From a virus (taxonomy: Duplodnaviria > Caudoviricetes): a stretch of DNA of 53,988 nt. The position numbers and the translations under genes were made by a program. Position 1 is the first letter of the stretch. The number at the start of each line of letters is the position of its first letter. This document shows positions 1-53,988 of this stretch, one piece after another. The DNA lies in IMG/VR virus record IMGVR_UViG_3300037502_002706, positions 1 through 53,988 of that record, one strand, 5' to 3'. Under the pieces are notes generated by a model. It was not told the origin of the DNA, ran no database searches, and saw only the letters and a program-made list of their open reading frames with translations.

Positions 1-560
1 TCAAGGTATATGCGTTGCGTTCCTAAATCAGAAGCAAAATTTAATTGCGTATCGGTAGACTTGCTGCCAGAACCAAGGTTGGCGTTACCAGTCGTCGCAA
101 AATTAGTCCCATCAAACGTCAGCGCACTCCCGCTCGTCGCCACCTTACTGCCGTTGAGGTACAGGACGCCGTTGGCGGTGCCGCCGGAGAGGGTGAGGTC
201 GGAGGACAGCGTTAGCGCCGCTGCGCCAATAGTGCCCGTCAGCGTCGGGCTGGCCGACAGCACGTTGTTGCCCGTGCCGGTGTTGGTCACCGAGACCACC
301 GCCTTGCTCGCGTTCAAGGCCAGCGCGGTTGAGGCCGTCAGCGCCGACAGCGTGGTGGTGCCTGCCACCGTGAGGGCCGAAGGGTTGGTGCCCAGTTCCA
401 CCACGGAGCCGCCCGAGTCCTTGGTGAACAGGCGCTTGTCGGCGGTGTTGACGGCCAACTCCGCGCCGTTGGCGCTGTTGGTCAGATTGCCCGCGCTGGG
501 CAGGCTGGTGGCAGTGTTGCTCGCGTAGAGCAGGATGGGGGTGAAGCCGGATTGTGCCAT
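1..560 (-). CDS. Tail fibre-like protein, N-terminal part (runs off the left end)
   Basis: Not in the ORF track. ATG at 560 reads MAQSGFTPILLYASNTATSLPSAGNLTNSANGAELAVNTADKRLFTKD, open to the window edge. GELAVNTADxxLF-type fibre N-terminal motif, T/G/S/A-rich. Confidence 0.8.
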   Translation of the reverse strand, partial: MAQSGFTPILLYASNTATSLPSAGNLTNSANGAELAVNTADKRLFTKDSGGSVVELGTNPSALTVAGTTTLSALTASTALALNASKAVVSVTNTGTGNNVLSASPTLTGTIGAAALTLSSDLTLSGGTANGVLYLNGSKVATSGSALTFDGTNFATTGNANLGSGSKSTDTQLNFASDLGTQRIYL

Positions 561-566
561 AGCGTG

Positions 567-914
567 TTACCTCAGATTTTCCAGTTTGTACAGCGTGCGC
601 AGGTGCAGCGCCACCAGCTCGTCCAGGATGTTCTCCAACGCGGGCACCCCGCGGGCGATCTCGCCCCGGTGTTCCGTTATCCACAGCATGTCCTTGCGCA
701 TGGACTCGGTGGCGTCCTCGGCGGGCTCTTTAACCGCCACGCCGAACGCGCCCTGGTACGCCTCGACGTACTTGTCCAGCTGGGTGATGAGTTCTTCATA
801 GAACTCGCCCAGTGCCTCGTGTCGCGCAAACGAGCCCGCGCCCGTTGCGCTCCAGTGCGCCAGGTGCGCGGTGTTGCGCAGCTTGAACCCGCGCTCAATC
901 AGTTTGTCAATCAT
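567..914 (-). CDS. Ferritin/Dps-like four-helix protein (DUF5856-like)
   Basis: AHLAHW..GSFARHEALGEFYEELITQLDKYVEAYQG resembles Dps ferroxidase helices. Start moved to ATG 914, which follows GGAGGAG. Confidence 0.7.
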   Translation of the reverse strand: MIDKLIERGFKLRNTAHLAHWSATGAGSFARHEALGEFYEELITQLDKYVEAYQGAFGVAVKEPAEDATESMRKDMLWITEHRGEIARGVPALENILDELVALHLRTLYKLENLR

Positions 915-915
915 C

Positions 916-3774
916 TCAGAACACTCCTCCGCCAATACCGCCCGTGGCGGTGAGCACCCCCGTCGAGGGGTTGAACGTCAACTTGGTCGAGCTCACCTTC
1001 TGCGGTAAGTTGCCAGTGTTGGCTGTGACCCAGGTCGGGTACACGGTCGCCGCGGCGCTTGTGTCGTCGGTGATGCCGGTGTTCACTGCGTTGGTTGCCG
1101 TGCCAACAGTGACTGATGATGGAGAAGTCCATTCCGGGGCCGAGTTCAAAACAGTGAGAAGGCTACCGTTGCTCCCGATTGATCTTGTAGCCAAAGAACT
1201 TGTGCCTGTAGCGAACAAAATGTCGCCAGACACATAAGACGTAATTCCTGTGCCGCCGGCGCTTGGCATGACATAAGACCATTCCGGCTGCGCATTGCCC
1301 GCAACAAGCACAAGACCGGAAGCGCCTATCGCTTTTTTGGACAAAGTTGTCGCGCCGCTTGCATACAAAATGTCGCCCGCGGTGTAGCTGCTCAGCCCCG
1401 TGCCGCCGTTGGTGGTGATGAGCGTGCCGGCCACCGTGATTGCGCCCTGCGTCGCCGTGCTGGGCGTCAGCCCCGTGGTGCCGAAGCTCAGCGACGTGAC
1501 CGCCACGCTGGTGGCCGCCGACCAGCTGGGTGCCGCGCCGGTGTTGCCCACTAGCATCTGCCCGGTGGTGCCAGCCGCCGTCACCTGCAGAGCGCTGGCG
1601 GTGTTGCCGTACACCACGCCGTTAGCGGTGAACGCGCTGGCTCCGGTGCCGCCGCGAGCCACCGACAGCTGGCCCGTCCAGCCCAACGTGAGCGAGGCCG
1701 CAGCGAGCAGCGCGGTGCTCGGCGCGCCGCCCAGCGTGAGCGTGACGTTGGTGTCGTCCACCTTGCTCAGCGCGGCCCCAGTGACCCACTCTGGCGCCGT
1801 GGCCCCGGCGTTGACCTTAAGCACCTGCAGCCCCGAGCCGATGCCGAGGAACGTCGTAGCCCCCGCGCCAGACTGGTAAGGCAGCGAGCCCGCCGCCCCG
1901 CCGGCGAGGTTGGTCGCCGTGCCCACCGCCAAAGCCGACTGCGCGGCGTTCTCCCAGCGTTGCTGGGGGCCGTCATAGACGATGACGTCGCCGTTGGTCA
2001 ACGTGCTGAACTGCACGTTTCCATCAGTGCCCCCCAAAACCGACCCGTAGGTAGGTCTGACAAACAAAATGCCGTTGGACGTGCCGACGTTGACCACCGC
2101 GGCCATCAACACAATCGCGTTGGGAACCGTTGGTTTGATCTTGGTCAGCCCGCCAGTCACCGCGGGGTTATAATACAGTTCGTCGCCCTGCACCCAAGTT
2201 TCAGCGCCGCCCGTGGTGTTCAGGTTTTTGACCTCGCCAAAAGCCACCACGAAAATCCAGTCGTTGTTGTTGCCAGATTCGGCTGCTAACCCCAAAACAT
2301 ACTGCGCCTGGTCTTTCGTCAGGCCCGTAGCTGGTGCTGCGGTCAGACCACCGGATGACCCCAAAGTACCGGTGAACATCACCACCTGGCCTTTGGTAAC
2401 CGCTGACGAACACTTGACGCGGTAAAACTGTTCTTCGCCGATCTTCTGCACCACGTTGCCATTCATCTGGAAGGCAAGGGTCTGGAATTGGTCGGTGTAG
2501 TCGTAGTACAGGCGCCCCGTGGCGTCAGAGGGCAGCGGGTTCTGCGTGGTGTTGAATTCGATGTAGAGCGGGCTGTCAATGCCAGCCGGAATCACGACCT
2601 CACCCGTGCCGTTGGGGTCGAGGGTGATGTTGCCGTTGGTGTTGGTGCTGCTCAGCGTGTTGCCGTCCAGCCGCAAGTTGTCCACGTTGAGCAGCGTGGA
2701 CACCGTGACCGCGCCGGTTGAGTCAGCGATGCTGGCTGCGACCGTGCCGTCCTTAGCCTTGAGGTTCGTCACCTCCAAGTTGGTCGTGTCCACCGTGGTG
2801 GCGTTGACGTCAGTAGCGTTGGCGGTGGTGAACGTGCCCGCGGCCGGCACGCTGCCGCCAATCACCGTGCTGTCAACGGTGCTGCCGGTGATGGTGGCGG
2901 AGGTTAGCGTCTTGCCGGTCAGCGTGGTCGGCACGTCCGCGTTGACCAGGGCGCGGAACGTCGGGTCAGCCGCACTGCCGGCGGCCGGGCCCGCAAACAC
3001 CGTGTTCGCCAACTGCGGCGACACCACCAGCGCCGAGCCCCACGTGGGCGCCCCGGTGCCGCCCGACACGAGCACCTGCCCCAGGTTGCCGGCGGGGCCG
3101 ATGTACAACCCGTCACCCCCGCTCCAAACTACCGCACCCGCATTTGGCACCAGCGACCGGGCAGTGCCGCCCTGGTCCAGCGGCAGAATACCGTCAACCT
3201 GAGTCTGGTCAGCCAGGTCCACCGCCGGGTGCCGGTGATCGGCGCGGGACAACGTGATGGCCACACCCGCCGAGCCAGTGCCGCTGAGCGCCAGCGGGGT
3301 CGCGCTGCTGAAGTCAGCCCCCAGCGTGACGTTGGTGTTCAACGCGCCGCCGCCCGTCAAGCCCGGCCCGGCAATAACCTGCCGGCTTTCAGGCACGTAG
3401 CCCGACACCGTCACCGCGGCCGAGGTAGCCGCCATGACTCGGCCCGTAGCGTCCACGGTCAGCACCGGCACCTGCGTGCTGCTGCCGTAGGTGCCAGGCG
3501 TGACGCCCGAGCTCGCGAGCTGGGTGGTGCCGATGCCGCCCGGGGCCACGCTCAGCGTGACGTTGCTGCTCAGCTGGCCGCCACCCTGCAGCCCCGTGCC
3601 CGCAATCACCTGCCGCGTGGTGGGCACCCCGGCCACCTGCAGCAGGTCGCCGGCGTAAATCTTGTACGACACCCCGTTCAGCGTGTACAGCAGCAAACCC
3701 TGCGCCGAAGCCTCCGGCGCGAACGGCAGCTGCGTGACGGTGGACGGGATGAGGTTGCTTGGTACCTGGGCCAT
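916..3774 (-). CDS. Long tail fibre / structural fibre protein
   Basis: 952 aa, G/T/A/S/V-rich. Repeated AGxGLxGGG and GGTG..SY..GD motifs, located in the tail module. Confidence 0.8.
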   Translation of the reverse strand: MAQVPSNLIPSTVTQLPFAPEASAQGLLLYTLNGVSYKIYAGDLLQVAGVPTTRQVIAGTGLQGGGQLSSNVTLSVAPGGIGTTQLASSGVTPGTYGSSTQVPVLTVDATGRVMAATSAAVTVSGYVPESRQVIAGPGLTGGGALNTNVTLGADFSSATPLALSGTGSAGVAITLSRADHRHPAVDLADQTQVDGILPLDQGGTARSLVPNAGAVVWSGGDGLYIGPAGNLGQVLVSGGTGAPTWGSALVVSPQLANTVFAGPAAGSAADPTFRALVNADVPTTLTGKTLTSATITGSTVDSTVIGGSVPAAGTFTTANATDVNATTVDTTNLEVTNLKAKDGTVAASIADSTGAVTVSTLLNVDNLRLDGNTLSSTNTNGNITLDPNGTGEVVIPAGIDSPLYIEFNTTQNPLPSDATGRLYYDYTDQFQTLAFQMNGNVVQKIGEEQFYRVKCSSAVTKGQVVMFTGTLGSSGGLTAAPATGLTKDQAQYVLGLAAESGNNNDWIFVVAFGEVKNLNTTGGAETWVQGDELYYNPAVTGGLTKIKPTVPNAIVLMAAVVNVGTSNGILFVRPTYGSVLGGTDGNVQFSTLTNGDVIVYDGPQQRWENAAQSALAVGTATNLAGGAAGSLPYQSGAGATTFLGIGSGLQVLKVNAGATAPEWVTGAALSKVDDTNVTLTLGGAPSTALLAAASLTLGWTGQLSVARGGTGASAFTANGVVYGNTASALQVTAAGTTGQMLVGNTGAAPSWSAATSVAVTSLSFGTTGLTPSTATQGAITVAGTLITTNGGTGLSSYTAGDILYASGATTLSKKAIGASGLVLVAGNAQPEWSYVMPSAGGTGITSYVSGDILFATGTSSLATRSIGSNGSLLTVLNSAPEWTSPSSVTVGTATNAVNTGITDDTSAAATVYPTWVTANTGNLPQKVSSTKLTFNPSTGVLTATGGIGGGVF

Positions 3775-3779
3775 GGCGC

Positions 3780-4088
3780 TCAGTCAATGACGAACAGGAA
3801 CCGCTGGCCGTCTTCCGACACGATGAACTGGGTGCCGTCCTGCGTGATGAGACCCGAGGGGTGCGTGTTCAGCGGCGTGTCGGGCCGGTTGAATGGCAGC
3901 ACGATCTGGTCCTCAGCGCGAGGCGCGAGCCGGTACGGGTCGTAGTCGTCCGAGTCCTCTCGGCAGACCATCAAGTTGGGGTAGTTGGGGTCAGGCGTGA
4001 GCTCGGCTAGGCGCATTTTGCGCGAGCACCGGCCGCAGATGCCCAGGCCAAACGTGGACTCGCCCGCCGGGTCAATAAAAACGCTCAT
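3780..4088 (-). CDS. Small Cys-motif virion-module protein
   Basis: ICGRC...MVC...D.YDP motif, coupled to the upstream gene. Confidence 0.65.
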   Translation of the reverse strand: MSVFIDPAGESTFGLGICGRCSRKMRLAELTPDPNYPNLMVCREDSDDYDPYRLAPRAEDQIVLPFNRPDTPLNTHPSGLITQDGTQFIVSEDGQRFLFVID

Positions 4089-5086
4089 TTGGTGTAGTAC
4101 CCGATGCGCGGCTGGATGAACGTCGGCGAGCCGTCGTTGTCACCGTCCCAGGCGCGCTGCAGCGAGGCCGCCGCCCGCTGCTCCAGCACGGGCACCAGCC
4201 CAGCGTCCACCTGCGGCGACTCGGCCGCCACCCGGGCCGCAAGCCCGTTGACTATCGCCTCCAGCCAGCGCTGCGGCACGTTCACGTCCTGGCGCAAGTT
4301 GGCGGTGTCCATGATGTGCCGATGGCGCCAGACGATGAGCTGCTGGTGCTCGGCGGCGCGGTTGGGCGCGGGCCACAGGTGCATGACCGGGCGGTTGATG
4401 TCGCGCTGGAACCAGTAAGTCAGCGGCCGCCCGAGGAACACCTTGTTGTTCTGCGCCACGTAGGTGTCGCGGTTGAGCACCCCCATCGGGATTTCCTGCG
4501 GCATCGTGCCCAGGTACACCTCGCTCGCCAGCCAAGGCGACGTGGTCGTGAAGCGGAAGTAGCGGTGCGGCTTGGCCGGAAAGATGTCGGTCCACGTCCA
4601 CTCGCCCGCACTTGCCGCTGTGGTCTGCGTGCCTACCGTGGTCCACACCAAGTCGTCGTCCGACACTTGGAACGTCAACGTCACGGCCGCCGCCAGCCAC
4701 TTGACACCCACCGTGTTCACCGTGGCCTCGCTGCCGTCCGCGTCAGCAAAGTCCACCTTGTACAGCGTGGTGGTGATGGTGGTGTTGTCAACGCCGGGGT
4801 CAAGCTCCTGCAGCGTGCGCAGGTTGGCGTTCAGCACCTCCACCGTGCCCAGGTCCAGCTCAACCTCGGGCTGGCCCTCGTAGAACGGGTAAATCTGCTC
4901 CTCAATGCACCAGCTGGGGGTTTTGATGCTCGCTAGGTCGCTGAGCAGCAAGTACAGCGACTCCAGCGCGTAGGTCTGCATCTCAGCGGTGATGCTCTGC
5001 GCGGGCAGGCGGCAGCGCCGAAAAGCATGGTCGACCACCTTCAACGCATTGAAGGAGGTCTCACTAATGGTGCCAGAAAACGCCAT
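4085..5086 (-). CDS. Putative head-tail adaptor / tail tubular protein with inserted beta-sandwich domain
   Basis: Helical N-terminus (AFRRC..ALESLYLLLSDL), C-terminal LWPAP...VPQRWLEAIVNGLA, central FQVSDD..WT..YFRF segment. Start at MAFSGT. Confidence 0.55.
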   Translation of the reverse strand: MAFSGTISETSFNALKVVDHAFRRCRLPAQSITAEMQTYALESLYLLLSDLASIKTPSWCIEEQIYPFYEGQPEVELDLGTVEVLNANLRTLQELDPGVDNTTITTTLYKVDFADADGSEATVNTVGVKWLAAAVTLTFQVSDDDLVWTTVGTQTTAASAGEWTWTDIFPAKPHRYFRFTTTSPWLASEVYLGTMPQEIPMGVLNRDTYVAQNNKVFLGRPLTYWFQRDINRPVMHLWPAPNRAAEHQQLIVWRHRHIMDTANLRQDVNVPQRWLEAIVNGLAARVAAESPQVDAGLVPVLEQRAAASLQRAWDGDNDGSPTFIQPRIGYYTK

Positions 5087-5158
5087 ATCAACTCCGGTGT
5101 GCAACCCGGTCTCGCTATGGCTGCGCTGGTGCAGCGCGCCCCTGGTCAGGGTGCGTGA

Positions 5159-5188
5159 ATTTTAGCCCCACGCGGTGCCGGGCAGCAA
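5159..5188 (-). promoter_or_regulatory. Sigma70-like promoter TTGCTG-18-TAAAAT
   Basis: Intergenic, upstream of the adaptor and tail genes. Confidence 0.45.
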
Positions 5189-5196
5189 GGCTGCTC

Positions 5197-5583
5197 TCAG
5201 CGCTTGCCCGCTTTGCGGGCCTCGCTCAGGGCGATGGCCACGGCTTGCTTGCGGTTGGTGACCGTGGGGCCCGACTTGCTGCCGCTGTGCAACTCACCTG
5301 CCTTGTACTCGCCCATGACCTTGCCCACCTTAGCGGCGCCCGCCTTGGATACCGCTCCACCAACCTTGAAGCCGGCCCGCACATTGGGCACCGGACTGTC
5401 AACCATCTTGCGGTTGATGACGGCCGGCGCGCCGCCGCGCAGCGTGGCCTCGGGCGCTGGGGAGCGCTGGGTCTTGCCCGGGGCGGCGGGATGCGCACCC
5501 GAGACCGAACCCCCGCGGGCGTAGCCCTTGACGTAAGTCTTCTCAGGCCCGAAGTCGAACTCTTTGACGTAGGTGCAACCCAT
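5197..5583 (-). CDS. Small basic protein with C-terminal DUF6496-like domain
   Basis: KVGKVMGEYKAGELHSG...RKQAVAIALSEARK. Also carries YARGG and FKVGG. Confidence 0.7.
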   Translation of the reverse strand: MGCTYVKEFDFGPEKTYVKGYARGGSVSGAHPAAPGKTQRSPAPEATLRGGAPAVINRKMVDSPVPNVRAGFKVGGAVSKAGAAKVGKVMGEYKAGELHSGSKSGPTVTNRKQAVAIALSEARKAGKR

Positions 5584-5599
5584 GATGCGTGCTCCCGGT

Positions 5600-6010
5600 T
5601 TACGCCGTGGCGTAGGTCTTGATGGCCTCGATGACTATTGTGTAGCGGTCGCCAGCGGCGGCCCCCACCGTGCTGAACAGCACGTCGCCGGTCTTGCCCG
5701 CGCCCGCGTTGTTCGGCAGCCCGCCAAACGAGCTGTAGTCCATCAGGTAGAACTGGTTCTCAGGAATCGTCTCGCAGAGCAAGTCCGTAGACGCATCCCA
5801 CAAAATGTCCACCCCCATGCCCCAGGTCTGCACCCAGAGCTTGTTGATCTTCACCCCATTGCAGGCCAACCCCGCAGCGTTCGGGTTCAGCGCTGAGACG
5901 TCAATCTTGACGACCCCGCTCTCGCCCGTGCTGTCGCTGATGTTGGTGAACTTGCCGATGAACAGCCGCTCACCGTCAAGAATTGTCTGTGACGTTACTG
6001 CGTCAGCCAT
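5600..6010 (-). CDS. Hypothetical virion-module protein
   Basis: 136 aa, beta-rich, GAGGAG RBS, within the head operon. Confidence 0.75.
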   Translation of the reverse strand: MADAVTSQTILDGERLFIGKFTNISDSTGESGVVKIDVSALNPNAAGLACNGVKINKLWVQTWGMGVDILWDASTDLLCETIPENQFYLMDYSSFGGLPNNAGAGKTGDVLFSTVGAAAGDRYTIVIEAIKTYATA

Positions 6011-6176
6011 GTTGCTGCTCCTCGGCCGCCGGGGGCTCCGGCGCCGCTAGTCGGTTTATCAGCATTCCATACGCCTCGATCGTGCCCTGGGCCTTGAGCA
6101 TGAAGGCTTGCGCCTTCTGCATCTCGGCCTCTAGGTCACGAATCTCGGCGCGGAGGAACTCCTCAGTGATTTGCAT
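6003..6176 (-). CDS. Small coiled-coil protein (57 aa)
   Basis: Below the track cutoff. MQITEEFLRAEIRDLEAEMQKAQAF..., TGATG overlap with the upstream gene. Confidence 0.65.
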   Translation of the reverse strand: MQITEEFLRAEIRDLEAEMQKAQAFMLKAQGTIEAYGMLINRLAAPEPPAAEEQQHG

Positions 6177-6778
6177 CAGGGAGTGAAGGTTGCGTAAGCG
6201 GGAACGTAGTAGTCCGTGCCACCCACGCGCACCTTGATCGCCTTGGAAACTGTGGTGACCGCGCTTGCCGCGGGGGCAATGGTCGCGGCGGGGCCGGTCT
6301 CAATGTTCAGCAGGTTCTGCACCTCGCCCGTCTGTGAGCCGCTGTCGGTGACGCGGATGAACGCCGAAGCCGCCCCCAGCGTCACGTTGGAGCTGTAGTC
6401 GGTGTCCAGCTGCAGCACGGCCAGCGTGCCGCCCGGGGTAGTGGCCGAGCCGCCCAGCGTGGCGCGAATCGCGTTTGCCGCACCGGAAATGCTACCCCCG
6501 GTGTTGATTGAGGTGGAAATGTGGGCTCCGTTAATGGTGCCGCCGGCGGCTGCGCCTGCCCCGCTAACCACCGAGAAAGCTCGCAGCGTCTCACCTGAGC
6601 CGGTCGAGGTGAACGCCAAGCGGCTGTAGTTCAGGCGCGTGTCGCCGGTGGCAGCTGACGTCGTGCCGTAGGAGCTGGAGATGTTGCCCGCGGCGGTGAC
6701 CGCAATGGGCGCGGCGGAGGTGCCGCCAACGAACCCGTTCAGCGATGCGACCGGGCCGGTGAAGGTAGTGGTAGCCAT
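6176..6778 (-). CDS. Putative capsid decoration / head fibre protein
   Basis: MATTTFTGPV start, G/A/T/S-rich, directly downstream of the capsid gene. Confidence 0.55.
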   Translation of the reverse strand: MATTTFTGPVASLNGFVGGTSAAPIAVTAAGNISSSYGTTSAATGDTRLNYSRLAFTSTGSGETLRAFSVVSGAGAAAGGTINGAHISTSINTGGSISGAANAIRATLGGSATTPGGTLAVLQLDTDYSSNVTLGAASAFIRVTDSGSQTGEVQNLLNIETGPAATIAPAASAVTTVSKAIKVRVGGTDYYVPAYATFTP

Positions 6779-6782
6779 TGTT

Positions 6783-6853
6783 CAGTTCCTCTCATGCGAG
6801 ATCGGCAGCGCAGTCTGCATGACGTCAGCCGGGGGCTGTCTGCGCTGCCGGGG
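6783..6853 (-). ncRNA. Structured RNA, probable Mu-gpT-DE motif
   Basis: 11-bp stem CGGCAGCGCAG/CTGCGCTGCCG (6840-6850 with 6803-6813) and inner CAGC/GCTG hairpin. Loop TCATGC is complementary to GCATGA beside the next RBS. Lies just downstream of a Mu gpT-like capsid gene. Confidence 0.7.
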
Positions 6854-6909
6854 GGTTCCCCGGAGGAGCGGCGGGCTTCTGACCCACCGCCCCGTGCACC
6901 GGACGCGGA

Positions 6910-7824
6910 TTAGACGCCCGGAGTCCCGTACACGCCGCGCGGGTCGGTCCAGCCGAGCACATAACGCTCGGTGGCCTTGTAGCGCATGCTGTCCGTTTCG
7001 AAGTCGCCTTCCATGGACTTCTCCAACCCACGACGCATCATGAGCTTGAGGCCCTCGGGGGCGTCGGTCTGCACCCACCAGGCGGTGGTCGACGTGATAC
7101 GCGACAGGTTGGCTTGACCCTCGGCCAGCAGCCCCATCGACTTGACGGGGTTGATGTCGTTGTCAGCCGTGCCGGTGCGCAGCGCGCTCTTGAGCAGCAC
7201 TTCGGCCTGGAACACGTTGGACGGGCCGGTGACGATCTTGCGCGGGGTGAGCCGGATGCGCTTGCCGTTGTTGTCAACAGCGTTGCGAATCTGGATCAGC
7301 ATCTGCTCAAGGGACGTCTGGCTCAGCGCCGCGGGCGTGGTCAGCAGGTTGCTGAACGTGCCGTTGACGATGGGGTGGTTGCTGACGTTCAGCGCCACGC
7401 CGTCGCCACCCGTGTACGAGCCGTTGAAGGCCCTGTTCAGGATGTTCGCGGCCAGCGTCTCCTTCGTCTCGATCAGCGACTGCGCCAAGTGCTTGGCGTA
7501 GGTCTGTCCGATACGAATGTGATCGCCGTCCTCGACCAGCACCTTGGTCAAAGCGAAGGCCAAGCCGTACACCTTGTACAGGTAGCGCTGCAAGAACAAC
7601 ACCCCACCCGACTGGTACGTCACCGCCATGCCGTCAGGCAGCTCGGGTGCCGCGCCGAACCCGTACAGGACGGGCTCTTCGTGGTAGTTGCGGGGAATGC
7701 CCTTCTGCTCGCGGAAGACACCCTTCCACTCGTCAGCGCGCTGCTCGTAAACGCCGTCGAACACCTCGTTCAGAATCGGCTCAACAACTGACCTAAAGTC
7801 AGTACTACGCATTGGGGTTGCCAT
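6910..7824 (-). CDS. Major capsid protein (Mu gpT-like family)
   Basis: 304 aa. GGDGVAL..SNHP, EGDFETDSMRYKATERY..GWTDPRG motifs, strong AGGAGG RBS, follows scaffold-type genes. Confidence 0.85.
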   Translation of the reverse strand: MATPMRSTDFRSVVEPILNEVFDGVYEQRADEWKGVFREQKGIPRNYHEEPVLYGFGAAPELPDGMAVTYQSGGVLFLQRYLYKVYGLAFALTKVLVEDGDHIRIGQTYAKHLAQSLIETKETLAANILNRAFNGSYTGGDGVALNVSNHPIVNGTFSNLLTTPAALSQTSLEQMLIQIRNAVDNNGKRIRLTPRKIVTGPSNVFQAEVLLKSALRTGTADNDINPVKSMGLLAEGQANLSRITSTTAWWVQTDAPEGLKLMMRRGLEKSMEGDFETDSMRYKATERYVLGWTDPRGVYGTPGV

Positions 7825-7846
7825 TTTGTGGTACCTCCTTCAGGGG

Positions 7847-8449
7847 TTAGACCGAGTTGACCGCAGCCTTGTAGTGGTGTTCGTTGATGCGAACAGTGGC
7901 CACTACGTAAGCGTCGGTCAGCGAGTCGTTGATGTTATAGGCGAAGCCGGTGATCTGGAACTGGCCCGAGGTCGCCTGGATCACGCCCAAGCGGGTGTTG
8001 CTCAAGCCGGTCTGGGTGCTGCCGCCGGGTGAGGCCACAGTCCAGTCGCACTCCTCGCCCACCGCGGTTTGCACCGTGGTGACGCCCGGAGTGCCCGGGT
8101 TGTTGTACTGCACGTCGAAGAGCGTTTCCGGGTCGTCGTAGACCCAGGCCACGATCTGCGTCGCGCCGGAAACCGCCCCCGGCCAGAACGGCGAGATGGT
8201 CGGCTTGCCGGTGGAGTCCAGGTACTGGCAACCGGCAAAAATGCCCAGCAGCGCGATGCCGTCCGTAGTGCCGGAGCGGGTACCGTCGCTGGAGCCGAGC
8301 TCGACGACGCCGGCGTCGGTGAGCTTCACGGGGTCGCCCGAGAAGACATTCACGTTGTACGTGGCGTCGATGGTGTAGGCCTTGGGCCGCATCTGTCCAC
8401 TGTTGTGGAACGAGGGCCTAAAGCCGAAAGGTGCGCTAGTCGATGACAT
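7847..8449 (-). CDS. Conserved head-module protein (possible minor capsid/cement)
   Basis: APFGFRP..., VFSGDPVKL, GIFAGCQY, VYDDP motifs, immediately upstream of the capsid gene. Confidence 0.6.
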   Translation of the reverse strand: MSSTSAPFGFRPSFHNSGQMRPKAYTIDATYNVNVFSGDPVKLTDAGVVELGSSDGTRSGTTDGIALLGIFAGCQYLDSTGKPTISPFWPGAVSGATQIVAWVYDDPETLFDVQYNNPGTPGVTTVQTAVGEECDWTVASPGGSTQTGLSNTRLGVIQATSGQFQITGFAYNINDSLTDAYVVATVRINEHHYKAAVNSV

Positions 8450-8486
8450 GGCAAATCCTCACGGTGGAGATGATTGAAACGTGCGG

Positions 8487-9017
8487 TCACGCGAGGTCGA
8501 AGACCGGCTCGCGCTCCCTTCCAATCTCTGCACTGCCGTCGCCCATTGTGATGCGGCTCTTGGAGTTGCGGGCCTGGGCCTCCATGAACTCGGCGGTTTC
8601 CCTGAGCTTGTCCTCCTCGCGCTGGGGGGCGTCGTGGTGGGCTTCGCGCATGTACTTCTCGTAGAGCGAAATGGGGAGCTTGAAGGCGAGCATCTCATTC
8701 ACACCAATGAACCCGGCCCAATCGCCAGTCTTCAGCGTTGCGTACTCCCAGCCGGGAACGTCTTCCGGCTTCACGGGCTGGTAGCCCAGACGCATGCGAG
8801 TCTGAATTGAGTCGCGGGGGTTCGTGGTGGTGAGCCAGCACAAGTGCCATCCGGGCAGCTTGGGTAAGTCGGGCAATGAAGAGTTGAAGAACTGTTGACG
8901 GAACATTTCAACCCGCTCATCGTCGGAGATTTCGCGATTCTCAACCACAGCGCGATCTACCATCGCGCGGCTTTCGCGTCCCTCACCAGCGGATTTCTTC
9001 AGGCGTTCGTCGGACAT
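8487..9017 (-). CDS. Hypothetical head-module protein
   Basis: 176 aa, AAAGGAG RBS, LP.LPGWHLCWL...RMRLGYQPV. Confidence 0.75.
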   Translation of the reverse strand: MSDERLKKSAGEGRESRAMVDRAVVENREISDDERVEMFRQQFFNSSLPDLPKLPGWHLCWLTTTNPRDSIQTRMRLGYQPVKPEDVPGWEYATLKTGDWAGFIGVNEMLAFKLPISLYEKYMREAHHDAPQREEDKLRETAEFMEAQARNSKSRITMGDGSAEIGREREPVFDLA

Positions 9018-9048
9018 TTTGTATCGCTCCTTTCAGCGATTGGGGTGA

Positions 9049-9077
9049 ATTATGGTGTCTTTCAAGGCGTAAGGCAA
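9049..9077 (-). promoter_or_regulatory. Sigma70-like promoter TTGCCT-17-CATAAT
   Basis: Intergenic between the scaffold gene and the capsid block, canonical spacing. Confidence 0.6.
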
Positions 9078-9092
9078 GCCGGGTTGCGCTTT

Positions 9093-10049
9093 TCACGCCC
9101 CGGTGCGCTGCGTGCGGTCGTACTCGGCGTAGCGCTTTACGTACTTCATGCGCAGCACCGGGTCGTCCCAGACGCCGGCCTCGATGAGCGCTTGCTTGCG
9201 CTCGGGGCTGATGTAGACCTCGCGCCGGGTGCTCTCGGGGGCGTGCTCGCGGCCGGATCCCACCGCCGGCCCACCCCGCGGGGTGCGCGCCGGAGCTGAT
9301 TTGAACCGATCCGGCAGGCGCCGGGCCGCACGGCGGCGCAGCTCGTCCCAGTACTCGGCGGAGCGCGGGTCAAACCCGTCCCGCACCAGCGCGTTGTCAA
9401 TGGCCAAAACCACCGAGGAGTCCTCGTCGCGGCCCTGCGGGTCGTACCAGGCGTTCTCTTTGATGAACCGCTGGGCGTGGTCCAGCACCGAGGGGTCTAC
9501 TGGCGGGGCGGCCTGCTGGGCGGCTTGCTGCTGGGCTTTGAAGGCGTTGAGCTGCTGTGCGCGGGCCATGGCCTCGTCGCGGAAGCGCATCGCCTGGGTT
9601 ACGTCCTCGCCGTTGCCCGCGGCCACCGCCTTGGCGATGACGGTCTCAGCCGTTTGCGCGTCGCGCAGCGCTTGCTGCAGCCGGGCGTCCACGGCGCTGA
9701 GGTCTTGCTGCTGGGCGCGCTGCTCCTGCGCGGTGAGGCGGCGCTCAAGGTCGTCGTTCCGCTTGCGCAGGAAGTCCAACTCCACCTTGTCGCGCTTGAT
9801 GGCCTCCTCGCGGCGCTGCTTGCGCTCGACCTTCTCCAACCGGCGGCGCTCGCGAATCGCTTCCCGCTCGTCGCCGTCCGGGTCGTCGGGGTCGATGTCT
9901 TGCTCGTCGTCAGCGGCCGCGCGACCTCGGGGGTCGTCGGCTCCGTCTTCGCCGGCGTCGTCGGCGCGCGCCTTGGGGTCGTCCTCGACGATGACGAGCT
10001 CTTCGCCCGCGCCGGGCTTCTCGTCGTCTTCTTTCATGATGTCAGCCAT
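9093..10049 (-). CDS. Putative scaffolding protein
   Basis: Acidic N-terminus and long coiled coil, positioned between portal and capsid genes. Confidence 0.65.
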   Translation of the reverse strand: MADIMKEDDEKPGAGEELVIVEDDPKARADDAGEDGADDPRGRAAADDEQDIDPDDPDGDEREAIRERRRLEKVERKQRREEAIKRDKVELDFLRKRNDDLERRLTAQEQRAQQQDLSAVDARLQQALRDAQTAETVIAKAVAAGNGEDVTQAMRFRDEAMARAQQLNAFKAQQQAAQQAAPPVDPSVLDHAQRFIKENAWYDPQGRDEDSSVVLAIDNALVRDGFDPRSAEYWDELRRRAARRLPDRFKSAPARTPRGGPAVGSGREHAPESTRREVYISPERKQALIEAGVWDDPVLRMKYVKRYAEYDRTQRTGA

Positions 10050-10064
10050 GATTGTTCACCTCCT

Positions 10065-10478
10065 TCAGATGAAAGCGCGAATCGCCAACGGGTCGCCCGT
10101 CACGCGACCGATGATGTCCAGGTCGTTGAAGATGACGAACAGCGCGGACTCGCCGTTGCCTCCAGGCAAGGGCACCTCCCACCGGTCGCCGCCGTACTTG
10201 GCCACGCGCACGTACTCGCCCGGGCCACACCAGCTGCCCTCGGGCCAGTCGGCCATCGTGTTGCGGTTCTTGAACGCGAGCGGGCCCACCGCGATGACCT
10301 TGGCCACCTGGGTGTTCCACTTCTCAGTGTCGCGGCTACCGCTGTCGATGATGATGCCGGAGGCGGTCTTGGTCTTCGGCGTGCGTATCTGCACCAGAAC
10401 GCGGCTACCGAACGGCTGAATTCCGGCTTCTGCAGCCGGGAAAGCCTCCGCCATAGCGTTCTCAAAGGTCACGGTCAC
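10065..10478 (-). CDS. groES: Co-chaperonin GroES-like protein
   Basis: IQPFGSRVLVQ..KTASGIII..VIAVGP..GEYV...KYGG...FNDLDIIG. GTG start after GAGGAG. Confidence 0.9.
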   Translation of the reverse strand: MTVTFENAMAEAFPAAEAGIQPFGSRVLVQIRTPKTKTASGIIIDSGSRDTEKWNTQVAKVIAVGPLAFKNRNTMADWPEGSWCGPGEYVRVAKYGGDRWEVPLPGGNGESALFVIFNDLDIIGRVTGDPLAIRAFI

Positions 10479-10659
10479 TATTCTTCTCCTCGTCAAGCAG
10501 GGACAACAAACAAGCGATCGCGGCCTCATAACCCGCGACCACGCCTACGCGATAGCCGTACTCAAAGCCATCGCGCTGCACCGGACGCTTCAGCGCGTCC
10601 AGCGCAAACTGCGCCTGCTCGGCCTTCAACCGGGCGAGCAGCGCGGAGTCAAAGTTCAC
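10462..10659 (-). CDS. Hypothetical protein
   Basis: 65 aa helical ORF overlapping both neighbours. Confidence 0.65.
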   Translation of the reverse strand: MNFDSALLARLKAEQAQFALDALKRPVQRDGFEYGYRVGVVAGYEAAIACLLSLLDEEKNSDRDL

Positions 10660-10802
10660 GCCGGGGTCTTGGGCGCTGTGGTGCCGGGCGAGCCGGGCAC
10701 GGTCTGCCCGTTCTCCTTGCTGCCGGCGGCCATGCGGTGCTTCTGCCGCACGTAAGGGCCAGTCATCGGCACGGTGCCGCCGGGGGTGGGTTTGTCAGCC
10801 AT
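10656..10802 (-). CDS. Small hypothetical protein (48 aa)
   Basis: MADKPTPGGTVPMTGPYVRQKHRMAAG..., AAAGGA RBS, fills the gap after the portal gene. Confidence 0.55.
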   Translation of the reverse strand: MADKPTPGGTVPMTGPYVRQKHRMAAGSKENGQTVPGSPGTTAPKTPA

Positions 10803-10815
10803 GGTTTGAGTCCTT

Positions 10816-13338
10816 TCAACGTGTGCCGGGGTTTATGCCTGTACCGGTCGAGACGGCCACCTTCTCGCCCGAAGCAATCTCCGCGGCTGCCAGCTGCAGC
10901 GCGGTGTTGTTGTCGTCGGTGTTCATCTGGTAGCGCACCGCGTCGGACTGCTGCGCGCGCTGGGCGTCCGCCGCCAGCCGTAGCTGCTCGCGCTGGAGCT
11001 CCGCGGCGCGGTCCTGCTGCCGGTCGGCCAGCTTTTGCTGCTCGAGCTGGGCTTGTTGCGCTAGGCGGGCTTGGTCGCTCTGGGCTTGCTGCTGCAGGCG
11101 AGCCTGGTCCAGCTGTGCGCGCTGCTGCGCGATCTGCCCCTGCAGCTGCGCGTTGAGTTGCGCGACCTGCATGGTGTTGTCGGGTGGCATCGGCGGCTGG
11201 GGCTTGAACTGCTGGGCGGCTTGGTCAATCGCGGCCAGTTCCTGCCCGAAGTTGCCCATTTGCTGCTCAATCAGCTGCTGCACGCGGGCAATGAGCTCGG
11301 CCTGCTTGTCCGCCTCGTCCGGGATGAAGCCCTGCTTCTGCGCCTCGGTCACCGCCTCGTGCGCCTCGGTCAGGTAGTAGTTGAGCAGGTGGTCACGCAG
11401 GTGCTGCGCCATGGGGAACAGGTAGGTCTTGACGATCGCCGGGTTCTGCCCGAACAGCGGCGACTTGAGGAAGGCCAAGTGCGTGCGCAGGTGCGCCAGA
11501 TGGTCCTGCCGGGGCAGCACGTACACCGGCCGGCCCATAGCGGCGGCGACGTTCTCGCTGACGGGGTCGACGTCCTCCTGCCCGGGCACCGGCTGCAACA
11601 CGTCGTCGGGCGACATCTTCATGTTGCGCAGGAAGATCTCCTCCACCTTGCGCGCGTCGTACATCTGCGGCAACTGCTGCGACCGCTGCAGTATGGCCTG
11701 CGTCTGCGCGAACCGCTGCGCCTCGCTGAAGATGGCCGGGTCGCTCACCGGCACCACGTCCAGCGGGCCGTCAAAGTCCTCGGGCTTGACCTCCAGCCCG
11801 GCGTCGTGCGCCTCAAGGTCTTCGGTGGTCAGGTAGGCGCTGTTGAGCCGGTGCAGCACGCGGAACACCCGCGCCATCGCCGAGTGCAGCCGCGAGTGAA
11901 TGCTACTGAACACCACCATGCCCTGCTCGATGAGCGCCATGGTGGTGCCGACGGGCTGGTTGGGGTTCTGGTCGGACAGCTTCTCAAACGAGGTCTGCAC
12001 CACGCCCTTGCCCGCGTCCACCAAGAAGCCCAGCAGCTGGAACAGCACCGGGCTGGGCGGGTTGAAAGGCATCGGCATGGCCAACTTGCGGATGTCATCC
12101 ACCAGCGCCCCACCCTCCATCTCCACCACCTCGGTGGGCTGCACGCTGATGGTCTGGCCGCCGGGGCCGCCCTTCAGCTTGAGCATGGTCGGGATGTTCT
12201 GAATGTGCGCCGAGTCCAGCAGGGCGCGCAGCGCGCCGGTAGCCGCACCGCTGAGCCCGCCAATCATGTGCGTCAGGCCGATGGGGTAGGCGCCGCGCCA
12301 GGGCACAAAGGGGAACTCGACTATCCAGTCCAGCTCCTGCCGCTGGTCGTCGTCCGGCTCCCAGTTGCGGTACAAGCTCAGCGCCGCGCGCGTGGACTTG
12401 TCGATGCTGAGAATGTAGGGCTCGGGCCCGTCGCCGAAGTCAAGATCGGTATACACCTCGAACACCGTGCGCAGCCCGTCCTCGTTGTAAGAGGTCGACT
12501 CGCGCCCCTCAATCTTGTTGTTCGCCACCTCGGCTCGGCTGAACTCGGGCTCCGCCCCCGGCGGCGCTAGGTCCACGTCGCGGTACATTCCCCGGCGCAC
12601 TCTCTTGGCGTACTCAGCGGCGGTAATGTACTGCACGTGCGTCTTGCGCTCGGCGGAGTAGAAGTTGGTGGCCGCAAAGGGCAGGTAGATGTCGTCTACC
12701 GCCACAAACTCGGCCACCGGCCGCCGGCGCTGCACGTCCCACGTGAGCTTGAGAAACTGCACCCCACCCAGCGGCACCTGCGTGGTCAGCTGCTCCAGCT
12801 CGCCCCGGAACTCCTGCATCTGCTCCGTGGTCTGCCAGTTCATGAACTCGGCCTTGCGCTGGGCCTTGCGCAGCTTTTCGGGCTCCTGCTCGCCGTGGAT
12901 CTTGCTGCGCACGGGGCCCGAGGGCGGGAACACCTCCTTCATCACCCGGGCGCTGAAGTCCACGCAGGCCTCCACGAGCAGCGGGTGCACTACCTTGTTG
13001 GCGCCCGTGAACTGCGCCCCGCCCGGCGCGTCGTCGCCCAGGCCCGTGCGGCGCAGTCCTTCCTCGTAGAGCTTGTCGCGCTTTTCGCGGGCGTCCTTGT
13101 CGCGGCTGATTTTGTCCATCAGGTCCGCCACCGCCTCGCCCAGTTCGCGCTGGTCTACCTCGTCCACGATGTTGGCAAAGTGCTCGGTCTGGCGCTCCGA
13201 GTCCGCCGCGTTCTCGCGCTCGCGGATGATGGCGCCGCCGTCCTCGGTGTCCTCCACCTCGGAGTCTTCGGCCTCCAGCGGCACCATGGCGCCCTGGTCT
13301 TCGTCGTCTTCTTCAATCGGTCGGTTTTGGTCAGCCAT
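10816..13338 (-). CDS. Portal protein with long C-terminal coiled-coil barrel
   Basis: 840 aa. HPLLVEACVDF, AEFMNWQ, PVGTTMALIEQG motifs and a Q-rich C-terminus as in P22-like portals. Confidence 0.85.
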   Translation of the reverse strand: MADQNRPIEEDDEDQGAMVPLEAEDSEVEDTEDGGAIIRERENAADSERQTEHFANIVDEVDQRELGEAVADLMDKISRDKDAREKRDKLYEEGLRRTGLGDDAPGGAQFTGANKVVHPLLVEACVDFSARVMKEVFPPSGPVRSKIHGEQEPEKLRKAQRKAEFMNWQTTEQMQEFRGELEQLTTQVPLGGVQFLKLTWDVQRRRPVAEFVAVDDIYLPFAATNFYSAERKTHVQYITAAEYAKRVRRGMYRDVDLAPPGAEPEFSRAEVANNKIEGRESTSYNEDGLRTVFEVYTDLDFGDGPEPYILSIDKSTRAALSLYRNWEPDDDQRQELDWIVEFPFVPWRGAYPIGLTHMIGGLSGAATGALRALLDSAHIQNIPTMLKLKGGPGGQTISVQPTEVVEMEGGALVDDIRKLAMPMPFNPPSPVLFQLLGFLVDAGKGVVQTSFEKLSDQNPNQPVGTTMALIEQGMVVFSSIHSRLHSAMARVFRVLHRLNSAYLTTEDLEAHDAGLEVKPEDFDGPLDVVPVSDPAIFSEAQRFAQTQAILQRSQQLPQMYDARKVEEIFLRNMKMSPDDVLQPVPGQEDVDPVSENVAAAMGRPVYVLPRQDHLAHLRTHLAFLKSPLFGQNPAIVKTYLFPMAQHLRDHLLNYYLTEAHEAVTEAQKQGFIPDEADKQAELIARVQQLIEQQMGNFGQELAAIDQAAQQFKPQPPMPPDNTMQVAQLNAQLQGQIAQQRAQLDQARLQQQAQSDQARLAQQAQLEQQKLADRQQDRAAELQREQLRLAADAQRAQQSDAVRYQMNTDDNNTALQLAAAEIASGEKVAVSTGTGINPGTR

Positions 13339-13349
13339 CGGTTAAGCCT

Positions 13350-14015
13350 TCAGCGCTGCTGCGCGTTCTGTTGGGCGAGGAAGCGGGGGTCAACCTGCGG
13401 CGCCTGCGGCCACCACACTCCCCCGCTCGCCTCGTCAGTTTCCTCCTCCGCGGTGGCCGGCTGCTCAGCGTAACGGGCAGCGAGGCGTTCAAGCTCCTCG
13501 TTGACGCTTTCAACTGGCACCGCGCTGGGCAGGCCTTGCGCCAGGTCCGGCATACCCACCCGCGGCAAAGACCAAGACGGAAACTCCTGCGCCGACGCAC
13601 CCATCGATATCTGCGAAGGAATGTTGCCCGCGTCATTCATGGAGTAGTTCCAAGGCATGGGGGGCTCGTAACGAGGCTCCTCAAACCCGCGGGAGCCGTA
13701 CTGATTTTCGGGCTGGAACCCTGACACACCCTGCCCCGTAACCATCCGCTCACCCTCAGAGCTGAGCACTTGCCCCTGCGGACCGACGTAGTAATCGGCG
13801 GGTAGGTTGTAGTTGGGCCGCTCTTCGGGCAGCAGGCCCATCAGGCGCCCCATCGGCTCGGCGGCCCGCGCTAGCGTGCTGCCCAAAGACTGGCCGTAAA
13901 TCAGCCGTTCCACGTTAGGATCCAGCGCGCCGCTAGAAACCAGCTTGTTTATAACCGGCTGGACCAGCTCGCTGCCCAGCAGCGCCCGCCCCACAGCCAT
14001 TAACGGTCCAGCCAT
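13350..14015 (-). CDS. Hypothetical protein
   Basis: 221 aa, tightly packed between neighbours, GGAGG upstream. Confidence 0.65.
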   Translation of the reverse strand: MAGPLMAVGRALLGSELVQPVINKLVSSGALDPNVERLIYGQSLGSTLARAAEPMGRLMGLLPEERPNYNLPADYYVGPQGQVLSSEGERMVTGQGVSGFQPENQYGSRGFEEPRYEPPMPWNYSMNDAGNIPSQISMGASAQEFPSWSLPRVGMPDLAQGLPSAVPVESVNEELERLAARYAEQPATAEEETDEASGGVWWPQAPQVDPRFLAQQNAQQR

Positions 14016-14018
14016 CGC

Positions 14019-16034
14019 TCAGGCCTCCATGAGTAGTTGCTCAGCCAGTCGCTCGATGTGCGCCGGGTCGTATTGCGCGGGGCCGGCGGCGGACACCATG
14101 CCCCCGCGGGCGTAGTTGGCGCTCTCCGAGCCGACCACGTTGCCCCGGGCGTCGTACTTTAGTCGCTGCCCCTCGGGCATTATCAGGTTGTGCAGCCGCT
14201 GGATGTCCTCGCCGCTGAGCACGTCCGGAATGTAATCCTCGCCCAACCGCTTCAGCATCTGCAGCTCGTTAAAGTTGAACACTTCCCGCGTCGGGCGCAT
14301 GCCGGTGTTCTGCACATCGCCGATGCGGCCCCACTTCTGGCTCTTGACGAAGTCCTGCACGTATGGCAGGTGCTCGGCCTTCGGCGCCTTGTTGAACTTG
14401 CCCTTGATCTCGACGATTTCCGGCACCGGCTGAACGAGCGGGCGGCCCGTGTCGCGCGCCCACTGCTCGTACCAAACTTCAAGCCCCTGGCGCCCCGCGT
14501 CCTTTATGTCGCGCAGGCGGTCGCGGTTCTGGTTCAAATAACGTTCGAACTCTTGCAGCTCGGGCGAGCCGATCTGCTGCCGCTGATACCAGGCGTCGTA
14601 AGGCGACAAGCCCGAGGGCTTCACCGCCACCTGCACCACCGCGTTACCTTCCGGGTCGTGCAGCACGTAAAGCTGGCGCCCACCGCTGCCGTAATGCTGC
14701 GCCATGCCCTCGCTCTGCGTGCACCAGCCGCCCTCGCAGCCGACGTCAGTCACGTACTTGAGCGACTTGGGGTCCAAGGTGTCCGGCGCGGCCAGCCAGC
14801 GGAACCCCTCGGGGTATTCCTTCTGCACCGGGATGCCCTCGCGGGCGGCACGAGTGGCGGCGGCCGCTTGAGCCTCACGCCACTTGTTGATGCGGTCGAC
14901 CAACTCCACCGCCTGCGGCATGCTCACCTTGCTCAGCTGCTCGGGCTTGAGCCGCAGCTCGGCGGGCAAGTCCGAGGTCGCCGCTGTCGCGTTGCGCAGC
15001 TCGTCGATGAGGTGGCTAAAGCCGAGGTCCGCCTCACCGAGGCCTTTGGACGAGTACACCGGCGTCTCAGGCGGCACTTTGGCGAGCCAAGGGTTCTCGC
15101 GAATCGTTGGGCTGTTTTCACCCAGGCGCATCAAATCACCGGCGCGCTCGCCGCGTATAAGCGTGTCGGCCGCGGTCTCCCAGCCCGAGGCCGCCCGCTG
15201 CAGGTCGCTCAGGTCGCCGTACAACACGCCGGATCCCTCCTCAACCATGCCGATCTCGGGATAGCCGGCTTGCTTCCTAGCCCGCGCCACCTCATCAGGA
15301 ATGAAGCCCGCGCCCTCCTCCAACTCCTGAAGCGGCATGTGGCTCACGCCGCGCTCCTGAATCAGCGCCCGCAGCGGGTCCTCCGGGGTGCCCATCTCGT
15401 TGCGGATGTACTTGGCGAGCTTTTGGTCGATCCAGGTGTTGAGCGGGTCCGGTCGGGAAAGGGCTCCGGTCTCGGGGTCGTAGCGCGTGTAGCCCTGCGC
15501 CCGGTAAGCCGCCATCTCGGCGTCATCCATTGGTATCGCGACCGGCTCCTCAGGTCTCTTCAACCCCCGCACAGCCTCCTCCGGCGAGCCGGCACCGCTG
15601 ATCCAGTTGCCGCCCTTGGGCTTCACCACCGCCGTGCCCGGCAGCCCAGACATGCCCTGCGTAGCGCGCACGTAGTCGCGGATGGCGTTGAGGTCAGTGG
15701 CGCGCTTCACAGCGCCAAGGCCCCCGCGCACCACCCGGGTAGCCCCAGCCCCGCCGGCGAGGGCCGCGAGCCCAGACATGGCGCGGGCGGCGGGCCGCTC
15801 GTCGTACCCGGGCAGGTACTCGCGGTAGAAGTCCGAGGTGGGCAGGCGAGGGGTCTCGTCCAACCCGGGCAGCATGCGCACCAATCCCTCCACGTCGCCG
15901 GGCAGCCCCAGCAGCCCCGCTGCCCACCCCCGCGCCAGCTGTAGCGGGGCGTTCACGTTGCGGGACTGGTTCAGCCGCTCGGGGCGGCGCCCGGCGGAGG
16001 GGTAGATGCCGAACGCGGCGCGGTCTTCAGCCAT
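14019..16034 (-). CDS. Large accessory protein with PcfJ-like domain
   Basis: EYPEGFRW...GCEGGWC...LYVLHDPEG..VVQV...EIKGKFNKAP..LPYVQDFV. C-terminal NYARGG. Confidence 0.55.
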   Translation of the reverse strand: MAEDRAAFGIYPSAGRRPERLNQSRNVNAPLQLARGWAAGLLGLPGDVEGLVRMLPGLDETPRLPTSDFYREYLPGYDERPAARAMSGLAALAGGAGATRVVRGGLGAVKRATDLNAIRDYVRATQGMSGLPGTAVVKPKGGNWISGAGSPEEAVRGLKRPEEPVAIPMDDAEMAAYRAQGYTRYDPETGALSRPDPLNTWIDQKLAKYIRNEMGTPEDPLRALIQERGVSHMPLQELEEGAGFIPDEVARARKQAGYPEIGMVEEGSGVLYGDLSDLQRAASGWETAADTLIRGERAGDLMRLGENSPTIRENPWLAKVPPETPVYSSKGLGEADLGFSHLIDELRNATAATSDLPAELRLKPEQLSKVSMPQAVELVDRINKWREAQAAAATRAAREGIPVQKEYPEGFRWLAAPDTLDPKSLKYVTDVGCEGGWCTQSEGMAQHYGSGGRQLYVLHDPEGNAVVQVAVKPSGLSPYDAWYQRQQIGSPELQEFERYLNQNRDRLRDIKDAGRQGLEVWYEQWARDTGRPLVQPVPEIVEIKGKFNKAPKAEHLPYVQDFVKSQKWGRIGDVQNTGMRPTREVFNFNELQMLKRLGEDYIPDVLSGEDIQRLHNLIMPEGQRLKYDARGNVVGSESANYARGGMVSAAGPAQYDPAHIERLAEQLLMEA

Positions 16035-16569
16035 GGCAGTTGCACTCCTTTGCTTGGGCGAGGCCGCCGCGGGCCTTGGCGTCGTACCGGGTGTCGGTGT
16101 CGGGCCTGAGCGACGGGCGACCCGGCGTCAGCTCAATAGTGCCGGAATCCACCGCCTGCTGAATCGCACGCAGCAACTCATCAGTGCTCAGCCCACGGCG
16201 GCCGCCCAGCTCCGCGCCCAGCGCGTTGTTGTGGGTGTCGGTGGGGTAGTCGGCTCGCGGCCGGCCCAGCCCCAGCCAATGGCCCGCGGTGCGGAGCGGG
16301 GCCTCCTTGAACTCGTACAACCGGCCCAGCAGTTCGGCCACCCCGGGCGACAACCTGCGCGAGGCCAGCGCGGAAGCAATCATGTGCCGCGCGGCGTCGC
16401 GCTGGGCGGCTTGGTCTTCGTCCGGGTACATGCCACGCGAGACGGTGTCCGCGTACAGCGTGAAGTTGGCCAGCGACGGCTCGGGCAGCCCCCGCGCCGC
16501 AGCGTGCCGCACGCGACCACCGTCAGCATATGCACGCCGAACCGCTGAAAGCCCGGGCTCGCGGTTCAT
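16027..16569 (-). CDS. DUF6973-like (DAxRH...DxHNNxxG) domain protein
   Basis: RDAARHMIASA...AELLGRLYE...DTHNNALGAELG. TGATG overlap with the upstream gene. Confidence 0.55.
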   Translation of the reverse strand: MNREPGLSAVRRAYADGGRVRHAAARGLPEPSLANFTLYADTVSRGMYPDEDQAAQRDAARHMIASALASRRLSPGVAELLGRLYEFKEAPLRTAGHWLGLGRPRADYPTDTHNNALGAELGGRRGLSTDELLRAIQQAVDSGTIELTPGRPSLRPDTDTRYDAKARGGLAQAKECNCHG

Positions 16570-16820
16570 CACCACTTCACCTTGTCAGCCCAGTAGGCCG
16601 CGCTCATTTTGCCCTTGGCGATGTTCTTCGCGTGCCGGGCCTTGAACGCCTCGTTGCGCGCCGAGCCCTCGGGCGAGCCCTTGACGCCGGCCTGCCCAAA
16701 GCGAATCACTTTCTCCTGCCCGCCGGAGCACGCCTTGACGACGTGCGACTTGGTCGGGTGGCCAGGAGTGGCCCGCGGCCGGTTGCAGGCCATCTTGCCC
16801 TTGTCCACGCGGACTGTCAT
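16569..16820 (-). CDS. Small basic protein
   Basis: KVIRFGQ.G...RNEAFKARH...SAAYWA.KVKW, a motif familiar from phage packaging regions. Confidence 0.75.
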   Translation of the reverse strand: MTVRVDKGKMACNRPRATPGHPTKSHVVKACSGGQEKVIRFGQAGVKGSPEGSARNEAFKARHAKNIAKGKMSAAYWADKVKW

Positions 16821-16990
16821 CGCTTACCCTTTGCCGCGGCGCGCATGTTGTCCACGAGGTTGGGGTAGGGGCGCCCCGCGGCCTTGGCTGCAGCCTTGGC
16901 GCTGGACTTCTGACCCTTGCTCAGCGGCTCGGATTCACCCAGGCCTTTGGGCCGGGCCTTGCTCCACACGGGCTTCGTCTTAAGCGGCAT
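16817..16990 (-). CDS. Small basic protein (57 aa)
   Basis: MPLKTKPVW...AGRPYPNLVDNM, AAAGGAG RBS inside the end of terL. Confidence 0.7.
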   Translation of the reverse strand: MPLKTKPVWSKARPKGLGESEPLSKGQKSSAKAAAKAAGRPYPNLVDNMRAAAKGKR

Positions 16991-18566
16991 ACGGGTTGCT
17001 CCTTTCACGGGTGGGGGCGCGCCTAGGCGCATCGTCCACGTCGCGCGCCTGCGGTAGCGTGAACCAGCCTTCGTTCTTCAGGAATATAACCGCCTGCGTG
17101 AAGCAGTCCACGTATTCGTCGTGCTCGGCGGCGGGGAACTTGGCGAGCTGCTTCATGAACGGTTGCGCCCAGCTGGCGGGTTGGCCCGGGTTGGCGGCGG
17201 ACTCAGGCACCCACAGCAGCCCCAGCTCAAGAGTGGGGGCGGCCTGGTGGGCGCGTGATACTTTGTCCGCCTGGCCAGGATTGTACCCCACCGCGGGCAC
17301 CCGGGCAAGCCGCAGGTCCTGCAGCAACGATTGCCCGCTCGCCTTCGCCTCCACCAGCACGCGGTCGGGCCGGCGGGGCTTGACGGGTGGGCCGCGGCGC
17401 GGCTGCTTGTCCCCTCCGTACTCGGTGCGCCAGTCGTCCACCACGCGCTTGCGCAGCTCGGGGTAGCTGAGGTGCTCGTCCCACGCGTCGAGCAGCAGCG
17501 CGTGCCGCTCGCCCTCGTACGTGAACACGCCCCACACCTCGCAGCCGGTGGGGTCGTTCTGGGTCTTCTCGCTGAACGCGGTGTCGTAGCTCTGCAGCAC
17601 GTACTCCAGCGGCGGCAGCCCCCGCTCGGCCACGGGCCACAGGCGGAAGTGCTTGGTTTTGAGAATGCCGCCCTCGGCCGGGGTCGGGTCCTGCTGTAGC
17701 TGGCCCGCGGTGCCGTAGGTGCCGAGCAGCTGCTTCAGCTCGGTGATTTCCTTCGGCCCGAACCGCTCGGGGCAAATCAGCTCGCCCGGCTCCTTGCGCG
17801 GGTCGTAGGGGCCGAGCACAGTCCGCCGGCGCACGCCGTCCCACTCGGCCGGAATCATCAGGTGCTCCCACCCGCCGATGTCTTCAAGAATGTGTCCGCT
17901 GATGTCTTTCTCGTGCAGACGCTGCATGATTGTGACCATCGCGTCGCGCTTGGGGTCGTTCAGCCGCGTCGACCACACCACGTCAAACCACTCCAGCGCG
18001 CTCTCGCGGATGAGGTCGCTCTGCGCCTCCTGTGCGCTGTGGGGGTCGTCCAGCAGCAACCGCGAGCCGCCCTCGCCCGTGGCCGTGCCACCCACCGAGG
18101 TCGCGATGCGGTAGCCGGTGCGGTCGTTCTCGAAGCGCTGCTTGGCGTTCTGGTCGCCGGCGAGCGCAAACAGGTGCCCCCAGCGCTCCTGGTACCAGGG
18201 CGACTGCACCAACCGCCGCGCCTTCAAGTTGTCGCGGATGCTGAGGTTGCTGCTGTACGAGGCGCAGAGGTACTTGTGCGCCGGGTCGGTGAGCCACTCC
18301 CACATCGGCCACATCACCGAGACGATCGTCGACTTGCTGTGCCGCGGGGGAATGTTGATTAGCAGCTTGCGCAGCTCGCCCGCGGTTATGGCCTCCAGGT
18401 GCTCACATATTTCCCGTATGTGCCAGCTCGGTATGAACGGCACCCCCGGCTCCACCGTGGGCCACGCCTGGCGCACGAACTCGTACAGGTTGGCCCCCGC
18501 GGCCCGGCGCTCGCGCTCCCGCCGCACCATGTCCAGCAGCGCCGCGGGGCTCAGCGGGGCGTTCAT
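16980..18566 (-). CDS. terL: Terminase large subunit
   Basis: Walker A INIPPRHSKST, Walker B LLLDDPH, IMQRLH, nuclease QSYDTA and HDEYVDCFTQA. Confidence 0.95.
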   Translation of the reverse strand: MNAPLSPAALLDMVRRERERRAAGANLYEFVRQAWPTVEPGVPFIPSWHIREICEHLEAITAGELRKLLINIPPRHSKSTIVSVMWPMWEWLTDPAHKYLCASYSSNLSIRDNLKARRLVQSPWYQERWGHLFALAGDQNAKQRFENDRTGYRIATSVGGTATGEGGSRLLLDDPHSAQEAQSDLIRESALEWFDVVWSTRLNDPKRDAMVTIMQRLHEKDISGHILEDIGGWEHLMIPAEWDGVRRRTVLGPYDPRKEPGELICPERFGPKEITELKQLLGTYGTAGQLQQDPTPAEGGILKTKHFRLWPVAERGLPPLEYVLQSYDTAFSEKTQNDPTGCEVWGVFTYEGERHALLLDAWDEHLSYPELRKRVVDDWRTEYGGDKQPRRGPPVKPRRPDRVLVEAKASGQSLLQDLRLARVPAVGYNPGQADKVSRAHQAAPTLELGLLWVPESAANPGQPASWAQPFMKQLAKFPAAEHDEYVDCFTQAVIFLKNEGWFTLPQARDVDDAPRRAPTRERSNPYAA

Positions 18567-18910
18567 GGCTCCTTGACGAACGTGCCGTCGGGCATGAGCC
18601 GCCCGCGCCGGTCCTTGATCTGCGCATACGCCCCCACCAGGCACTGCGTCACGTCCAGGTCGCGCAGCGCGCAGTAGTTAATCAGGCACACCAGCACATC
18701 GCCCACCGCGTCGGCGGTGGCCTCGCGGTCGCGCTTGCCCTCGGCGTCGCACAGCTCGCCCACCTCGGACACGAGCTTGAGCAGCTGGGAGGCCGGAGCC
18801 GCGTGCGGAATGATGCCTCGGGCCTCGGCCCAGCGGATGACGTGCAGCTCGGCCTCGCGGAACGTGTACATGCGCAGCGCGCGCATTGCCTCGTCGGTTT
18901 GTTGCGTCAT
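18563..18910 (-). CDS. mazG: MazG-like NTP pyrophosphohydrolase
   Basis: WAEARGI..QLLKLVSEVGEL...DAVGDVLV...AY.QIKDRRG...GTFVKE. Confidence 0.85.
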   Translation of the reverse strand: MTQQTDEAMRALRMYTFREAELHVIRWAEARGIIPHAAPASQLLKLVSEVGELCDAEGKRDREATADAVGDVLVCLINYCALRDLDVTQCLVGAYAQIKDRRGRLMPDGTFVKEP

Positions 18911-19413
18911 GGTGTGGGGGTGCTCCCGCTCGCGGCCTTGCTCAGCAGCGCCTGCATGCGCTGCAGCTCCTCATCGCTCAGCCCCTTGAGGTCCACCGCG
19001 GCGAGCGCGATTGGGCCCCCGCCGGCGCCGGTGTGCTCCTGCGTCACGCGGTCGCCGTACTCGCGCGGGGCCACCGCCTTGGCGCGCCAGCGGTAGTGGT
19101 GGGCGAGCTCCTTGGCGCGGCTGAGCTCAAAGGGGTCGGTGGCGGCGGCCAGCCCGAGCTCGGCCTTCTCGTCCCAGACGCGGGCGGCGTTCTCCCGAGC
19201 AGCGCGCATGCGCGCGGTGCGCTGGGGATCGTCCTGCGTCCACTCGATCAGCGTCGAAATGTGCACCCCGATCGCCGCGGAAATAGCGGTCATGCTCTCG
19301 CCCGCGGTAATCCGCGCGCAGATCTCATCCAACCCGAACGCGGTGCACCGCTCGCGCGCCACTGGCGGGCGGGTGAGCTGCTTTTTACCTGCAGTGTTCA
19401 TGTCGCCGCGCAT
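18907..19413 (-). CDS. terS: Terminase small subunit
   Basis: EICARITAGESM.AI, RWRAKAVAPREYGDRV.QEHTG..GGPI. Start may be 19401. Confidence 0.85.
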   Translation of the reverse strand: MRGDMNTAGKKQLTRPPVARERCTAFGLDEICARITAGESMTAISAAIGVHISTLIEWTQDDPQRTARMRAARENAARVWDEKAELGLAAATDPFELSRAKELAHHYRWRAKAVAPREYGDRVTQEHTGAGGGPIALAAVDLKGLSDEELQRMQALLSKAASGSTPTP

Positions 19414-19997
19414 TATACCCCCGAGCGCGCCGGGTAAACCCCCACCCGCTGCCGCCCCACCGGCCGCTCCAGCGGCTGTAGCCGCAACAGCCCCTCGGCG
19501 AGCAGCGCGGCGAGCGTGCGCTCTTTGCGCTCTTGCGCGCCGGTGGGGCCGCCCTGATGCGCCGGCAGCCGGCAGTAGTAAGACTGCGAGCGGCCCGGCT
19601 CGCGGCGCACCAGCGTTATTAATTCCGCGCGTAATGCGTCCGCGGGGGTTATTTGTGCGTCGGGGTGCCCCGCGGGATATATTCCGGGCACGTCCTTGCG
19701 CCGCCCGCGACTAAAACCCAACTCCAGCTCGCCGCGCGTAAATAGCAAGTCGAGCGCTTGGTATTTGTCTTCGGCCAGTCCGCGTAGGCCGCCCTCCGCC
19801 ACCGGCCAGTAGATGTAGTGCGTCTTGGGCAGACCGGGCTGGGCCCGCACCAGCGCCAGCAGCGCCCCGGGCATCGCCGCCCGCACCTCCGCTATCCATT
19901 CCTCAGTGACTCGCTTTACTGTTTCCACGGTTCTCACCCCTTTGCTGAGCGTTGACAAAGACCTTATTATAGGTCTTTTTCTCTTCTTAGGCGTCAT
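19413..19997 (-). CDS. Protein with two tandem winged-helix-like repeats similar to the primase-helicase C-terminus
   Basis: Internal repeat (LALVRAQPG / ITLVRREPG) and direct similarity to the end of ORF 23054-25192. Start uncertain (19928, 19997 or 20090). Confidence 0.6.
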   Translation of the reverse strand: MTPKKRKRPIIRSLSTLSKGVRTVETVKRVTEEWIAEVRAAMPGALLALVRAQPGLPKTHYIYWPVAEGGLRGLAEDKYQALDLLFTRGELELGFSRGRRKDVPGIYPAGHPDAQITPADALRAELITLVRREPGRSQSYYCRLPAHQGGPTGAQERKERTLAALLAEGLLRLQPLERPVGRQRVGVYPARSGV

Positions 19998-20095
19998 AAA
20001 CAACTCGATGACACCTTTAACCCAATCGGCGTTCGCACACGAAGTGTGTAGAAGACGAACGACCCTAACACCAGAGCGTTCGCCCCACACCTGCT

Positions 20096-20220
20096 GATCG
20101 TCTACGGAGGAGGCCCCGCGGGGCCCCTCCTCCGACAGATCGAGCGGTGTAAAGCGGTGGTCGCTCGCGCCACGAACGTTCGAACGTTCGGCCCGAACGA
20201 TTACCCCGAACGATTACCCC
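20096..20220. repeat. Inverted repeat plus iteron-like CGAACG repeats (candidate origin)
   Basis: CGGAGGAGG/CCTCCTCCG stem around GGCCCCGCGGGGCC. Palindrome CGAACGTTCGAACGTTCG at 20173-20190. Tandem CGAACGATTACCC x2 at 20194-20219. Confidence 0.65.
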
Positions 20221-20231
20221 GCCCCTGGTTT

Positions 20232-20468
20232 TCATTGGTCGTCCTCGCCCGCGCTTTCATGCCGCGGTGGGGGTTGGTAGTCGGGGCAGGGGCCGTGCCC
20301 CGCCCATGGCTGCAGCAGCGCTCGGGGGCCGCCCGGCGCGGGCCGGGTGAGCAGCGTGCGGCGCGCGCAGCTGGCGCACTCGGCGCGGCCCGGCGCCCCG
20401 TTACACAGCCAAACCACGGCGGGTTTTGCCGGTGGCGGGTTCAGGTATATTCGGCTGGCGGTGAACAT
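20232..20468 (-). CDS. Small Cys-containing hypothetical protein
   Basis: C..G.....C..C.R....C motif, in a packed run of small ORFs. Confidence 0.5.
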   Translation of the reverse strand: MFTASRIYLNPPPAKPAVVWLCNGAPGRAECASCARRTLLTRPAPGGPRALLQPWAGHGPCPDYQPPPRHESAGEDDQ

Positions 20469-20469
20469 A

Positions 20470-20700
20470 TTACTCCTGTTGTGGCTGGGCGGGGTTTTCG
20501 GTTAACATCCACTGCGGCTTCTTTGGCAGCGGGGCCCAGCCCAGGTAGCCCGGTGCGCCGCGCGAGTATTGGCCGTAGACCGCCACGCCGCCCTGCGTCA
20601 GGAGTTGCACCTTGGCGCTGAGCGGGCAGGTGTCCAACGGGCGCCAGAAGTAGTCCTGGTCCACCGCGGCCGCCCGGTCGTTAGTGAGCTTGACAGTCAT
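20470..20700 (-). CDS. Hypothetical phage protein
   Basis: MTVKLTNDRAAAVDQDYFWRPLDTCP..KVQLL..GGVA.YG...WAPLP, ATGA overlap. Confidence 0.7.
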   Translation of the reverse strand: MTVKLTNDRAAAVDQDYFWRPLDTCPLSAKVQLLTQGGVAVYGQYSRGAPGYLGWAPLPKKPQWMLTENPAQPQQE

Positions 20701-21083
20701 GGTGTGATGCCATGCGCCCGCTCGACGGCACGGGCAAATGCGTGTTGCTGCGTAGTGGCTGTGCGCTCTGCTTCTGCTGTCATTGCCCATGACCACAGGT
20801 CTCGTATCTCCTCCTCCGTCAGCGGCTTGCGCTGGGGTGGGGCGACATACAACGGCACCGTTGCTGCGTACAAGCTCGGCTCTCGGTTCTGAATCAAACT
20901 CACCATCTGGCGCAGCCCACTACCGGGGTACGGTACGTGCATCCACGCCACCGGCTCCTGCACCGGCTCTGCCAGCGCGGCTTTGAGTGACCTGATAGAT
21001 TCAAACATCTCGTCGGATATGTCGCTTGGACAGTTCAGTAACGCCTCCAGCGCCTGCTGGGCGGCTTCTCTAAGTTCTGTCAT
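20697..21083 (-). CDS. Hypothetical phage protein
   Basis: LREAAQQALEAL...EPVAW...PLY..P..RKPLTEEEI...FARAVERAHGI, typical of variable phage ORFs. Confidence 0.75.
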   Translation of the reverse strand: MTELREAAQQALEALLNCPSDISDEMFESIRSLKAALAEPVQEPVAWMHVPYPGSGLRQMVSLIQNREPSLYAATVPLYVAPPQRKPLTEEEIRDLWSWAMTAEAERTATTQQHAFARAVERAHGITP

Positions 21084-21175
21084 ACCAACCCCGCCATCGC
21101 AAAAGCAACCTCAGTCGGCACCAAGGCATAGACATACGCCCGATACACCGGGCACCAGTAATGGATGCGGGTCAT
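21080..21175 (-). CDS. Small hypothetical protein (31 aa)
   Basis: MTRIHYWCPVYRAYVYALVP..., GAGGAG RBS, ATGA overlaps at both ends. Confidence 0.5.
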   Translation of the reverse strand: MTRIHYWCPVYRAYVYALVPTEVAFAMAGLV

Positions 21176-21546
21176 TTGTTCTCCTCTGCTGCCTTGATGG
21201 CGGCGCGGGCTACCTTTTGATACTCGTAGTCCATTGCGTTAACCGTGGCTATCCACCGCAGGGCTCTCAGAAGCGCATCACGCTGGGCAACCGCCTCCTC
21301 AAGCGCCTTGATGTGCGCGTTGATCTTCTCAATCTCTGGCGCGTTCTGGGCAATGATACGTTCGCGCTCGGCAGCGGCGACAAGGGCGGCGAATGGCGCA
21401 AGCATCTCAACAAGCCTGTCATCCCAACGATTTTTGTCTTCGTCTACCAAGCGCGCATCTGTGATGCCGGTGCAATGTCCTTCGCTGTCGTAGAAGTGAT
21501 AAAGCGCCGCCTCCCGCGCCATGCGGATGATGTCGTCGCGGGTCAT
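21172..21546 (-). CDS. Hypothetical phage protein
   Basis: MTRDDIIRMAREA...FAALVAAAERE, AAAGGAG RBS. Confidence 0.75.
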   Translation of the reverse strand: MTRDDIIRMAREAALYHFYDSEGHCTGITDARLVDEDKNRWDDRLVEMLAPFAALVAAAERERIIAQNAPEIEKINAHIKALEEAVAQRDALLRALRWIATVNAMDYEYQKVARAAIKAAEENK

Positions 21547-21872
21547 GTGTTCTCCTTTCGTGCGCAGCGTTGCGCGTAATGCCATACGCTGGACACTTGT
21601 TCAAGCAGCGCGGGCGGGTGGGGTTTGGGGGCGGGGGGTGGGGGTGGCTCAGCGCCGTCCGCCGTGCAGCGCCAGCGGGCAAACCGGCCGGAGCTACTCG
21701 GGTAGATGAGCCCCGCGGTGCGCAGCTCGGCGGTGTACTGCGCGGCGGTGTTGGGCGAGCATTTGAGCTTTGAGGCCAGCTCGGCGCGGTTGGGGTTGCG
21801 CAGCTCGCGAATCAGGCGCAGCGTCTCGGCCACGCGGGGGGTGAGCTCGGGCGGCAGCGGTTCAGTAGCCAT
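21543..21872 (-). CDS. Winged HTH DNA-binding protein
   Basis: NRAELASKLKCSPNTAAQYTAELRTAGLI. Start at MATEP. Confidence 0.7.
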   Translation of the reverse strand: MATEPLPPELTPRVAETLRLIRELRNPNRAELASKLKCSPNTAAQYTAELRTAGLIYPSSSGRFARWRCTADGAEPPPPPAPKPHPPALLEQVSSVWHYAQRCARKENT

Positions 21873-22548
21873 GGGGTACGCTCGCGTAACGTAGGGGGTC
21901 GGGCGCGGGCTCGGCGCGGTCGTCGTAGGTGACCGTCGCGGTGTCGCCCAGGCGCCACTTGGCGCGCTGCTCGACGCGGTGCTTCTTGGTGGCCACCCGG
22001 AAGTCCGGCGCGAGCAGCTCCTGCGGGTTGAACGCGGGGTCAAAGAACCTGCATCTGTTGTTCGGCTGCAGCGCGAACTGCCCGTTGTCCAGCTTGAGCA
22101 CGTTGTAGCTCTTGTGCTCGTCGACCGACTCGCTAAAAGTGAAGTCCGGAATGCGCGGGTCCGGCGCGCAGGTGTCCAGCGTGAACAGGTACTCGCCGGG
22201 GTGCGTGCGGCGGTCCTTGCCGTAGAACTCGGCGCGCAACCCCTTGAGCAGCGGCTTGTCAATCACCTCCACGTGGTACGCCAGCGCGTCCCAGATCTGC
22301 AACACGTCCAGCGGCAGCTGGGTGTCCTCCTCGATGACGTCGTGCCAGGTGAACGCCGACACGGGCAGCTTGTCGTACAGCGCGGCGTACTGGGGGAGGT
22401 AGGTCTCAAATCGGAACGCCTCGCCCTTGAGGGCTTTGACGCTGCACCAAATGCCCTCGACCAGCTCGCCGTGGCGGGCTTGGTGGTCGTACAGGTACTC
22501 GGCGCGGACCCAGACTTTGACGGGGGGTAGGGGGCAAACGAAGCTCAT
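21862..22548 (-). CDS. Conserved hypothetical phage protein
   Basis: VRAEYLYD, ALYDKLP, GEYLFTLD, EHKS.N...LDNGQFALQPNNR motifs. Confidence 0.75.
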   Translation of the reverse strand: MSFVCPLPPVKVWVRAEYLYDHQARHGELVEGIWCSVKALKGEAFRFETYLPQYAALYDKLPVSAFTWHDVIEEDTQLPLDVLQIWDALAYHVEVIDKPLLKGLRAEFYGKDRRTHPGEYLFTLDTCAPDPRIPDFTFSESVDEHKSYNVLKLDNGQFALQPNNRCRFFDPAFNPQELLAPDFRVATKKHRVEQRAKWRLGDTATVTYDDRAEPAPDPLRYASVPHGY

Positions 22549-22796
22549 GCCAGCCCCCTACTCACCAGCACCCCGACCAGCAGCGCCGAGCCCGCCAGCA
22601 CGGCGACCAGCACCACCCCGCGCAGCAGGTCCAGCCACTCCTCGCGGCCGTAGAAGTCGGGGTCGTCCTCCAGCCAGCAGGCCTCGCGGTTGGGGCAGGG
22701 GGCGCGGCCCTGCTGGCAGGGGCCCGAGCAGCGCGGCGCCGCCATGTGCGGCAGGTGCGTCGGCTCGGTGCCGTCGGCGTACTCACGAGTGGTCAT
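22545..22796 (-). CDS. Small Cys-rich membrane protein
   Basis: CSGPCQQGR.PC plus a C-terminal hydrophobic helix, AAAGGAG RBS. Confidence 0.6.
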   Translation of the reverse strand: MTTREYADGTEPTHLPHMAAPRCSGPCQQGRAPCPNREACWLEDDPDFYGREEWLDLLRGVVLVAVLAGSALLVGVLVSRGLA

Positions 22797-22992
22797 CGGG
22801 TTCTCCTTTCTCGGCCAGCGTAGCGCGCAGCCGAGCAATGCGGGTGGTGTGGTAACGGACCATGGCGTCGGCGTACTCGCGGGCGGAGTGCGCCTCGAGC
22901 AGCGAGCGCCGGGCGGAGTCGAGCTCCTGCGCGGCGAGGGCCTCGGCCGGCGGCGGCCGCAGCAGGTTACGTATCGTACTCGTCAGGCTCAT
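22783..22992 (-). CDS. Hypothetical protein
   Basis: 69 aa helical ORF with AAAGGA RBS. Confidence 0.65.
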   Translation of the reverse strand: MSLTSTIRNLLRPPPAEALAAQELDSARRSLLEAHSAREYADAMVRYHTTRIARLRATLAEKGEPDDHS

Positions 22993-23053
22993 GATTGTGT
23001 GTTTCCTTTCTCTCTACGTTATCGCGTTATGCGCTCTGTTCGCTCTCTCTCTC

Positions 23054-25192
23054 TCAAACCCCGAGCCGGCCCCGCTCCACCGCCGCAGCCACCGCCTCGT
23101 TCACACGGAGGTAGTGGTTGGCGCGGCCTTGCGGCTTCTCCAGCTCGACCCGCTCGAGCGCCCCGTCCTCCAGCAGGCTGGTGACGGCGCGCTCTTTGCG
23201 CTCCTGTGAGGCGCGCACCCCGCCCGCGCTCACCGTTAATCGTTCGTAGTGCGAGCGAGAGCGGCCGGGGTCGCGCCGCACCAACTCTAGCATCTCCAAG
23301 CACAACCGCTGCCACTCGAGCTGCTGCCGGTGCTCCTCGCGGTCGGCCTTGAGTTGGTCGCGCTCGCCGGCGGCCAACGGCCGCGCCACCGAGTGCGCGA
23401 ACCACACCTCGCGCTCGTAGCCGAGCACGTCGGCGTGCTGCTCGCGGTTGCGCACGAGGTCGAAGGTCAGCTCGGCGTGCGCGGTGGGGAACCGCACTTT
23501 GGTCGCCTTGAGCACCCGCGGGGCCTCGGGCGTGTCGCCGTCCTTAAACACGGTGTACACACCCTGCGCGTCCCCGGTCCAGGCACTCGCCCCCCGCGGC
23601 GACAGGTAGTCCGACTCGGCCATGCCGAGTACCTTCGCGGTGTGGCTGATGATGAGCACCGGGAAGTCGGCAAACGCCTGCTTCAAGCTCGCCATCGCCC
23701 GGCCCACCTCGGCGTTGTCGTTCTCGTTCTCGAGGTCGAACACCGCGTTGGCGGTGTCAAACACGACGAGCGGCAGCGCGGGGTGCTCGGTGCCGTCGGC
23801 GCGGCGGTTGCCCACTGTCCAGCCGCGGTACTCGGCCGCCACCTGCGCCACTACCCGGGGCGCCAGCCGCTGCGCCGGCAGCACCCGCACCCGCGCCTCA
23901 AAGTCCGCCACCGCCGCACCGGTATAGCCCCAGGTGTACAGCGAGTAAATGACCCGCTGCACCTGCAACGGCGACTCGGTGACGATGACGACGTTGCGGC
24001 GCACCGTGGGGCGCAACCCGTAACCCACGGGGCACAAGTGCGCCGCGGCGAGCGCCATAGGCACAGCGAGTGTGGTCTTGCCGACGCCGGGCGCCCCGGC
24101 GAGCACGTTTACCCCGGTGGACATGAAGTCGTCAAAGATGAACTCTATGGGCTGCACCGTGCCCGCCCCGCTGGGCAGCGCCCGCTCCAGGCTCAGCGGG
24201 TGCGGGGCGGAGGGGTCGGCGGGCTTGTCGGCTCCTGCGGCGGGCAGGTTGCCCGGCCAGCCGTTGTCCAGCGCAAGGCGGAACAGGCTGCGGTAGGTGA
24301 TGCTGTGGGGGGAGCTAATGTCCCGCTCCCACTTGCGGCGCTGGGCCACGGCGTCAAATTTGTCGCTCCGCGCCGACCACTCGGTCCAGATGCGGTAGCC
24401 GTTCTCGCCATACGGCTTGAGCACCATACCCACATTCACCCAGTTGTTGTAGTCGTCGGCGTCGATGTGCTGCAGCGCGGAGCGCAGGTCGTCAAACGTC
24501 TGCGCCGTCGCCACCGGCACCCCCGCCCGCTCGGTGAGCGAGTAGCTCGCCGGGGTGCGCGCCCGGCTGCTAATTAGCCCCGGCAGCGGTGAGGGCTGCG
24601 CCGGGGCCGAGCGGCTGAGCGGCGAGCGGCCGTCGGCCCAGCGGTAGTCGCCCAGCGGCCCCAGCGTGGGCGCGACGCAGATGTAGCCGTGGTGCTTGAG
24701 GTCAAGCCCTTCGCCCAGCGTGGGCGGGTAGCTGAGCTCCGGGTCGGCGCGGAACAGCCGGTGCTCGCCGCCGCCCTGCGTCACCGCGGTGCAGTCCGAG
24801 TGCAGCACGCCGTGCGCGGCCTCCAGCTCGGCCAGCGTCTCGCGCCCGCCGTTGCGCGGGTCGATGTCCAGCGCGAGCAGCCCCGACTCCGCCAGGCTGA
24901 CGCCTATGCCCGCCTCGGGGTCTTGCGCCCACCAGTCGCGAATCCGCTGCTCGTCGGTGGTGGCGTCGTGGTGGCCCCGGGGGGCGAGCGCGGCGTGGGG
25001 GTGCTTGCCGGGGTTGTGGCCTTTGTCGTCGTTCGGGCGGCCGCAGCGGCACCGACCCTCCGAGTCCACCGACCACACCGGCAGCACGTGCCAGCCCAGC
25101 CGGGCGTAGGCCAGCGCGTAGTCCAAGTTGCTCGGAGCGGAGTCCACCGCCCACACGTGCCGGGGGGCCGGCCGGTTACTCATTGTCGCCAT
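23054..25192 (-). CDS. Bifunctional primase-polymerase / PriCT-2 / AAA helicase
   Basis: ALAYARLGWHVLP, GKHP, LALDIDPRNGG, TQGGGEH; WVNVGM.L..W.EWS (PriCT-2); Walker A GAPGVGKT, VVFDT, SHTAK..RGASAW. Confidence 0.9.
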   Translation of the reverse strand: MATMSNRPAPRHVWAVDSAPSNLDYALAYARLGWHVLPVWSVDSEGRCRCGRPNDDKGHNPGKHPHAALAPRGHHDATTDEQRIRDWWAQDPEAGIGVSLAESGLLALDIDPRNGGRETLAELEAAHGVLHSDCTAVTQGGGEHRLFRADPELSYPPTLGEGLDLKHHGYICVAPTLGPLGDYRWADGRSPLSRSAPAQPSPLPGLISSRARTPASYSLTERAGVPVATAQTFDDLRSALQHIDADDYNNWVNVGMVLKPYGENGYRIWTEWSARSDKFDAVAQRRKWERDISSPHSITYRSLFRLALDNGWPGNLPAAGADKPADPSAPHPLSLERALPSGAGTVQPIEFIFDDFMSTGVNVLAGAPGVGKTTLAVPMALAAAHLCPVGYGLRPTVRRNVVIVTESPLQVQRVIYSLYTWGYTGAAVADFEARVRVLPAQRLAPRVVAQVAAEYRGWTVGNRRADGTEHPALPLVVFDTANAVFDLENENDNAEVGRAMASLKQAFADFPVLIISHTAKVLGMAESDYLSPRGASAWTGDAQGVYTVFKDGDTPEAPRVLKATKVRFPTAHAELTFDLVRNREQHADVLGYEREVWFAHSVARPLAAGERDQLKADREEHRQQLEWQRLCLEMLELVRRDPGRSRSHYERLTVSAGGVRASQERKERAVTSLLEDGALERVELEKPQGRANHYLRVNEAVAAAVERGRLGV

Positions 25193-26741
25193 GCGTGGCG
25201 TCCTCCTCAAAGTGTTCGGCCACCACGTTCCAGTATCGCCCCTGGCGGCGCACCAGCGCCCCCGCGGGCAGCCGCGCCCCGCGCAGCTGCCAAGTGACGG
25301 CGCGCGCCGGAGCCGGCAAGTTTACGGCCAGCCGGCGCTGCCTGAAAAACGCAGCCGCGGCGGAGTCGGGCTGCTGGGTGTTGATGAACCGCGAGGCGTC
25401 GATGCGGGCGCCTTCGCGCGTGGTGCAGGCGTACTGCACGAGCAGCACCGGGTGCGGCCCCCGCCGCGTGACCAGCGCCACCGCCGACACCGCATGCACC
25501 GCCACCGGCAGCTCGGCGCCGTCGGCCGCGGCGGTGCCGGTCATGGGGTCAATGGGCGTCAGCGTGCGCACCCCGGGCAACACCCGCCGCTCGCGGCGCA
25601 CGTAGGGGCGCCGGGGCTCGGCCGCGGGTAGCTGCTCGAGCGCGCCGCCGGGCCCCTGCCGGTAGTAGGTGTCGTACATGTCCACCCCGCCCAGCCGCTG
25701 CAGGTTGCCCACGTAGTCGAGAACGAGGCAGTTCTTCTTGCCCTCGGCCAGGCGCGTGCCCCGCCCCTGCATCTGCACCCACAGCGACGAGGACAGCGTG
25801 GGCCGCAGGCAGGCGATGCAGTCCAGCGCGGGCAGGTCGAACCCCGTGGTGAGCATGTCCACCGAGCACAACACCCGGAGCCGCCCCGCGGCAAACCGCC
25901 CGAGCACGTCGTCGCGCAGCGCCTGCGACGCCCCACCGGTGAGCACCTCCGCCGACCAGCCCGCCTCGCGGGTGATGAGGTCCGCCGCGCGGCGCGCCGC
26001 AGCCACCGTGGGGCAGTAGACCGCAACGTGCCGCCGCGCGCCGGCCAGCCCGGGCAGCGAGCGTGCCACCGCGGCGAGCCACTTTTCGGTTTGCAGCCGG
26101 GCCACGGCGGCCTGCGCAAAGTCCCCACCCTGCAACTCCACCGCCTCAACGTCCAGCTGCGTCTCGGTGTCCACCCCCACCAGCGGGCTGAGGTAGCCCT
26201 CGGCCACCGCCCGGGGCACGTTGTAGGTGTACGCCAGCGTGTCGAACCAGTACTGCGCGCCCGCACCGTAGATGAGCCCATTGTCCATGCGCCACGGCGT
26301 AGCGGTCATAGCCAGGCGCCGAGCCTGCGGGTGCCGCGCGAGCAGCCCCGCGTACATGCCCGGCTCGCCCTCGCGGTGGGGCACGCGGTGCGCCTCGTCA
26401 ATGATGATGAGCTGCGGCGGGGGCATGCCCACCTGCGCGCGTATCATCGTTTGCAGCGAGCCGAACGTGACCTCGCCCTCGCGCTCCCGGCGGTTGAGCC
26501 CCGCGCACACCACCGCCGGCCGGCGGCCGGTGTGGCGCTCGTAGGTGTCGGCGTTCTGCTGCACCAGCTGCTGCACGTGAGTGAGTACCCACACCCCGGC
26601 GCTGCGCGCCTGGTGCGCTAGCTCGGCCATAATGAGCGACTTGCCGGTGCCGGTGGCCAGCGCGAGCACCGGGTTTGCGCCCTCGGCGAGCGCGGCCTGC
26701 GCGGCGTGCACCGCCTCAAGCTGGTACGGTCGGAGTTGCAT
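25176..26741 (-). CDS. Superfamily 2 DEAH-box helicase
   Basis: LRPYQ, ATGTGKS, DEAH, TATP, LTTGFD, QMQGRGTR. Confidence 0.92.
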   Translation of the reverse strand: MQLRPYQLEAVHAAQAALAEGANPVLALATGTGKSLIMAELAHQARSAGVWVLTHVQQLVQQNADTYERHTGRRPAVVCAGLNRREREGEVTFGSLQTMIRAQVGMPPPQLIIIDEAHRVPHREGEPGMYAGLLARHPQARRLAMTATPWRMDNGLIYGAGAQYWFDTLAYTYNVPRAVAEGYLSPLVGVDTETQLDVEAVELQGGDFAQAAVARLQTEKWLAAVARSLPGLAGARRHVAVYCPTVAAARRAADLITREAGWSAEVLTGGASQALRDDVLGRFAAGRLRVLCSVDMLTTGFDLPALDCIACLRPTLSSSLWVQMQGRGTRLAEGKKNCLVLDYVGNLQRLGGVDMYDTYYRQGPGGALEQLPAAEPRRPYVRRERRVLPGVRTLTPIDPMTGTAAADGAELPVAVHAVSAVALVTRRGPHPVLLVQYACTTREGARIDASRFINTQQPDSAAAAFFRQRRLAVNLPAPARAVTWQLRGARLPAGALVRRQGRYWNVVAEHFEEDATHGDNE

Positions 26742-26755
26742 TCTGAGGTTCTTGA

Positions 26756-26919
26756 GTTATACGCTATGCCTTCTATTTTGCCTGCGGAAAGCCCGCCCCG
26801 GGGCACAAGACCAACCGCCGTGAGTGGGCTTCCGCCCGCAGCCATGAATTCTTATGCTAAAATTCTTTCACGGTTGAGAAACCGTGATAACTCGATAACT
26901 GAACAACTGGAGAACTGAC
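26756..26919. promoter_or_regulatory. Divergent promoter region and early-gene leader, copy 1
   Basis: Minus-strand TATAAC at 26756-26761. Plus-strand TGcTAAAAT at 26855-26863. TCACGGTT-GAGA-AACCGTGA hairpin, AACT repeats, GGAG RBS. Confidence 0.65.
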
Positions 26920-27135
26920 ATGAACACCGCCGAACTCGACTTCCTGAGCAGTAGTGCCGCAGGCCTCAACCTGGCAGATTCTGAAGACCGCGCAATCTTC
27001 CGCGCTCGTGTTGCTTACCGGCTGCGCGCCACCTCCGTTGAAGCTATGCGCGAGTGGGTCGCCGGAACCATGCGCGACCGCGCAACTGCCGCTCGCGCTG
27101 TTGCCGACGCTTACATTGCCAAGGCCGCCGCCTGA
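26920..27135 (+). CDS. Early hypothetical protein
   Basis: 71 aa, strong RBS after the promoter. Confidence 0.7.
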   Translation: MNTAELDFLSSSAAGLNLADSEDRAIFRARVAYRLRATSVEAMREWVAGTMRDRATAARAVADAYIAKAAA

Positions 27136-27163
27136 CAACCAACCCAACAACCGGAGAACTGTC

Positions 27164-27457
27164 ATGACCCTCACCATCCGCTCCGAAGACTTCGACACCT
27201 TCGAAGATTACTGCGACGCGCTGCGCCGCTGCAAGTGGCTGACCCCCAGCGAGTACGCCACCCTGCTGTCGCAGGAGATTGACGCGGGCGAAGAGTACTA
27301 CGGCGAGATCTACGCGCAGTACCGCAGCGAGTGCGCCATGTTTGGCGACGCCGGCCCGGGTCAAGGTCTCGCTGTGCGCGACACCGGACGCCAGCTGGCC
27401 GAGTCCCGTGCTAGGCTTGCCACTGTGCGTCGCATCATCGCGAACCTCGCTGCTTAA
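27164..27457 (+). CDS. Early hypothetical protein
   Basis: MTLTIRSEDF..., GGAGAACTGTC-ATG leader. Confidence 0.7.
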   Translation: MTLTIRSEDFDTFEDYCDALRRCKWLTPSEYATLLSQEIDAGEEYYGEIYAQYRSECAMFGDAGPGQGLAVRDTGRQLAESRARLATVRRIIANLAA

Positions 27458-27475
27458 ATCTAACCGAAGCCTAAC

Positions 27476-27646
27476 ATGAGCAAGACGCAACAATTGATCG
27501 CCGCGTACGAAGCCAAGCGCGCCGCTCGCGGCAAGCCAGTACAGGTCCGCCACAACGGTAACGGCACTTACACGATAAAGCCCGCCGGCTCAACCTGCAC
27601 GTACACCGTCACGACAGCCGAGCTGAAAGCAAAGATCGCCGCCTAA
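27476..27646 (+). CDS. Early small basic protein (56 aa)
   Basis: MSKTQQLIAAYEAKRAARGK..., below the track cutoff. Confidence 0.55.
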   Translation: MSKTQQLIAAYEAKRAARGKPVQVRHNGNGTYTIKPAGSTCTYTVTTAELKAKIAA

Positions 27647-27663
27647 ACCCAACCGCCGCGCAG

Positions 27664-27748
27664 GGGCTTTGCCCCGTGCGGCTGAAAGTTGTGCCAAAAT
27701 TCGCACTACGGTAAACCACCGTGATAACTTGATAACTGGAGAACTGAC
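27664..27748 (+). promoter_or_regulatory. Early promoter/leader, copy 2
   Basis: Similar to 26826-26919: GGGCTT...TGcCAAAAT...ACGGT/ACCGT stem...GATAACTTGATAACTGGAGAACTGAC-ATG. Confidence 0.65.
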
Positions 27749-28162
27749 ATGACAAAGCCCGAGTTCAAGAAAGGCCAGCTGGTCAACGTGTACTACGGCA
27801 GCTTCGAGACCGCCGCCGTCACGTACCGCACGTACCGCGTCGCCGCCTGCGGCTTGAAGCAGATGCACCTTCTGCGCGTTGACGACGGCAGCAACGCCGA
27901 GTTCCGCTTTAGCGCACCCTTCCGCGGCGAGCGCCGTTGGCACGACGCCCAGTGCGCCAGCGTTGACCCCGTTGAGCACGCCGCCCGGCTGCGCCGCCAG
28001 TTTGCCGGCTGGACCGCCGAGCACTACGCCGACCGCACGCAGTGCGCCGAGAAGCTGCTGAGCGAAGGCGCCCGCGGCGCCGAGGGTTTTGCCCGCGCAA
28101 TCGCTGAGGGCAAGGCCAAGTTCGAGCTCGCGACCGCTGACCTGCTGGAGCCGGCAGCGTGA
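27749..28162 (+). CDS. Early hypothetical protein
   Basis: 137 aa with strong RBS. Confidence 0.7.
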   Translation: MTKPEFKKGQLVNVYYGSFETAAVTYRTYRVAACGLKQMHLLRVDDGSNAEFRFSAPFRGERRWHDAQCASVDPVEHAARLRRQFAGWTAEHYADRTQCAEKLLSEGARGAEGFARAIAEGKAKFELATADLLEPAA

Positions 28163-28314
28163 GCCCCGCCGCGCACCTGCCACAACCTGTGCGCGGCCCG
28201 GTGTGGCCGTTCCCGCTCGCCCCGAGCGAGTACACGACCGCACCGCCCGAGCCTGAGCACGTGCCCACGCCGCCCTGGCGCCCCACGGGTGACGAGCCCG
28301 CCGCCCCGTTCTGA
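28159..28314 (+). CDS. Small Pro-rich protein (51 aa)
   Basis: GTGA overlap, WPFP...EPAAPF. Confidence 0.45.
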   Translation: MSPAAHLPQPVRGPVWPFPLAPSEYTTAPPEPEHVPTPPWRPTGDEPAAPF

Positions 28315-28325
28315 GGAGACCGCGC

Positions 28326-28421
28326 ATGCACAACGTACCGCTCCGCCCCGCTGACGTGCTCTTCGCCGTCGCGTTCGGTTTTGCCCTCGGGCTGCTCGTC
28401 GCTGCGGGGGTGCCCGCATGA
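28326..28421 (+). CDS. Small membrane peptide (31 aa)
   Basis: GAGGAG RBS, DVLFAVAFGFALGLLVAAG. Confidence 0.55.
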   Translation: MHNVPLRPADVLFAVAFGFALGLLVAAGVPA

Positions 28422-28702
28422 GCGCCGGCCACGTCGCCGTGTTTGACAGCCACGTTGACGGCATACCCTGCCGGGTGGGGGTGCTCAGCTACCTCAACGT
28501 GCCGGGCAGCTTCAGCTTTAACGCGCCGAGCGACATCGACTACTACGGCTACTTTGAGTGCGAGTGGGAGGTGCTTGACCGGCGCGGCCGGCCCGCCGCC
28601 TGGCTCGAGCGCAAACTGCGCAGCCGTGACCGCGAACGCATCGAGTGCGAGGTGCGCGAGCACTTTGACCACCTGCGCGACAGCGCAGATTGCGACTACT
28701 GA
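28418..28702 (+). CDS. Hypothetical phage protein
   Basis: GIPC.V.V...SDIDYYGY.E.EWEVLDRRGRPAAWLERK. Confidence 0.75.
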   Translation: MSAGHVAVFDSHVDGIPCRVGVLSYLNVPGSFSFNAPSDIDYYGYFECEWEVLDRRGRPAAWLERKLRSRDRERIECEVREHFDHLRDSADCDY

Positions 28703-28727
28703 CCCTTTTCGTAAAGGAGACCCCAAC

Positions 28728-29177
28728 ATGATAGACTCCGCCATCAACTGGAGCGCGATGACCATGCCGCAGCTGGTCGCGTTCTACAACCGACACGCCG
28801 AAAAAGCGGTGCGCCGGTTTGCCGACCGCTCCACCGCCGAGCGCCGCTGCCGCGAGGTGCTCACCGCGCTGCGTGTGCCTTCGGCCAAGATGCTGAAGCA
28901 GAAGCTCAGCGCCACCGAGTCCGCGGCCGGCGCGGCGGCCCCCCGCCCCGCCATGCGCGCCTCGCTCGCGCTGGACCGCACACTGTTGTGCGTTGAGACG
29001 GGCGAGACCTGGAAGAACGCATTCCGCATGTGGCGGGCGCACCCTGACTGGCTCACCGGGGCGCAGGTCGACCGGCTGACGCTCACGCTGTACGCGGCTG
29101 CCAAGCGCGGCGAGGCCGCCGCAGTGACAATCAATGGGCGCGCTTTCCGCCTGCTCAACGTGGCGGGGGCAGCATGA
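28728..29177 (+). CDS. Hypothetical protein, possibly DNA-binding
   Basis: AAAGGAG RBS, LVAFYN...VRRFADRSTAERR motif, coupled to the PLP gene. Confidence 0.65.
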   Translation: MIDSAINWSAMTMPQLVAFYNRHAEKAVRRFADRSTAERRCREVLTALRVPSAKMLKQKLSATESAAGAAAPRPAMRASLALDRTLLCVETGETWKNAFRMWRAHPDWLTGAQVDRLTLTLYAAAKRGEAAAVTINGRAFRLLNVAGAA

Positions 29178-30148
29178 GCGGCACGGTCTTTACCGAACTG
29201 TCGCTAGACCGCGGCCGCGTCCGCTGGGAGCAGCACCTGGGCACGCTCACCCCGTGGGAGCTGCGCGGCGGGGTGTGGTTCAAGCGCGATGACTACTTCG
29301 CTCCGCTGGGCTACGGCGGCCCGAATGGCAGCAAGATGCGCCAGCTGATCTGGTACGTCAACCGGTTCCGCCCGGGCAAGTCGCACATCGTCACCGGGGC
29401 GAGCATTCAGAGCCCCCAGCTCAGCATGTCGGCGATTGTCGGCGCGCACTACGGGCTGCCCGCCCGGCAGGTCGTCTACAGCAAGCCCGACACCGTGCTC
29501 CGGCACGAGAACCCGCGCATAGCCTACGGGTTCGGCGCCGGGTTCGAGTACGCGAGCGGGCCGTACAACCCGATCATCCAGCGCCGGGTGACGGACCTCA
29601 CGCTGCCCGATTCGCTAGTCGTCGAGTACGGCATCACCGTGCCTCACGAGCGGTACGACGCCGACACGGTGCGCAAGTTCCACGAGGTCGGCGCCCACCA
29701 GCTGCAGAACCTGCCCCCCGAGGTGACTAAGCTGATTGTGCCCGCCGGCTCGTGCAACTCGCTGTGCAGCATACTGCTCGGGCTATCGCGTGACCCGAAG
29801 AACGTGAGCGAGCTGCTCACCATCGGCATCGGCCCCGACAAGCTGCCCTGGGTGCGCGCTCGGCTACGGCACATCGGCGTCGACCCCGAGCGGCTGCCGT
29901 TCCAGTGGGACCACCGCAGCCTGCACACCACCGGCTACAGCAAGTACAGCGACAAGTTCACTGGCGAGCAGTACGAGGGCATCGCCTTCCACCCCACCTA
30001 CGAGGCGAAGATGTGGCGCTGGCTGCGCCAGCACGACCCGCTCGGCAACGTGCTACCGCGTAACGGCTCGGCCGGGTTCTGGATCGTCGGCTCGGCCCCC
30101 AACCCCAAGGTGATTGAACCGTTCTACACACGGAAGGAACAACCATGA
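29174..30148 (+). CDS. PLP-dependent enzyme (fold type II), putative amino-acid-DNA decarboxylase
   Basis: TPWE..GVWFKRDD...GGPNGSKMRQ (PLP lysine), VPAGSCNS, FHPTYEAK, FWIVG. Adjacent to the DNA-modification genes. Confidence 0.8.
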   Translation: MSGTVFTELSLDRGRVRWEQHLGTLTPWELRGGVWFKRDDYFAPLGYGGPNGSKMRQLIWYVNRFRPGKSHIVTGASIQSPQLSMSAIVGAHYGLPARQVVYSKPDTVLRHENPRIAYGFGAGFEYASGPYNPIIQRRVTDLTLPDSLVVEYGITVPHERYDADTVRKFHEVGAHQLQNLPPEVTKLIVPAGSCNSLCSILLGLSRDPKNVSELLTIGIGPDKLPWVRARLRHIGVDPERLPFQWDHRSLHTTGYSKYSDKFTGEQYEGIAFHPTYEAKMWRWLRQHDPLGNVLPRNGSAGFWIVGSAPNPKVIEPFYTRKEQP

Positions 30149-30330
30149 CCGTAGTTTCGACCTGGCCGCTCACCCCCGCCGAGCGCGAGCTCCGCGACGA
30201 GGTGGCGCTGCGGCTTTATGTGCAGATGCATAACAACCCCGAGACAACCTATGCCGAGGACGCTGAGGATGCATTCAGCGCCGCCAACGCATTCATCAAA
30301 GTGAGGCGCGAATGGAACAACGTGTTTTGA
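30145..30330 (+). CDS. Small hypothetical protein
   Basis: LRDEVAL...AEDAFSAANAFIKVR, overlaps both neighbours. Confidence 0.6.
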   Translation: MTVVSTWPLTPAERELRDEVALRLYVQMHNNPETTYAEDAEDAFSAANAFIKVRREWNNVF

Positions 30331-31328
30331 CCGATTACCGAGCGCCCGAGCACCGGCGCGAGTACTTTCACTCGCTGTACCGGCTGAACCTGCAACACGG
30401 GGTCATGCCCGGATTGGTCTACCTGTACATGCCTGCGCTGGCGCAGGAGCACGGCTGGGGTGCGGAGCAGCGGCTGTGGTTTGCCTTTCTGAACGGCATG
30501 ACGCAGAACCCCATCACCTCGCTGCGGTTGATGCACCGGCTGCCCGCGGTGCCCCCAGCGGGCGCGCCGCTCACGGGGTTTAGCGAGTGGTTCAACGCGG
30601 AGTGGGACACGCTCCAGTTTGACACCGACCGCCGGTACCAGAAGCGCGACACCGTCGACTCGATCAAGGCCTACGCCGCCGCGGTGGCCCGCCACGGCAC
30701 GCAGGAGGCAATGCTCACCGGCAAGACCTACGCCGAGCTCTGGGCGCTCGTGCGCGACGAGTACCGCTCGTTCGGCCGGCTGTCGGCGTTCAGCTACCTG
30801 GAGTACGTCTACTTGAACGGGTTCGGCGCCGACTGCGATGACTTGCTCTTCCACGACAAGAGCGGCAGCAAGTCGCACCGCAACGGTATGCTGTTCCTGC
30901 TCGGGCAGGACGCGCTGGTCTGGGACCGGCGGCAGCCCGAATCGCACAGCGGCGACTACCCCGAGTTCAAGAAGATGTGCCGCTGGCTCAACGACCAGGC
31001 CGAGGCGTACCTGCGGGAGTTCTACACCACCCGCTACCCGCACCACACGGTGAGCAAGTTCACGCTCGAGAGCAACCTGTGCACGTTCAAGAATCACTTC
31101 TTCGGTCGGCGCTACCCGGGCGTGTACGCCGACATGGCCTGGGAGCGGATACTGTGGGCAGAGGCGCGAGGCCAGGCCGAGTTCGCCGCGCCGTTCCGCC
31201 GCCTGCGCGAGGAGCTGCTGCCCGAGTGGCTGCGCGCCGAGTGCGAACACCAACCACTGACGCTGGTACAGAAGGCCGCGCTGTTCCCGCAGACCGGCTA
31301 CCCGTACCGGGGGGAGCACTTCCTGTGA
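30312..31328 (+). CDS. Amino acid:DNA transferase (aGPT-Pplase2 family)
   Basis: DTDRRYQK, FGRLSAFSYLEY (HhH-like), ESNLCTFK...RRYPGVY, plus cluster context. Confidence 0.8.
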   Translation: MEQRVLTDYRAPEHRREYFHSLYRLNLQHGVMPGLVYLYMPALAQEHGWGAEQRLWFAFLNGMTQNPITSLRLMHRLPAVPPAGAPLTGFSEWFNAEWDTLQFDTDRRYQKRDTVDSIKAYAAAVARHGTQEAMLTGKTYAELWALVRDEYRSFGRLSAFSYLEYVYLNGFGADCDDLLFHDKSGSKSHRNGMLFLLGQDALVWDRRQPESHSGDYPEFKKMCRWLNDQAEAYLREFYTTRYPHHTVSKFTLESNLCTFKNHFFGRRYPGVYADMAWERILWAEARGQAEFAAPFRRLREELLPEWLRAECEHQPLTLVQKAALFPQTGYPYRGEHFL

Positions 31329-31906
31329 GGCACCAAGTCATCAACATCCGCGGCTGCAACGGCAGCGGCAAGACTACGATCGTGCGGCGATTCCTCGAGC
31401 GGTTGCCCGCGGTGCCGCTGGGCGGCCGGCCCGAGCGCCCGCTGGGCTACGCGGTGACCGCCAACGCCTGGGGCATCGCCGCTCCGGTGTACGTTGTGGG
31501 CTCGTACGAGAACGCCTGCGGCGGCACCGACGGCATCAAGACTCAGGACGAGATTGTTGACCGTGTGCGCCGCGCCCATGCCTGCGGGCATGTGCTGGTG
31601 GAGGGGCTGCTTATGAGCAAGAGCAGCGACGGGGGCACCTGCGCCCCGGCGTTGCGCGAGCTGGGGGGCATATTCGCCTTCCTGGACACGCCGTGGGAGG
31701 TCTGCCTCGAGCGGGTGCTCGGCCGGCGCGCCGCCGCAGGTAATGACAAGCCGTTCGACCCCGACAAGACCATGCGCACCGCGTACGACCAGTGCCACCG
31801 CTCGGCCGAGCTGCTCACTGCGGCGGGCGGCTACGACGTGCGCCGCCTGCCCTGGCAGGATCCCGTCACGCGGGTGGTCGAATGGCTGCGGGAGGCCGAG
31901 CAATGA
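31325..31906 (+). CDS. P-loop nucleotide kinase (putative hmdUMP kinase)
   Basis: INIRGCNGSGKTT, CGGTD, VLVEG, LDTP.E.CL.RV..RR. GTG start overlaps the upstream stop. Confidence 0.8.
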   Translation: MRHQVINIRGCNGSGKTTIVRRFLERLPAVPLGGRPERPLGYAVTANAWGIAAPVYVVGSYENACGGTDGIKTQDEIVDRVRRAHACGHVLVEGLLMSKSSDGGTCAPALRELGGIFAFLDTPWEVCLERVLGRRAAAGNDKPFDPDKTMRTAYDQCHRSAELLTAAGGYDVRRLPWQDPVTRVVEWLREAEQ

Positions 31907-32817
31907 TCGGCAGCTGCCCTTTCAAAATGCCCGAGCAGGCCGACGCGGTGCGCTCGCTGGACACGTTCTTGTACTTCGTTTGGGAGCGCGAGGCCATACG
32001 CCTCGCTCGCGAGAACGACATCCCCCGCGAGCGCTGGACCGCGGACCCGGTTCTCGGCGCGCTGAAGTTCTGCAACATCCGCCGCCGGGACGACCGCGTC
32101 ACGCAGTGGGTCGTGCGGCACGTCATTCGGCCGCACTACCAGCGCGCCGACTTATGGTTCACGCTGCTCGCGGTGCGGCTCATCAACTGGCCGCCCACGC
32201 TGGCGGAGCTGCTGGAGCGCGGGGTGTTGCCCTGCAGGCCGGCGGATTTTGATGCCGACCGGTTCGTGCGTACGATTGAGGACCGCAAACGCCAGCAGCC
32301 CAAGGTGTACTCCAGCGCGTACATGGTGTACCCGACGGGCGCCGTCGGCCGTCTCAAGTCCGAGTCGCTCGCCCGTGTAATTCTGCCCGCGGCGGCGGGT
32401 GTAGCGAGCGAGGTGCACGCTGCGCTCCGCGAGCCGAGCGTAGAGCGGTTCACCGTAGCCCTGGCCAGCGCCTATGGCGTGAGCACGTTTATGTCTGGGC
32501 AGGTGGCGGCGGACCTCACCTACTCGCTCGGCCAGCTGGGCCGCGCTACCGACCTCTACACCTGGGCGCCGGTGGGCCCGGGCAGCAGCCGAGGGCTAAA
32601 CTACCTGCGCGGGCGGCCGCTGGGCGCGCAGTGGGCGCAGGCGGACTTCAACAGCGAGCTCATCGAGCTGCGGTCGGCCATCGTGCGCGAGCTACACATT
32701 ATGGACCTCACGCTGCACGACGTGCAAAACTGCCTCTGCGAGTATAGCAAATACGCGCGGGCCATGCTGGGCGACGGCGCGGCGCGCAACCTTTACCACC
32801 CTGAGACGGAGTTCTAA
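31903..32817 (+). CDS. 5-hmdU DNA kinase (aGPT-Pplase1 family)
   Basis: FVWEREAIR...WTADPVL...KFCNIRRRDDRVTQW, GPGSSRGL, DVQNCLCEYSKY. Confidence 0.85.
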   Translation: MIGSCPFKMPEQADAVRSLDTFLYFVWEREAIRLARENDIPRERWTADPVLGALKFCNIRRRDDRVTQWVVRHVIRPHYQRADLWFTLLAVRLINWPPTLAELLERGVLPCRPADFDADRFVRTIEDRKRQQPKVYSSAYMVYPTGAVGRLKSESLARVILPAAAGVASEVHAALREPSVERFTVALASAYGVSTFMSGQVAADLTYSLGQLGRATDLYTWAPVGPGSSRGLNYLRGRPLGAQWAQADFNSELIELRSAIVRELHIMDLTLHDVQNCLCEYSKYARAMLGDGAARNLYHPETEF

Positions 32818-32820
32818 GCC

Positions 32821-33831
32821 ATGGAATTCAAAGTGCGTAACGTCAACCAGGCCTTCGGCGAGATATTCTGGAAGTTCAAAACGCTGAACTTGCAGCCCGA
32901 ACCGACGCGTAACGGCCCCGCGCTTGTGTACCCGGAGCTGGTGACCACGGTGTACGCCTGCCCGGCGGAGCGGGTGTTGTTTCACGCGGGGCGGGACTGC
33001 AACCCGGTGTTTCACCTGCTGGAGGCGGTGTGGATGCTCGCCGGACGCAACGATGTCGCATTCCTCAAGCAGTTCAACCATCGCATGGGTGACTTCAGCG
33101 ACGACGGCAAGACCTTTAACGCGGCCTACGGCCACCGTTGGCGCTCGCACTTCGGCCGCGACCAGCTGGACGAAGTGATAAGGCTGCTGCGGCGAGACCC
33201 CACCACGCGCCAGGCGGTGGTGCAGATGTGGGACGCGGCGGACCTCAGCCGCAAGACCCGCGACAAGGCCTGCAACACGCAAGTCGTCTTCGACATCCGG
33301 CAGGACCGGTTGAACATGACGGTATTCAACCGCAGCAACGACCTGTGGTGGGGCGCCTACGGCGCCAACGCGGTGCACTTTAGCATGCTGCAGGAGCTGG
33401 TCGCCGCGGCCACCGGCCACCGCATCGGCGTGTACCGCCAGGTTTCGAACAACTTGCACCTGTACACCGAGCTGTACGACGCCGCGCGCTACCTGCACTC
33501 GCCCCCCGCCGCCGACGAGTACGATCACTACTCCGCCGGGGCGGTGCGTCCCGCGCCGCTAATGCTCGGGGCGGAGTACCGGTTGTTCCTCACCGAGTGT
33601 GAGATGTTCTGCGAGGACCCATTTAACGAGCGGCTGCGGTATGCGAACCCGTTCTTCGAGCACGTGGCACGGCCCGCGGCGCTGGTGTCGCGCACTCGCC
33701 GCACGCACTCGGGCGACGGCCGCAGCTACGCCGCCAAGATTCGCGCCGAGGACTGGCGCCGGGCGGTGCTCGAGTGGATCGACCGGCGTGAAAACGCCCG
33801 CCGCTTGAGCGAGGAGGCAGTGAAAAAATAA
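32821..33831 (+). CDS. Thymidylate synthase homologue, putative dUMP hydroxymethylase
   Basis: AYGHRW, DQL, TRQAV..MWD, catalytic DKACN, RSNDLWWGAYGAN (Asn indicates a dUMP substrate), NLHLY. Confidence 0.85.
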   Translation: MEFKVRNVNQAFGEIFWKFKTLNLQPEPTRNGPALVYPELVTTVYACPAERVLFHAGRDCNPVFHLLEAVWMLAGRNDVAFLKQFNHRMGDFSDDGKTFNAAYGHRWRSHFGRDQLDEVIRLLRRDPTTRQAVVQMWDAADLSRKTRDKACNTQVVFDIRQDRLNMTVFNRSNDLWWGAYGANAVHFSMLQELVAAATGHRIGVYRQVSNNLHLYTELYDAARYLHSPPAADEYDHYSAGAVRPAPLMLGAEYRLFLTECEMFCEDPFNERLRYANPFFEHVARPAALVSRTRRTHSGDGRSYAAKIRAEDWRRAVLEWIDRRENARRLSEEAVKK

Positions 33832-33834
33832 CGC

Positions 33835-33898
33835 TTGCCTTCGGCGCGCGGGCGCCCCTAAAATTGCCCGCATAACTTCTAACTGGAGAACTCCGACT
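33835..33898 (+). promoter_or_regulatory. Promoter TTGCCT-18-TAAAAT with AACT-rich leader
   Basis: Intergenic. Leader ATAACTTCTAACTGGAGAACT resembles the early leaders. Confidence 0.55.
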
Positions 33899-34396
33899 GT
33901 GAAAAAATCACTTGAATTCATACTTGGTGGTGCGGAGGTCGTGCGCTACCACACCGTGCACACACTGCAGCGCGAGACCGTGGGGCACCACTCGCACGGG
34001 GTGGCCTGCTTGGCGTTGGTGCTGGACGAACACGCCAGCCGCGAGCTGCTTATGGCGGCGCTGATGCATGACCTGGCGGAGCAGCACACCGGCGACATCC
34101 CCTCCCCCGCCAAGCGCGAGTACGGCATCGGTGACCAAGTGGACCGGCTTGAGCGCCGGCTCATGGAGGAGGCCGGGCTGCGCTATCCGCGGCTAACCGC
34201 CGATGACGCCCGCACCCTCAAGCTGGCGGACATAGCGCATGGGGCGCTTTTCTGCGTGCGCGAGATGAGCCTGGGCAACCGGCGGCTCCGCGCCGTGTAC
34301 GACCGCTACATGAGCTACGCGCAGCAGATGTTGCTCAAGGGGGTGGAGTGGGACCTGTTCAACCTCATCGGGGAGATGCGCCGTGAGTGCGAATGA
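33899..34396 (+). CDS. HD-domain 5'-deoxynucleotidase-like hydrolase
   Basis: RYH...ETVGHHS, AALMHDLAE..TGDIPSP.K, LKLAD (YfbR-like). Confidence 0.85.
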   Translation: MKKSLEFILGGAEVVRYHTVHTLQRETVGHHSHGVACLALVLDEHASRELLMAALMHDLAEQHTGDIPSPAKREYGIGDQVDRLERRLMEEAGLRYPRLTADDARTLKLADIAHGALFCVREMSLGNRRLRAVYDRYMSYAQQMLLKGVEWDLFNLIGEMRRECE

Positions 34397-34640
34397 GAAG
34401 CAAGTGGCCGGGCAGCACTACCGCGCCGCAATACAACACTGGGACTACGTGGTGTCGAACGACCTGGACTACTTCCAGGGGCAGATCACAAAGTACGTGA
34501 CGCGGTGGAAAAAGAAGAACGGCCTCACTGACCTGCTGAAGGCGCAGCACTTCCTCGAGAAGTACATCGAGGTCGCGCGCGCCGCGGCCGAGGACGACGG
34601 CAGCGCCCCCAGCGCGGGCTACGTGAACCAAGACCGATGA
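34383..34640 (+). CDS. DUF3310 family protein (T7 gp1.7-like nucleotide kinase domain)
   Basis: QVAGQHY...GQITKYVTRWKKKNG..DL.KA.HFLE. Confidence 0.8.
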   Translation: MSANEKQVAGQHYRAAIQHWDYVVSNDLDYFQGQITKYVTRWKKKNGLTDLLKAQHFLEKYIEVARAAAEDDGSAPSAGYVNQDR

Positions 34641-36487
34641 GCACCTGGGTGTTTGACACCGAAACGCTACCCAATCGCACGCTGTTCTGCGCCCTGAACG
34701 CGGACAGCGGCGAGTGGTTCGACCTCTGGCGTCACGAGCCGGAAGCGCCGGCGCGGCTGCGCGAGTTCTTGCAGCAGCCGGACGCCACGTTCGTCGGGTT
34801 CAACAGCCGAGAGTTTGACAACGTGGTGGTTGCGGCGTTCTGCGCCGGCCGTTCCGAGTCGGAGATAAAGCGCATCGCCGACGCGATCATCAACCAGCGG
34901 CTCGCCCCTTGGGCGGCGCTGCGCCAGTTCATGCTGCCGGAGCTGAAGTTCGACTGGATCGACCTCATCGAGGTCGCGCCTTCGTTCGTCGGGCTGAAGG
35001 CCTACGGCGCGCGCATGCACATGCCCCAGCTGCAGGACATGCCGATCGAGCACGACCAGCCGCTGCCCCCGGAGCGTGAGGTGGAGCTGCTCGGCTACTG
35101 CCATAACGACGTGGAGACCACCGCGGAGCTGCTGCGGCGGCTGGACGCGGAGCTTATGCTCCGGGTGGAGATGAGCCGCCGGTACGGCGTCGACATGCGC
35201 AGCAAGTCCGACGCGCAGATGGCCGAGCAGGCCTACGTCACGAGCATGGGCCTGCGCCGGCAGGACCAGCCTATACCGCCCACGGTGCGCTACCGGCCGC
35301 CGGAGTTCCTGCGGTTTGCGGACCCCACGCTACAAGCGCTGCTCGAGCGCGTATCCGAGCACACCTTTGACGTGAACAGCAAGACCGGGCACGTGGTGCT
35401 GCCGGACTTTCTGGGCGGGGTGACGGTGCGGTTCGGCGCCGGGGAGTACCAGCTCGGCGTGGGCGGCATTCACAGCGTGCACGACCGCCAGGTGTGCTAT
35501 GTCGCCGGGGAGGACGTCATATGCGACCTGGACGCGGCGTCGTTCTATCCGAGCATCATTCTTGAGTGCGGGTTCGTGCCTGCGGCGCTCGGCCAGCCGT
35601 TCATCGACGAGTACCGCAAGATTTACGAGCGCCGCCTAGCCGCCAAGCGTTCGGGCGACAAGGTGACCGACGCCACGCTGAAGATCGCACTCAACGGCAC
35701 ATTCGGCAAGCTCGCCAGCCGGTACTCGGTGTTGTACTCGCCGGACCTGATGCTCGCGGTGACGCTCACCGGGCAGTTCACGCTGCTGATGCTAATCGAG
35801 CGGCTCGAGGCCGCCGGAGCCACCACCCTGTCAGCCAACACCGACGGCATCGCTGTGCGCTATTCTCGGCAACTGGAGAGCGAGATTCAGCGCGTGGTGG
35901 CTGAGTTCGGTGCGCTGTCGCGGTTTTCGTTCGAGTTCACGCCGTATCGCGTGTTGGCGATGAAGGACGTTAACAACTACATCGCCGTCAAGCCCGACCG
36001 CTCGCTCAAGGTCAAGGGCATCTATGCTCCGTTGTCGCTCAAGAAGAACCCCACCGCGCAGGTCGCGGCCGATGCGGTAGGGCAGTGGCTCGCGCACGGC
36101 ACCCCGCTGGAGCAGACAGTTCGCGCGGCGCCGTTCTGCGACTTCATCAGTGCGCGCAACGTCACCGGCGGCGGCGAGCAGCTCGGCCAGCGGCTGGGTC
36201 GCGTGGTGCGCTGGTATCAGAGCAACGACCCCGCGCTGGAGCCCATCCGGTACAGCAAGAACGGCAACAAAGTGCCCAAGACCGACGGCGCCCGCGCCTG
36301 CATGCAGCTGCCCGACAAGGTGGCGCACCCGGCCGACTTGGACTACGAATGGTATCGCCGCGAGGCGGTGAAGATCGCCGTCGCGGTCGGCTGCGAGCGT
36401 TACCTGAGCGCCGAGGAGCTCGCGCTCATCGCCCCACCACCCAAGCAACGCAATCAACGCAACAAGGCTGAAAATGGAACCCGGTAA
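34637..36487 (+). CDS. DNA polymerase, family B-like, with 3'-5' exonuclease
   Basis: VFDTET, GFNS.EFD, YCHNDV; DLDAASFYPSI, KIALNGTFGK, SANTDG. Confidence 0.9.
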   Translation: MSTWVFDTETLPNRTLFCALNADSGEWFDLWRHEPEAPARLREFLQQPDATFVGFNSREFDNVVVAAFCAGRSESEIKRIADAIINQRLAPWAALRQFMLPELKFDWIDLIEVAPSFVGLKAYGARMHMPQLQDMPIEHDQPLPPEREVELLGYCHNDVETTAELLRRLDAELMLRVEMSRRYGVDMRSKSDAQMAEQAYVTSMGLRRQDQPIPPTVRYRPPEFLRFADPTLQALLERVSEHTFDVNSKTGHVVLPDFLGGVTVRFGAGEYQLGVGGIHSVHDRQVCYVAGEDVICDLDAASFYPSIILECGFVPAALGQPFIDEYRKIYERRLAAKRSGDKVTDATLKIALNGTFGKLASRYSVLYSPDLMLAVTLTGQFTLLMLIERLEAAGATTLSANTDGIAVRYSRQLESEIQRVVAEFGALSRFSFEFTPYRVLAMKDVNNYIAVKPDRSLKVKGIYAPLSLKKNPTAQVAADAVGQWLAHGTPLEQTVRAAPFCDFISARNVTGGGEQLGQRLGRVVRWYQSNDPALEPIRYSKNGNKVPKTDGARACMQLPDKVAHPADLDYEWYRREAVKIAVAVGCERYLSAEELALIAPPPKQRNQRNKAENGTR

Positions 36488-36845
36488 CACTCGCACCGTC
36501 TTCGTGGTGCAAGTCGACAACAGCAAAGACCTCAGCGACGCCAAGCGCTACGGCCAGCTGCGCGCTGTGTTTGGCAATCCGCGCAAGCCGTACGAAACCG
36601 ACCGCATGGTGCGCGCGGCGCGGCGGGTGCTCCGCGACTACCAGCCGGGCGACTACCTGCTGATGATTGGTGACCCGGCGCTCTGTGCGGTGTGTGCGGC
36701 GCTGGTAGCTGAGGTCAGCCCGGTGGTGCAGCTGCTCAGCTGGGACCGCAACCTGTTCCGCTACCTGCCCCAGCGGTGGGACCTGGACTATGCCGCGTTC
36801 GCCGACGACGAACCGGCCGACGATTTCCCCATGGCGGATGACTAA
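36474..36845 (+). CDS. Conserved small alpha/beta protein
   Basis: VFVVQ..D.S.A.RYG.L...DYLLMIGDP...LLSWDR...Y. Confidence 0.7.
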   Translation: MEPGNTRTVFVVQVDNSKDLSDAKRYGQLRAVFGNPRKPYETDRMVRAARRVLRDYQPGDYLLMIGDPALCAVCAALVAEVSPVVQLLSWDRNLFRYLPQRWDLDYAAFADDEPADDFPMADD

Positions 36846-36873
36846 CCGCCTCACTTCAGAAAGGAGAAACAAA

Positions 36874-37659
36874 ATGTCAAAAGAGAAGAGTGCAACTGCA
36901 GCGGCAGCCGCGCCGCCCCCGCCCGCCTGGCAGGCCGCCCTGCGTCGTGGCCCCCAGGCCGTACCCCCGCGGGTGGTCATTTACGGCGGCCACGGCATCG
37001 GCAAGTCCACGCTGGCGAGCCGCTTTCCGGATCCGATCTTCATTAGCACCGAGGACGGTCTCGACTCGCTGGACGTGACGAGCTTTCCCCGCGCGCAGCA
37101 GATCAGCGACGTAGTGGAAAACATCAAGACCCTGATCAAGGAGGAGCACTCGTTCCGCACCGTGGTCATCGACTCGGTGGACTGGCTCATTGAGCCGCTC
37201 ATCGTGAGCCACGTTGAGGCCTCGCACGAGGCGAAGGACCTGGCCTACGGCAAGGGCCAGATGCTCGTCGCGGAGGAGTTCCGCGAGATACTGCAGGGGT
37301 TGGACGTGCTGCGTCACAAGCGCGGCATGAACGTGGTGCTCATCGCTCACGCGGCGGTGGTGCGGTTTGAAGACCCCCGCACCGAGCCCTACGACCGCTA
37401 TCAGCCTAAGCTGCCCAACCGCTGCAACGCGCTGCTGCAGGAGTGGGCGGACGTGATCGCCTTCGCGGCGTTCAAGGTCATCATTCGCAAGTCGGACACC
37501 GGGTTCAACAACCAGAAAACCCGCGGCGTCACCACCGGCGAGCGGCTGCTGCACTTCACTGACAACCCCGCCTTCGCGGCCAAGAACCGCTTCAACTGCC
37601 CGGACGAGGTCGAGATGTCGATCGAGAACCTGGAAAAGCTGATCCCCATCGCTAAGTGA
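36874..37659 (+). CDS. sak4: AAA_24 / Sak4-like ATPase (single-strand annealing protein)
   Basis: IYGGHGIGKST, TVVIDSVDW, YGKG, LIAH, AKNR. Followed by an SSB gene. Confidence 0.8.
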   Translation: MSKEKSATAAAAAPPPPAWQAALRRGPQAVPPRVVIYGGHGIGKSTLASRFPDPIFISTEDGLDSLDVTSFPRAQQISDVVENIKTLIKEEHSFRTVVIDSVDWLIEPLIVSHVEASHEAKDLAYGKGQMLVAEEFREILQGLDVLRHKRGMNVVLIAHAAVVRFEDPRTEPYDRYQPKLPNRCNALLQEWADVIAFAAFKVIIRKSDTGFNNQKTRGVTTGERLLHFTDNPAFAAKNRFNCPDEVEMSIENLEKLIPIAK

Positions 37660-37683
37660 ACCCCAACGAAAGGACAAATTACC

Positions 37684-38199
37684 ATGGCTAAGTTTGGCTT
37701 CGACGTCGCTGACGTCACCCCCGACTCCGGCGCCCCCGCCGGCGGCAATTACGACCCCATTCCCGAGGGCGAGTACCATCTCAAGGCTATCGACGCCGAG
37801 GAGCGCCCCACCAGCCGCGGCGACGGCAGCTACATTAAGGTGAAGTTCGAGGTGCTCAAGGGCGAGCACGCCGGCCGCTGGCTGTGGCAGAACTTCAACA
37901 TCAACAACCCCAGCCCCCGCGCGCAGCAGATCGGCCGCCAGCAGCTCGTGGCCTGGGCGGCGGCCTGCGGCCGGCCCGAGGCCGACGACACCGACAAGCT
38001 GCTCGAGCGGCCGTTCCGCGCCGATGTGATGATCGAGAAGGGTAACGCCGGGTACAAGGACAGCAACCGCATTCGGGCGTTCCTGTTTGAGCAGGCGGGC
38101 GCGGCGCCGGCCCCTGCGCCCCGGACCCCGGCCGCGCCGCGGGCAGCCGCTCCGGCGCCGGCACCCGCCGCCGGTGGTGCAAAGAACCCCTGGGACTGA
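37684..38199 (+). CDS. ssb: DUF669-like single-stranded DNA-binding protein
   Basis: YDPIPEGEY, F.VL.GEHAGR, Pro/Ala tail ending KNPWD. Confidence 0.8.
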   Translation: MAKFGFDVADVTPDSGAPAGGNYDPIPEGEYHLKAIDAEERPTSRGDGSYIKVKFEVLKGEHAGRWLWQNFNINNPSPRAQQIGRQQLVAWAAACGRPEADDTDKLLERPFRADVMIEKGNAGYKDSNRIRAFLFEQAGAAPAPAPRTPAAPRAAAPAPAPAAGGAKNPWD

Positions 38200-38209
38200 G
38201 CGCGCCGCC

Positions 38210-38302
38210 GTGCTCGAGCATGCTCTCTGCCTGGTGCTCGCTGCGGCGGCCGCGTACGCGGGTTACCGCTGCGGGCGCTGGGTTGAGAGCTGCAAGCGCT
38301 GA
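38210..38302 (+). CDS. Possible small membrane peptide
   Basis: GTG start, hydrophobic LCLVLAAAAAYAGY, no clear RBS. Confidence 0.3.
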   Translation: MLEHALCLVLAAAAAYAGYRCGRWVESCKR

Positions 38303-38489
38303 AACACTATGAGGTGGCCTAGAGCACAGCGGTCAGCCTACACGCGTAAGCCGGCGTTGATCGGCGTCGTTACCTTTACCCAACACGCTTACGGTGGCGT
38401 TTCCTGTGCTGCGGCGTCCTGAGCGGAGGGGGCGGGTGGGCGCCCGCCCGACCCCCTGGCGCTCGAATTGACTTAGGAGTTCAAGGACC

Positions 38490-39326
38490 ATGGTAGCTAT
38501 TCCGCCCAAGCCCGAGCAGCAAGTGATTGACCGGGTGTACATGGCGATCGAGAAAGAAAAGACAAAGCCCGAGCTGTACCTGGGTCGGCTGGGGTCGTCG
38601 TTCATCGGCGAGGAGTGCCTGCGCCAGGTGTGGCTCGACTGGCGGGGGTTCGCCCGGGAGGAGTTCGAGGGGCGGATGCTCAGGTTGTTTGAGACCGGCC
38701 ACCTGCAGGAGGCGCGCATCGTAGCCGACCTGCGCCGGGCGGGGTTTGCGGTCTGGGACCAGCAGCCCGACGGCCGCCAGTACGAGTGGCAAGACGCCTC
38801 GGGGCACTTCATAACCAAGGTGGACGGCGTCGTCAAGGACGTACCCGAGAGCGACAAGCCGCACCTGCTTGAGGTTAAGACGCACAACAAGAACAGCTTC
38901 TCCGCGCTGCAGAAGAAGGGCGTGCAGGAGGCCAAACCCACCCACTACGCGCAGATGCAGATCAGCATGGCGCTCGGCGGCTTTACCCGTGCGCTCTACG
39001 TCGCGGTGTGCAAGGACGACGAGCAGTTCTACGTTGAGCGCATCCGCGAAGACAAACCCGAGCAGGAGAAGCTGCAGCGCAAGGTCGTCAGACTGGTTGA
39101 GGCGCGGCTCCGCCCCGCGGGCATCAGCGACGACGGCAGCAGCTTCGGCTGCAAGTACTGCGCCCAGCGCCGGGTTTGCACCCGCGAGGTTGAACCGCTA
39201 CGCCACTGCCGCACGTGCACGATGTGCACCCCGGGGCCGGAGGGCAAGTGGGTTTGCGAGCTGAACAAGGACACGCTCAGCCTAGACCGCCAGCGCCTGG
39301 GCTGCGAACACTACGAGGCGCTATGA
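38490..39326 (+). CDS. Cas4-like PD-(D/E)xK exonuclease
   Basis: LGSS.IG.EC.R, FETGH..E, KVDG...LLEVKT, HYAQMQ, CKYC..C and CRTC. Confidence 0.85.
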   Translation: MVAIPPKPEQQVIDRVYMAIEKEKTKPELYLGRLGSSFIGEECLRQVWLDWRGFAREEFEGRMLRLFETGHLQEARIVADLRRAGFAVWDQQPDGRQYEWQDASGHFITKVDGVVKDVPESDKPHLLEVKTHNKNSFSALQKKGVQEAKPTHYAQMQISMALGGFTRALYVAVCKDDEQFYVERIREDKPEQEKLQRKVVRLVEARLRPAGISDDGSSFGCKYCAQRRVCTREVEPLRHCRTCTMCTPGPEGKWVCELNKDTLSLDRQRLGCEHYEAL

Positions 39327-39802
39327 TGATCACCGTCGGCATAGACCCCGGCCTGGACGGCGCGGTGGGCATACTGCGCGACGGCGCCTACCTCGCCGTT
39401 GAGGACATGCCGGTCGTCACCAAGGGCGCGGGCACCGTCAAGCGGGAGGTAGACCCCGCGGGGCTCATCGCGCTGCTGCGGCAGCACGTGCCGGCCGACT
39501 CGGCCGCGGCGGTGGCGCTTGAGCGGGTGAACGCCCGGCCCGGGCAGGGCACCTCGTCGGTGTTCAGCCTCGGCGACTCGTTCGGCTGTGCGCGTTCGGC
39601 GGTGGCGGCCTGCCGGTTCGAGCTCGTGTACGTGGTCCCCGCGCAGTGGAAAAAACACTTCAAGCTGCCGAGCGACAAAGAGGTCGCCCGGGCGTTGGCG
39701 GTGCGGCTGTTTCCCGGTGCGCCGCTACACCTCAAGAAGCACGCAGATCGTGCCGAGGCGCTCCTGCTCGCCCGTTGGCTACACGAGGCCCACCACGCGT
39801 GA
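39323..39802 (+). CDS. ruvC: RuvC-like Holliday junction resolvase
   Basis: VGIDPGLDGA, LERV.ARPGQG.SS.FS.G, P.QWKK, DRAEALLLA. Confidence 0.85.
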   Translation: MMITVGIDPGLDGAVGILRDGAYLAVEDMPVVTKGAGTVKREVDPAGLIALLRQHVPADSAAAVALERVNARPGQGTSSVFSLGDSFGCARSAVAACRFELVYVVPAQWKKHFKLPSDKEVARALAVRLFPGAPLHLKKHADRAEALLLARWLHEAHHA

Positions 39803-40068
39803 GCTGGGAGCTTATACGGCAGCTGCTAGGCCCGGGGCTGCACTGGGGCCGGACGCAGGCCGAGCTGCGCGCAGCGATTGCCGAGGCCGAGCGCCTGGGC
39901 GAGGCGGACGCCGCCGAGCACTTACGCATCATCCTGCGCCTGCGCAACGACGTCTGCATGGAGCGGGAAGAAAAGACCCCCGCAGCCCAGGAGAGGGAAA
40001 GCTGCGGGGGCCAAAACCCGGGCGCCTCGAGGGGAGACAAACCTGCGCCCGGGGCAACTGCAAGCTGA
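39799..40068 (+). CDS. Hypothetical protein
   Basis: GTGA overlap with the resolvase gene, last gene of the plus arm. Confidence 0.55.
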   Translation: MSWELIRQLLGPGLHWGRTQAELRAAIAEAERLGEADAAEHLRIILRLRNDVCMEREEKTPAAQERESCGGQNPGASRGDKPAPGATAS

Positions 40069-40070
40069 GT

Positions 40071-42074
40071 TTAACGCTGGCCGGCGCGCTGGCGATCTTC
40101 GGCGGCGACGTCTTCCTCCAGGCTGCGGCTGAGCGGCAAGTTTTCTTCTTTGCCAACGTCGCGCTCAAGCCTGCGCTCGGGCCCCTCGGGCAGCGGCGCC
40201 GGGGGTAGAGCTGCGGTGGTGCCTGTCACTGCGCCGGCCTCAGCCGCCGAGGCACGCACCGCCCGCGGCACGGCCGCGGCGTTCATCTTCTCCAGCGCCT
40301 GCACCACTGCAGCTACTTCGGCCGGGTCGCGCGCCGTGAGCATGCGCGCCAGCTGCTCAGCGGTTTTCTCGGTCATCTGCGCCTTGCTAATCGCGCCCAG
40401 CACCAGTGAGGACAAGCCCCCGCGAGCGCCACCGGTCACGGTGCTCTCAATGGCCTCGCCCAGGCTTGAGCCGCTGCCCTGAATGGCCGCGATCAGCTGC
40501 TGGTTCTCGGCGGTGTCCGAGCCGCCCAGAATGCGGCTGGCCTGCGTGTAGAGCTGCGACTCGCGCTCCAGCGCCGCCTTGAACAGCTTGAACTCGGCCG
40601 GGCTGTCAAACAGCGGCTGCATCTTCGCTTGAAGTTCGGGCGAGCCGATGAGCCGCTGCGCGGCGTTGAAGTTGCCCGACGGGTCCATCACCTTGGAGTA
40701 CAGGTTGCGCGCCACCCCGGTGCGGAAGGCTTCTTTCTCGCTGGGCGTCATACCCGCCACCATCTTGATGACCTGCTCATGGTCGAGCTTGTTAAAGTCG
40801 TTGAACCCGCGGCGCAGCGAGTCAATCACCTCCATGTCGCCCGCGTAGCCCTTGAGCGCGGTGCCGTACTCGGGCACGGTAGTCTTCAGCGTGTCGCGCA
40901 GTTCGTTGCGGATGTCTTTGAGCACGCCGATGTTGGCGCGGGTGGCGGCGTTCTCCGAGGCGTAGCCGGTCTTGATCTGCGCATCCAGCGCCCGCTTCAT
41001 GTAGTCCAGTGTACGCACATCGGGCACTTCCTTAGTGCGTAGCCCCACCACGCTGCCGTCCGGCGCGGTGATGAACTCGTAAACCTCGCGCAGCTTGAAC
41101 TGGCTGGGATCTTCACCACGAATCTTGGCCAGCGAGGCCTCGGCGTCAGCAATCTTGCGGGCGGTGTCCCAGGCGCTCTTCATCTCCGGGGTGTCCACGA
41201 TGCGCATGATCTTCGGGTCTGACACCTCGCCCACCGCGTAGGCCGCGTCGTACATGCCACGGGCTTTGTTGCGCAGGTCGCTGACGAGTTGCTCCTCCTC
41301 GGCGTAGAAATCCTTAGGCTTGAGCCCTCGGACCGTCTGCTGGTAGGCGCGCTCGCGGGCGCCCAGCTTCTGGCGGCCGAGTTGCTCCTCCAGGCGCTCG
41401 GTGCCGGGGCCGCCCACCTTGGCGGCGCCCCGGGCCAGCCGGGCAGTGGCGGGGCTGACGTTGGCCACCATGGACGGCACCCCCATGGCGCGGTCGGCGG
41501 CCATTGCCGCCTCCATCTGCTGCGGGGTCATGCCGGTGCGCTGCTGTACCGCCTCGCCCAGCAGCCGGGTGGCGCGCTCCTTGGCGGCGCCTTCGGTGGG
41601 GAAAAGTCGCTCTCGGGTCCAGTTCAAGCCACCTTTCACCGTGCGCATAACGGCCGGCGTGGCCACCCCGAGCACCCCACCGATGAGCGTGCCGGTGCCC
41701 GCCCCGCTGAGGCGGTCACCCTCCTCAGCCGAGCCGGCTCCGGACACCGCTCCCGTGGCAGCACCCATGGCGCCCAGCCGCGCCAGCGCCCCGGCGGTGC
41801 TGCGGGTGAGCTGCGCGGCGCCGGCCGGCTGCCCCCCGGGCACCAGCATGGCCGCCACCCCGGGCAACGCCCCGCCGGCGAACTCCAAGGCTCCCGAGGT
41901 GAACGGGTTCCGCGCCGCATATTGCGCGTACTCGCCGCGGATCTTCTTGAGCTGGTCCTCATAGCTGCCCTGGCCCATGCGCGAGCGCAGCCACGCTTCG
42001 GCCTCGTCGCCCCAGCCCATGCCGAGGCCCTGGCCCAACGCGGCGCGGGCCGCTCCGGTGAGGTTGTCTGCCAT
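40071..42074 (-). CDS. Internal virion / DNA ejection protein
   Basis: QGLGMGWGDEAEA and GA..GAGSAE glycine-zipper N-terminus, long helical body, last gene of the virion operon. Confidence 0.7.
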   Translation of the reverse strand: MADNLTGAARAALGQGLGMGWGDEAEAWLRSRMGQGSYEDQLKKIRGEYAQYAARNPFTSGALEFAGGALPGVAAMLVPGGQPAGAAQLTRSTAGALARLGAMGAATGAVSGAGSAEEGDRLSGAGTGTLIGGVLGVATPAVMRTVKGGLNWTRERLFPTEGAAKERATRLLGEAVQQRTGMTPQQMEAAMAADRAMGVPSMVANVSPATARLARGAAKVGGPGTERLEEQLGRQKLGARERAYQQTVRGLKPKDFYAEEEQLVSDLRNKARGMYDAAYAVGEVSDPKIMRIVDTPEMKSAWDTARKIADAEASLAKIRGEDPSQFKLREVYEFITAPDGSVVGLRTKEVPDVRTLDYMKRALDAQIKTGYASENAATRANIGVLKDIRNELRDTLKTTVPEYGTALKGYAGDMEVIDSLRRGFNDFNKLDHEQVIKMVAGMTPSEKEAFRTGVARNLYSKVMDPSGNFNAAQRLIGSPELQAKMQPLFDSPAEFKLFKAALERESQLYTQASRILGGSDTAENQQLIAAIQGSGSSLGEAIESTVTGGARGGLSSLVLGAISKAQMTEKTAEQLARMLTARDPAEVAAVVQALEKMNAAAVPRAVRASAAEAGAVTGTTAALPPAPLPEGPERRLERDVGKEENLPLSRSLEEDVAAEDRQRAGQR

Positions 42075-42075
42075 G

Positions 42076-45000
42076 TTACTCGGCCTCCGTCTTCTCGCCG
42101 TACAAACCGGCCTTGATGTCTTCCAGGCGCCGGCGGTGGGCCGCCCGGCGGTCGCGCAGCACGCGGAAGGCGTTCTTCAGAATCTGCTCGCGCTCCTCGC
42201 GGCTCTTGGCGCCGATGCCCGAGAGGTCCATCAAGATGGCCCGCTCGCCTTCGGTCGGCGCACCGCCGAACGTGGCGCGGAGCTTGGCCAGCGCCTGCTC
42301 GCCCAGCAGGTTCTCCATTTCTCGCGTGGCGATGAGCTTCTTGTCCTTGCTGCCCGCGGCCTCCAACACCTTGCGCTGCGCCATGTCGGGCAGCGAGGCG
42401 TCGAACGCCTTAGGGCTGAGCTCGTAAGCCCGCTGCAGCATGCTGAGCGCGGAGTCGGCCGACTGTACAAGGTCTTCCGTCTCAGTCTTGAGCTTGACCT
42501 CACCCGGGGTGAGCTTCTTGGTCGCGGCCTCGGCGCGCACATCTTTCTTCTGCGCCAGCGCGAGCTGCGCAGCTGCGGTGCTCATCTGCGCCACCATGGC
42601 GTTGATCTGCGTCATCTGCTGGTCGATGCGGGTGTCGCTGATCTGCTTGACGCGGGCCTGGAACTCCGGCGTGCCGGGGGTGAGGCCTTCGTCCTGCGCC
42701 TGCTTGCCTGCCGAGCTGACGGGGTCGTTCTTCTTGACCCACTCCTTGAGCAGCTCGGTGGCCACGGCGCGTTTGGATTCCTCTTCCTTTGCGGCCAGCC
42801 CGCGCAGGGTGGTGACGTCCTCCTTGGCGCCCTGCATGCGTGCCTGCTGCGCGGTGAGCCCGAGCTGCAGCTTTTGCGCGGCGGAGGCCCGGGCGGCTTC
42901 GCGCTCGGCTTTCTTTTGCTCGGCCACTGCGCCTGCGGCCTTGCCCAGGCCCTCGCCAAAGCTGCCGGTCTTGCCCGGGTCGGCGAACGCCGCCGCAAGC
43001 CGGAAGTACAGCTCGGATTTGGACGGCGCTTGCTCCGGCTGCGCAATCGCCTGCTGCAGCAGCCGCTCAAACGCAGCCGTCTCGCGCTGCGCGGCCTGCC
43101 TGGCAGCCGCCAGCTCCTGCCCGTAGTTCATGCCGCCGGCACCAGGCTGCATGTACTTGGCGAGCATGCTCTCTAGGTTCATCGGCTGCGGGGCGGCCGC
43201 GGGTGCTCCCGTAGCTGCTGGAGCCGTTATGGGCGCAGCACCCACCCCGGACGGCGGCTGGGCGCCATACTCTTCGGCCAAAGTTGCGAAGTCTTTGTCC
43301 CGGTCGCTGTCGGTGTTCAGCCCACCGATCTGGAACCGCTTGAGCTTCACTGCGCCGCCCTTGGCAAAGTTGTACCCCTGGCCACGCATCCAGTCAATGT
43401 CAGCCTGCGAAGTGCCCTGCGCCATCAGCTGGTCGGGCCTTACCCCCTGCGCGTTGAACCAGGAGATCTTCTTGGCCGGGTCGTAGCTACCCCAGTCAGA
43501 CGGCAGCAATGACATCAAATCCCTGGGTCCCGCAACTTGTGCCGCGGGGGAAGTGGTGGGTTGAGTCACGGGCAGCGAAGTAGTAGCGGCCTGGGTGGCG
43601 GGCAGGGCAGTTGTTGCCGTTTCACCTGGCGGCAAGAAACTTTGTATATTTCCCGCCCGGGCGTTGGGGTTGTCCGCGTTTACGGTCGGCAACGCAGACA
43701 GGTCGTTTACGGTTCCACCAAACTCAGAAGCATATTTCCGTGCCTCGGCCAACGTGCCAAAAGAAGCGGCGCTGCCTCCTCTGTTCACGATATAAGGCCG
43801 GTGCCCAGCCTTCATGCTTATCGTGGGGGCCAGCTTTTCGGGCAAAATTTGCGCGCTGGATCTTGTCAGGGCTGAGGGCTTGAGGCCGAGAGACCGCGCC
43901 AGCTCTTGGTCAGCTTTAAGCCCCTCTAAGGCTCCGGGGCCTTTGATTGCAGCGAGCGGGTCTTTGGTCCAGTCGTACACGGTTCCGTAACCGCCCGCGG
44001 CGAGATCTTCAAAATCTATTCCATGGTCGGATCCGGATCCTCGGTATAGGTCTCCCGGTTTATAGCCTATCTTATTAAACTCCAGTCCCTGCCCTATCCC
44101 CAAGGCGTCGTTGATGTTGATTCCGTACTTTTGAGCGTTACGCAAAAGTTCGGGGGCGCTGAATACAGAAGAAGAGAGCTTTTCACCGGCTTCGTTGTAA
44201 TAGCTAATAGCTTGAGGCTGTCCTCTGAGGTCCAACGTTACCCCCAACCTGCCGGACCGCAGAACGGGCGTTTTGTAGTCTGCCCCCACGTACCAGCTAG
44301 CGCCGGTTTGAGCGGCGGGCATTGCTTGGGTTTCTTGAGCGGCAGAAACGCCCCCCGCCGGCTGCTCACTCGGCGTTTGTGCTGCCGGCTGCCCCGCGCC
44401 GCCGGCCGCGCTGGCGGTGCGCACGGTAGGTGTACCGGTATAGCGTTCGGCCATCTGCCCCAGCGTTTGCACCGGCTCGGCCGATGCAGCCGATTGGGCA
44501 GCGGGTACGGCACTGGCAGCACCAACCGCTGTTCCGCCGGCTGCCGCCGCGGACGGGTTGTAGCCGTTGCTGGCCATCCAGTCGATGTCGGCCTGGGGCA
44601 CGCCGGCGGCGCGCAGTTCGGTCGCGGTGACTCGGTTCTGGTTAAACCAGCGGATTTTCTCCTGCGGATCGGTAATCCCGCTCCACCCCGCAGGGAGCAT
44701 GGCTTTGACGTCGCGCACCGATGCCGCAGCCGGAGCAGCGACCACCGCGGGGGCGGCGGTGACAACGCCTAACGGCTTGACGGTGGGTTGTGTTCTGACG
44801 TCGGGTTGTGCCGGGGCGGGTGTGGGTGCGGGCGTGCCGAACCGCGATTTGCTCACCAGGTAGGCCCAGTCAGCGTCCGATTGCCTGCCGTAGGCTTGTT
44901 CAGCCATGGTGCGCGCCTGGGCATCGGTCAGCCCCGCAGCGCGCAGGCGTTCGTACTCGGCAATCTTTTGCGCCTCGGTGGTCAGCCCGGTGCGAATGGT

Positions 45001-45921
45001 CAGCCCGGCGCTCGGCGCCGGAGTGGGCGACGGGGCAGGCGTGGCGCCCGGGGCAGGGGCCGGAGTGGGCGCGGGCGGGAACGCCTTACCGCGCAGGTAT
45101 GCCCAGTCCGCGTCCGTCTGCGGACCAATCGTCCGCCCCACCTCGGCGCGCACCTCGGCGTCGGTGTAGCCCTGATTGATGAGCGAACGGTACAGCGAGA
45201 TTTTCTGCGCCTCAGAGAAGTTCCGCGCCACAGGGTCAATGTTGCCGTAGGTCGGCGAGCGCAGCTGGTTGCCGAAGTAGCTGCCCATGGCGCGGTACAA
45301 GTCCTCGCCGCCCAGCCCCCAGCGGGCCATCTCAGCGCCGATCGCTTGGTCGCCGACGTAGGGGTTCTCGCCAAAATACTTGCGGATGTTGGCGTTCATG
45401 CCTTCCAGGCCGATGCCCCCCGGGGCGGTAGCCGCCCGGTAGGCGGCCGAGCGCGGCGGCTGTAGGCCCATCGCGTTGCGAATGTCCAAGTCGGACACGC
45501 CCCACTCGTTCTGCGCCTCCCGCACCTGCGCGGGAGTGGCGTTGGGGTTAGCCGCAAACCAGTCCCGAATCTTGCGGTTCATCTCATCTTGCCCCACGCC
45601 ACCCGGCGCCATGGCGGCCCGCTGCGCGGTTGAGAATGTCACCGCCGGCGGGGTGGTAGGAGTACCAGTCTGGAACTGCTCCTGCAGGTACATCGGCGTG
45701 CTCGCGAGCCTCCGCTGGTAGTCCTTGACGTACTGGTCGTAGACAGACTGGTCGGTCGCGTAGCGCTGCTGCAGCTGCTCAAACTGCGCCGGCGTGAGCT
45801 TACCCTCACCGGTGCCCACCATTTCAGCATACGCCCCCGGCGGCAGCGCGCCGCTGTAAGGCGCGATGGTCGGGGTGGACACCCCGTACTGCTGCATCAG
45901 CCGATTGAGTTCGAATCCCAT
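42076..45921 (-). CDS. Large modular internal virion / ejection protein
   Basis: 1281 aa. Three pairs of repeated small domains with P/A/T linkers, FAKGG motif, coiled-coil C-terminus ending FGGAPTEGER. Confidence 0.7.
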   Translation of the reverse strand: MGFELNRLMQQYGVSTPTIAPYSGALPPGAYAEMVGTGEGKLTPAQFEQLQQRYATDQSVYDQYVKDYQRRLASTPMYLQEQFQTGTPTTPPAVTFSTAQRAAMAPGGVGQDEMNRKIRDWFAANPNATPAQVREAQNEWGVSDLDIRNAMGLQPPRSAAYRAATAPGGIGLEGMNANIRKYFGENPYVGDQAIGAEMARWGLGGEDLYRAMGSYFGNQLRSPTYGNIDPVARNFSEAQKISLYRSLINQGYTDAEVRAEVGRTIGPQTDADWAYLRGKAFPPAPTPAPAPGATPAPSPTPAPSAGLTIRTGLTTEAQKIAEYERLRAAGLTDAQARTMAEQAYGRQSDADWAYLVSKSRFGTPAPTPAPAQPDVRTQPTVKPLGVVTAAPAVVAAPAAASVRDVKAMLPAGWSGITDPQEKIRWFNQNRVTATELRAAGVPQADIDWMASNGYNPSAAAAGGTAVGAASAVPAAQSAASAEPVQTLGQMAERYTGTPTVRTASAAGGAGQPAAQTPSEQPAGGVSAAQETQAMPAAQTGASWYVGADYKTPVLRSGRLGVTLDLRGQPQAISYYNEAGEKLSSSVFSAPELLRNAQKYGININDALGIGQGLEFNKIGYKPGDLYRGSGSDHGIDFEDLAAGGYGTVYDWTKDPLAAIKGPGALEGLKADQELARSLGLKPSALTRSSAQILPEKLAPTISMKAGHRPYIVNRGGSAASFGTLAEARKYASEFGGTVNDLSALPTVNADNPNARAGNIQSFLPPGETATTALPATQAATTSLPVTQPTTSPAAQVAGPRDLMSLLPSDWGSYDPAKKISWFNAQGVRPDQLMAQGTSQADIDWMRGQGYNFAKGGAVKLKRFQIGGLNTDSDRDKDFATLAEEYGAQPPSGVGAAPITAPAATGAPAAAPQPMNLESMLAKYMQPGAGGMNYGQELAAARQAAQRETAAFERLLQQAIAQPEQAPSKSELYFRLAAAFADPGKTGSFGEGLGKAAGAVAEQKKAEREAARASAAQKLQLGLTAQQARMQGAKEDVTTLRGLAAKEEESKRAVATELLKEWVKKNDPVSSAGKQAQDEGLTPGTPEFQARVKQISDTRIDQQMTQINAMVAQMSTAAAQLALAQKKDVRAEAATKKLTPGEVKLKTETEDLVQSADSALSMLQRAYELSPKAFDASLPDMAQRKVLEAAGSKDKKLIATREMENLLGEQALAKLRATFGGAPTEGERAILMDLSGIGAKSREEREQILKNAFRVLRDRRAAHRRRLEDIKAGLYGEKTEAE

Positions 45922-45946
45922 ACCGTGTTCTCCTACTGTGCCGACT

Positions 45947-48808
45947 TTAGCCGCCCGTCAGACCCTTGTACGCAAACAACCCGGAAGCCAGCTGCGACAG
46001 CGGAGACGGCGCAAATTGCGTCGTGTAGCCTTGCTGCGTGGTGGTCTGCGGCGTGATGGGCGCCATGCCGCGAATCTGCGTGCTCAGGAAGTCAAGCTGC
46101 TGCCGGGGGTACAACTGCTGCTCCATGAACTGCTGGTAAGCCATGTCTAGCTGGCGTTGTTGCTGCGCCTGCTGTGCGCCACCGGCGGTCTCCAGCGCGG
46201 CCACGTCCGCAGCGCGCATGCCTTGGCCCATCTGCGCCATGTTGGCTAGTTGGCCCAGCGCGCCAGCCTGGCGCTGGTAGTCTGCCGCCTGCGCACCCTG
46301 CACCGCCCCTGCGGCGCCCAGGCCGAACTGCTGCTGCGCTTGGCCGGCGCCCATGCGCGCCTGCCCCAGCGCGGCGAGGTTCTGCATCTGCTGCGCGGTG
46401 AGCTGGCCTTGCGCCTGCCCGATGTTGGTGAGGTTGGCCATACGCTGGCCCGCCAACTGCCCGGCGGTCTGGCCCAGGTTGGCGTACAGGTTGGCCTGCT
46501 GTGCGGCGGCGCCGGTCTGCGCTTGGCCTAGGTTGGTGAGCGCGGCCATCTGCTGCCCCGTGAGCTGGCCGCGGGTTTGCGCAATGTTGGCGAGCGCTTG
46601 CTGCTCCTGAGCGGTGAGCTGGCCTCGGGCCTGCCCAGCAGCGAGCAGGTTTTGCGCCTGCTGCCCCGTGAGCTGTCCGGTGGCCTGACCCAGCGCGGTG
46701 AGCGCGCCGGCCTGCTGTGCGGCTGCGGCGGTTTGCGCCTGCCCCAGGTTGGTCATGGCGGCGGCTTGCTGTGCGGTGAGCTGTCCGCGAGCCTGCCCCA
46801 GGTTGGCTAGGTTCTGCTGCTCTTGCGCAGTGAGCTGCCCGGCGGCCTGACCGGCGGCCAGTTGCGACTGAGCCTGCTGAGCGGTGAGTGCGCCGCGAGT
46901 CTGAGCGATGTTGGCCAGGGCTTGTTGGTCCTGTGCGGTAAGCTGGCCTGCGGCCTGCCCGGCGGCCAGCCGGGACTGAGCCTGCTGCGCCGTGAGTTGC
47001 CCACGCGACTGCGCAATGTTAGCCAGGGCTTGCTGCTCCTGAGCTGTAAGCTGTCCGGTGGCTTGGCCCGCGGCGAGAAGGCTCTGCGCCTGTTGTGCGG
47101 AGAGTTGGCCCCGGGTCTGGCCGATGTTAGCCAGCGCTTGTTGCTCTTGAGCGGTGAGTTGGCCGGCCGCCTGCCCGGTGGCAAGGCGGCTTTGCGCCTG
47201 CTGGGCAGCTAGCTGGCCCGCAGTCTGGCCCAATGCGCCGAGCTGCTGTGCGCCTTCCAGCTGACGTTGGATGTCCGCCCCGGCAAGCCCGCCGGCCGTG
47301 CTAGCCAGCTGAGCCTGCCGCGCCAAGTCCGCCTGCGAGGCCTGCAGCGCTTGGCCGTAGCCCTGCTGCAGCGCCTGCGACTGCTCGCGCAGCACGGCTT
47401 CCTGCGTGTCGCGTAGGGCTCGAGCACCAAACTCGCCCATGCGCGAACCGCCGAACTGCCCAGCGCGGATGAACGCATCGGACACCGCGGATAGCAGGTT
47501 CTCGCTCAGGTTACGGGCGCCCTGTCTAGCGATCTGGTCAGCCACCGCCTGCTGGTAGGGGCTCATGTACTGCCCGATGCCGGTGGCGCCGGACTGCGCA
47601 GCGCCCTGCAGGTACGGCTGCGCAGCACCCATAGCGCGCTGGCCCATGGCGCCCTGCAGCGCGCCGGCCGCTTGCCCCATGTACGGCTGCGCCGCGCCAG
47701 CAATGTTCGCCGCGCCCGCTTCAGCTAGCAAAGGCTGCGCCGCGCCGTACGCGCTCAACCCGGCCGCCCGACCCAGCTCAGGGGCTGCGGCGCCGGTAAT
47801 GTCTTGCGCGGCGGCCCGCCCAATCATCGGCGCGGCGGCCTGAGCTCCGCTCAGCGCTTCAGCACGGCCGAGCCCGGGAGCGGCTGCACCGTAAATGTCA
47901 GCTGCGCCCGCTTGGCCCAGCAGCGGACCCGCCGCCCCGTAGGCGCTCATGCCAGCGGCTTGGCCCAGCTCGGGGGCGGCCGCACCGTAGATGTCGGCTG
48001 CGCCGGCCCTGCCAATGTAGGGCGACGCGGCGCCGTAGCCGCTCAGCCCGGCTGCGCGAGCAAAGTCCCCCGCCCCCGCGCCGTAGATGTCAGCCCCGCC
48101 GGCACGCCCGAACGCGCCAGCCCCCGCCCCGGCTATGTTGCCGGCGCCGGCCTGCTGAAAGTACGGAGCCGCCGCGCCCGGAATGTTCAACGCGGTGGCG
48201 GCTGAAATGTCAGTGCCTGCGGCACGAGAACCGCTCAGCGCTTCGGCCGCGGTTAGTCCGCGCTCGGCCGCGCCCGGCGCGTTCAACAACTGCGCCGAGT
48301 AAAACGAACCCCCACCGGCGTTGCCGATGTTTTCGTTCTGCGCCAACATCATGTAGTTGGCCGCTGCGGCCCCCGGGTCAATACCCTGAGCAGTGTTGAA
48401 TGCGCCCTGCGCCGCGCCGGGAATGTTGTACCCCTCGGCCGCGCTAAACAGGCGCTGCCCCGCGGCGAGCTCGGTAGCCGGCGTGCCCGGCTGCAGGTAG
48501 CCCGCCTGGGCGGTCTTCAGCGCCTCGGCGGTGCCCGCTCCAGTCAAACCCTGCATGCCGTACTGCGCGGTCTGCATGGCGGGAGCCCAAGTGCCCTGGT
48601 TGGCTTGCACGTTGGTGTAGGCCTGTTGCTGCAGCGGCGAAAGCTCCGCCACGCGGGGCATCGCGTACTGCTGGAAGGGCTGGTTGGCGATGTTCTGCGA
48701 CCACTGAATCTGGTTGTAGATCGCATCCTGCATCCACTTGGGCGTCTCGCTGGTGGATGTGGTGTAAGAGGGCGCCTGCTGCGGCGTGCCGGAAAACAAA
48801 CCAGCCAT
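45947..48808 (-). CDS. Q/A/G-rich ejection (pilot-like) protein with two repeat arms
   Basis: RVAELSPLQQQA, YMSPYQQAV, AGQFGGSR, QQLYP.QQL motifs, with 16-aa and 18-aa repeats. Confidence 0.7.
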   Translation of the reverse strand: MAGLFSGTPQQAPSYTTSTSETPKWMQDAIYNQIQWSQNIANQPFQQYAMPRVAELSPLQQQAYTNVQANQGTWAPAMQTAQYGMQGLTGAGTAEALKTAQAGYLQPGTPATELAAGQRLFSAAEGYNIPGAAQGAFNTAQGIDPGAAAANYMMLAQNENIGNAGGGSFYSAQLLNAPGAAERGLTAAEALSGSRAAGTDISAATALNIPGAAAPYFQQAGAGNIAGAGAGAFGRAGGADIYGAGAGDFARAAGLSGYGAASPYIGRAGAADIYGAAAPELGQAAGMSAYGAAGPLLGQAGAADIYGAAAPGLGRAEALSGAQAAAPMIGRAAAQDITGAAAPELGRAAGLSAYGAAQPLLAEAGAANIAGAAQPYMGQAAGALQGAMGQRAMGAAQPYLQGAAQSGATGIGQYMSPYQQAVADQIARQGARNLSENLLSAVSDAFIRAGQFGGSRMGEFGARALRDTQEAVLREQSQALQQGYGQALQASQADLARQAQLASTAGGLAGADIQRQLEGAQQLGALGQTAGQLAAQQAQSRLATGQAAGQLTAQEQQALANIGQTRGQLSAQQAQSLLAAGQATGQLTAQEQQALANIAQSRGQLTAQQAQSRLAAGQAAGQLTAQDQQALANIAQTRGALTAQQAQSQLAAGQAAGQLTAQEQQNLANLGQARGQLTAQQAAAMTNLGQAQTAAAAQQAGALTALGQATGQLTGQQAQNLLAAGQARGQLTAQEQQALANIAQTRGQLTGQQMAALTNLGQAQTGAAAQQANLYANLGQTAGQLAGQRMANLTNIGQAQGQLTAQQMQNLAALGQARMGAGQAQQQFGLGAAGAVQGAQAADYQRQAGALGQLANMAQMGQGMRAADVAALETAGGAQQAQQQRQLDMAYQQFMEQQLYPRQQLDFLSTQIRGMAPITPQTTTQQGYTTQFAPSPLSQLASGLFAYKGLTGG
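46325..47317 (-). repeat. 54-bp (18-aa) coding tandem repeat, about 17-18 units
   Basis: Alternating LANIGQTRGQLTAQQAQS and xLAAGQAAGQLTAQEQQA units. Confidence 0.85.
47594..48430 (-). repeat. 48-bp (16-aa) coding tandem repeat, about 17 units
   Basis: Alternating ADIYGAAAPELGQAAG and LSAYGAAxPLLGQAGA units. Confidence 0.8.
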
Positions 48809-48812
48809 GATG

Positions 48813-50675
48813 TCACATTCCCTTCATGTAAGCGGCCAACGACTTGGCGTTGGGGCTGAACTTGCCCCGCGCCAGCGCTCGGCCCTTGTGGCGCCGCACT
48901 TGGGCGCGGAACTCGTCCAGGCGCTTGGCGCCGGCCTGCGTGGAGCCGTCGCCCAGCAGGGCCACCGTCTCGGCGTCCATCACGTACTCGCCGTCAGACA
49001 GCCGGGCGTTGACTGTGTCGTCGCGGCCCGTGCCGCCACCCCGCACCAGCCGCGCCACCTCGCCCAGGCCCCCACGGGCGTAACCGCCGGGTGGCTGCTC
49101 CACCGGCTGCTCGGCAGGAGCCGCAGGGCTCGCGGCTGAGGTGGCAGGCGACTTGGCGCCCGGGACGTTGTACGCGCCGGAGGTAACCTGCGGCCAGTAG
49201 GTGGCCATGAACTGCGCCAGCGACATGTTGCGCATGTTGGCGTCGTTCTGCATCTTGCTCCAGTCCCACTGAATGCTAGGGCGGTTGAAGTACTCTTGCT
49301 GCGCGGGGCTGAGCTGCTGAATGGCTTGCTGTGCGGCGGGCGGGCGCGCCCCTGCTAGGCTGCTGAGCGTTGCAAGTTGGCCTAGCGTCTTGAGCGGCGA
49401 GCTAGGTGCGGTGGCGCGTGCCGAACCGACGCTGGTCGGCAGTTGCGTGCCGGGAGGAAGTTTCAAACCCTCACCCGTCGGCACCCCGGCGCTGGTGACG
49501 CCTTGCGTGGCCAAGTCGCTAGCTTGCGCCAGCGGAGACTGAGCAGGTACGCGCAGTTCCGAGCCGGTAATTCCTTCTGCGTTGGCGGGTATTGTGGTGG
49601 CGGGGCTGAGACTGTAGTCCGCTGAGCCACCCGCAGGCGCACTGCGCATGGACTCCACCGCCGCCTGCGAGGGCCTGAGTCCCGGGCCCGCCGGCCGGTA
49701 CATTGCCCCAGCGGCCAAGCCAGACAGCGCTCCGCCGGCCAGCGCCTCCTTGGGCGAGTAGCCCGCGGTGAGCATGTTGCCCGCCATGCGGCCGCCGGCG
49801 CCGATGCCGGCACCCACCGCGCCTTCGCCCACGCCCTGCGCCAGTTGCCCCAGCCCGGCACCCGCAGCCCCGGTGAGCGCCCCTTTGACAAAGCCCTGGC
49901 CGGTCAGCGCGCCGGCGGCCCCGCCGACCAGCGCCCCGCCCAGCACCTGCTGTCCCGTCTGGCCGAGCCCGAGGCCCAAGGCCTCGCTGGCGCTGGAGCC
50001 CACCGCACCACCCAGCCCGCCACCCAACCCGCCGAGCACCGCGCCTTGCAGCACGTTGCCTCCGGTCAGGCCGGCGGTGACGCCACCAATGACCGCCTGA
50101 CCGAGGACCGCTGCGGTGGTGCCGGCTGCGCCCAGCGCGGTGCCGATGGCGGCGCCCAATCCAGGCACGACAAAGTTCAAGGCGATGGGCAGCACCGCGG
50201 CGAACAACTTCTTCAGGCTGAAGTACTGCGGCAGCCCGGTGTCGGGGTTTACAGTGCCCGCGCCGCCGCGCGCCTTGAGCAGTGCGGCCTCTTCGGGGCT
50301 GATGTGCGCCAGCATGGTATCGCCCAGACGCCCCCGGCTGGCCAGTGTGCGCATGCTCGCCAGTCCGCCACGGCGCATCGCCACCTGCTCGGGCGAGGGG
50401 CGCTCGCGCAGTTTGTACAGCACCACCAGCACCGCCATCAGCACCTGCGCGTCAAACCGCTCGGGCAGGTCGCCGGGCTCCACCATGTCGTCCCGCACCG
50501 CAGCGGCGCGAATCTCAGGGTAAGCCTTGGGCTGCTGGAGCGCAAACTCCAGCATGCTGATCAGCTCCTCTACCTGCTCCGGGGCGACGTCGGCGAGTTC
50601 GTCCTGCACCGCGTTCAGCGCGGGGGCAAACTGCTCGTCCTGGCTGGCCGCTCGGGTAACTTGCAAAATGTCCAT
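48813..50675 (-). CDS. Internal virion / ejection protein with glycine-zipper membrane segment
   Basis: GRLGDTMLAHISPEEAALLK..GGAGT.NP.TGLPQYF, long GxxxG hydrophobic region, C-terminal GGGTGRDD.V.ARLSDGEYV. Confidence 0.7.
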   Translation of the reverse strand: MDILQVTRAASQDEQFAPALNAVQDELADVAPEQVEELISMLEFALQQPKAYPEIRAAAVRDDMVEPGDLPERFDAQVLMAVLVVLYKLRERPSPEQVAMRRGGLASMRTLASRGRLGDTMLAHISPEEAALLKARGGAGTVNPDTGLPQYFSLKKLFAAVLPIALNFVVPGLGAAIGTALGAAGTTAAVLGQAVIGGVTAGLTGGNVLQGAVLGGLGGGLGGAVGSSASEALGLGLGQTGQQVLGGALVGGAAGALTGQGFVKGALTGAAGAGLGQLAQGVGEGAVGAGIGAGGRMAGNMLTAGYSPKEALAGGALSGLAAGAMYRPAGPGLRPSQAAVESMRSAPAGGSADYSLSPATTIPANAEGITGSELRVPAQSPLAQASDLATQGVTSAGVPTGEGLKLPPGTQLPTSVGSARATAPSSPLKTLGQLATLSSLAGARPPAAQQAIQQLSPAQQEYFNRPSIQWDWSKMQNDANMRNMSLAQFMATYWPQVTSGAYNVPGAKSPATSAASPAAPAEQPVEQPPGGYARGGLGEVARLVRGGGTGRDDTVNARLSDGEYVMDAETVALLGDGSTQAGAKRLDEFRAQVRRHKGRALARGKFSPNAKSLAAYMKGM

Positions 50676-50690
50676 GGTGTGGTGCCTCTC

Positions 50691-50921
50691 TCAGGCCAAC
50701 ATCTGAATGAACCGCTCGGCCCATTCGCGCCAGTCGGTGAATTGGTACGGGTTGGGGAAGTTCCGCCCCAGCGTGGTGTTGTTGAAGAACTGCACCGCCC
50801 AGTCTTGCCACTTGGACTCGTCCATCAACTTGCCGAACGCGCCATAGTTGTCCAGGTCCAGCACGATCTGGTCGGCCCAGTCGCGCAGCGCCATGCCGGT
50901 GGGGCGGGTGACGGTGGTCAT
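50691..50921 (-). CDS. Small Trp-rich virion-module protein
   Basis: WAD...WQDWA...PNPYQF.DWREWA, overlaps the upstream stop. Confidence 0.7.
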   Translation of the reverse strand: MTTVTRPTGMALRDWADQIVLDLDNYGAFGKLMDESKWQDWAVQFFNNTTLGRNFPNPYQFTDWREWAERFIQMLA

Positions 50922-52456
50922 CCGAGCACCGTCCCGTCCGCAGGTCCAATGTGGCCGATGATCTGCCCCATCTGGTAGTCGCCGCCCACCTCAAAGCTCT
51001 CAAACCGCACACGCAGCTCGCGCCGCTGCTGCTTGAGCATGACAATTTGCTCGTAGGGTTGCGTCGCACTGGCCGGGAACGTCACGGCCGAGCTCACCAC
51101 CTCAGGCGCGCGAGCGTTGGCCCGGCCCGTAATGCGCACACTCATCGCGCCGGACTGCACAAAGTCGGGCTCGATTGAGGTGATGCGCAGCGCGGCGTCT
51201 GCCCCCTGCGGCAGCGAGGACAAGTCGGCCGTTTCAAAGTACGACTGCACAGGCTCAATGCGCTGGCCGTCGATCTGGTCAGCGCCCTGCTCGTGAATCC
51301 AAACCCGGTAGCCGTCCGGCGTGGGCACCGCATCGGTGAGCAGCGGCGCTGCAAAGCCGTTGTTAAAGGTGCCCGCCGAGCGGAACGAGGCCGGCAGCGC
51401 AGTGTCGTACCACGTGTTCTCGCGCACGTTGTAGATGACCGCGTGCGTGCACTCCGAGGCATCGCCCCGCGGGTAGCACCACCAGATTTCACCGTAGCGC
51501 GGCACCTTGAATGCAAACACCTTGCTGTGCTGGTTCGGGTTCAGCCCGTCGTAGAAGTAGTTCAAGTTCAACGAGTTGGGCACGTCGCGCACCACCCCGT
51601 TGAACATGAGGAAGCGGTCCACCCCGGCCCAGTAGAACACCCCGTCGTAGTCCACTACGCAGTCGGCTGACAGAATAGACGTGTCAGTAGCAATGACGTC
51701 GTACTGGAAGACGGTGGGGCTGCCGGTGAACGTGGCGCGCAGCACCGCATCCCACGCCCAAAACAACCCCGCCGGGGCCGAGCCCGCCCCCGCCCGCAGC
51801 GGCATGCCCTTGATGATCTTCTGCCCCCAGGGGCGGGAAATACCGCTACCCACGCCAGACAGGTCGGTCGGGTCGCCGGGCACCGAGTGGCCGATGACGC
51901 CCGCCGTGCCGTAGTAGAACAGGTACGGGTGCAGCACCACGATGCCGCCCGTGGCGTTGGCGCCGGCGGGCAGCGTGATAGCGCTCAGGGCGGCGGTGCC
52001 CAGCACGTCGCCAATGTAGATTTCGCCTCCCACGTCATTGCACGCGCAGGAGCCGTTGGGCGCTACATGGGCGATGATGGAGTTGTCGGTCGACGAACTG
52101 TCGTACATGTACTGGAACATCCAGCGGTTCTCGGCCGAGGCGGTGAGCCCGGCCGGCGTGCGATCGCTGACGATGGACGAGTTCTTGCTCGCATCAATGG
52201 TGAACCGCTCCAGCAGCGTGGCGCTGCCCGAGTGGCAGTACTGTAGGCGCTGCTGCGTGAACGTGGTGAACCCGCGGCTGATCTCGGTCAGGTACTTGCT
52301 GATTGAGCGGTAGCCGCCGATCTTGCGAGGCAGCCCGCGCTGAAACCGCACCCACTGCCCGTCAACGTAGAAGTCGCCGTCGTACTTGGTGCCGTCGCGC
52401 TTGATGCCCGGCTGCGACCGCAGCACGGTGGGGGTGGTGGCTTCGCCTGCTGCCAT
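50918..52456 (-). CDS. Putative tail hub / stabilisation protein (P22 gp10-like position)
   Basis: PGIKRDGT, WVRFQRGLPRKIGG, EIWWCYP..C...VIYN..E.TW, beta-rich. Confidence 0.65.
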   Translation of the reverse strand: MAAGEATTPTVLRSQPGIKRDGTKYDGDFYVDGQWVRFQRGLPRKIGGYRSISKYLTEISRGFTTFTQQRLQYCHSGSATLLERFTIDASKNSSIVSDRTPAGLTASAENRWMFQYMYDSSSTDNSIIAHVAPNGSCACNDVGGEIYIGDVLGTAALSAITLPAGANATGGIVVLHPYLFYYGTAGVIGHSVPGDPTDLSGVGSGISRPWGQKIIKGMPLRAGAGSAPAGLFWAWDAVLRATFTGSPTVFQYDVIATDTSILSADCVVDYDGVFYWAGVDRFLMFNGVVRDVPNSLNLNYFYDGLNPNQHSKVFAFKVPRYGEIWWCYPRGDASECTHAVIYNVRENTWYDTALPASFRSAGTFNNGFAAPLLTDAVPTPDGYRVWIHEQGADQIDGQRIEPVQSYFETADLSSLPQGADAALRITSIEPDFVQSGAMSVRITGRANARAPEVVSSAVTFPASATQPYEQIVMLKQQRRELRVRFESFEVGGDYQMGQIIGHIGPADGTVLG

Positions 52457-52466
52457 GATCGCCTAG

Positions 52467-53663
52467 TCAGAACGCGCCGCCCTGCACCACGCCGGCCGGA
52501 GCCACGCCCAGCGCGGCGTAAGCGGCCGACTGCGAGGCCGCCGTAAACAGCGCGTCGCCCGTCGCGGTGGCGCCCAGGTTGATTCGAGCAGCCGAGGCGG
52601 TGGTAGCGCCGGTGCCGCCCTGCGACACCGTGAGCGGCAGCGAGATGCCCGCGGTGTTGCCGTTGAGCACGTCTGTGCCGTCGCAGAACAGGATGGCCCG
52701 CTCACCCTGCGCCACAATGACACCCGTGCCCGCTGCGGTCTTCACCTCCAGCGTGTAAGCGCCGGTGGTGTCGTTGCCCACCCAGTACTGCTGCACCGTA
52801 GCGGGCACCACCACGTCGCGGTTGCCAGTCAGCACGCCCGTGAACGAATAGGCGATGCGGTTCAACTCAGCCCCGGCCAGCGTGTAGGTGCCCGTGCCCG
52901 CCACGTCAATGGACGTGTAGTCGAACGCGAACACCGCGTCCTGGCCAAAGCCGATAGTGTAGTACGCGGCGCCGTCGGTGGCGATGATGGCCGAGTCGCC
53001 TGGCTGAAAACTCTTGGACGACAACCCGTCAATCAGAATTCCGCCCGCGGGGTCCGCCACAATCGCGCCCGAACCCTCATTGCGCAGGTACAAGAACCAG
53101 TTGTCGCCCACCGTGGGCGCCGAGGGCAAGGTGAGCGTGCCGCCCGCGCCGCCCCAAACAAACAGTTTGGCCCGGTCGCTGACGCCGGCGGTGTAGTTGC
53201 TGTTGAAGTTGTTCACCGGCACCGACTGCGACAGCGCAGTGCCCACCGCCACAATGCCCGTGCCGGCCAGCGAGCTGGCGTCCACGGTGGAGGCGCCCAC
53301 CCCGTACTGCAGCGCCCGCCAGGTGCCCGCCGGGTTGGCGTTGCCCGCGAGGTACACCTGCCACTGCACCCCCGGGGCGATGACCGCTACCTGTGTGCCG
53401 ACGCTGTTGCGCACCGTGAAGCTGTCGCCACCCCGGTTGTTGAACAGTATCGTCTGCCCCGGAGCTGCCTTGTCCGCCTCGGGCAGGTAGATGCTCAGCC
53501 CGGCCGCAGCCGGGGTGATGTCCATGATCTTGGCGGCTAGATTGTTGCTAGCGGAGGTCTCCTCCGGCCAGCTGAGCGTGATGTCGGCGCTGAGCGCCAC
53601 CGCGAGGTAGCTGACCTCGCTGGGGTAGATGTTGGCGCCGCCAAAGACGTCGGTGTAGCTCAT
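52467..53663 (-). CDS. Tail structural / short fibre protein
   Basis: Beta-rich, repeated TLP.A..GD.W...RN segments, C-terminal GGTGATTASAARINLG fibre motif. Confidence 0.6.
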   Translation of the reverse strand: MSYTDVFGGANIYPSEVSYLAVALSADITLSWPEETSASNNLAAKIMDITPAAAGLSIYLPEADKAAPGQTILFNNRGGDSFTVRNSVGTQVAVIAPGVQWQVYLAGNANPAGTWRALQYGVGASTVDASSLAGTGIVAVGTALSQSVPVNNFNSNYTAGVSDRAKLFVWGGAGGTLTLPSAPTVGDNWFLYLRNEGSGAIVADPAGGILIDGLSSKSFQPGDSAIIATDGAAYYTIGFGQDAVFAFDYTSIDVAGTGTYTLAGAELNRIAYSFTGVLTGNRDVVVPATVQQYWVGNDTTGAYTLEVKTAAGTGVIVAQGERAILFCDGTDVLNGNTAGISLPLTVSQGGTGATTASAARINLGATATGDALFTAASQSAAYAALGVAPAGVVQGGAF

Positions 53664-53667
53664 GGTG

Positions 53668-53988
53668 TCAGTTCTCGCTGCGAGTGGCGGTGCGGTCGGT
53701 AATGCGCTTCAGGTCTTCGCCGGAGAGCGCCTGCGCCGCCCGGTCAAACATCGCCTGCCACGTGCCGATGCGTTGATCGTTCTTGAGGAACGGCTGCGCC
53801 TCAAGCAGCGTGCCGTACAGCAGCAGGTCAGGCGCGTACCCGGTGAGCCAGTTGTCCTGGTACTCGTCGTCAAGGAACCGGGGCTGCTCGTAGTACAGGA
53901 TCTCCAGCGTGCTGGCGGCCACAGGCGTAGGCGCGAGCAGCCAGTGCTGGTAGTCGTAGTCGGCGTAGAACTCCGGCGCCGCGGTGGC
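53668..53988 (-). CDS. Putative head-tail adaptor protein, C-terminal part (enters from the right end)
   Basis: Frame is open to the window edge: PEFYADYDYQHWLLAPTP...NWLT.YAPDLLLYGTL.EAQPFLKND.RI..W. Confidence 0.65.
   Translation of the reverse strand, partial: ATAAPEFYADYDYQHWLLAPTPVAASTLEILYYEQPRFLDDEYQDNWLTGYAPDLLLYGTLLEAQPFLKNDQRIGTWQAMFDRAAQALSGEDLKRITDRTATRSEN

What the first reader, a model, noticed from the sequence alone, without database searches (positions are those of the whole stretch)
29174..34640. Thymidine-hypermodification cluster without a radical-SAM enzyme, in a podovirus-like genome
Seen: a tightly packed run of PLP enzyme, aGPT-Pplase2-type protein, P-loop kinase, aGPT-Pplase1-type protein, thymidylate synthase homologue with the dUMP-specifying Asn, HD hydrolase and DUF3310, directly before the polymerase. 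Established: in Pseudomonas phage M6 and Salmonella phage ViI, hmdU replaces T, is phosphorylated on DNA by the aGPT-Pplase1-family kinase, receives an amino acid from the aGPT-Pplase2 transferase and is then tailored. M6 uses glycine, a radical-SAM isomerase and a PLP decarboxylase (5-NedU). ViI uses serine and a PLP decarboxylase (5-NeOmdU). Inference: with a PLP enzyme but no radical-SAM, flavin or acetyltransferase gene in the window, the product may be 5-NeOmdU-like, or a new base if the transferase uses another amino acid. The characterised examples I know are sipho- and myoviruses, whereas this virion module is podovirus-like.
Basis: partly seen in the sequence, partly recalled or inferred. 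Interest (0 to 1): 0.85.

Follow-up and report, generated by a model that had tools for sequence, protein, structure and literature searches.

The report
Phage thymine hypermodification gene cassette
An uncultured phage carries an intact, tightly packed gene set for replacing thymine in its DNA with an amino-acid-derived base, assembled from parts known from two model phages, but the exact base cannot be read from sequence.

Summary
Window 29174-34640 (+) encodes, with 4-base start/stop overlaps, a PLP enzyme, an amino acid:DNA transferase (AADT, formerly aGPT-Pplase2), a P-loop 5-hmdU DNA kinase, the kinase-associated helical protein (aGPT-Pplase1), a thymidylate-synthase homologue with the catalytic Cys and the dUMP-type Asn, an HD hydrolase and DUF3310, directly before a family-B polymerase.

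The cassette is a mosaic. The PLP enzyme and AADT resemble Salmonella phage ViI gp226 and gp247 (36% and 26% identity). The kinase, helical protein, synthase, HD and DUF3310 resemble Pseudomonas phage M6 gp54, gp55, gp58, gp59 and gp61 (33-53%).

I found no radical-SAM, DAO-type flavin, GNAT, amidoligase or GATase gene in this 99%-complete record, and no radical-SAM gene in five complete relatives.

The eight genes are collinear in 46 of 50 IMG/VR loci long enough to show them. A natural PLP-AADT fusion protein exists elsewhere.

The most likely product is 5-NeOmdU, as in ViI. However, the AADT lies in an uncharacterised clade separate from ViI gp247, so another side-chain-linked amino acid, and hence a new base, is not excluded.

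Podovirus genomes carrying part of this gene set are already published, and this scan has met the same cassette on other DNA. I rate it a new variant of a known kind, of moderate interest.

The parts
28418..28702 (+). Small protein (94 aa) with a YuA_Gp49 domain. Possible accessory gene of the cassette.
   Evidence: PF20788, E 1e-18. tblastn finds it in 14 of 80 related loci. Function unknown.
28728..29177 (+). Conserved 149-aa protein of unknown function. Its stop overlaps the PLP gene's start.
   Evidence: ATG start preceded by a GGAG-type ribosome-binding site. Found in 62 of 80 related loci, directly upstream of the PLP gene in the examples printed. phrog_4730, E 6e-9. No Pfam hit. The Atlas gave only leads below 0.9.
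29174..30148 (+). PLP-dependent enzyme of the ViI gp226 type. Predicted decarboxylase of the amino-acid adduct on DNA.
   Evidence: 36% identical to ViI gp226 (E 7e-63), with K54 aligned to gp226 K92. K54 is invariant in 39 of 39 aligned homologues. A profile search of the PDB hits D-cysteine desulfhydrase (E 0.0035) with the Lys aligned. AlphaFold2 pLDDT 93.5. Foldseek top hits are D-Cys desulfhydrase and ACC deaminase, probability 1.0, TM 0.6-0.68. phrog_3650, E 2.9e-78.
30145..30330 (+). 61-aa ORF between the PLP and AADT genes. Doubtful gene.
   Evidence: No Pfam or PHROG hit. Found in only 1 of 80 related loci, L005.
30312..31328 (+). Amino acid:DNA transferase (AADT; formerly aGPT-Pplase2).
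   Evidence: PF18724, E 3.9e-15. 26% identical to ViI gp247 (E 3e-27) and 36.5% to Mycobacterium phage Hydro gp3. C257 aligns with the PaMx11 gp46 catalytic C247, and Y268 with YuA Y257. AlphaFold2 pLDDT 95.7. The only Foldseek PDB hits above probability 0.18 are PaMx11 gp46 entries 8z2m/8z2n (probability 1.0, TM 0.52-0.59).
31325..31906 (+). P-loop 5-hmdU DNA kinase (193 aa).
   Evidence: GTG start overlaps the AADT stop. Walker A motif G10-T17. 33% identical to M6 gp54 over 190 aa (E 9e-13). PF18748, E 4.9e-4, is below its cut-off. phrog_800, E 5e-17; this family carries the 'terminase small subunit' label that the M6 gp54 record also carries.
31903..32817 (+). Helical protein associated with the 5-hmdU DNA kinase (aGPT-Pplase1 / HMUDK_hel), 304 aa.
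   Evidence: PF18723, E 6.4e-38. 33% identical to M6 gp55 (E 1.4e-40). ATG start overlaps the kinase stop.
32821..33831 (+). Thymidylate-synthase-family enzyme. Predicted dUMP hydroxymethylase.
   Evidence: PF00303, E 4.3e-23. phrog_5131, E 7.8e-104. 46% identical to M6 gp58 (E 1e-90). C151 and N183 align with the ThyA Cys and Asn. The best PDB sequence hits are CMP 5-hydroxymethylases.
33899..34396 (+). HD-domain phosphohydrolase (YfbR-like 5'-deoxynucleotidase family).
   Evidence: PF12917, E 1.1e-11, and PF13023, E 2.6e-8. 35% identical to M6 gp59.
34383..34640 (+). DUF3310 protein.
   Evidence: PF11753, E 2.2e-6. phrog_5839, E 7e-27. 53% identical to M6 gp61.
34637..36487 (+). DNA polymerase, family B-like. 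It must accept 5-hmdUTP if the pathway runs.
   Evidence: phrog_1252, E 7.7e-157. Weak PF03175 and PF00136 hits. 39% identical to the polymerases of Vibrio phage LP.1 and Pseudomonas phage PaMx25. No BLAST hit to M6 gp62.
18563..18910 (-). MazG-like nucleotide pyrophosphohydrolase. Candidate dTTP/dUTP-clearing enzyme, distant from the cassette.
   Evidence: PF03819, E 3.5e-4, just below its cut-off. The assignment is inferred by analogy with the dTTPase/dUTPase of phage SH-Ab 15599 (PMC13458397, section 43).

Best explanation
This is a working thymidine-hypermodification cassette of the 5-hmdU type.

Inferred steps before replication:
- The thymidylate-synthase homologue makes 5-hmdUMP from dUMP.
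- The HD hydrolase, and perhaps the distant MazG-like protein, bias the nucleotide pools against dTTP.
- The phage family-B polymerase incorporates 5-hmdU in place of T.

Inferred steps on the DNA:
- The P-loop kinase phosphorylates the hydroxymethyl group to give 5-PmdU. The adjoining helical aGPT-Pplase1 protein probably assists it.
- The AADT attacks C6 with Cys257, expels phosphate and adds a free amino acid through that amino acid's side chain.
- The ViI gp226-type PLP enzyme forms a Schiff base with the free alpha-amine and removes CO2, leaving a primary-amine side chain.

The side-chain linkage follows from the gene content. There is no radical-SAM isomerase to unmask an amine, so an N-alpha-linked adduct would give the PLP enzyme nothing to bind.

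The most likely donor is serine. That gives O-serinyl-thymidine and then 5-(2-aminoethoxy)methyl-dU (5-NeOmdU), as in ViI.

I put about 0.85 on a working cassette of this type. The 0.5 below is for the serine / 5-NeOmdU outcome specifically.
For: Sequence and fold:
- Every enzyme is present, intact and translationally coupled.
- The catalytic or cofactor residues are in place: synthase C151 and N183, kinase Walker A, AADT C257 and Y268, invariant in 59 of 59 sequences, and PLP-enzyme K54, invariant in 39 of 39 sequences.
- The PLP enzyme is 36% identical over its whole length to ViI gp226. gp226 was shown in vitro to decarboxylate O-SerT (PMC8989533, passages).
- The PLP model has the fold-type-II PLP fold, pLDDT 93.5.
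- ViI gp247, the serine transferase, is the nearest characterised relative of the AADT (E 3e-27).
- The glycine enzymes M6 gp51 and PaMx11 gp46 give only E 0.006 and E 2. Their glycine-carboxylate Lys248 (PMC13458397, section 38) is Thr258 here.

Absences:
- No radical SAM, DAO, GNAT, amidoligase or GATase domain in the window.
- No radical SAM in five complete relatives.

Functional linkage:
- 46 of 50 related loci are collinear.
- The natural 730-aa fusion P0133 has an N-terminal part 40% identical to this PLP enzyme (E 6e-69) and a C-terminal part 44% identical to this AADT.
Against: - In the quick tree the AADT falls in a 43-row group with Mycobacterium phage Hydro gp3. ViI gp247 lies in a separate 26-row group with SH-aLRT 97. 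Serine specificity therefore does not transfer by orthology.
- Identity to gp247 is only 26%.
- Residues around the catalytic Cys differ between the two clades: window LCTFKNHFF-GRRYPGVY, ViI ACWLKKFFRL..NTRYIGW.
- Relatives of the Hydro type have no PLP gene beside them among the nine features shown. This AADT clade is therefore not always coupled to decarboxylation.
- Whether the synthase homologue adds hydroxymethyl rather than methyl cannot be read from sequence.
- No DNA chemistry, expression data or raw reads were available.
Confidence: 0.5

Rival explanations
1. Same pathway, different donor. The AADT of this clade attaches an amino acid other than serine through its side chain, for example threonine, homoserine, cysteine, or a basic amino acid through its distal amine. 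The PLP enzyme then decarboxylates it, giving a thymidine derivative not yet described.
For: - The AADT sits in an uncharacterised clade apart from ViI gp247.
- Residues next to the catalytic Cys differ from those of ViI.
- Two pocket residues are enough to switch donor in this family, and many SSN clusters are uncharacterised (PMC13458397, sections 33 and 38).
- Tyr268, which matches the carboxylate-binding Tyr of the glycine enzymes, is kept. This fits an amino-acid donor rather than a diamine donor.
Against: - The PLP partner is clearly of the gp226 type (36% identity), and gp226's known substrate is O-SerT.
- Serine is the simplest side-chain nucleophile that leaves a free alpha-amine.
- No extra tailoring gene suggests further chemistry.
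Confidence: 0.3
2. The PLP enzyme is not a decarboxylase here. As in its structural neighbours D-cysteine desulfhydrase and ACC deaminase, it carries out an elimination or replacement reaction, or it acts on a free metabolite. The final base would then be the amino-acid adduct itself or something else.
For: - The nearest solved folds are desulfhydrases and deaminases, not decarboxylases.
- In a minority of relatives the PLP gene is separated from the cluster, for example L007, L008 and L080.
Against: - ViI gp226 has the same fold template (1j0a) and is an experimentally shown decarboxylase of O-SerT in DNA (PMC8989533, passages).
- The window protein is 36% identical to it over its full length.
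- A PLP-AADT fusion exists.
- The two genes are adjacent in most loci.
Confidence: 0.08
3. The cassette does not change virion DNA. Either the synthase homologue makes dTMP, or the genes are relics.
For: Hydroxymethylase and methylase activity cannot be told apart from the residues checked. No chemical data exist for this phage.
Against: - All genes are intact and coupled.
- Catalytic residues are invariant across dozens of diverged homologues.
- Gene order is conserved in 46 of 50 loci at 37-92% protein identity.
- The synthase is 46% identical to that of M6, a phage with 5-hmdU-derived DNA (PMC8989533, passages).
- A 5-hmdU kinase and an AADT have no substrate without 5-hmdU.
Confidence: 0.05

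Closest known systems
Salmonella phage ViI (Ackermannviridae) 5-NeOmdU pathway: gp67/gp243 kinases, gp247 serine:DNA transferase, gp226 PLP decarboxylase
   Same: - The PLP enzyme is of the gp226 type: 36% identity, K54 aligned to K92, same fold.
- The AADT's nearest characterised relative is gp247.
- There is no radical-SAM step.
- The logic of a side-chain-linked amino acid followed by decarboxylation is the same.
   Different: - ViI is a 157-kb myovirus whose genes are scattered; gp226 lies about 9 kb from gp243-gp247. Here they form one coupled cassette in a 54-kb genome.
- The AADT is in another clade.
- The kinase, helical protein, synthase, HD and DUF3310 are of the M6 type, not the ViI type.
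- The window's PLP enzyme lacks a roughly 57-aa insert and the N-terminal extension of gp226.
Pseudomonas phage M6 (Yuavirus) 5-NedU cassette gp51-gp62
   Same: - The downstream gene order is the same: kinase, helical protein, synthase, HD, DUF3310-type protein, polymerase.
- Identities are 33-53%.
- The cassette sits directly before the polymerase gene.
   Different: - M6 has a glycine-type AADT with Lys248, a radical-SAM isomerase (gp53) and a distinct PLP enzyme (gp52). gp52 matches the window family over only 34 C-terminal columns, hhalign probability 14%.
- The M6 polymerase gives no BLAST hit to the window's polymerase.
- M6 is a siphovirus.
Pseudomonas phage PaMx11 5-AcNmdU cassette gp46-gp55
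   Same: - The same cassette plan: AADT, tailoring genes, kinase, helical protein, synthase, HD, then polymerase.
- The AADT fold matches the gp46 crystal structures 8z2m and 8z2n, with the catalytic Cys conserved.
   Different: The tailoring genes are a FAD lyase and an acetyltransferase; no such domains occur in the window. Its AADT is of the glycine type.
HTVC023P-type pelagiphage podoviruses with thymidylate synthase plus aGPT-Pplase1 near the polymerase (PMC9599517), and CRP-901-type roseophages
   Same: - A small tailed phage whose packaging and structural genes relate to CRP-901/902: TerL 45-46%, with a GroES-like gene and a Prim-Pol gene.
- The CRP-901/902 structural genes resemble those of HTVC023P/027P (PMC10149686, passages).
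- Hypermodification genes lie next to the polymerase.
   Different: - The pelagiphage passages I read report only a thymidylate synthase plus aGPT-Pplase1, with PolA; no kinase, AADT or PLP set is mentioned there.
- CRP-901 itself has no such cluster in its annotation.
Mycobacterium phages of the Hydro / Bane1 type (Coopervirus): ParB-like protein, oxidoreductase, AADT, kinase
   Same: These are the closest AADT among cultured phages: 38% by tblastn and 36.5% by BLASTP, in the same tree group.
   Different: - 5-hmdU there presumably comes from an oxidoreductase acting on DNA thymine, not from a dUMP hydroxymethylase.
- No PLP gene is annotated among the nine features shown.
- I know of no characterised product for these phages.

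Membership tests
5-hmdU-based thymidine hypermodification pathway (ViI / M6 / PaMx11 / PhiW-14 kind) | Thymidylate-synthase-family enzyme specific for dUMP (catalytic Cys, Asn at the base-specifying site) | tested here: met
   C151 and N183 align with the ThyA Cys and Asn, and N183 aligns with the Asp of CMP hydroxymethylase. 46% identical to M6 gp58.
5-hmdU-based thymidine hypermodification pathway (ViI / M6 / PaMx11 / PhiW-14 kind) | The synthase homologue transfers hydroxymethyl rather than methyl | not testable with these tools
   No sequence rule was applied. This is inferred only from homology and from the kinase and AADT needing 5-hmdU.
5-hmdU-based thymidine hypermodification pathway (ViI / M6 / PaMx11 / PhiW-14 kind) | P-loop 5-hmdU DNA kinase | tested here: met
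   33% identical to M6 gp54 (E 9e-13). Walker A is invariant. The Pfam PF18748 score of 20.1 is below its cut-off of 27, so family membership rests on BLAST and synteny.
5-hmdU-based thymidine hypermodification pathway (ViI / M6 / PaMx11 / PhiW-14 kind) | Amino acid:DNA transferase (PF18724) with the catalytic Cys and the gp46 fold | tested here: met
   PF18724 scores 56.6 bits against a cut-off of 26.2. C257 is invariant. Foldseek matches 8z2m and 8z2n with probability 1.0.
5-hmdU-based thymidine hypermodification pathway (ViI / M6 / PaMx11 / PhiW-14 kind) | Modified thymidine present in virion DNA | not testable with these tools
   All 21 listed sequencing runs are kept as Logan contigs; none is kept as raw reads. 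No isolate exists.
ViI-type 5-NeOmdU route | PLP decarboxylase of the gp226 family with the Schiff-base Lys | tested here: met
   36% identity, E 7e-63, with K54 aligned to K92. Fold confirmed. Decarboxylase activity itself was not tested.
ViI-type 5-NeOmdU route | Serine-specific AADT orthologous to gp247 | tested here: inconclusive
   gp247 is the nearest characterised relative (26% identity), but the window AADT lies in a different starred clade in the quick tree. Donor specificity cannot be tested here.
ViI-type 5-NeOmdU route | No radical-SAM isomerase | tested here: met
   PF04055 is absent from the window and from 5 of 5 complete relatives. The control search matched in 14 of 14 genomes.
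M6-type 5-NedU route | Radical-SAM glycinyl-thymine isomerase plus a glycine-type AADT (Lys248) | tested here: not met
   No PF04055. The Lys248 position is Thr258. M6 gp51 matches only at E 0.006.
PaMx11-type 5-AcNmdU route | FAD-dependent lyase and acetyltransferase | tested here: not met
   PF01266 and PF00583 are absent from all six frames of the window.
Podovirus-type virion | Short-tail gene set; no tape measure, tail tube or sheath | tested here: inconclusive
   No long-tail family appeared in PHROG or Pfam scans of 36 different structural-region ORFs, but many had no hit at all. One large protein matches a 'DNA ejection protein' family. The nearest cultured phages are CRP-901/902; the passages I read give no morphology for them.

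The most novel reading that the evidence does not exclude
The transferase of this abundant, uncultured phage group belongs to an uncharacterised AADT clade. It may attach a donor other than serine through the donor's side chain. The gp226-type enzyme would then decarboxylate it, so these phages would carry a thymidine derivative that has never been described chemically.
Probability: 0.3. Interest if true: 0.7.

Novelty: new variant of a known kind. Interest (0 to 1): 0.4.

Why it matters
- It would show that the ViI-type chemistry (amino acid on thymine, then decarboxylation to a primary amine) is not confined to large enterobacterial myoviruses. It would also be packaged as one portable operon in a widespread group of roughly 54-62 kb environmental phages.
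- That group is large: 86 IMG/VR relatives of the PLP gene, and 833 AADT cluster representatives with E <= 1e-5 in the 90%-identity protein collection, the best 120 of them at 64-95% identity.
- The cassette documents modular exchange of tailoring genes on a conserved kinase / synthase / polymerase backbone.
- The PLP-AADT gene pair, and its natural fusion, is a compact candidate tool for installing amine handles on DNA.
- If the donor is not serine, it points to a new DNA base.
- Hypermodified DNA of this kind can also bias library preparation and the restriction-based handling of environmental viromes.

Tried and rejected
- Pfam alone did not identify the PLP enzyme: no hit at E<=0.01 and PALP at E 0.072. 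The assignment rests on homology to gp226, a profile search and the fold.
- A single-sequence PDB search with the AADT gave only a chance nitroreductase hit at E 0.37. The fold search was needed.
- A complex prediction of the P-loop kinase with the helical aGPT-Pplase1 protein gave no verdict (score 0.00, mark 0.32). It counts neither for nor against binding.
The context is unknown.
- Sequencing runs: 21 rows, all kept as Logan contigs.
  - One run holds 0.99 of the sampled words and may be the source sample.
  - No RNA holder is listed.
  - Read laying was not used, because contigs cannot show base modification.
- The Atlas gave only weak leads for the 149-aa upstream ORF (scores up to 0.82).
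- The careful tree search did not finish in time. The tree cited is treekit's quick IQ-TREE tree with a midpoint root. It holds 74 rows: the window, four reference proteins, and 69 of the 150 listed representatives. I dropped the 81 representatives shorter than 280 aa or longer than 460 aa.
- I read passages of the Carin-5 paper (PMC12686479) and the T-dioxygenase paper (PMC13229309). They did not bear on this cassette.
Those depict metavirome clusters and may already show contigs of this type.
- Not-in-print check:
  - searched 'thymidine hypermodification' and 'aGPT-Pplase2': 62 papers hold a term and 25 were listed.
  - searched '5-NeOmdU', 'aminoethoxy' and 'O-serinylthymidine': 30 were listed and 8 of those hold '5-NeOmdU'.
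  - By title and abstract none describes this cassette in a small phage. I did not read them all.

Full report
WHAT THE WINDOW IS. The window is a whole IMG/VR virus record of 53,988 bases. CheckV rates it 99% complete, and IMG/VR classes its ends as linear with no end repeats. G+C is about 64-73%. It holds the following:
- A terminase: phrog_38, E 1e-86.
- A portal, a capsid/protease-type head protein, and several very large virion proteins.
- A Prim-Pol/helicase protein, a Sak4-type annealing protein, an SSB and a Cas4-type exonuclease.

The nearest cultured phages by TerL are Roseobacter phages CRP-902 and CRP-901 (45-46% identity). The CRP-901 annotation shows no hypermodification cluster.

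THE OBSERVATION. On the + strand, high-GC3 ORFs run without real gaps from about 28.4 kb to 39.8 kb.
- PLP enzyme: 29174-30148.
- A 61-aa ORF: 30145-30330.
- AADT: 30312-31328.
- P-loop kinase: the ORF listed as 30977-31906 most likely starts at GTG 31325, which overlaps the AADT stop, giving 193 aa.
- aGPT-Pplase1 protein: the ORF listed as 31792-32817 most likely starts at ATG 31903, which overlaps the kinase stop, giving 304 aa.
- Thymidylate-synthase homologue: 32821-33831.
- HD hydrolase: 33899-34396.
- DUF3310: 34383-34640.
- Polymerase: 34637-36487.

Pfam and PHROG scores are as follows:
- AADT: PF18724, E 3.9e-15.
- Helical protein: PF18723, E 6.4e-38.
- Synthase homologue: PF00303, E 4.3e-23, and phrog_5131, E 7.8e-104.
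- HD hydrolase: PF12917, E 1.1e-11.
- DUF3310: PF11753, E 2.2e-6.
- Polymerase: phrog_1252, E 7.7e-157.

The kinase reaches only E 4.9e-4 against PF18748, below its cut-off. It is nevertheless 33% identical over 190 residues to M6 gp54 (E 9e-13), and its Walker A motif is invariant among 31 homologues.

In the synthase homologue, C151 aligns with the ThyA catalytic Cys. N183 aligns with the Asn of the ThyA 'PFN' motif and with the Asp of CMP 5-hydroxymethylase. That this Asn/Asp position sets dUMP against dCMP specificity is recalled knowledge about ThyA and T4 dCMP hydroxymethylase.

THE PLP ENZYME. Pfam does not recognise this protein: there was no hit at E<=0.01 and only PALP at E 0.072. 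Other evidence identifies it.
- By tblastn it matches 348 phage records. All are below 60% identity, and by the names listed they are almost all ViI-like phages of enterobacteria and vibrios.
- Against ViI gp226 itself it is 36% identical (E 7e-63). K54 aligns with K92, the Lys proposed for the internal aldimine (PMC8989533, passages).
- K54 is invariant in an alignment of 39 homologues.
- A profile of that alignment hits D-cysteine desulfhydrase (E 0.0035) and ACC deaminase (E 0.048), with K54 aligned to a Lys in their GG-NK motif. That this is their PLP-binding Lys is recalled, not from a call.
- An AlphaFold2 model is confident: pLDDT 93.5, pTM 0.92.
- Foldseek places the model among D-cysteine desulfhydrases and ACC deaminases, including 1j0a, the template that the NAR authors reported for gp226. 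Probability is 1.0 and TM is 0.6-0.68.
- M6 gp52 gives no BLAST hit. By hhalign it gives only a 34-column C-terminal match, probability 14%.

THE TRANSFERASE.
- The AADT is 26% identical to ViI gp247, the serine:DNA transferase (E 3e-27).
- It is 36.5% identical to gp3 of Mycobacterium phage Hydro.
- It barely matches the glycine transferases: M6 gp51 at E 0.006 and PaMx11 gp46 at E 2.
- In an alignment with 69 library representatives, the motif around the catalytic Cys reads LCTFKNHFF-GRRYPGVY in the window and LCKWKSHM-NGHYP in M6.
- C257 matches PaMx11 Cys247, the proposed nucleophile (PMC11472151, passages).
- Y268 matches YuA Tyr257. Thr258 replaces YuA Lys248. Those two YuA residues hold the glycine carboxylate (PMC13458397, section 38).
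- C257 and Y268 are invariant in a 59-sequence alignment.
- The AlphaFold2 model has pLDDT 95.7. The only PDB chains it matches above probability 0.18 are the PaMx11 gp46 structures (probability 1.0, TM 0.52-0.59).

A quick IQ-TREE tree of 74 rows gives this picture:
- The window sits in a fully supported clade of 7 rows.
- That clade lies inside a 43-row group that also holds Hydro gp3.
- ViI gp247 lies in a separate 26-row group, SH-aLRT 97.
- The two glycine enzymes sit on a very long branch.

ViI gp247 is therefore the nearest characterised enzyme, but it is not an orthologue.

MOSAIC ORIGIN. BLASTP against the M6 and ViI proteins splits the cassette cleanly.
- The PLP enzyme and the AADT hit only ViI proteins.
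- The kinase, helical protein, synthase, HD and DUF3310 hit M6 gp54, gp55, gp58, gp59 and gp61 at 33%, 33%, 46%, 35% and 53% identity.
- They do so in the same order as in M6 and PaMx11.

At the DNA level, the synthase-to-DUF3310 stretch is about 70% identical to that of Yuavirus-type phages. The polymerase is a different type from that of M6. It is 39% identical to B-family-annotated polymerases of PaMx25-type and Vibrio phages.

ABSENCES.
- Six-frame searches of the window found no Radical_SAM, DAO, Acetyltransf_1, Amidoligase_2, GATase_6 or dCMP deaminase domain. The control search matched in 14 of 14 genomes for four of these families, in 12 of 14 for the deaminase, and in 1 of 14 for Amidoligase_2.
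- Five related records of 58.6-62.4 kb, each rated 100% complete, also lack Radical_SAM.
- Pfam scans of 20 further early-region ORFs found no tailoring enzyme.

RECURRENCE.
- The PLP protein has 86 relatives in IMG/VR. Eighty loci were kept, at 59-92% identity.
- Of the 50 loci with at least 6.5 kb downstream of the PLP gene, 46 have all eight genes collinear. The exceptions are L008, L052, L074 and L080.
- Median gaps between neighbouring genes are 2-191 bp.
- A minority of loci carry insertions between the PLP and AADT genes: a 248-aa protein, a MazG-like protein, and DHH/DHHA1 proteins. None is a radical-SAM, flavin or acetyl enzyme.
- The AADT has 833 relatives with E <= 1e-5 in the 90%-identity collection. 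The best 120 are 64-95% identical.
- In the 50%-identity library only 196 representatives reach E <= 0.001.
- One of those, P0133 (730 aa), is a fusion. Residues 1-329 are 40% identical to this PLP enzyme (E 6e-69). The C-terminal part is an ADDT domain, 44% identical to this AADT.
- Other fusions join ADDT to Tet_JBP, to P-loop kinases, or to HMUD2.

MECHANISM. The following steps have been shown for homologues (PMC8989533, passages):
- P-loop kinases phosphorylate 5-hmdU in DNA.
- AADTs displace the phosphate with a free amino acid.
- ViI gp226 decarboxylates O-SerT.
- M6 gp52 cannot act on N-alpha-GlyT until the radical-SAM enzyme frees a primary amine.

What I infer for this cassette:
- With a gp226-type PLP enzyme and no isomerase, the adduct must carry a free alpha-amine, so it must be linked through a side chain.
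- Serine is the only such donor shown so far. Its product would be 5-NeOmdU.

The role of the aGPT-Pplase1 protein is not established. In SP10 it is fused to the kinase (PMC5889632, Table 3 passage), which suggests an accessory role for the kinase. The HD and MazG-like proteins may clear dTMP/dTTP. That is argued only by analogy with the dTTPase/dUTPase of phage SH-Ab 15599 (PMC13458397, section 43).

COMPARISON AND NOVELTY.
- The kind of system is known.
- The NAR paper already states that metaviromes hold combinatorial mixes of radical-SAM, PLP and flavin genes with 5-HMUDK and aGPT-Pplase2, and that some may use O-SerT (PMC8989533, passages). I could not see its Figure 2 or its supplements.
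- HTVC023P-type podoviruses with a thymidylate synthase plus aGPT-Pplase1 are in print (PMC9599517).
- This scan has already noted the same cassette on other DNA. Two of those notes were followed up and judged to be a known kind of chemistry.
- What remains distinctive is the specific hybrid: a ViI-type PLP enzyme and an AADT of an uncharacterised clade, sitting on an M6-type backbone with a B-family polymerase. Also distinctive are its abundance and the open question of the donor.

VERDICT.
- I rate it a new variant of a known kind, interest 0.4.
- Probabilities: 0.5 for 5-NeOmdU, 0.3 for a new base from another donor.

Noticed in passing
L054, L055, L061, L062, L067, L068, L073 and L074 (for example L055:2916-3662); L060:3726-4493 carries a near-identical ORF: A sub-group of related contigs has an extra gene of about 248 aa between the PLP and AADT genes. 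It has no Pfam hit. The Atlas feature search points to class I SAM methyltransferase-like clusters (score 0.94, a lead only). If real, that sub-group could methylate the amine or the adduct and make a further-tailored base.
   Followed up: partly
P0133 (730 aa), from the representative library: A natural single-chain fusion of a gp226-type PLP enzyme and an ADDT domain. Other ADDT fusions join Tet_JBP (P0127, P0150), P-loop kinases (P0129, P0134) and HMUD2 (P0152, 1278 aa). One ADDT is interrupted by an intein with an HNH domain (P0140).
   Followed up: partly
window 18563-18910 (-): A MazG-like pyrophosphohydrolase gene lies between the small- and large-terminase genes. It is a candidate dTTP/dUTP-clearing enzyme for the 5-hmdU pathway, although it is 10 kb from the cassette.
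   Followed up: no
window 28728-29177 (+) and 28418-28702 (+): A conserved 149-aa protein of unknown function abuts the PLP gene and recurs in 62 of 80 loci. A YuA_Gp49-domain protein lies just upstream of it. The 149-aa protein has a short similarity to M6 gp49 (E 0.002). The cassette may therefore extend further upstream than the finding states.
   Followed up: partly
L007, L008 and L080: In a few relatives the PLP gene is detached from the rest of the cluster, which lies several kb upstream on the opposite strand.
   Followed up: no
related loci, kinase gene (table): Kinase identities to the window fall into two classes, about 66-87% and about 38-48%, while the neighbouring genes vary smoothly. 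This suggests allele swapping of the kinase within the group.
   Followed up: no
window 23054-25210 (-): A Prim-Pol + PriCT_2 + AAA_25 protein like the 'bifunctional primase-polymerase' of CRP-901 coexists here with a separate family-B polymerase. CRP-901-type phages are described as lacking a polymerase gene.
   Followed up: no
window 1-560 and 53668-53988 (-): Open reading frames run off both ends of the record on the minus strand. Their lengths do not join in frame (560 + 321 bases), so a little sequence may be missing at the ends despite the 99% completeness estimate.
   Followed up: no
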